The notes: a model not told the origin generated them from the sequence alone. Positions 1 to 27,494 are shown, counted from the first letter of the stretch. The stretch is DNA of 27,494 bases from Spirochaetia bacterium (GCA_045579325.1 JAZNLX010000203.1:1-27494), one strand, 5' to 3'. Numbers and translations: made by a program.

Positions 1-1974
1 GAAGGAATAAAAGATATTCATTCTATTTCCGAAGAAGCTCGCGCATGGATTCAAATAAAAGTTCAGCAATTCAGAGAATGCATTAAACATGTACAGTTTC
101 CAAATAAGCCTGTATGGTGGGAAGCAATGCGTATCTCGAGAAATAAAATAGCACATCAGGAAGAAGATTTATCTGATTCAGTTCTGACTTCAATACTCTC
201 AACCGTATCATCAAATCTTTCCAAGATAGAATACGATTTGTTCGCTAATATAAAACGTTACCGACAAGATTCAAAGAAAAAACGTCGCTTTGAAAATCTT
301 ACATCATCAGCATTAGGTTCCGAATCTGAAAAGAAACAGTTTGTTGATGCAATGGAAGAATATACAAATCCAAATATCCCAGAAGATGTTAGAATTGAGT
401 TTCCAAAGAATAAGTATACAGAACTCGGAGCTTCAATTCTCAAAGAAATTTCTTCACAAAACAATATTTTGGAATATGAAAGAAAACATACAGGTCTTTC
501 AGAAAATATTCAGACTGACATTCTTGAATGGCTTGAGAAAGTAAATAAATACTTAGTGAAAGAAGATCCTTTCAGAGAAGAGGCGATTTTTATTGAACAG
601 CAAAAACTTCAAGCCGCAGAAGATATTGCAAGTGATCTTATAAAAGACTCTTCAAAGATGGAATATCACTATAAACGGCTTCCATCTATAAGTGATTCGA
701 AAAGAGGTGCTATCGAAGCAAGTACTGTAAATTTTGACTTTTATCATAATCAGTTTGTAAAAGAGGCCAAGCTGGTAAAGTCTAAGAACGAAAAAGGAGA
801 CGAAATTGAATTCCTCAAATGGAAATCTGCTGATAAGCTGGAAATCCTTAAAAGAAATATCATTTTGGATTTAGAGCAAAATCTTGTTGAAAGAAAATCA
901 AAATGGGAACTAGCACAGATTGATTCAAAGCGAAAAGAATTCTTAGAAAAGCTTTATTCAAAAATCTATAAGTTTATGAAACTTGAAAGTCTCCTGATGC
1001 CTTTTATCAAGAATCTCGGACGATTGTGGGATTTAAGCGAAGGAACTTTTGAAACTAGTGGATTTGAAATTCTAGACACTTTTGCAAAGTTACTTGAGAA
1101 TGATGAATCCTTAAAAGAATTAGCTGACCTTTTAGGAAAACAAACTCGTGCACAAATCTCTTATGAAAAAGAGTTACGTGATAAAGTAGTTATAAAATCC
1201 AGCTGGCAGCCTAAACATGCATATAAAGGTGAAATAAACGGTCTTCGGTTTTCCAATGATATTTCCTCGGTTTTACCAAGCGAATTATCTTTGATGAATA
1301 ATCCGGCCGCAAACAAACTTTTTCAATTGAAGTTCGCACAGAAACAACTCTTATCGTATGACTATCAGCGAATGGAAGAAGAACAAGAAGAATCAAAAGA
1401 AAAAGAGGAAACAACTGTAGAAAAAAAAGAGCCCAAAGGTCCGATAATTATCTGCGTAGATACAAGTGGCTCAATGCATGGAATTCCAGAGAATATTGCA
1501 AAGACTATAACCTTTGCACTCTCAAAGATTGCTATTGAGGAAGAAAGAAAGTGTTACCTGATTTCATTCTCAACAAGCTTTGAAACTCTTGATCTTACAG
1601 ATTTTTCAGCTAACCCAATTGGCAAGCTTGTTCAATTCCTTAGAATGTCATTTCATGGTGGAACAGATGCAACTCCAGCACTTAAACATGCTGTAAAAAT
1701 GCTTTCAAAAAACGAATGGAAAAATGCTGATGTTCTGATGATATCTGACTTTGTAATGCAGACATTAGATAACGGCATAAAGACACAAATAGAATCTGCA
1801 CAGAAAGATAATACAAACTTCCACAGCTTGGTAATTGGCAGTTCTGGAAACAATGCAGCAATAAATTGTTTTAATCATAACTGGGTTTATGATGTAAACA
1901 ATCCTCAAGCTAACAGACATCTTGTAGAACAGATTCATGAAATCAAAATGCATGATTCAGTAGCTAATGTCTAA
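1..1974 (+). CDS. ViaA-like von Willebrand factor A (vWA) domain protein, 5'-partial (RavA/MoxR AAA+ partner family)
   Basis: The reading frame of ORF 127..1974 is open from base 1 (EGIKDIHSISEEARAWIQ...PVWWEAMR), so the true start lies upstream of the window. C-terminal MIDAS motifs: GPIIICVDTSGSM (DxSxS), FHGGTD, ADVLMISDF. SNDISSVLPSEL...QKQLLSY resembles the ViaA pre-vWA segment. Confidence 0.85.
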   Translation, partial: EGIKDIHSISEEARAWIQIKVQQFRECIKHVQFPNKPVWWEAMRISRNKIAHQEEDLSDSVLTSILSTVSSNLSKIEYDLFANIKRYRQDSKKKRRFENLTSSALGSESEKKQFVDAMEEYTNPNIPEDVRIEFPKNKYTELGASILKEISSQNNILEYERKHTGLSENIQTDILEWLEKVNKYLVKEDPFREEAIFIEQQKLQAAEDIASDLIKDSSKMEYHYKRLPSISDSKRGAIEASTVNFDFYHNQFVKEAKLVKSKNEKGDEIEFLKWKSADKLEILKRNIILDLEQNLVERKSKWELAQIDSKRKEFLEKLYSKIYKFMKLESLLMPFIKNLGRLWDLSEGTFETSGFEILDTFAKLLENDESLKELADLLGKQTRAQISYEKELRDKVVIKSSWQPKHAYKGEINGLRFSNDISSVLPSELSLMNNPAANKLFQLKFAQKQLLSYDYQRMEEEQEESKEKEETTVEKKEPKGPIIICVDTSGSMHGIPENIAKTITFALSKIAIEEERKCYLISFSTSFETLDLTDFSANPIGKLVQFLRMSFHGGTDATPALKHAVKMLSKNEWKNADVLMISDFVMQTLDNGIKTQIESAQKDNTNFHSLVIGSSGNNAAINCFNHNWVYDVNNPQANRHLVEQIHEIKMHDSVANV

Positions 1975-2023
1975 ATTAGCATGAAACCTATTTTTACTTA
2001 AATTATTTGCAAATTTGAGCAGC

Positions 2024-2067
2024 GACCGCCGGGTATTTTCGTCAAAAACCCGACGGTCAATTTTATT
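2024..2067 (+). terminator. Probable intrinsic terminator hairpin downstream of the vWA gene
   Basis: GACCGCCGGGT-A-TTTT-cgtc-AAAA-ACCCGACGGTC (2024-2058) is a 15-bp stem with one C/A mismatch (G.U on the minus strand) and one bulge. It is followed by AATTTTATT and lies 50 bp after the stop codon. Confidence 0.55.
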
Positions 2068-2220
2068 AAAAATAACCATAGTTAGTATTGTTTGCTTAGT
2101 TAAATTCCAGGGCAAAAATCAAAAATTTGAACGGAAAGATACTACAGTTCAGCCCTCTTAGTTTAAGTAAATTCTCTAAGTAAAAAGTACTTTTTTCTGA
2201 AGAAATCTGAAATTTTCTGC

Positions 2221-2248
2221 TTGCAAATAATGAAAAACAGTATAAAAT
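2221..2248 (+). promoter_or_regulatory. Candidate sigma70 promoter pointing toward the tRNA fragment and antisense to the end of the glycan operon
   Basis: TTGCAA (2221-2226), 16-bp spacer, TAAAAT (2243-2248). The AT-rich context raises the chance of a spurious match. Confidence 0.35.
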
Positions 2249-2307
2249 ATAGGAAAAATAAGACAATCTAAAGTAATTTAAAGCGGAAAAGGAGTCCCCA
2301 AAGCCCC

Positions 2308-2333
2308 CTCATAACCCGGAGGCCGTAGGTTCA
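2308..2333 (+). pseudogene. Fragment of an initiator tRNA-Met(CAT) gene, anticodon loop to T-loop; not a functional tRNA
   Basis: CTCATAA-CCCGG-AGGCC-GTAGG-TTCA corresponds to the anticodon loop (CAT at 2310-2312), the 3' anticodon stem with the three C's typical of initiator tRNA, the variable loop, the 5' T-stem and the start of the T-loop. The 5' anticodon-stem strand and the acceptor stem/CCA are absent. Confidence 0.8.
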
Positions 2334-3029
2334 GACCCTGGTTGCCTTTATTGTATAATTGCCGTCCGGAAAGCTTTCCCTCAGCCGGCTGTCTATGTTC
2401 TGGACATTGTTGATATCGGTCCAGACTGTCCTGAACTTAATCTCCACGGAATCACTTCTCCCCTTGTACTCAAGAAAACTGACCTGTCCGCCGCCGGCCT
2501 CTGTTACAGCCTTGATTATATGCTCCCTGCCGGGAAGAGTGTTCTCTTCGCCCTGAAAGAATGTAATGGTTATATCCAGCTCCATGTGGTTAAGGAAATA
2601 TTTTTTCCCGAAGCCTGAAAAATGGACTGCCAGCATGAGAATCCCGGTAAATACCGCAATGACAGCCGCAATCAGATAGAAGCCCAGACCGTTTGCCATA
2701 CCGATTACGATGGCCAGGAAGATGAAGGACATATCTATGAAGCTGTTTACGCTGGTCCTGAAACGGATAATGGAAACTGCACCCACGAGACCGAAGGCAA
2801 CGGCAAGATTGTTTCCGATAACCATCATGGCACCTGCAAGGATAACCGAGATAAAGACCATGGACTGCATCATTATGTAATTGTTCTGCTTGGTCTTGTT
2901 CATTACCTTGTAGATTTCTCCCAGGATCAGGTTGAAGAAGGCTGAAAGACCCAGTCCCACCAGACAGTTCCAGATTGATTCCACCCTGATGGTTGATTCA
3001 TTGTCTGCAAAAGAATTAAAAATTTCCAT
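2331..3029 (-). CDS. DUF4956 family membrane protein (MgtC/SapB-related)
   Basis: Signature VIGNNLAVAFGLVGAVSIIRFRT, four to five hydrophobic segments and a soluble C-terminal domain. RBS AAGGAG precedes the ATG. Confidence 0.85.
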   Translation of the reverse strand: MEIFNSFADNESTIRVESIWNCLVGLGLSAFFNLILGEIYKVMNKTKQNNYIMMQSMVFISVILAGAMMVIGNNLAVAFGLVGAVSIIRFRTSVNSFIDMSFIFLAIVIGMANGLGFYLIAAVIAVFTGILMLAVHFSGFGKKYFLNHMELDITITFFQGEENTLPGREHIIKAVTEAGGGQVSFLEYKGRSDSVEIKFRTVWTDINNVQNIDSRLRESFPDGNYTIKATRV

Positions 3030-3045
3030 ATTTCTCCTTTATCCT

Positions 3046-4158
3046 TTAAGGCAGTTCAAGACTCCCCCAGGTTATGCGTCCCGAGGTACTGTCCAGATAT
3101 GCTGCCGCTTCATTCTTGTTATTGACAAAATCTCCGTAATATGAACCGTATAACGGATCGTTTCTTACAGGCAGATCTGCCTCCCCGTACATTTCCGCCG
3201 CTTCGTCCCTGAGAACGGAAAGGATGTTTTCAGGTCCCGGTGTCACGAAAAGCTCGTTTACCCGGCTGTTGTATGCAGCCCTGACCTCGGGTACGGATGT
3301 AAGCCGGCGTACCAGCTGATTGTCTCCCGAAAGATCGTAACCGCTTATATCGCTGTAGATACAGCTTTCATTGTCCCAAGGCAGGAAGTAGAATTTTCCG
3401 TCAAAACAGATATAGAAATTTGTTCTGAAGGTATCCTTTACCGTAAGAAAATTATGCACTGCCAGATAGGATGCAAACTTCTCCACGTCCACATACCTGT
3501 TTACAAATTCTCTCCAGCCTTCATCCGATTTGGTTACACAGGCTGAAACAAGATGCTCCAGATTGGCAAAGTTGTCATCATCCGGGAATTTCTTTTCGGA
3601 CAGGGATGCAAGGGGATTGTTTGCCCCCAGATCGTTATAATCCTCGAAATAGCACTTGAAAAGCTCTCCTGCTATCTCGTTTTCGTCATAGTAGGTGATG
3701 AAATTGTAGCATCCGATATATTCGTCGTTAAGGAAGAGGGCTATGGTTTCGGTATCGCAGGCCGGAAGACCCGCCAGCTGATAGGCCCGCATGGCAATCC
3801 TGTTATCCACACCGCCGCCGGACTGTCCCCTTTCAAGCACATATTTCTTTCCGTCTATCTTCAGCATGAAGGATTTCTTGGAATGCATTCTGGATGTATA
3901 GCCCCTGACCTTGATCTTTCCTTCTCCGGTCCAGCTCCCCTTTTCAATGCGGCATCTGGCATAGTCATCGGTGGAAACGGAGCCATAGAGAGTCTCGGTT
4001 TCCCGGTCTGTAAGATGGATCTTTACCTTGGAAACACTCCCCACATCGGGATCGTCATTATCCGCAAGCCCCACGAACTCGCCGCAGGAAAAAAGAAGAA
4101 GCGAAAGAACGGGAATTATGGCAAACTTCAGGATTTTACGCAAAAGCTTATACTCCAT
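3046..4158 (-). CDS. CotH-family kinase lipoprotein (copy 2); alternative TTG start at 4143
   Basis: Signal peptide ending LLLFS-C. CotH-type motifs KVRGYTSR..KKSF, LFLNDEYIGCY, ELFK and DTFRTNFY...FYFLPWDNE. GGAG lies ahead of the TTG at 4143, with no clear RBS before the ATG at 4158. Confidence 0.85.
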   Translation of the reverse strand: MEYKLLRKILKFAIIPVLSLLLFSCGEFVGLADNDDPDVGSVSKVKIHLTDRETETLYGSVSTDDYARCRIEKGSWTGEGKIKVRGYTSRMHSKKSFMLKIDGKKYVLERGQSGGGVDNRIAMRAYQLAGLPACDTETIALFLNDEYIGCYNFITYYDENEIAGELFKCYFEDYNDLGANNPLASLSEKKFPDDDNFANLEHLVSACVTKSDEGWREFVNRYVDVEKFASYLAVHNFLTVKDTFRTNFYICFDGKFYFLPWDNESCIYSDISGYDLSGDNQLVRRLTSVPEVRAAYNSRVNELFVTPGPENILSVLRDEAAEMYGEADLPVRNDPLYGSYYGDFVNNKNEAAAYLDSTSGRITWGSLELP

Positions 4159-5153
4159 ATCGGTTCAAAATCTGTTTCAAGTCCGCTGCCGTTGTCATAG
4201 GTATCGAACTGCACGCCCCCTTCCAGATGCATGAACACGTTGCGGCCGTGGAAATAGTTTCCAAGAAGGAGCTCCACACGGCGGCTGTCATCTATCCTGT
4301 CGATGTCCGGCATAAGGATACCGGCTCTGAAGGCAGGGGTGTATACAAAACGGGATGTACTGAAGTTATAGCCCACGGATGCATCGGCCGCTGCGAAGAA
4401 GCTTTCCTCCTTGCCCGGAAAATGAAGCAGTCCCACGGGATCCACCAGATTGGTTCCGGCAGAGGCTTCGGCTGTAACAACCCAGCTTGTGGTATACATG
4501 AAATATTTCATATCAAAGAGGAAGTTGTTGTACTGATATTCGTCTCCGATTCCCAGAGCTGCCTGATGAACCGCATAAGGAAGATAGGATGCCGTGAAGG
4601 CCAGGAAATGGCGGTCCGGCTCGAAGTTGTACATTCCTGTAAGGATAAACTGGGTTTCGTTGTGGGATGAATTGAAAAAGAAGGTGGCATCCAGTGTCAG
4701 ATTATCTGTAAGAAAATTGTCATGCACATAGCGGATACCGGTGTCGTTTGAGGACCAGCCCAGCTTCTTCATGTATTCTACACCCGGGGAATCCATTTCG
4801 AAAACCTCGTATCTTTTCTTAACAAAGTCGTTCAGGTAAAGGTCTCTCTGGAAAATTCCCCCCTTTATCCAGCTCAGCTCGTCAAAGGCATAGACAACCG
4901 AAACCTCGTCCGGCTCCACATCCTTCCTGTCAATTTCCATGGAGAGAATGGTGGAAAGACGGTCGCTTATCATATATTCGGCGGTAAAGGTCCCTTCCAG
5001 CTCGTATTCCAGATAATACTTGTCTCCGGTTACGTCGGAATCATCCAGCTTGAATTCCACTTCAGCATCAAACTTTATCCTGTCCTCCTTGGCTGCAAAG
5101 AGCGAAACGGAACAGAGTATCAAAACAGTAAATAAAATCAGTATCTTTTTCAT
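4128..5153 (-). CDS. Putative outer-membrane beta-barrel/porin (copy 2), OprO/OprP-like N-terminal pattern
   Basis: Signal peptide (MKKILILFTVLILCSVSLFA), alternating amphipathic strands and C-terminal strand WSISFCVKS. Paralogous to 6249..7262 (NLVDPVG vs GLVNPMG; FFAAAD vs FFGGAD; ELLLGN vs EVLFGN; HLEGG vs HLDGG). Confidence 0.6.
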   Translation of the reverse strand: MKKILILFTVLILCSVSLFAAKEDRIKFDAEVEFKLDDSDVTGDKYYLEYELEGTFTAEYMISDRLSTILSMEIDRKDVEPDEVSVVYAFDELSWIKGGIFQRDLYLNDFVKKRYEVFEMDSPGVEYMKKLGWSSNDTGIRYVHDNFLTDNLTLDATFFFNSSHNETQFILTGMYNFEPDRHFLAFTASYLPYAVHQAALGIGDEYQYNNFLFDMKYFMYTTSWVVTAEASAGTNLVDPVGLLHFPGKEESFFAAADASVGYNFSTSRFVYTPAFRAGILMPDIDRIDDSRRVELLLGNYFHGRNVFMHLEGGVQFDTYDNGSGLETDFEPIWSISFCVKS

Positions 5154-6265
5154 AACAGTCCTTTAACTATATCTCCCCTGTTGCTGATAAAATATTTTAT
5201 GTAATTTTTCATATTTGTAAAATCCTTTTCGGTATAACGGTAGCTTGGATCGTTCTTTACGGCAAAAAAAGCCTCGTCATACCATTTGTCCACCTGTGCC
5301 TTCAGCTCATTGAGAAAAGCTGTGTCATCGGCCAGATCTGTCATGGCCTGTTTGTAGGCGGTCCGTACCGAAGGAACTGTAAGTATACGGCGCTGGATTT
5401 TTCCGTCTCCGTAGATACGGCCTGAATTCAGCTCCATTCCCAGCTCGTTGTCCCAGGGGAGGAAAACCATCTTTCCGTAATTGTACAGGTAGTAGTTCCA
5501 GTTTGCGGTATCGCCCACGGCAAAGAAATCGTGGACCACCATGTATCTGATGAAATTATCCACATCGATATGGGATTCCACCCACTCATTCCATTGGGCA
5601 TCGGACATGTAGTTTGTGTTTACGATAAGGGTTTCCAGAGAAGAAAAATCGTCGTTATCGGGAAATTTCCTTTCGGAATTGGAACGGAGAGGATTTTCCT
5701 CGTATCCCAGAAGCTCTATCTTGAACAGCTCCGACATGAAACCGCTTTTCCATGCCTCCAGCTGCTCCTGGCTGTACATGTCCACCTTGGCGTAGTAGCC
5801 GATGTACTTGTCATTGATATAAAGTGCCACTGCCTCTGTTTCAGGAGCAGGAACCAGCGCCTCTCCCTTGTACATGAAATTGTTGTAGGCATACATGACA
5901 ATACGATTCTTCAGCCAGGTGAAATCCTCGTGCATAAGGGCATAATTTCCCTCGTGCATTCCCTCCTTTATCCTCAGGGTAAAGTTCTTCTTCGGGTAAC
6001 GGCGGGAGGTATTGCCTCTGACTCTCATGGTTCCCTCCACGTTCACGCCGTTATTTACCGTAATGCGGCACGGAGTATGATCCTCCTCCGGAGGCGAAAC
6101 ACTGTCGTAGAACCGTTCCATGTTCTCTTCCGAAAAATATACCTTTATCTTCTTTACATTTCCCACATCGGGATCGGTAAAATCGTCAAATCCGATGAAT
6201 TCGCCGCAGGAAAAAAAGGAAAAAGATAGAATCAGAACTGTTAAAAGCTTAATTCTTGATAACAA
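5150..6265 (-). CDS. CotH-family kinase lipoprotein (copy 1)
   Basis: TTG start, signal peptide ending SFFS-C. Motifs RVRGNTSRRYPKKNF, LYINDKYIGYY, ELFK and DTANWNYY...MVFLPWDNE. Shares SCGEF(I/V)G and DPDVG with copy 2. Confidence 0.85.
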   Translation of the reverse strand: MLSRIKLLTVLILSFSFFSCGEFIGFDDFTDPDVGNVKKIKVYFSEENMERFYDSVSPPEEDHTPCRITVNNGVNVEGTMRVRGNTSRRYPKKNFTLRIKEGMHEGNYALMHEDFTWLKNRIVMYAYNNFMYKGEALVPAPETEAVALYINDKYIGYYAKVDMYSQEQLEAWKSGFMSELFKIELLGYEENPLRSNSERKFPDNDDFSSLETLIVNTNYMSDAQWNEWVESHIDVDNFIRYMVVHDFFAVGDTANWNYYLYNYGKMVFLPWDNELGMELNSGRIYGDGKIQRRILTVPSVRTAYKQAMTDLADDTAFLNELKAQVDKWYDEAFFAVKNDPSYRYTEKDFTNMKNYIKYFISNRGDIVKGLL

Positions 6266-7262
6266 CTGACACCGCCCATCTCAGTTCGAGTTTTGTTTTA
6301 AGATCATCATCCCCGAAGCCGTCATGCTTGGTAATGATTCCCAGGCCTCCGTCCAGATGGAGCTTGACATTCTCCTTATAGGTGAACTGGTTTCCGAACA
6401 GTACTTCGAATTCGTTGCAGTCTGCCTCGGAGATCTCGGGAATAAAGGCAGTTCCTCTGAGCATCGGAAGCCAGCGTACGAAATCTGTAAGCTGTACATT
6501 GATACCGCCGTGGATATCGGCTCCGCCGAAGAAAGGATGCTCTGTATCTGCATCAAAGTTTATGTGCCCCATGGGATTGACCAACCCGGAGCCCAATGTA
6601 AGCTCGGCACCGTAAATATATTTTCCACGGTAATCGGCATAGACCAGGTTGCCGTAGAAATTATCCCGGGGATAGTCCTTCTCGGATGCATCCCATTTCT
6701 TGTGATTCAGGAACGGATAATAGGAAACAAAGATTCCGGCCACCATTTCCTTATCGGGATCCTGACGGTAGAATCCGCCGCAGAGCTGAGGCTCCAGCTG
6801 GGAAGGAATGTAGAGCACATGGGCAAAACCGCCCCAGTTGTCTCCGCTTTCATCCCTGTATTCGTACTTGCCTCCGATGGCGCGGGAAATATAACCCTGA
6901 TCCTTCAGTTCCCGGGTAATGATATTCTTTCTGGCAAAAGGACGGTCAAAGGAACCGATATAGTCGTCAAGAGTCAGGATATTCTCGAATTTACCCGCCT
7001 TTACGGAATGGTTTTCAAGAAAGGTATATTTTGCGGAAATCTCATCCACGTCTACCTCGTACTTGTCCAGCACAGGCTTGAACACCAGTTCTATATCATC
7101 GGTGGCATCAAACTTGAAACGGAGCTTTCCCTGAAGGTCGTAAAAATCGTCCTTATCCATTTCATCGTTGGACTCAATGCTGAACTCAGGCTTGATGGAA
7201 AACTGCGAGAATGCAGCAATCGGCACGGCAAACAAAACAAGAAACAAAACCAATTTTTTCAT
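6249..7262 (-). CDS. Putative outer-membrane beta-barrel/porin (copy 1), OprO/OprP-like N-terminal pattern
   Basis: Signal peptide MKKLVLFLVLFAVPIAAFS-Q. The segment DEISAKYTF..HSVKAGKFENILTLDD..FDRPFAR recalls the phosphate-selective porin pattern (from memory). C-terminal strand WAVSVVIKN. ATGA overlap with the upstream GT4. Confidence 0.6.
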   Translation of the reverse strand: MKKLVLFLVLFAVPIAAFSQFSIKPEFSIESNDEMDKDDFYDLQGKLRFKFDATDDIELVFKPVLDKYEVDVDEISAKYTFLENHSVKAGKFENILTLDDYIGSFDRPFARKNIITRELKDQGYISRAIGGKYEYRDESGDNWGGFAHVLYIPSQLEPQLCGGFYRQDPDKEMVAGIFVSYYPFLNHKKWDASEKDYPRDNFYGNLVYADYRGKYIYGAELTLGSGLVNPMGHINFDADTEHPFFGGADIHGGINVQLTDFVRWLPMLRGTAFIPEISEADCNEFEVLFGNQFTYKENVKLHLDGGLGIITKHDGFGDDDLKTKLELRWAVSVVIKN

Positions 7263-8359
7263 CTTTTCAATATCTCCAAATATACTGATATAACTTTCTT
7301 TTCGTCAAATTTTTCTTCTGCAAGCATACGGCTCCTTCTGCCCATTTCCAGCCTTTCTTCCCGGCTGAGAAGAATGAATTTCTTAAGCACACGATACAGG
7401 TCATCGGCAGATCTCGCCTCGGTTACATAGCCGTTTTCGCCGTCTGTAACTGTTTCCCTGCAGCCCGGCATGTCGGTGGTGATTACCGGCCTTCCCATGG
7501 CAAGGGCCTCTATGAGAATCTTGGGAATTCCTTCCCTGTAGTAGGATGGAAGAACCACTGCGCTGCAGGATGCAATATAAGGTCTTACATCCTTGGTCTG
7601 GCCGCCGTAGTATGCCCCTTTTTCAGGATCCAGGGCCTCCAGCTCTGAAAGCCTGACTCCCATGGGATTGTCATTGTCCGCAGGGCCCAGAAGTACAAAT
7701 TCAGAATCGGGAAACTCCTTTTTCAGCCGTCCCGCCGCCTCGATAAACTCTCCTATTCCCTTGTTTCTGAGCATGCGGGAAATAAGCATGAATTTTCTTG
7801 TTTCAGGTACCGGGGTAAAGTCAAACTTTTCAAGATCGGCACCTGACCCATTAACAAGATATACATTCCTTTCGCCGATTATCTTTTCATAGATAAAGAA
7901 CTGACGGTCATCCGGGTTCTGGAAAATCACGGCAAAGGCCTTTTTGAAAGCCCACTTGTAGAGCTGCTTCACTATGCGGTATGTCATGCCGGAAGGATTG
8001 TCAAAGGCTGTTCCCAGGCCGTTTACCGTACAGGCTATCCTGATTCCGGCAAGACGGCAGGCAATGGCACTGTAGATATTGGTCTTTATTGTATAGGTAA
8101 AAACCATATCCGGCTTTATTTTCTTATAGATTTTATAATATTCAAGTATCAGGAAAAGATCTGAAAAAGGATTCTTTCCCTTTCTCTCCAGGTTCTTTAC
8201 CTCATGGAAAACAGTACCGGGATTCTTTATTGATGTGAAATTGGCAGCAGGCGCCACGGTGTGAACCTCGTATCCAAGCCCTTTCAGTGTTTCGATAAAT
8301 CCGGCCCTGTGATTGAAAACCGTCCATGCTGTATTAGAAGAAATGACCACCCTTTTCAT
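7259..8359 (-). CDS. Glycosyltransferase family 4 (PglA/CapM-like)
   Basis: EGIPKILIEALAMG (E-x7-E), LERKGKNPFSDL, ISRMLRNKGIGEF, DMPGCRETV. Confidence 0.9.
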   Translation of the reverse strand: MKRVVISSNTAWTVFNHRAGFIETLKGLGYEVHTVAPAANFTSIKNPGTVFHEVKNLERKGKNPFSDLFLILEYYKIYKKIKPDMVFTYTIKTNIYSAIACRLAGIRIACTVNGLGTAFDNPSGMTYRIVKQLYKWAFKKAFAVIFQNPDDRQFFIYEKIIGERNVYLVNGSGADLEKFDFTPVPETRKFMLISRMLRNKGIGEFIEAAGRLKKEFPDSEFVLLGPADNDNPMGVRLSELEALDPEKGAYYGGQTKDVRPYIASCSAVVLPSYYREGIPKILIEALAMGRPVITTDMPGCRETVTDGENGYVTEARSADDLYRVLKKFILLSREERLEMGRRSRMLAEEKFDEKKVISVYLEILKR

Positions 8360-8360
8360 C

Positions 8361-9482
8361 TTATTTCAGAAGCTCCCTGTATATGTCCAGAGTTTCGGCA
8401 GCCGCCTTTTTCCAGGAAAATTCGCTTTCACGCTTATATCCCTTTTCGGTCAGGGTCTTCCGGAGAGAGCTGTCCTCAGCAATTCTTTTCATGGCTGCGG
8501 TTATTTCTCCGGTTTCAAGGGGATTTACCAGAAGTGCGGCATTTCCGGCAACTTCGGATGTGGAAGAAAAGTCTGAAGTTATGACAGGAGCCCCGCATTT
8601 CATGGCCTCCAGGATAGGAAGCCCGAAGCCTTCGTAGAGGGACGGAAGACAGTATGCCATGGCTCCGGAATAAAGGGTATATTTGTCATCGTCGGAAACA
8701 TAGCCGGTAAAGATAATGTCCCTGCGGTCGGTTCCGTCAGAAACAAAGCTCTTGTGAAGCTTCCCCGCAACCACCAGACGAAGCTCATCCAGATGGGGAT
8801 TCTCTTCCTTAAGCTTAATGAATGCATCTATTGTACGCCCGATATTCTTATGTGGTCTCAGTTCTCCCAGATAAAGGAAATAAGGCTTGTCCAAGGAGAA
8901 TTTCCTGTAGATTTCCTCGTTTTTCTCCATTTTTACCGTTGCTGCCTCGTAAACCACCCTTGCTTTTTCCGTTTTTTTCCTCAGGGAAGGAAAAACCTTG
9001 ATAAGGTCTGACTTGGTGGACTCGGAAACAGAAATAACGCTGTTGCATCTTTTTACCGCATTTTTCATCAGATTCCTGAGATAGAAGGATTTGAGCCCTC
9101 CCTTGTTGCCGAAAAATTCGGGATGAAGAATATATTTAAGGTCATGGATTGTGACCATCTGCTTTCCGCAAAAAAAGAGGGGATGATTGGAATAAAGACA
9201 ATGAAACAGGTCGCATTTCAGAGCCCCGGCATATTTAACAAAAAGGAGATCCCGTCTGATACCGATGGCAGGAATATCAAAAACCTTGACTTCTGTATTG
9301 TTCATCCCTGCAAGCATGACAATGAATGGGTGATCCTTCTTTAGCGACGGATTTACCATAACTGTAAAACGGTAATCTTCAGGTGCAGTCGGAAGAAGCT
9401 CCCTGAGCAGTTCCTCCACGTACTGACCTACTCCGGTCCGGCCGTTTTCCACAGCCAGGGCATCAAGAATTATGTGCTTCAT
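8361..9482 (-). CDS. Glycosyltransferase family 4 (MtfB/mannosyltransferase-like)
   Basis: EGFGLPILEAMKCG, YLGELRPHKNI, TGVGQY. Start re-assigned to the ATG at 9482 (MKHIILD), which has a GGAG RBS and an ATGA overlap with GT25. Confidence 0.9.
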   Translation of the reverse strand: MKHIILDALAVENGRTGVGQYVEELLRELLPTAPEDYRFTVMVNPSLKKDHPFIVMLAGMNNTEVKVFDIPAIGIRRDLLFVKYAGALKCDLFHCLYSNHPLFFCGKQMVTIHDLKYILHPEFFGNKGGLKSFYLRNLMKNAVKRCNSVISVSESTKSDLIKVFPSLRKKTEKARVVYEAATVKMEKNEEIYRKFSLDKPYFLYLGELRPHKNIGRTIDAFIKLKEENPHLDELRLVVAGKLHKSFVSDGTDRRDIIFTGYVSDDDKYTLYSGAMAYCLPSLYEGFGLPILEAMKCGAPVITSDFSSTSEVAGNAALLVNPLETGEITAAMKRIAEDSSLRKTLTEKGYKRESEFSWKKAAAETLDIYRELLK

Positions 9483-10300
9483 CTGACTCTCCTGAATTGT
9501 CTGAAAAAGAATTTTATACGGCGCATGTTCTTGACTCCGTTGGCAAAAGACTTGAAGCAACGGCTTTTTCTTTTAAGTCCCCGGTAAAATTCGATAACTG
9601 CAGAAACAGGACTTCTGTCACCGCCTGTGCTGCCGAACCAGTTTTCCCTGTTCAGTTCGAACCGGCCTGAAATAGTTTCCTGAAACTCCTTGTTCTGAGG
9701 AATGCATACCGGTTTTATGCCGTAGAGACGTACATCTATACCAAGCCTGTTGCCTGTAAGCCAGTCTGCCGGCATACGGATGGGAAAACCTGCGGCAAGA
9801 AGCTTTTTCGCACCGCTGAGTTTAATAAGGTAACCGCTGGTCCAGTTGGGATTTTCCACAAAGCGGACAATATGATATTTTCCGAAAAGCCTCTGCCTAT
9901 CCCAGACAGAAGAAACCGCATTGTTATGGGAAAGGAACATAAGTTCCCAGTCCTCAGGAAACTCCGGCTCTCGACTTAGGATTTCCGGCAGTTCATCACA
10001 GAGAATCACATCATCCTCCAGAATCAGCGCCTCTTCGATATTATCCTCAACCATTTTCCTATAGATATTGAGATGGCTCCAGGAACAGCCTATTTCTCCC
10101 CTTGTCAGCTCCCGGCCGAAAAATGATACGGAGCCCTCGGAGTCATATCCGGCATCAACTTCTGCCTGAGACAGCTTACGCCCGTCCACGGCCGGAAATA
10201 TTTCAAAAGGGATTCCCAGTTTATCAAGCTGATCCGATATGAACTTCCGTCTGTCAGTTGAGGTTTCGAGATTGACTACAAAAACCGGGGGAATTTTCAT
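9479..10300 (-). CDS. Glycosyltransferase family 25
   Basis: VFVVNL...DRR, FPAVDG, LTRGEIGCSWSH, ALILEDDV, GYLI..GAKKLL, PADW. RBS GGAGG. Confidence 0.9.
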   Translation of the reverse strand: MKIPPVFVVNLETSTDRRKFISDQLDKLGIPFEIFPAVDGRKLSQAEVDAGYDSEGSVSFFGRELTRGEIGCSWSHLNIYRKMVEDNIEEALILEDDVILCDELPEILSREPEFPEDWELMFLSHNNAVSSVWDRQRLFGKYHIVRFVENPNWTSGYLIKLSGAKKLLAAGFPIRMPADWLTGNRLGIDVRLYGIKPVCIPQNKEFQETISGRFELNRENWFGSTGGDRSPVSAVIEFYRGLKRKSRCFKSFANGVKNMRRIKFFFRQFRRVR

Positions 10301-11022
10301 TTCTTATCCTCCGAAAAAATTGGTGCCGGAGAAAAGTCCTCAATAAGAAATTCCTTCTTGTCCCGGCTCCACTGCTTATAGCCGTGTGTAAAGACATTCT
10401 CTCCGTAAAAGGTCTTAAGGACCTCTTTGTTATGAGGGACAGGAACGGTACGGTGATAGAACGGACATGCTGCAAGGGGATAGATATCCTTCTTCGGATA
10501 GATCCTGCGAAGTCCCTTGGTTAAGAAAACGATATTATCATCCTCCTCGTTGCCCCAGATTATATCCACGTGGAGGGAGTTTTTTCTGCTGAACTGAAGC
10601 TGCAGGCACTCCTCCCTTTCTTCAAGGTAATAATGGGTTCCGGAAAGAGCCTTTTCCAGCAGAGTTACAACCTTTTCCTTGTCCCGGCTGTGTACGCCGA
10701 TATCCCCGTCGGTTTCCCAGGGATTGAACCCCCCGTGCCTTACAGCCCCCAGATGGGTTCCGATTATGGCAAACCATTCCACCGAATTTGCATCCAGGAG
10801 ATCTCCCAGAAAGGTAAGTAGCTCATACAGATGATTTATACAGCATACGGGAGAATTCTTACCCTTTCTTTCGTAATAGAAGTTGATGCTCCACGGATTT
10901 TCGTCGCACCTGGCAGTAACGGAGGTGCATACCTTGTCACGCCTGAAAAAGAGAAGGTACCGCAGAAAAAGACGGCATAAAAGAAGAGTTCCTTTCTGTA
11001 TTCTCCTGATGAATTTCCTCAA
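10297..11022 (-). CDS. LicD/fukutin family phosphotransferase
   Basis: WFAIIGTHLGAVRHGGFNPWETDGDIGV corresponds to the LicD GTLLGAVRHxGFIPWDDDxD motif. Also PVPHNKEVLKTFYG. TTG start. Confidence 0.85.
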   Translation of the reverse strand: MRKFIRRIQKGTLLLCRLFLRYLLFFRRDKVCTSVTARCDENPWSINFYYERKGKNSPVCCINHLYELLTFLGDLLDANSVEWFAIIGTHLGAVRHGGFNPWETDGDIGVHSRDKEKVVTLLEKALSGTHYYLEEREECLQLQFSRKNSLHVDIIWGNEEDDNIVFLTKGLRRIYPKKDIYPLAACPFYHRTVPVPHNKEVLKTFYGENVFTHGYKQWSRDKKEFLIEDFSPAPIFSEDKK

Positions 11023-11024
11023 AA

Positions 11025-12482
11025 TTAATCCTTTTTTCCATTTTTTCTGACTATATTAATCAGATACTGCAGACATTCCAGCCTTAAGATCCATGCCATA
11101 GCAAAATATACGACAATACCGGCAAAGGCCTGAACCATCATCAAAGGCAGATATCCAAGTCCCGGAATCCTTATACTCATTATAATAAGCCCCATCAAAG
11201 CCGACAAGCCTATAAACGGAATAACATCCGCAAGCTGCTCCCTGAGGCTGTATCCGATCAGCTTTCTGTTGGGAAGGGCTCCGATAAGGATTGAAATCAG
11301 AGTGGTGAATGCATCGAAAATAACCACCGCTTCCAGACTGCGGAAAACAAAGGCTGCAACACAGAAACCGGCAATCATTATGATTTTCTTGGCAACCTCG
11401 ATACGGAGAAGGATTTTTCCCTCCCCCATGGCCTTGAGAACCTGAAGATTGGTACTCTGCAGAGGCCAGAAGGCAAACTTTATACAGGCCCACTGAAGGA
11501 AGAAAACACAAGGAAGCCATTTTTCGGTAAGAAGAACAATAACCAGCGGTCTGGCAACCACGGCAAGCCCCACCATTGCGGGAATCACCAGGAAAGAGCT
11601 GGTAACAATGGCACGGCGGACCATTTTCTTAAGCTTGGCCTTATCCTCCTGAAAGGAAGCAAGAGCGGGAAACATTACAGACTGTATCGGTCCGTCCAGG
11701 TTGGAAACTATAAACTGAGGAAAGGTGATTCCCTTGTTGTAGATTCCCAGGGCGGCAGATGAAAAGCTTTTTCCGATTATGAGGCTGCAGAAATCGGTGT
11801 AGACATAATGCAGCAGGGAAGCCATGAATGTGCGCCCTCCGAAGGAGAACAGAGATCTGAGCCTTTTTCCGGAGAAAAGAAGCTTAGGCTTCCATTTGAC
11901 CATGTACCACATGATGATGTTCTGACAGGTATAGCTGGTTAATTTCTGTCCTACCAGAGCCCATACTCCGTATCCTGCATAGGCCATCCATATTCCGACA
12001 AAGGCAGAAATCAGAACCCCGGAGATAACTATCTTAAAGGATTTCTTGAATGCCATGTTCCTGGAAAGGATGGCATGCTGTATGGAATTCAGGGTTCCAA
12101 GGAAAATTACCGCCGAAAGGACCCTGAGAACAGGCTTTATTTCCGGTATCTTGTAGAAGTCGGCAATGAAAGGAGCTGCAAACCACAGTATGATATAGGT
12201 TACGGCAGAGAATGCGATACTGAAGAAGAATACCGAGGAAAAGTCCGTGTCATCCGCGTTCTTCTTCTGTACCAGTGCAACCGAAAAGCCGTTTTCAATG
12301 AATATAACGGCAATATCGATGAACACCATCACCAGAACTACGATACCGTAGTCCCTCGGAGCCAGAAGACGGGCCAGAATAATGGAAATGACAAAGGTTA
12401 TCCCTTTCTTTCCTATCCTTTCAAAGGCCTTCCAGAAAAGAGAACTTATTATGGTTTTTCTTGTTACCGGGTTGCTGCTCAT
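11025..12482 (-). CDS. wzx: Wzx-type polysaccharide flippase (PST/MOP family, WzxC/TuaB-like)
   Basis: 485 aa with many hydrophobic segments. N-terminus SSLFWKAFERIGKKGITFVISIILARLLAPRDYG is typical of the family. Confidence 0.9.
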   Translation of the reverse strand: MSSNPVTRKTIISSLFWKAFERIGKKGITFVISIILARLLAPRDYGIVVLVMVFIDIAVIFIENGFSVALVQKKNADDTDFSSVFFFSIAFSAVTYIILWFAAPFIADFYKIPEIKPVLRVLSAVIFLGTLNSIQHAILSRNMAFKKSFKIVISGVLISAFVGIWMAYAGYGVWALVGQKLTSYTCQNIIMWYMVKWKPKLLFSGKRLRSLFSFGGRTFMASLLHYVYTDFCSLIIGKSFSSAALGIYNKGITFPQFIVSNLDGPIQSVMFPALASFQEDKAKLKKMVRRAIVTSSFLVIPAMVGLAVVARPLVIVLLTEKWLPCVFFLQWACIKFAFWPLQSTNLQVLKAMGEGKILLRIEVAKKIIMIAGFCVAAFVFRSLEAVVIFDAFTTLISILIGALPNRKLIGYSLREQLADVIPFIGLSALMGLIIMSIRIPGLGYLPLMMVQAFAGIVVYFAMAWILRLECLQYLINIVRKNGKKD

Positions 12483-12484
12483 TG

Positions 12485-13189
12485 TCAGAACTTACAGAAC
12501 CTTCCGTCTGTCTTGTTGGTTTCGGCTATATTGCCGGCCATGGTATCCTCCCAGAACACGCAGGGAACATTCCAGGTCTTTCCGTACAGGGCTTCAAGAA
12601 AAGCCGGAGCATTTACAGGGACAGGCACATCAAGCCCCTGGAACGGAATCCTTTCCAGACCGTTATCCTTCCATGAGAGTTTAATTGCATTGAGTGTGTC
12701 GGATTCATCCCGCAGATAGGACCAGCACCAAAGATTTCCTCTGCTTCTTGTAAAGACAAAAAGATCGAAATGGATAACGCCGTTGGAATACTTTTCCACA
12801 AAGCCTTCGTTAGGCATATAGCTTCCGTACATGCTGTAGCGGTATTCTCTGACAAAGCCGATTTTCTCAAAGCTCCTGTACAGGTTTTCATCATATTGGT
12901 CTGAAAAAACACCCATCTCCAGGTCGTCGTCATGCTTTATGAAATCTTTTTCCCGGATTGCGCCCAGAAGTGTTCCGAAGCAGATAAAATAATCAATTCC
13001 CAGATTATCAAAAGCATTGATGACCTCCGGAAAATATTTCCTGACATTGGACTGGAAAACCACCGATTTTGTCAGTTGCTTTTTCTCCCCTCTCTTTCTC
13101 CTGAGGGTTCTCAGGATGCCTCCCGTAACGGGATTGCTTTTCAGCAGCCGTTTGGCCACACGGTAAATTTTATTATCGTAAATACTCAA
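12485..13189 (-). CDS. LicD/fukutin family phosphotransferase
   Basis: YFICFGTLLGAIREKDFIKHDDDLEMGV, HFDLFVF, VPVPVNAPAFLEALYGKTWNVP. TTG start with a TTGA overlap. Confidence 0.85.
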   Translation of the reverse strand: MSIYDNKIYRVAKRLLKSNPVTGGILRTLRRKRGEKKQLTKSVVFQSNVRKYFPEVINAFDNLGIDYFICFGTLLGAIREKDFIKHDDDLEMGVFSDQYDENLYRSFEKIGFVREYRYSMYGSYMPNEGFVEKYSNGVIHFDLFVFTRSRGNLWCWSYLRDESDTLNAIKLSWKDNGLERIPFQGLDVPVPVNAPAFLEALYGKTWNVPCVFWEDTMAGNIAETNKTDGRFCKF

Positions 13190-14427
13190 AACAGATTCCT
13201 CAATTCCTTCAGCTCCTTCCCGAGTACGGAAGAAATTCTCTGAAGCTGATACCTGATATCACCCAGCTTCCGGCTTATTTTCATGGAAGCAGTCTTGTTG
13301 AAACCGCTGCCGTCGGTATATTTTATTCTTCTTCCGGAATTGTTGTATTTTTCTCCGAAAGGCTTGTCCACCTTGAAAATCAGTTCGTTTCCCACAGACC
13401 TTTCTTTCAGATTGATTATATCCCAGCCATAGCGGTTTTCCTTGTAGAAACAGCATTTTTCTTCAAGTATGCTCCGGAAGCTGTCGGCCGGATGGGCCTG
13501 ATCTCCGTTGTTTTTTCCGTCTAAATGCTCGATATAATAGTAATCGTCAGTTTTTACGGCCCAGAGGTTATAGGTACTGTAAAGGAACTGATCCACCCCT
13601 TTATAATGATAAATATCCTCCATGGCCACGATACGCCCGGTATTCAGATCTTCAAGAGAGATACCGTCAGTATCCGGTTTTTCCCCCAGCCATTCTGCTA
13701 CAGTTGGAAAGATATCCATAAGAGAAACACTCTTTTTTATCTCGATTATTCCCTTGTCACCCTTTCTGTGAACAAACAGGGTTATGTTTGTCCGGGTTTT
13801 TCCGATATATTCGCTGTTTTTATCGTTTTCGAGCAGACATCCGTGATCGGAAAAAAGGATTATACGGTCAAACTTGTTGCCGACTGCCCCGATAAACTTT
13901 TCTATGGCGGCCGCAAGATGCTCCTGCCCCACTTTATCGGCAACTTCACGGCTTACCACCGGACCGCAGGAATAATGATCCACTGCATCATGATAATCAT
14001 CATAGCCTAGCCATACACACAGGTTTTCGCTGCGGTCTTTCTTTACTGTCTCTGTTATTTCACCGTAATCAAAGAAAATCTCGCCGCAGGAATCAAAATC
14101 CCGGGGAACGATTCCCTCTTTCGGGCTGAAAGAATATGGAGAAGCATAATAGAGAGTCCTGAAATCATGTCTTTTAAGAAGCCTGAACAGGTTATCGCAT
14201 CCGGTGTCCAGAAAATAATAGGGCCATTGTCCCCTTTTACGGCATCCGTTTTTCTTGGGATAAAGACCGGTGTACATGCAGGCCAGGGCTCTGGGGGTTT
14301 CTGCCGCCGGGGTATATGCCTCACGGAACCAGGTGCCTCCGATTTTTCCCATCAATTCAAGCACGGGACTTCCGGATACCAGCTTATCCGGCCTCAGCAT
14401 ATCACAGAAAAGAAAAAGTATCTTCAA
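13186..14427 (-). CDS. Alkaline-phosphatase-superfamily ('sulfatase-like') enzyme with a Thr nucleophile, cytoplasmic
   Basis: ILFLFCDMLRPD (metal Asp), AYTPAAETPRALACMYTGLYP, DDYHD, ILFSDHG. No signal peptide. TTG start with GGAG RBS. Confidence 0.8.
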   Translation of the reverse strand: MKILFLFCDMLRPDKLVSGSPVLELMGKIGGTWFREAYTPAAETPRALACMYTGLYPKKNGCRKRGQWPYYFLDTGCDNLFRLLKRHDFRTLYYASPYSFSPKEGIVPRDFDSCGEIFFDYGEITETVKKDRSENLCVWLGYDDYHDAVDHYSCGPVVSREVADKVGQEHLAAAIEKFIGAVGNKFDRIILFSDHGCLLENDKNSEYIGKTRTNITLFVHRKGDKGIIEIKKSVSLMDIFPTVAEWLGEKPDTDGISLEDLNTGRIVAMEDIYHYKGVDQFLYSTYNLWAVKTDDYYYIEHLDGKNNGDQAHPADSFRSILEEKCCFYKENRYGWDIINLKERSVGNELIFKVDKPFGEKYNNSGRRIKYTDGSGFNKTASMKISRKLGDIRYQLQRISSVLGKELKELRNLF

Positions 14428-14429
14428 TT

Positions 14430-15719
14430 TTACTCCATCATGGCCTGAATAAGCCTTTTAAGTTTTTTCCTGTTTACAAGAATCTTGAACATCCTGAAAA
14501 TCTGCAGAGAACGGATAAGAATTTTTGTCTTGAAAATATCTGATTTACTGTACAGCCTCCGCTCCTGACCATCCGTAAACCTGATTGCCTTCCCTTTTTC
14601 GTTGAAAAGATGGGAAATGGGTGCCGGAAAGGGCTGAATTGTATTTTCATACTGTTTTACAACCTTCATTCCGTATTTGTAGTCGCAGGAGTGTTCTTCG
14701 ATTTTACTGCGGAAAAATGCCAGCTTTTCCTTATCGCCGAAGCTACTGATTACTTTTCCGGTTCTGTTGTCTGTCAGTTTATAATGACGGTCCAGAACAG
14801 GATCGTCAAAATCTATCTGCTGAGTAAAGTAATAATCCTTATCCACATAACACCAGACTGTATTTCTGAAGCCCACCTCGTTTGAGACAAAATAGTTGTT
14901 CTCAATTACCAGATAAGAGAAATCATCTGCCAATGTAAGACTCTTTCCGTCAAAATTTTCGCCGGAGGGATCCTTACCCAGAAGTTCCATTATTGTAGGA
15001 TAAATATCCATTATTGAGACAATGCTGTCATTCTTAGCCAGTTTTTTATCCCCCTTCCTATGCCAGAAAAGGGTAATTCCGGTTCTGTCATAGTCCAGTA
15101 CATCCAAACCTCTCCGAGGCTCGTTGTAAAATTTGCAGCCATGATCAGAAAAAATAAAAATATGATCCCAATAGTCAGGGGAAATTATATCAAAAATCTG
15201 ACTGAAAGTATTTGACAGATGCAGCTGCCCGATCCTGTCTCCGATTGCAGCAGTAGGAGAAAGCCCGATGGAGCCGTGATAATCCTCGATTGTCATGAAA
15301 GCAATGCTGTTTTCTTCTCTGTCCTTTCTGACCTGCTTCATCATTTCCAAAGGATCATAAGAAAGATAGGAATAATCAAACACATGCTCCGGAAACTGTT
15401 TCCTGGAATTGACAGGAGTGGCAAAGATATAGATTCTGTGCTGCTGTTCCCTGAAAAATCTGAAGATATGGTTTTCAGTCTCCAGATAGACCCTCGGATA
15501 ATGCTCAATTTCCCGGCAGCCGTTTCTGTTCGGGTAAAGACCGGAATAAAAAGCTCCCATACTTCTGGATGTATCCGGTGCAGGAGAATAAGCTCTGGTA
15601 TAGACTGTTCCTCCCAGCCTCTCAAGCCAGCCGTCTATCTCCCCTTTTTCCTTTTTCGGATTGACACAGTTCAACTGATCCGGTCTCAGCATGTCACAGA
15701 ACAGGAAAAGTATTTTCAT
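14430..15719 (-). CDS. Alkaline-phosphatase-superfamily ('sulfatase-like') enzyme with a Thr nucleophile, cytoplasmic; paralog of the adjacent gene
   Basis: First 14 aa identical to the neighbour (MKILFLFCDMLRPD; 40/48 nt identical over the first 16 codons). AYSPAPDTSRSMGAFYSGLYP, EDYHG, IFSDHG. Confidence 0.8.
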   Translation of the reverse strand: MKILFLFCDMLRPDQLNCVNPKKEKGEIDGWLERLGGTVYTRAYSPAPDTSRSMGAFYSGLYPNRNGCREIEHYPRVYLETENHIFRFFREQQHRIYIFATPVNSRKQFPEHVFDYSYLSYDPLEMMKQVRKDREENSIAFMTIEDYHGSIGLSPTAAIGDRIGQLHLSNTFSQIFDIISPDYWDHIFIFSDHGCKFYNEPRRGLDVLDYDRTGITLFWHRKGDKKLAKNDSIVSIMDIYPTIMELLGKDPSGENFDGKSLTLADDFSYLVIENNYFVSNEVGFRNTVWCYVDKDYYFTQQIDFDDPVLDRHYKLTDNRTGKVISSFGDKEKLAFFRSKIEEHSCDYKYGMKVVKQYENTIQPFPAPISHLFNEKGKAIRFTDGQERRLYSKSDIFKTKILIRSLQIFRMFKILVNRKKLKRLIQAMME

Positions 15720-16669
15720 GCTTCAGCCCCTTTGAACCATTTTATGAATCTGTCTATTCCCACCTTAAGATCCGTGGAAGGAGAATATCCGTAATCCCGC
15801 TCCAGGGCAGAAATATCGGCAAAGGTTTCCAGAACATCGCCGCTCTGCATAGGCATAAGGTTCAACTCAGCCTTCTTTCCCAGCCCCTCTTCGATAAAAC
15901 GTATCATGTCGGAGAGCTTTTCAGGCTTGCCCCGGCCGATATTGTAGACACGGAACTTGTCAAAGCTGCCGAAATCGGAGAACAGAATGTGCTCAATTCC
16001 CTCTGTTACATCGTCCACATAGGTAAAATCCCGCTTCATCTCACCGAAATTGTATACATCAATGGGTTTTCCCTCGGTTATTTTCTTTGCAAACTTGAAA
16101 TAGGCCATATCCGGTCTTCCGAGCGGGCCGTAAACGGTAAAGAAACGGAGTCCCACCATATTCATTCCGTACATGTCAGCATATACATGAGCCATAAGCT
16201 CATCTGCTTTTTTAGTGGCGGCATAGAGACTGGCCGGAGAATCGGTCTTTTCGGCTTCGGTAAAAGGCATTTCCCTGTTGCGGCCGTAAACACTGGAGCT
16301 GCTGGCATAGACTATATTGCGGGTTCCGGCACGGCGGCACCCCTCCAGGAGGTTAAGAAATGCGGAAATATTGTTTTCCACATAGGTGTATGGATTTTCT
16401 ATGGAGTATCTGACACCGGCCTGGGCTGCCAGATTGCATACCACATCAAATTTTTTCTCTTCCAGCAGGGCGAAAAGCTCTTCCCTGCAGCACATATCCA
16501 GCTTGCGGAATTCCAGGCCGGCCAGTTTTTCAAGGCGGCTGTTCTTCAGCTCCACATCATAATAGGAATTCATGGAATCGATACCCACTGCTTCCGCATC
16601 GGTTTCCATAAGTCTTCTGCAAAGGTGATATCCTATGAATCCGGCCGCACCGGTAACAAGTATTTTCAT
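15716..16669 (-). CDS. UDP-glucuronate 4-epimerase (extended SDR)
   Basis: GAAGFIG, NLAAQAGVRYS, ASSSSVYG, YAATK, RFFTVYGPLGRPDMA. Located near ugd in the same operon. Confidence 0.85.
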   Translation of the reverse strand: MKILVTGAAGFIGYHLCRRLMETDAEAVGIDSMNSYYDVELKNSRLEKLAGLEFRKLDMCCREELFALLEEKKFDVVCNLAAQAGVRYSIENPYTYVENNISAFLNLLEGCRRAGTRNIVYASSSSVYGRNREMPFTEAEKTDSPASLYAATKKADELMAHVYADMYGMNMVGLRFFTVYGPLGRPDMAYFKFAKKITEGKPIDVYNFGEMKRDFTYVDDVTEGIEHILFSDFGSFDKFRVYNIGRGKPEKLSDMIRFIEEGLGKKAELNLMPMQSGDVLETFADISALERDYGYSPSTDLKVGIDRFIKWFKGAEA

Positions 16670-16671
16670 TT

Positions 16672-17115
16672 TCAGTGATCTACCACGTCTCCGTTTACGA
16701 TCTTGATGACCTGTGTGGTGGATATTCCCTGTGTACGAGGCACTACCACTACACGGCCCTGCTTATAAAGGTGACCGAACCAGTATTTTACATATTCCAT
16801 ATCGTCTGCAGCAATAAAGACTGCATCCACCTTATATTTTTCCATGAATTCATCAACTGCGGCTTCATCCAGGGCATGAGGTCCCCAGGATCTGTCCACG
16901 ATAAGGGCATCATCCACATAGCGGCAGGCCTTGACTATCTCTAGCCTTTCGTTTTCGGAAAAGATAGGTTTTCTCTTCTCCTGCATGGTCAGCTCGTCAG
17001 AATCTATGGTTGCCACCACCTCATTGAACATCTCCTTTGCCCTTTTGAGCAGACGGACATGTCCGATATGAAAAAGATCAAAAACACCGTTTACCGCACA
17101 TCTGTTATATTTCAT
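16672..17115 (-). CDS. HxGH-class cytidylyltransferase (GCT/CCT/ECT family)
   Basis: GVFDLFHIGH, ERLEIVKACRYVD and PRTQGISTT (RTxGISTT). Confidence 0.9.
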   Translation of the reverse strand: MKYNRCAVNGVFDLFHIGHVRLLKRAKEMFNEVVATIDSDELTMQEKRKPIFSENERLEIVKACRYVDDALIVDRSWGPHALDEAAVDEFMEKYKVDAVFIAADDMEYVKYWFGHLYKQGRVVVVPRTQGISTTQVIKIVNGDVVDH

Positions 17116-17120
17116 GTCTG

Positions 17121-18425
17121 TTACCTTCCTACTGCGAGATACGTAAAACCGGCCTTTTCCATGGCCTTTCTGTCATATATGTTCCGGAGATCTGCAAAAA
17201 CATTCCCCTTCATTGCTTCCATAACCCTGTCTGCATCCAGAGAACAGAACTGCTTCCATTCTGTAAGGAGAACTGCGGCATCAGCTCCGGATACGGTTTC
17301 ATAAGGATCTGTGCAGTATTTTATACTGTCTCCGAGGATCTTTTCCGCCTCTGTCATTCCTTCCGGATCGCAGGCTGTGATTTCCGCCCCTTCCCTGATA
17401 AGCTCCGGAATGATAACCAATGCAGGGGATTCTCTCATGTCATCGGTTTCAGGCTTGAATGTAAGCCCGAGAATACCGATTTTCTTTCCCTTCAGACCTC
17501 CTCCGAGGGCATCCTTGATTTTCTGAGCCATCCTGAGTTTCTGTCCGTGGTTTACGGCTGTCACAGCCTCCAGTATTTCGGACTTCAGGCCGTTATCCCT
17601 GAAAATCCTGATAAGGGCCGAAACATCCTTCGGAAAGCAGGAGCCTCCGTATCCCGGTCCGGCCTGAAGGAACTTTGATCCTATACGGCTGTCAAAGCCC
17701 ATTCCTTTGGCCACATCCCGCACATCTGCCCCTGTTTTTTCGCAGAGGGAGGATATTTCATTGATAAAGGATATCTTGGCAGCAAGAAATGCGTTGCTGG
17801 CATATTTGATAAGCTCGGCGGTTTCGGTATTTGTCATGAAGACTGTGGTTCCGGTATCGGCAAGAGGAGCATAGATTGTCCTCATCACAGCCCTGGCACG
17901 GGAGCTTTCCGTACCTATGACAACACGGTCCGGCTTGAGAAAATCGTCTATTGCAGAACCTTCCCTGAGAAATTCGGGATTGGATGCCACATCAAAGTCA
18001 GCTTCCGGATTCTCCTCTCTGATAACCTGAGCCACCTTTTCGGCGGTTCCCACCGGCACTGTACTCTTGTCTACGATTACGGTATATCCGCGGAGATGGG
18101 AGGCGAGTTCCTTTGCCGCCGCAAATACGTATGACAGATCGGCATGACCGTCTCCGCGCCTGGAAGGGGTTCCCACCGCAATGAAAACTGCATCTGACTC
18201 CTCGATATGAGGTGCGTAATCCATGGAAAAACCCAGTCTTCCCGCTTCCACGTTCCTTTTTACCAGAACATCAAGTCCGGGTTCGTAAATCGGGATCCGT
18301 CCCTCCAGAAGGGCACCGATCCTTTCTTCGCTCTTGTCTATACAAACCACATCCCAGCCGAATTCCGCAAAGCAGGTTCCAGAAACAAGCCCTACGTATC
18401 CGGTTCCGATGACAGATATCTTCAT
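17121..18425 (-). CDS. ugd: UDP-glucose 6-dehydrogenase
   Basis: IGTGYVG, FIAVGTP, KSTVPVGT, SNPEFLREG, AELIKYASNAFLA, GPGYGGSCFPKD (catalytic Cys), GLTFKPETDDMRES. Start re-assigned to the ATG at 18425 (MKISVIG; GAGG RBS). Confidence 0.95.
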   Translation of the reverse strand: MKISVIGTGYVGLVSGTCFAEFGWDVVCIDKSEERIGALLEGRIPIYEPGLDVLVKRNVEAGRLGFSMDYAPHIEESDAVFIAVGTPSRRGDGHADLSYVFAAAKELASHLRGYTVIVDKSTVPVGTAEKVAQVIREENPEADFDVASNPEFLREGSAIDDFLKPDRVVIGTESSRARAVMRTIYAPLADTGTTVFMTNTETAELIKYASNAFLAAKISFINEISSLCEKTGADVRDVAKGMGFDSRIGSKFLQAGPGYGGSCFPKDVSALIRIFRDNGLKSEILEAVTAVNHGQKLRMAQKIKDALGGGLKGKKIGILGLTFKPETDDMRESPALVIIPELIREGAEITACDPEGMTEAEKILGDSIKYCTDPYETVSGADAAVLLTEWKQFCSLDADRVMEAMKGNVFADLRNIYDRKAMEKAGFTYLAVGR

Positions 18426-18432
18426 TTTTCCT

Positions 18433-19677
18433 CTACTTTGAACCAAACCCTGTAAGAATGGTCTTGACTGTTTTTATAAAAATGAGGAGATCCAGCCAGA
18501 AGCCCATATATTTGACATAATAAAGGTCGTAGCTGAGTTTTTCCTCTGTTTCCTCCACTCCGGCTGCATATCCCTGAACCACCTGCGCCCAGCCTGTGAT
18601 TCCCGGCGATGTCAGATGCCTGTATGCATAGAAAGGAATCTCCCTTTCAAATTCCTTGACAAAGCAGACCTGTTCCGGTCTAGGCCCGATAAGGCTCATG
18701 TCCCCCTTGAACACATTTACCAGCTGCGGAAGCTCGTCTATCCTGAACTTTCTGAGGAACTTGCCCATAGGAATTATTCTGCTGTCATTGGTGCAGGTGA
18801 ACTTGGCCCCCTGAGCCTCCGATTCAGTAATCATGGTCCTGAACTTGTACATTCTGAAAGGCTTTCCGCCCCTTCCCACCCTTTCCTGGATAAAAAGAAC
18901 CGGCCCCTTAGAATTGGACTTGATAAGGATCACTGCAAAAAGGCAGAGCGGAAGCACCACCGGCAGTGCAAGAATTATGGTAAAGCATTCGAGAAAACGC
19001 TTAACTGCAAAATAGATTTTCGGAATTCTGAATCCTGAAACCACACCGGAGGAAAGATGCCTGAGGGAAATCCTTCCCGTTACTTTCTCGTAAACGGTGG
19101 CCGCATGGTAAATCGGAATGTTGGTCAGGCTGACATTGGCAATGAAGCGCATCCATTCAGGAGAAATCTTTTCGTGGTAATCGATGATGATTCCGTCACA
19201 GCCCTTATGAAGCTCAGGCTTTTCCAGAAGTTCCCACCTGCGGCTCCCTTTGGATGCCAGCTCGAAACCAAGTCCCACAGGACAGATCAGATAGAAAAGG
19301 CTTTTCGGATTCCGGTACATGTAGAGCCCCAGTCCGATCCAGAAAACGGTGAACAAATAGAAAATCACCAGGAATTTTCTTGAATAATAGACCCTGCCTA
19401 CTGCGATTACCGAAAGCATGATGCAGAGCACAACGGTTATGACAAAAGCCGCAATACCCAGCTGCTCCCGGAAAGAAAAGCGCTTAATCCTCAGCGACAC
19501 TATGCCGGCTGCAAGATATCCGAGAATACATATCGAAAGAAAGGTCCTTTTATAAATTGCATCCCAGAATCTGAAATCCCCGTAAACCAGATAATAGGTT
19601 CCGAAAATCATCACCACCATTCCGAGAACAGTCCATACAAGTGCCTTTATAAGAGAACTGTCAATCTTGTTTTTCAT
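18433..19677 (-). CDS. Initiating polyprenyl-phosphate phosphoglycosyl transferase (WcaJ/WbaP family)
   Basis: Four N-terminal TM segments, KRFLE, MYKFRTM, RIDELPQLVNVFKGDMSLIGPRPE, PGITGWAQV, DLYYV. Start re-assigned to the ATG at 19677 (GGAG RBS). Confidence 0.92.
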   Translation of the reverse strand: MKNKIDSSLIKALVWTVLGMVVMIFGTYYLVYGDFRFWDAIYKRTFLSICILGYLAAGIVSLRIKRFSFREQLGIAAFVITVVLCIMLSVIAVGRVYYSRKFLVIFYLFTVFWIGLGLYMYRNPKSLFYLICPVGLGFELASKGSRRWELLEKPELHKGCDGIIIDYHEKISPEWMRFIANVSLTNIPIYHAATVYEKVTGRISLRHLSSGVVSGFRIPKIYFAVKRFLECFTIILALPVVLPLCLFAVILIKSNSKGPVLFIQERVGRGGKPFRMYKFRTMITESEAQGAKFTCTNDSRIIPMGKFLRKFRIDELPQLVNVFKGDMSLIGPRPEQVCFVKEFEREIPFYAYRHLTSPGITGWAQVVQGYAAGVEETEEKLSYDLYYVKYMGFWLDLLIFIKTVKTILTGFGSK

Positions 19678-20770
19678 TCTTCTCCCTTTCCCCCACACAG
19701 GTAAATGCATATGCAAAAGTCAGAAGCGGTATGTAAATATTGGTCCTGTAACGAATGGCCGCTCCCGGATTCATTACCCCTTGGATATACTGGGCAAAAA
19801 GCAGAAGCACAACTGCCGCAAATCCGAATATCAACCACTGATAGTATACACTGAATTTCCTGAAAATATACACCGGCGCCTTGCGGAGAAGATAAACGAA
19901 GGAAAGCAGCAGAAAGCAGTTTTCGACAAAGGTTGCCTTATGCAGCACCGACTTTCCCAGCTCGGCCAGAGAAGGACCCCACAGGGAGAGTGGCATGAGG
20001 TACGGCATCTTGCGGATAAAGTCAAAATGCTCGGTAAAGACAGGCGCTCTCGTAGAACGGGCGGTACTTCTGTATATGGTATGGAGCTTGTTTAATGTAT
20101 AGGTGTCTATCTTGTAACGGCACAAGTAAAAGGCCCCGAACATGCACAGCACCATGATTATCAGCAGCACAAGCTCGGTTTTCCAGGAAAGCGTTATTCT
20201 CTGCCTTACGAAAATATAGACAATGGAAAGCACCAGAAACGGTATGTAGTAGAACTTGATGACACAGATGAACCATACGGCAAAAATCAGCGGAACCGAA
20301 AATTTTACCGGTTCTCCCTTGAAGAACTTAATGATCTGGGCACAGACGATTCCCATGGAGAAAACCACCAACGCCTCCTTGCTGGCAGTGGATGACCATA
20401 CGGTGAACGAAGGGCTGAAGCAGAGCAGAATCAGGAAGGTGTACATTTTGGTATTGGCTGTTTTTGCGGCCTTGAGCAAAGTCCTGATTCCGTACCAGGC
20501 AAGACAGGCAAAAACCACGTGCACGAGAACCCTTACCTGAAGCACGCTGCTTACGGTACCGACAACCAGCCTCGGCAGAAGAACCCAGTCGGTGAATACA
20601 CGGTGACTATACTCCTGAAACATCTGGGCAGGTCTTGAATTGAGATAGAGATTAACATCACCCAGCCTTGTCAGATTGGCTATGACATATTCCGCCAGAA
20701 AAGAAAAAATTATCCTGTAGAAAAGGAGGTATGTTATAAGTTTGTCAGGGGTGAAATGTCGGTTCTTCAA
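19661..20770 (-). CDS. Polytopic membrane protein, Wzy polymerase- or ligase-like
   Basis: About 9-10 hydrophobic segments with RLGDVNLY near the N-terminus, SKEA and GAAIRYR near the C-terminus. First gene of a Wzx operon. TTG start with strong RBS AAGGTGAGG. Confidence 0.55.
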   Translation of the reverse strand: MKNRHFTPDKLITYLLFYRIIFSFLAEYVIANLTRLGDVNLYLNSRPAQMFQEYSHRVFTDWVLLPRLVVGTVSSVLQVRVLVHVVFACLAWYGIRTLLKAAKTANTKMYTFLILLCFSPSFTVWSSTASKEALVVFSMGIVCAQIIKFFKGEPVKFSVPLIFAVWFICVIKFYYIPFLVLSIVYIFVRQRITLSWKTELVLLIIMVLCMFGAFYLCRYKIDTYTLNKLHTIYRSTARSTRAPVFTEHFDFIRKMPYLMPLSLWGPSLAELGKSVLHKATFVENCFLLLSFVYLLRKAPVYIFRKFSVYYQWLIFGFAAVVLLLFAQYIQGVMNPGAAIRYRTNIYIPLLTFAYAFTCVGEREKNEKQD

Positions 20771-20779
20771 AGCCTCACC

Positions 20780-20809
20780 TTGCTAAAATATTATAATTTG
20801 ATATATTAT
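20780..20809 (+). promoter_or_regulatory. Sigma70 promoter for the ABC ATPase
   Basis: TTGCTA (20780-20785), 18 bp, TATTAT (20804-20809). RBS-like AGGA at 20822-20825. Confidence 0.45.
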
Positions 20810-20833
20810 ATATTTAGTAATAGGAAAAATCAA
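20805..20833 (-). promoter_or_regulatory. Sigma70 promoter for the 18-gene glycan/CotH operon
   Basis: On the minus strand: TTGATT (20833-20828), exactly 17 bp, then a perfect TATAAT (20810-20805). It lies in the only sizeable intergenic gap (62 bp) upstream of the operon. Confidence 0.65.
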
Positions 20834-21534
20834 TGTCCATAATAAAACTGGAAAATGTAAAAAAATATTATACACTGGGAAAAACAGAGGTTTCGGCTAT
20901 CAAGGGAGTTTCCTTTGATATTGACGGAGGAGACTTTGTATCCATCATCGGTCCTTCGGGATCGGGTAAGTCAACCATCCTCAACATGATCGGATGTATA
21001 GATGTTCCATCTGAGGGAAAAGTCATCATCAACGGCAGGGAAACATCTCATCTCTCAGACAGGGAGATAACCGAACTGCGCCACGATGTCCTGGGCTTTA
21101 TTTTCCAGTCCTTCAACCTGCTTCCTGTACTGAATGTATACGAAAATATCGAGTTTCCTTTCCTTATCGGCAAGAAAAAGTATTCGTCTGCCGAAAAAAA
21201 GGAACACCGGGATTATATCAACCAGCTTATCGAAGCGGTAGGGCTTACTAAATGGAAAGACCACCGTCCCAACGAGCTTTCGGGAGGGCAGCGCCAGAGA
21301 GTTGCCATTGCCCGTGCCCTGGCGACAAAGCCGAAGGTCATACTGGCAGACGAACCTACTGCAAACCTGGACAGCAAGACCGGAGAGGACATCATTGCCC
21401 TTATGAAGAAGATCAACAAAGATCTGGGGACAACCTTTATTTTCTCCACCCACGACCAGAACATATTCTCAATTGCAGATCACGTAATCCGTCTCAAGGA
21501 CGGCCTTGTGGCAGAAGATTTCAGACAGCACTGA
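20833..21534 (+). CDS. ABC transporter ATP-binding protein, LolD/MacB family
   Basis: Walker A GPSGSGKST, signature LSGGQRQR, Walker B/D-loop ILADEPTANLD, H-loop STHD. Confidence 0.95.
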   Translation: MSIIKLENVKKYYTLGKTEVSAIKGVSFDIDGGDFVSIIGPSGSGKSTILNMIGCIDVPSEGKVIINGRETSHLSDREITELRHDVLGFIFQSFNLLPVLNVYENIEFPFLIGKKKYSSAEKKEHRDYINQLIEAVGLTKWKDHRPNELSGGQRQRVAIARALATKPKVILADEPTANLDSKTGEDIIALMKKINKDLGTTFIFSTHDQNIFSIADHVIRLKDGLVAEDFRQH

Positions 21535-21536
21535 TT

Positions 21537-22739
21537 TCAGAAGCTTGAGGAAATTTCCACAAACAGGGTAAATGCCAGCTTTGTGGTAATCGGGAAGTCA
21601 TCGTAGAAGTCATCATCCAGCTCCTTGTCTCCGTAAGTCCAAGGCACCGCAAAATTTATCTTTACATGCTTCCAAGGAGATACGCTGAGTCCTCCGATGA
21701 ACTGACCTGAATCGCTCTCTACGGAATGAAGCCATTTGAGTCCCAGGCTGATTGGGGTACCGAACATATCTTCCCAGTTGGTAGCCAGACCCAGACAGTG
21801 GTCAGGATCATCCTCTATGCGGCCGTCATAATAATATTCGCCGTAAAGCCTGTAGGTGTCGTTCCAGTCTTTATAGAATCCCACAAGTGCCTCGTGGGTA
21901 TATTCGTCAAGGGAATTATGAGTCAGGACATAGTCGTGAAAAAGATCTGTTCCCAGAACGGAAGTCTTTATTCCTCCCATAAGCTTTTCCCCGTCCGCAT
22001 CATTATAGAAGCCGGAAACAGTGAAATTCACACTGCCGAAGGTCTTGTCTGCCAGGCCGGCAAAGGAAACCTCATCCTTGTGCAGCTTGTTCTTGTCTCC
22101 GGTATGAGGGCGCTTCTTGTAAAGGGAAACCAGGGAAACCCCGTCCAGCATGTTCGGCAGCGACATCCTGAAAGCGGTGCCGTCCTCACAGTTATCCATA
22201 AAGTCTGCAGGTCTGAAAAGGCGGCCGTGTCCCCAGGTCATGTAGAATTTTCCAAGTCTGAGATAGGCCTGATCCAACCAGTTGTAATCGCAGTAAAGCT
22301 CATCCGCCTCCAGCATTGACCATGTATCGCTCCCTTCATCGGAATCCAGCTCTGTCTTAAGCTTTCCGAAAATACGGATAGTGGAATCGGGTCTGATGTC
22401 AAAAGATACGGTAGCCTTGGAATAGGCACCGGCAACCACCTCCGGCTTTTCGGAAGGGGGAATCTCATCCCAGCCTATACCGCCACCGCCGCGGACCAGA
22501 AAATGCCCCTTTACGGTAACCTTGTCGCTTTGTTCAAACTGATTGCGGTAATCTATATTGTTGGTTACTTCTATTACGATATCTTCCTGCGGCTCTTCGA
22601 AGATGTTATCCAGATCGGGCTGGATATCAGGTTCTACTGTTTTTTCTGTTCCCGGATCCACCACATCAAGCTCTGCCTCCGCATATATGGAAAGAGGAAG
22701 CATCAGGACAATAAAAGCTGCAGCAAGAAATTTTTTCAA
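21537..22739 (-). CDS. Putative outer-membrane beta-barrel protein
   Basis: Signal peptide (MKKFLAAAFIVLMLPLSIYA-E), acidic N-terminal extension, amphipathic strands (ELYCDY..AYLRLGKFYMTWGHG) and C-terminal Phe (FTLFVEISSSF). TTG start. Confidence 0.65.
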   Translation of the reverse strand: MKKFLAAAFIVLMLPLSIYAEAELDVVDPGTEKTVEPDIQPDLDNIFEEPQEDIVIEVTNNIDYRNQFEQSDKVTVKGHFLVRGGGGIGWDEIPPSEKPEVVAGAYSKATVSFDIRPDSTIRIFGKLKTELDSDEGSDTWSMLEADELYCDYNWLDQAYLRLGKFYMTWGHGRLFRPADFMDNCEDGTAFRMSLPNMLDGVSLVSLYKKRPHTGDKNKLHKDEVSFAGLADKTFGSVNFTVSGFYNDADGEKLMGGIKTSVLGTDLFHDYVLTHNSLDEYTHEALVGFYKDWNDTYRLYGEYYYDGRIEDDPDHCLGLATNWEDMFGTPISLGLKWLHSVESDSGQFIGGLSVSPWKHVKINFAVPWTYGDKELDDDFYDDFPITTKLAFTLFVEISSSF

Positions 22740-22745
22740 TTGTTT

Positions 22746-23516
22746 TTACCGATTCACCTTTTCAAGATATTCTTTAGTATACAGGGAATCGGGTTGTTTG
22801 TTAAGAGATGGATTCTTTATTGTCACCATGGTTCTTTCGTATTCTGTCTTATCCCCCACCCTGCGGAACACAAGATGGTCCTGAATTACGATATTCACGG
22901 GAACCCAGCGGTCGGCAACCTTCTGATAGCGCGGAATGGCCGAAGTTCTCATGAGATTTCCCGAAAGGCTGTAATCTTCTATCTTGCGGACAAGCATGTC
23001 ATCAGATACCCAGATCTTTACCTTAGGGAATGAAACCTTGTTGTTTTTTGCCTTCAGGATAAATACGTTACAGTTGAACTTGCCTAAAGTTTCCTGCTTT
23101 ACGCTTTCAATGCTGTAATCCTTTGAATATGCGGAACCTGTAAAATCGGAAATACGGAAGCTTGAATTCTCGAACCTGTCCCTTGCAGAGGTAAAGGTAA
23201 AGCTTTTTCCGATAGGGTCATAGAGCCAGAGATTGTCTCCCAGCTTGAGATATCCCTTGCCCTTGTCTGATACCGGCTGGAGAATCAGAACCAGGAACTT
23301 TGCATCCCTGTCCCTGCGGAACATGGCAGCCACTGTGGTGGAGGAAGATCCGTCCGGATCCTTCTTTACAATGGTATATTCTGCCGAAAGATCGCTTTCC
23401 ATAAATGCAACCTGGCTGTCAACCTGTCTGAGCATCTGTTCATAGTCTGCCTCCTGGGCAGATACTGAAGTTACGGCAAGCAATGCTATAATAGCGATAA
23501 ACAAAATCTTTTTCAC
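22746..23516 (-). CDS. LolA-like 'outer membrane lipoprotein-sorting protein'
   Basis: Start re-assigned to the GTG at 23516 (AAGGA RBS; signal peptide MKKILFIAIIALLAVTSVSA-Q). KGKGYLKLGDNLWLYDP, SFRISDF, YQKVADRWVP and YTKEYLE match this family from memory. Confidence 0.8.
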   Translation of the reverse strand: MKKILFIAIIALLAVTSVSAQEADYEQMLRQVDSQVAFMESDLSAEYTIVKKDPDGSSSTTVAAMFRRDRDAKFLVLILQPVSDKGKGYLKLGDNLWLYDPIGKSFTFTSARDRFENSSFRISDFTGSAYSKDYSIESVKQETLGKFNCNVFILKAKNNKVSFPKVKIWVSDDMLVRKIEDYSLSGNLMRTSAIPRYQKVADRWVPVNIVIQDHLVFRRVGDKTEYERTMVTIKNPSLNKQPDSLYTKEYLEKVNR

Positions 23517-23520
23517 GGTA

Positions 23521-24810
23521 TCATTCCTTTCTGAGAGCTTCTGCAGGCGGCATAAGAGAGGCCTTTCTTGCAGGTCCCCAGGCAGCGGCAACAACTGCAG
23601 CTGTCATAAATACAAGATTGAGAAGCACTGTCCTGAGGCTGACAAAGAACTGAAGTCTGCCGTTCTCGGTAAACATTCCGGCCACGGATATGCCTCGTAA
23701 ATCAAACAGTCCGATAAAGTAAAAAGTTACAAAACCGAGCACCAGCCCTATTGCAGAGGAAATGACAGCCAGCATTACAGCCTCGTAGATAAAGATCTTC
23801 TTTACGGAAGAGGACTGCATTCCCATGGCTCTCATGGTTCCTATTTCCTTGGTGCGCTCATACACAAGCACCCGGTATGTGTTCAGAATTCCCATCATGA
23901 CAATGAGAAGAAATACAAAAAGGACAAAGTAAGTACAGATGACAAAGGCATCAAGAAGGTTCTTCAGCTGCTCCAGCTGGGCATCCACGGACATGACAGC
24001 AGCTATCTCCTCGTTGTTGTCCCTGTTGCCGGCTCTGTAACGGCTGAAATCCTTTCTGGTATTTATTGGAGGAAAAACATCCTTGGTTTCGTCCAGTGCG
24101 CTGCGGATCTGTTCTGTCAGTTTGGGAATATCGGCCCCTTCCCTGGCATAAACCGCAACCTCTGTGGCCCAGTCATGCTCCTTGTTCATAAGAAGATTAA
24201 GGATTTCCCGGTTCATGTAGGCGGCATATCCGAAGATATTGGTTTCTCCGAAAATTCCCTTGACTACCAGGTTTGCCACGTTGTACTGCCCTTCGATGGT
24301 CTTGATGTAAATAAGGATATCATCTCCCAGACGGGCTCCCAGAAGACGGGCTGCTTCCGTACTGATTATGATTCCGTTCTTTCCGTCCTCTCCCAGCATG
24401 TTCTCCATGGAGCCTTCCACAAACGGAAGCTTGGAAAGTTCGGCTCCTTCAGTCCTGAAATCGGCACCTATGGCCCTGAGAAGACGGATATAGTTTCCGC
24501 CGAAGAAAAGACGTACCTCGCTGCCGTAGTAGATGGTTCTGGGGGAAATTGTCCTGACAGGGAGCTTCTTTTCCTTGATGATATTAATATATTCCTTTGA
24601 ATCGGGAATGGACATTCCGGTATTTTCAAAGCCGTACACGATAACATGACCTGAGAAATAACGAGCTGCCTTGGTCTTGATGGTTTCCAGGGCTCCGTAG
24701 GAAAGGCCTGTAAGAACCGTAATGAGCATGAAGCCCACCGCAATGGCCAGCCCCATGAGGGCATAACGCTTACGCTGAAGGAAAAGGTTTCTGAGTGCTA
24801 TACGGAACAT
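23521..24810 (-). CDS. ABC transporter permease, FtsX/LolE/MacB family
   Basis: IALRNLF..RKR, one TM, a large periplasmic domain, then ILNTYRVLVYERTKEIGTMRAMG and three C-terminal TMs ending PARKASLMPPAEALR. Confidence 0.9.
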   Translation of the reverse strand: MFRIALRNLFLQRKRYALMGLAIAVGFMLITVLTGLSYGALETIKTKAARYFSGHVIVYGFENTGMSIPDSKEYINIIKEKKLPVRTISPRTIYYGSEVRLFFGGNYIRLLRAIGADFRTEGAELSKLPFVEGSMENMLGEDGKNGIIISTEAARLLGARLGDDILIYIKTIEGQYNVANLVVKGIFGETNIFGYAAYMNREILNLLMNKEHDWATEVAVYAREGADIPKLTEQIRSALDETKDVFPPINTRKDFSRYRAGNRDNNEEIAAVMSVDAQLEQLKNLLDAFVICTYFVLFVFLLIVMMGILNTYRVLVYERTKEIGTMRAMGMQSSSVKKIFIYEAVMLAVISSAIGLVLGFVTFYFIGLFDLRGISVAGMFTENGRLQFFVSLRTVLLNLVFMTAAVVAAAWGPARKASLMPPAEALRKE

Positions 24811-24811
24811 G

Positions 24812-26254
24812 TCAGCCCCTCCCCATTATTGTTACAGGCTGGATCTTTACAGCCAGAGATACAGGATAAATCCAGGACAGAGCTCCTACCACCGCCGCCC
24901 CCGCAAAATGCATGAGTATGTTTTTCAGGGTTACCGCAGGCTGAAGCCTGTCCCCGCCGAACATGGTTATCAGAAGATCGTTCTCCAGGGCAATTCCTCC
25001 CGAAAACGACAGGGCAAACAGAACACCGAGGATAATTCCCACGGTTGAAGCCACCAGAGTCAGTATCATGGATTCGGAAATGAAAAGCATGCTTATAAAC
25101 GGCTTTCCGGCACCGATTCCTCTCATGGTTCCTATTTCATAGCTTCTTTCCAGTACGGAAATGACAAGGGCGTTCATTATTACCAGAACCGCACCTATGA
25201 TTATGAAAATAATACCTATATTGAATGCTGCCTGAAGGGCAAACACCATCTGGGCACTCATGCCGGCGCCGCTTCTCCACCCTCTGGCATTGACACTCCA
25301 GTGGTTTTCCTCTGCCATACCGGTAAGCTCCTTCCTGAGCTCCTTGATATCGTCTGTCTTGAAAAGGACAAAACTCCAGGCTGTGGAGGAGGCTTCTGTG
25401 ACAGCATCCCGGTCTGTGGTATCTGCAAGAATGGTTTCAATATCGCTGAGAGAAAAGGATTCCTCTGTTTCCACAGCCGTATCTTCGGCATCGGCAAACA
25501 GATCGTCAAAATCAAAGCTTTCCTCAGATTCTGTTTCCTCGCTCTTTTCTGCAACTGTATTTCCGGCAGTGTAATCAATGAGCCCCCGGACTATTTTAGG
25601 GTCTGCAAGAATAATGGCATCGAAAGGAGCCCCTTTGTTCACGTATCTGTGACATCCGGCAAAAGTTCCCTTCCTGATCTTGAAGCTGCCGTTGGAATAA
25701 AGGCTGAGCTTGATTTCCTCTCCGATTTCCAGGCTGCGACCAAGCTTTGCTTCCGCTTTCTGAAGAAGAGGCTCGCAGATAAATATTCCCCCTGAAGAAA
25801 TATCGGCAGTATTTCCCTTGACTGTCTCAACTCCGGAACAGACTTCGAAATAACTTTCCGGATCTATTCCGAAAACTGCGGCAGTTCCTCTGAATTTTCC
25901 TGTTTCCACGGCAGCTGCGGCCGCCACGACAGGAGTATAGCTTTCTGCATTTGACACATGCTCAAGAGCACTGTTTATTTCGGCATATCCGGGAATGGAA
26001 GGAATAACTTCGTAATCGTCTACCACGGGAATCTCATTTCCGAAAAGGCTGAACGCGGTTTCGCTCTCTGCTGCCAGCACCACATCTCCGGTAAGGCTGT
26101 TCACAAAGGAATCCCTTACCCCCTTGTCCGCACTTTCAAAGACTGAATTGGAAAAGAAAAGGAAAGCAACTCCCACTGCAATCAGGGTTCCGAGAAGAAG
26201 AGTCTTCCGCTTGTTGCGGTAAAGGTTTCTGAGAGCAAGCTTTAAAATCAACAT
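24812..26254 (-). CDS. ABC transporter permease, FtsX/LolE/MacB family, with acidic insert
   Basis: LALRNLYRNKRKTLL, MNALVISVLERSYEIGTMRGIGA, YPVSLAVKIQPV. Acidic stretch EKSEETESEESFDFDDLF in the periplasmic domain. Confidence 0.9.
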   Translation of the reverse strand: MLILKLALRNLYRNKRKTLLLGTLIAVGVAFLFFSNSVFESADKGVRDSFVNSLTGDVVLAAESETAFSLFGNEIPVVDDYEVIPSIPGYAEINSALEHVSNAESYTPVVAAAAAVETGKFRGTAAVFGIDPESYFEVCSGVETVKGNTADISSGGIFICEPLLQKAEAKLGRSLEIGEEIKLSLYSNGSFKIRKGTFAGCHRYVNKGAPFDAIILADPKIVRGLIDYTAGNTVAEKSEETESEESFDFDDLFADAEDTAVETEESFSLSDIETILADTTDRDAVTEASSTAWSFVLFKTDDIKELRKELTGMAEENHWSVNARGWRSGAGMSAQMVFALQAAFNIGIIFIIIGAVLVIMNALVISVLERSYEIGTMRGIGAGKPFISMLFISESMILTLVASTVGIILGVLFALSFSGGIALENDLLITMFGGDRLQPAVTLKNILMHFAGAAVVGALSWIYPVSLAVKIQPVTIMGRG

Positions 26255-27117
26255 TGTGCTTTATACTGCCTGATAAATTCCTCGTAATCCTCATAAGGAG
26301 AGGTATAGGTAAAGATACGGTAAGTCGGTTTACCCAGCCAGTAACCGTAAAGATTGTACTTTTCCGCCAGGCTTCCGTCTCCGAAAGCTTCTTTTTTTAC
26401 GGTAATTACCGGACAACGCCTGTCCCCTATCAGGTATTCTTCCGGAATGTTGCTGCAGATAAGGTCTGAAACCCGGTCTATCCGTTCCCTGAACTGATTC
26501 AGATCCAGATTCCTGAGAACCTTGATAAAATGCTCGAAAATAAATGTAGGGGCGGTACTCGGTATCTGGAACTGCTCCGCAAATTTCCTGTAGCGGGCCA
26601 GATTGAGATATGAACATACATCCTCATCCACAAAATTCTTCCATTCATCCCGTTTTACACAAACCACGGCCAGCCCGATATAGGATGCAAGCTGCTTGTT
26701 GAGACATGTGCAGAAGGCCTTGGTTCCCTTTGGGATATCGTAATACGGAAATGCGCTTACGGCATCTACCACGCCGTTTTCCTTGTAGAAAGGGGTGGAA
26801 TTGCTTGATTCCAGACGGCAGAACATCTCTGCCTCGGGAAAGGATTCATCCCGCAGGTAATTTTTCAGCATGCTTGTCCACTGTTCCCTGAAATGCCCTT
26901 CGTTTCCGATTATCTTAAGTCTGTAGTTCATGGAATACATGATGGCTTCGATTCCGACGGTGGCACTGCCAGGAATAAAGAGGACATCATAATCCTCAAG
27001 ACCGAACTTAAGGGTAAAAAGTTCACGGAGCTCCTTGAACTGGTCAAAAAATTCCTTGTCCCTGTGGGAGCTGTGTATTCTTACAGAATCTGAAAAATAT
27101 GAATTTGGTCCAAACAT
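26248..27117 (-). CDS. Compact class V (fold type I) PLP-dependent enzyme, AEP-transaminase/phosphoserine-aminotransferase-like
   Basis: Start re-assigned to the ATG at 27117 (TAATG coupling; 289 aa). FGP, SHRD..F, LFIPGSATVGIEA, RLESS, VVDAVSAF (PLP Asp) and CLNKQLASYIGLA (PLP Lys). Confidence 0.8.
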   Translation of the reverse strand: MFGPNSYFSDSVRIHSSHRDKEFFDQFKELRELFTLKFGLEDYDVLFIPGSATVGIEAIMYSMNYRLKIIGNEGHFREQWTSMLKNYLRDESFPEAEMFCRLESSNSTPFYKENGVVDAVSAFPYYDIPKGTKAFCTCLNKQLASYIGLAVVCVKRDEWKNFVDEDVCSYLNLARYRKFAEQFQIPSTAPTFIFEHFIKVLRNLDLNQFRERIDRVSDLICSNIPEEYLIGDRRCPVITVKKEAFGDGSLAEKYNLYGYWLGKPTYRIFTYTSPYEDYEEFIRQYKAQC

Positions 27118-27494
27118 TACAATTCTTCCCTGACCGAAACCATAAAATCCGCAATCCGTCTGCCGGCCTCCCCTCTGTGCTGCCATGCCTGATTCTTTGC
27201 ATCCAGCCTTTTTCTGCCTGCATCCGGGTCTTCGGTCATTCCCTCTATTATATTTTTTATCTCTCCGAAATCCTCTTCGCGGAGTTCCTTTCCTACATCA
27301 GGAAGAACCCTGAACTGCCAGAGTTCCCTTGGCACCTTTCCCGCATCGTAAGGACGGGCATCAAAACGGCCGATTACCGAAAGAAACGGCTTTTCCCGCA
27401 GAAAAGCATAATCCAGGGTAATACTGGAAAAGTCCGAAATCATTATATCAGCTTTTGAAAGAGAAACAATATTGTCAGGGGCAAAATCCCACTT
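27117..27494 (-). CDS. CDP-glycerol glycerophosphotransferase (TagF/TagB) family protein, C-terminal part, 5'-partial
   Basis: The frame is open to the window edge: KWDFAPDNIVSLSKADIMISDFSSITLDYAFLREKP matches the aD.lISDySS..fdy...KP motif of the family. Confidence 0.75.
   Translation of the reverse strand, partial: KWDFAPDNIVSLSKADIMISDFSSITLDYAFLREKPFLSVIGRFDARPYDAGKVPRELWQFRVLPDVGKELREEDFGEIKNIIEGMTEDPDAGRKRLDAKNQAWQHRGEAGRRIADFMVSVREEL

Follow-up and report, generated by a model that had tools for sequence, protein, structure and literature searches.

Paired genes for outer-membrane barrels and CotH-family lipoproteins in a Spirochaetia genome, a candidate arrangement for placing kinases at the cell surface

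Among the atypical kinases that act outside the cytoplasm, Fam20C (directed at protein) and Fam20B (directed at xylose/glycan) are eukaryotic Golgi enzymes that receive ATP via nucleotide transporters, and Fam20B, a glycan kinase, is related to the CotH fold. Outer-membrane barrels in complex with lipoproteins are known from SusC/SusD, BtuB/BtuG and LptD/LptE; the SusC/SusD barrel is TonB-dependent, with 22 strands and a plug, and Slam is a DUF560 barrel with a TPR domain. CotH itself is a spore-coat kinase of Bacillus (PDB 5jd9/5jda) with CotB and CotG as substrates, and the catalytic/metal residues D228 and D251 of the B. subtilis protein are the source of the residue roles used here (PMC7821199). 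An accessory cassette of cotH, VTC and DUF4956 genes adjoins Gram-positive pel operons (PMC7112168, PMC12345266), and in S. intermedius deletion of the CotH or the DUF4956 homologue alters Pel polysaccharide levels, whereas deletion of VTC is without phenotype (PMC12345266).

Here we describe a locus in which CotH and DUF4956 genes jointly close a set of exopolysaccharide genes, as in the pel cassette, but with outer-membrane barrels added, the barrel-CotH pair duplicated, and a glycan pathway of Wzx type rather than Pel. The window, by which we mean the whole stretch of 27,494 nucleotides that was analysed, belongs to an uncultured Spirochaetia MAG from the ruminant or equine gut; the host is therefore diderm, in agreement with an earlier note on this DNA. 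The genes concerned are as follows:

7259-8359, minus strand: GT4 glycosyltransferase (Pfam Glycos_transf_1 6.4e-27, Glyco_trans_4_2 2.6e-17)
6249-7262, minus strand: barrel 1, 337 aa, with signal peptide; 16-strand porin-like outer-membrane beta-barrel (AF2, Foldseek)
5150-6265, minus strand: CotH 1, 371 aa, TTG start (Pfam CotH 1.3e-31); predicted lipoprotein, Cys20
4128-5153, minus strand: barrel 2, 341 aa, paralogue of barrel 1 (BLASTP 2e-37; family profile match 5.4e-119)
3046-4158, minus strand: CotH 2, 370 aa (Pfam CotH 4.5e-19); predicted lipoprotein, Cys25
2331-3029, minus strand: DUF4956 / MgtC-like inner-membrane protein, 232 aa (Pfam DUF4956 6.4e-13, MgtC 0.0033)

GT4 is the final gene of a Wzx-type phospho-glycan operon, and the DUF4956 gene is the last of the operon as it continues through the module. 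When the junctions were read directly, ATGA overlaps were found between the GT4 stop and the barrel 1 start and between the CotH 1 stop and the barrel 2 start, the end of each barrel gene was found to overlap the start of its CotH gene (by 17 nt for pair 1 and 31 nt for pair 2), and CotH 2 was found to be separated from DUF4956 by a 16-nt gap with a GGAG ribosome-binding site. Open reading frames and junction reads thus bear out the order GT4-barrel 1-CotH 1-barrel 2-CotH 2-DUF4956 and the overlaps that the earlier note had reported. The duplication of the barrel and CotH module that it had proposed is real but old, with 28% identity between the barrels (E 2e-37) and 37% between the CotH proteins (E 1e-72; both BLASTP). 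One gut metatranscriptome contig covers four of the locus genes; contigs from RNA libraries, this one included, are no proof of transcription.

Both CotH proteins match the Pfam CotH family (PF08757) as expected, scoring 110.8 bits (CotH 1) and 69.6 bits (CotH 2) where the curated cut-off is 23.8 bits, and a profile of the family (alignment A2) matches B. cereus CotH 5jd9 over its full length (E 3.4e-16, residues 61-369 to 25-353). The catalytic Asp, the Asn and the metal-binding Asp of Bacillus CotH have counterparts in D252, N257 and D272 (CotH 1 numbering), which are unchanged in all 30 CotH copies linked to a barrel, and both kinases look catalytically intact. They differ from the Bacillus enzyme in being 'minimal' proteins of about 370 aa, predicted to be lipoproteins of a diderm that are paired with an outer-membrane barrel, and no spore is involved; nor do they resemble the secreted CotH-FN3 of the pel cassette. 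The lipobox, of the form (F/L)FSC, reads FFS-C20 in CotH 1 and LFS-C25 in CotH 2; alignment A2 shows no exception to its Cys, and the partner CotH copies that were examined also carry a signal of the lipobox type. CotH 1 has a conserved C-G-E-F-x-G tether. No substrate gene with Ser/Lys/Arg repeats lies near the locus, and a search of the host's genome (74% complete) for Ser/Thr-rich repeat proteins yielded none.

Barrel 1 models as a beta-barrel, as the earlier note had supposed, with 16 strands (AF2, pLDDT 76, pTM 0.73) and an L3 loop that bears a helix, as in a general 16-strand porin. Its top Foldseek matches are the porins OmpM1, PorB and OprO/OprP, the highest TM-score being that to OprP (TMq 0.65; OprO 0.61-0.63; E about 1e-9), and AlgE is among the weaker fold matches. 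The expectation that profile searches would place the barrels in Porin_O_P (PF07396) fails for the window barrels themselves (P0001 and P0002), for which no Pfam family was found at E<=0.01, nor at E<=1 for P0001. It holds at the level of the family, in which 16 of 50 members reach PF07396 (best E 5.6e-9); among PDB sequences the family profile matches OprO and OprP alone, and the closest Atlas clusters are Porin_O_P. With 80 representatives among 1.8 billion proteins, the barrels form a small, divergent Porin_O_P-like family. Unlike OprP and OprO, they are acidic, with net charges of -20 (barrel 1) and about -28 (barrel 2). A crude estimate of lumen-facing residues, made from sequence only and without model coordinates, gives 16 basic versus 16 acidic for barrel 1 and about 7 basic versus 23 acidic for barrel 2, with no sign of the basic (arginine) ladder of OprP type in either; this estimate points against anion or phosphate selectivity.

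A CotH gene adjoins a barrel gene in all contexts examined, including distant lineages, and usually overlaps it. CotH usually lies directly downstream of the barrel; at three loci the barrel is inverted and lies 0.7-0.9 kb from CotH. Of the genomes in the host's family, 11 contain barrel, CotH and DUF4956 together, and in the remaining 9 none of the three was detected. Maximum-likelihood trees of barrel and CotH show the same well-supported clades, so the pair was duplicated as a unit, and the distances of the two proteins are correlated (Mantel r = 0.925 over 21 pairs, a value reached in 0 of 5000 permutations). The ratio of 1:1 that the earlier note had suggested is a different matter: adjacency, trees and the complex score described below speak for cognate pairing, but five sister species have 2 barrels and 3-4 tandem CotH genes, so a strict ratio does not hold.

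A physical interface between the two partners was also predicted. The model of barrel 1 with CotH 1, from one job with shallow user-supplied alignments for which the score calibration is only rough, has an ipSAE of 0.81, while none of the 3 controls rises above 0.00; 58 of 80 solved complexes attain that mark, as do 2 of 110 mismatched pairs. We consider it likely that barrel and CotH form a complex, in line with the interface that had been anticipated. In the model CotH is seated on the long-loop face of the barrel, presumably the extracellular side, and touches only loops L1-L8; whether CotH thereby comes to lie on the surface-facing side we rate as an even chance. Contacts on CotH are made by the tether (residues 20-33) and by the segments 88-93, 150-155 and 338-344, which are conserved throughout the family. 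In the prediction, the barrel mouth is in contact with the conserved nucleotide-site face of the kinase and with its N-terminal tether. These segments are common to Bacillus CotH, which has no barrel, and their position at the interface suggests that the active-site face is turned toward the pore. The adjacency, the co-divergence and the predicted docking of barrel and CotH are new here.

With a probability of roughly 45%, we read the locus as encoding two paralogous complexes, each of an outer-membrane barrel and a docked CotH kinase. The barrel would be a docking site that keeps the lipid-anchored kinase at the outer membrane, and would likely also be a conduit through which phosphoryl donor or substrate passes from the periplasm to the kinase, while DUF4956 would be a supply or control component in the inner membrane. 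In the host's genus, the module would be co-expressed with the phospho-glycan operon and would probably modify or regulate the surface glycan or its protein carriers. Of all this, the layout of the genes, their families, the kept adjacency and the shared divergence are established by the data; the complex itself and the way it is oriented are predictions; and we infer the kinase activity of CotH 1 and CotH 2, that they have a donor and a substrate, and what DUF4956 does.

A simpler alternative, in which the barrel has no channel role and is a mere anchor or export partner that brings CotH to the surface, like Slam or a SusC/SusD lid, would fit the participation of the tether in the predicted interface, the strict adjacency and co-divergence of the two genes, and a lumen that does not look anion-selective in our crude estimate. 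We nevertheless regard it as unlikely, given that the barrel folds like a general porin of 16 strands whose L3 carries a helix, which sets it apart from Slam (DUF560 plus TPR) and from TonB-dependent barrels, and that the interface includes the very CotH segments held in common with the barrel-less Bacillus protein. SusC/SusD and its kin do offer a parallel, in that barrel and lipoprotein genes are adjacent and the lipoprotein is predicted here to cap the loop face. However, the barrel described here lacks a plug domain and a TonB box, has no Pfam match to the SusC/SusD or Slam domain families and no extra domain, and its partner is an enzyme of a kinase family, not a ligand-binding lid; the likeness to SusC/SusD or Slam would thus be functional only.

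The reading as docked kinase complexes leads to the question of the phosphoryl donor, on which DUF4956 and its cassette partner VTC have a bearing. The DUF4956 protein scores 49.2 bits (Pfam cut-off for PF16316, 30.6 bits) over profile positions 13-114 of 169 only. Its helical membrane core is strongly conserved (alignment A4), and its C-terminal domain has the ACT-like order beta-alpha-beta-beta-alpha-beta (AF2 secondary structure, pLDDT 68); the DUF4956 protein of the pel cassette shares this layout, with its bundle of membrane helices ahead of an ACT-like domain at the C-terminus. It represents a divergent subfamily with a C-terminal domain of its own. Among 61 Spirochaetia genomes, DUF4956 is present in 19 of the 20 that bear CotH. 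VTC (PF09359), in contrast to the pel cassette, was found neither in the host's own genome (74% complete) nor in the genomes of 19 relatives from its family (0/20). The widespread, published but uncharacterised cassette of CotH, VTC polyphosphate polymerase and DUF4956 thus has in this module a branch without VTC. The earlier note had overlooked this kinship. In the wider cassette, a VTC domain beside the small membrane protein DUF4956 recalls the yeast VTC complex, with its Vtc4 tunnel domain and membrane channel; here, however, VTC was not found in the host lineage, and DUF4956 is MgtC-like rather than a Vtc membrane domain.

It might accordingly be proposed that DUF4956 and the barrel pass polyphosphate or pyrophosphate, which CotH uses or processes, VTC having been lost in favour of another or an external source. 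A single operon of one distant relative reads VTC-DUF4956-barrel-CotH; in another Spirochaetia genome an AlgE-like barrel comes after CotH-VTC-DUF4956; CotH, VTC and DUF4956 turn up together in three control genomes; and the barrel family has relatives in OprP/OprO, porins for phosphate and polyphosphate. We consider this proposal improbable all the same. Besides VTC, which was not found, PPK1 was found in 0 of 13 genomes of the host's family and PPK2 in 3 of 13; the barrels are strongly acidic, barrel 2 above all in its estimated lumen; and in S. intermedius it is the CotH and DUF4956 deletions, not that of VTC, that have a phenotype. Because VTC and PPK1 were not found, PPK2 is rare and the barrels are acidic, self-made polyphosphate is, to judge from these genomes, an unlikely donor in the host lineage. 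A parallel with the Fam20 enzymes, as atypical kinases outside the cytoplasm that may be glycan-directed, is offered by analogy, and it stops at the donor: we know of no ATP source outside the inner membrane, and of no route for ATP across two membranes.

A third possibility, the glycan-centred version favoured by the earlier note, is that the barrels export the glycan of the upstream operon and that each CotH adds phosphate to the emerging polymer. Translation of the module is coupled to that of GT4, glycan genes lie directly upstream of the pair in about 5 of 11 lineages, AlgE is among the weaker fold matches, Fam20B, a relative in fold, is a glycan kinase, and a Gram-positive link to Pel polysaccharide is on record (PMC7112168, PMC12345266). 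Yet in about half of the lineages the pair has no glycan genes nearby; its neighbours there include His-biosynthesis genes, a sugar ABC transporter, a chemoreceptor gene, a histidine kinase, or VTC and DUF4956. Modules of this kind apart from glycan loci are among the observations that the earlier note had itself named as refuting its view, and the tie to a glycan operon, which had been taken as a defining trait, is therefore optional. Since, moreover, the barrel's fold is best matched by general and phosphate porins and not by polysaccharide exporters, and two diverged exporters would be unexpected for a single glycan, we think export of the glycan through the barrels quite unlikely; that the function concerns the neighbouring glycan in some way is a tentative suggestion, with the odds somewhat against it. 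Finally, we hold it very unlikely that barrel and CotH are envelope genes with nothing in common but their transcription, and that the complex score is a modelling artefact: the score comes from one job with rough calibration and gene numbers are not 1:1 in some relatives, but all three controls score 0.00, adjacency is kept in very distant lineages with otherwise unrelated contexts, and both trees show paralogue-specific co-divergence.

Our predictions suggest that docked barrel-CotH complexes are a candidate means by which a kinase could be positioned on the surface of a two-membrane bacterium. A reading that goes further, and that we hold to be doubtful, has DUF4956 export a nucleotide or other phospho-anion (in the host lineage not VTC-made polyphosphate) over the inner membrane and the barrel lead it through the outer membrane directly to the active site of the capping CotH for phosphorylation outside the cell, with the pairs serving two substrates or donors. 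If it is true, surface glycans or proteins would be phosphorylated extracellularly in a two-membrane bacterium, and the duplicated pairs would correspond to two different substrates or donors.

Six genes on the minus strand make up the locus, in the order that the earlier note gave:

7259-8359, minus strand: GT4, glycosyltransferase (Pfam)
6249-7262, minus strand: barrel 1, porin-like outer-membrane beta-barrel protein (open reading frame; fold model)
5150-6265, minus strand: CotH 1, CotH kinase lipoprotein (Pfam CotH, E 1.3e-31)
4128-5153, minus strand: barrel 2, paralogue of barrel 1 (open reading frame)
3046-4158, minus strand: CotH 2, second CotH kinase lipoprotein (Pfam CotH, E 4.5e-19)
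2331-3029, minus strand: DUF4956, last gene of the operon (Pfam DUF4956, 6.4e-13, plus a weak MgtC match)

Direct reading of the junctions confirmed the ATGA overlaps of GT4 with barrel 1 and of CotH 1 with barrel 2, as well as the reported overlap of each kinase gene with the end of its barrel gene: CotH 1 starts with TTG 17 nt ahead of the barrel 1 stop codon, and CotH 2 with ATG 31 nt ahead of the barrel 2 stop codon. The gap between CotH 2 and DUF4956 is 16 nt and contains a GGAG ribosome-binding site, and a scan of window positions 1900-8500 for promoters and terminators returned none above shuffled expectation. Upstream of the module lies a Wzx-type phospho-glycan operon encoding an initiating sugar transferase, a UDP-glucose dehydrogenase, a cytidylyltransferase, an epimerase, two sulfatase-superfamily enzymes, two LicD proteins, a flippase, a GT25 and two GT4 proteins. 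The duplication of the module that had been claimed is real but old, with identities of 28% between the barrels (E 2e-37) and 37% between the CotH proteins (E 1e-72).

The glycan operon is headed by a 369-aa open reading frame (19661-20770) that lacks a Pfam match and has a weak NCBIfam match, far below cut-off, to the LIC_10190 membrane-protein family (E 4e-4). Positions 20833-26254 hold a Lol-like set comprising an ABC ATPase, two FtsX-type permeases, a LolA-like protein and a 400-aa protein without a Pfam match; since both CotH proteins are lipoproteins that need transit to the outer membrane, a link between the two is conceivable. At the other end, to the left of the DUF4956 stop codon (positions 1-2331), GC content is 0.33-0.35, down from about 0.45-0.49, and a VWA-domain gene lies there on the plus strand (127-1974). 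The locus is found at about 99% identity in gut metatranscriptome assemblies, including one 3568-nt contig that covers CotH 2, barrel 2, CotH 1 and barrel 1; such contigs show that the sequence occurs in RNA libraries but do not prove that it is transcribed. Contigs from three runs match as far as position 2331 and then continue into unrelated sequence, and the flank with the VWA gene therefore differs among strains.

The assignment of both lipoproteins to the CotH family is borne out by Pfam and by a structure-linked profile. Although CotH 1 alone found no match among PDB sequences with phmmer, a profile of CotH 1, CotH 2 and 15 homologues gives a full-length match to Bacillus cereus CotH (5jd9; E 3.4e-16). 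In that alignment D252, N257 and D272 of CotH 1 correspond to the catalytic Asp, the Asn five residues on and the Asp of the P-W-D motif, identified via B. cereus positions that share the 23-residue spacing of D228 and D251 in Bacillus subtilis CotH, where mutation of these residues abolishes activity (PMC7821199). Their equivalents are kept in all 30 barrel-linked CotH copies collected, in which the R-G..S-R...K-K motif common to Bacillus CotH, with putative functional roles, is also nearly complete. Every partner CotH carries a lipoprotein signal, and a C-G-E-F-x-G tether right behind the lipidated Cys is common to the Spirochaetia copies. A search of the window's own genome (74% complete) for Ser/Thr-rich repeat substrates like CotB and CotG gave only three spurious-looking reading frames.

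The porin identification of the barrels stood as to fold and kinship, but neither window protein itself matches Porin_O_P, nor any other family in Pfam or NCBIfam searches. The model of barrel 1 (14-sequence alignment; pLDDT 76, pTM 0.73) has 16 strands, with short turns on one side and long loops on the opposite one, the third loop bearing a helix. Foldseek matched it to the porins OmpM1, PorB and OprO/OprP, with OprP on top (TM-score 0.65) and AlgE lower, and clusters of the AlphaFold DB agree. It is a very small family, with 25 clusters in a set of 5.8 billion proteins and 80 representatives in one of 1.8 billion. Of 50 members, 16 match Pfam Porin_O_P, the best at E 5.6e-9; the family profile finds only OprO and OprP among PDB sequences, weakly (E 0.07-0.1), and the nearest ESM Atlas clusters are Porin_O_P. 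We therefore assign the barrels to a divergent branch of the Porin_O_P superfamily and do not regard them as proven phosphate porins. Both are strongly acidic (net charge -20 for barrel 1 and -28 for barrel 2), and a crude estimate of the lumen-facing residues from sequence gives no sign of an OprP-like arginine ladder or other basic ladder, barrel 2 being the furthest from one.

The named relatives are MAGs of uncultured Spirochaetia, recovered from the forestomach of goat, yak, sheep and buffalo or from horse faeces; the window's own genome is a MAG of 1.23 Mb. The barrel is present in 12 of 61 related genomes and in only 5 of 401 sampled evenly across the phylum, and a related-locus search with the family alignment A1 found only close Spirochaetia MAGs. 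Among the 20 genomes surveyed in the window's own taxonomic family, barrel, CotH and DUF4956 occur together in the same 11, and none of the three was found in the other nine. A CotH gene of about 355-390 aa adjoins the barrel in every context examined, usually overlapping its end, and in the two barrel genomes outside the genus in the phylum-wide sample it again lies directly downstream. Barrel and CotH are thus the invariant core of the module, in varied surroundings.

Gene contexts of barrel-CotH pairs
Own genus (window, L004, L015, L023-L026): preceded by the glycan operon, followed by DUF4956
Sister genus (L005, L010): glycan operon; another barrel in inverted orientation, separated from its CotH by 0.7-0.9 kb
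Third genus (L011): barrel inverted; epimerase and cytidylyltransferase genes at most 4-7 kb away
JGI contig: barrel-CotH-DUF4956 twice in tandem, near chemoreceptor and other non-glycan genes
Spirochaetaceae MAG (L007): behind a sugar ABC transporter, ahead of an MFS gene
Genome G035, first pair: behind His-biosynthesis genes
Genome G035, second pair: behind glycosyltransferases
L019: behind OmpA, GTPase and histidine kinase genes
L020: behind a GT1 gene
L018: single operon VTC-DUF4956-barrel-CotH

By our own count, about 5 of 11 lineages have glycan genes next to the pair. The glycan locus is therefore a frequent but not an obligatory partner; pairs also occur independently of it, an outcome that the earlier note had named as speaking against its reading. 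The suggested 1:1 ratio of barrel to CotH holds for the window's two pairs, but not for five sister species that combine two barrels with three or four tandem CotH genes. In these (among them L015, G002:C13, 13133-16442, and L023, L025 and L026) CotH 2 has multiplied to two or three copies, arranged in tandem after barrel 2; every copy has a lipobox and intact catalytic residues, and kinases outnumber barrels. One relative has an apparently decayed third pair (L016, G014:C3, about 8054-10088), in which a barrel match broken by two TGA stops lies beside a truncated CotH (239-aa frame). A beta-propeller protein of the SdiA-regulated/NHL type adjoins the pair in two unrelated contigs (L020, 2920-3657; L006, 347-1138, and the JGI 3300010430 contig, the P0042 context) and might belong to the module as an additional accessory component.

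When 21 barrels and the 21 CotH proteins paired with them are placed in separate maximum-likelihood trees, both trees have the same well-supported clades, namely pair 1, pair 2, the inverted loci and two pairs of distant loci. Pairwise distances in the two families are correlated (r = 0.925, reached by 0 of 5000 permutations), a value inflated by shared ancestry, of which the paralogue-specific congruence of the trees is independent. The pair was therefore duplicated as a unit, after which each barrel evolved together with its partner kinase.

Complex prediction covered one combination, mature barrel 1 with mature CotH 1, and yielded an interface for this cognate pair with an ipSAE of 0.81 (range over three runs, 0.79-0.84), the best of three controls scoring 0.00; of complexes with a solved structure 58 of 80 reach this mark, as do 2 of 110 mismatched pairs, counts that are rough with user-supplied alignments such as those used here. 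Mapped on the monomer model, the barrel contacts all fall in the eight long loops or adjoining strand ends, on the face opposite the N and C termini, which is conventionally extracellular. On the CotH side, the predicted interface takes in the tether (residues 20-33) together with segments 88-93, 150-155 and 338-344, the latter three carrying residues conserved even in Bacillus CotH, and the nucleotide-site face of CotH would point toward the pore. An intermolecular disulphide between the conserved Cys282 of the barrel and Cys66, invariant in the CotH alignment, was rejected, as the corresponding residue of barrel 2 is Ser. Comparative and predictive evidence supports a cognate barrel-kinase complex well; a literature search found no paper describing one.

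CotH, a VTC-type polyphosphate polymerase (PF09359) and DUF4956 form an accessory gene set of Gram-positive pel loci (PMC7112168), and in S. intermedius Pel levels and aggregation are altered by deletion of the CotH or DUF4956 homologue but not of the VTC homologue (PMC12345266). DUF4956 of the window, with an extremely conserved helical membrane core and a beta-alpha-beta-beta-alpha-beta C-terminal domain, matches the four-TM plus ACT layout of the S. intermedius homologue (PMC12345266). Other Spirochaetia have the classic trio with a long CotH (443-1332-aa reading frames) and without this barrel family. One such locus (L030, G020:C31, 6453-10605) encodes CotH (480 aa), VTC and DUF4956 followed by a 439-aa signal-peptide protein, whose Atlas model is an alginate-export (AlgE)-like barrel (TM 0.80); it was rejected as a relative of the window barrels, being unrelated by sequence (hhalign probability 3% against the barrel family). 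A four-gene operon, VTC-DUF4956-barrel-CotH (L018, 3490-6840), contains a distant barrel family member, has a Y1 transposase gene and an AbiE/HEPN toxin-antitoxin set on its flanks, and ties the barrel-CotH pair to the cassette.

Self-made polyphosphate is an unlikely phosphoryl donor in the window's own lineage: VTC is found in 0 of 20 own-family genomes, and the polyphosphate kinases PPK1 and PPK2 in 0 and 3 of 13, respectively, and these missing or rare routes, together with the acidic barrels, argue against it. As to the substrate, the glycan is only one of the possibilities. The observations of the earlier note hold, and its interpretation does so in part, the complex being supported and the glycan tie as defining feature not. 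Our best reading, to which we give a probability of about 0.45, is that two outer-membrane, porin-docked CotH kinases would work alongside inner-membrane DUF4956, in what may be a diderm variant of the CotH/VTC/DUF4956 cassette that lacks VTC and is joined here to a phospho-glycan operon. To the known cassette the window adds duplication of the pair en bloc, VTC loss, coupling with a glycan operon and a docking model.

CotH-type kinases are widespread among non-spore-forming bacteria, and many are secreted; to our knowledge, neither their substrates nor the source of their extracytoplasmic phosphoryl donor is known. A kinase coupled genetically, evolutionarily and by prediction physically to an outer-membrane channel makes the donor question concrete and testable. 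Nature provides a useful control in the VTC-less spirochete version, where the barrel, CotH and DUF4956 core persists without a recognisable polyphosphate synthase: either self-made polyphosphate is not the universal donor, or an external source in the gut serves instead. Because the host organisms are abundant uncultured spirochetes of the rumen and hindgut, any surface phosphorylation could affect their interactions with plant fibre, phages and host.
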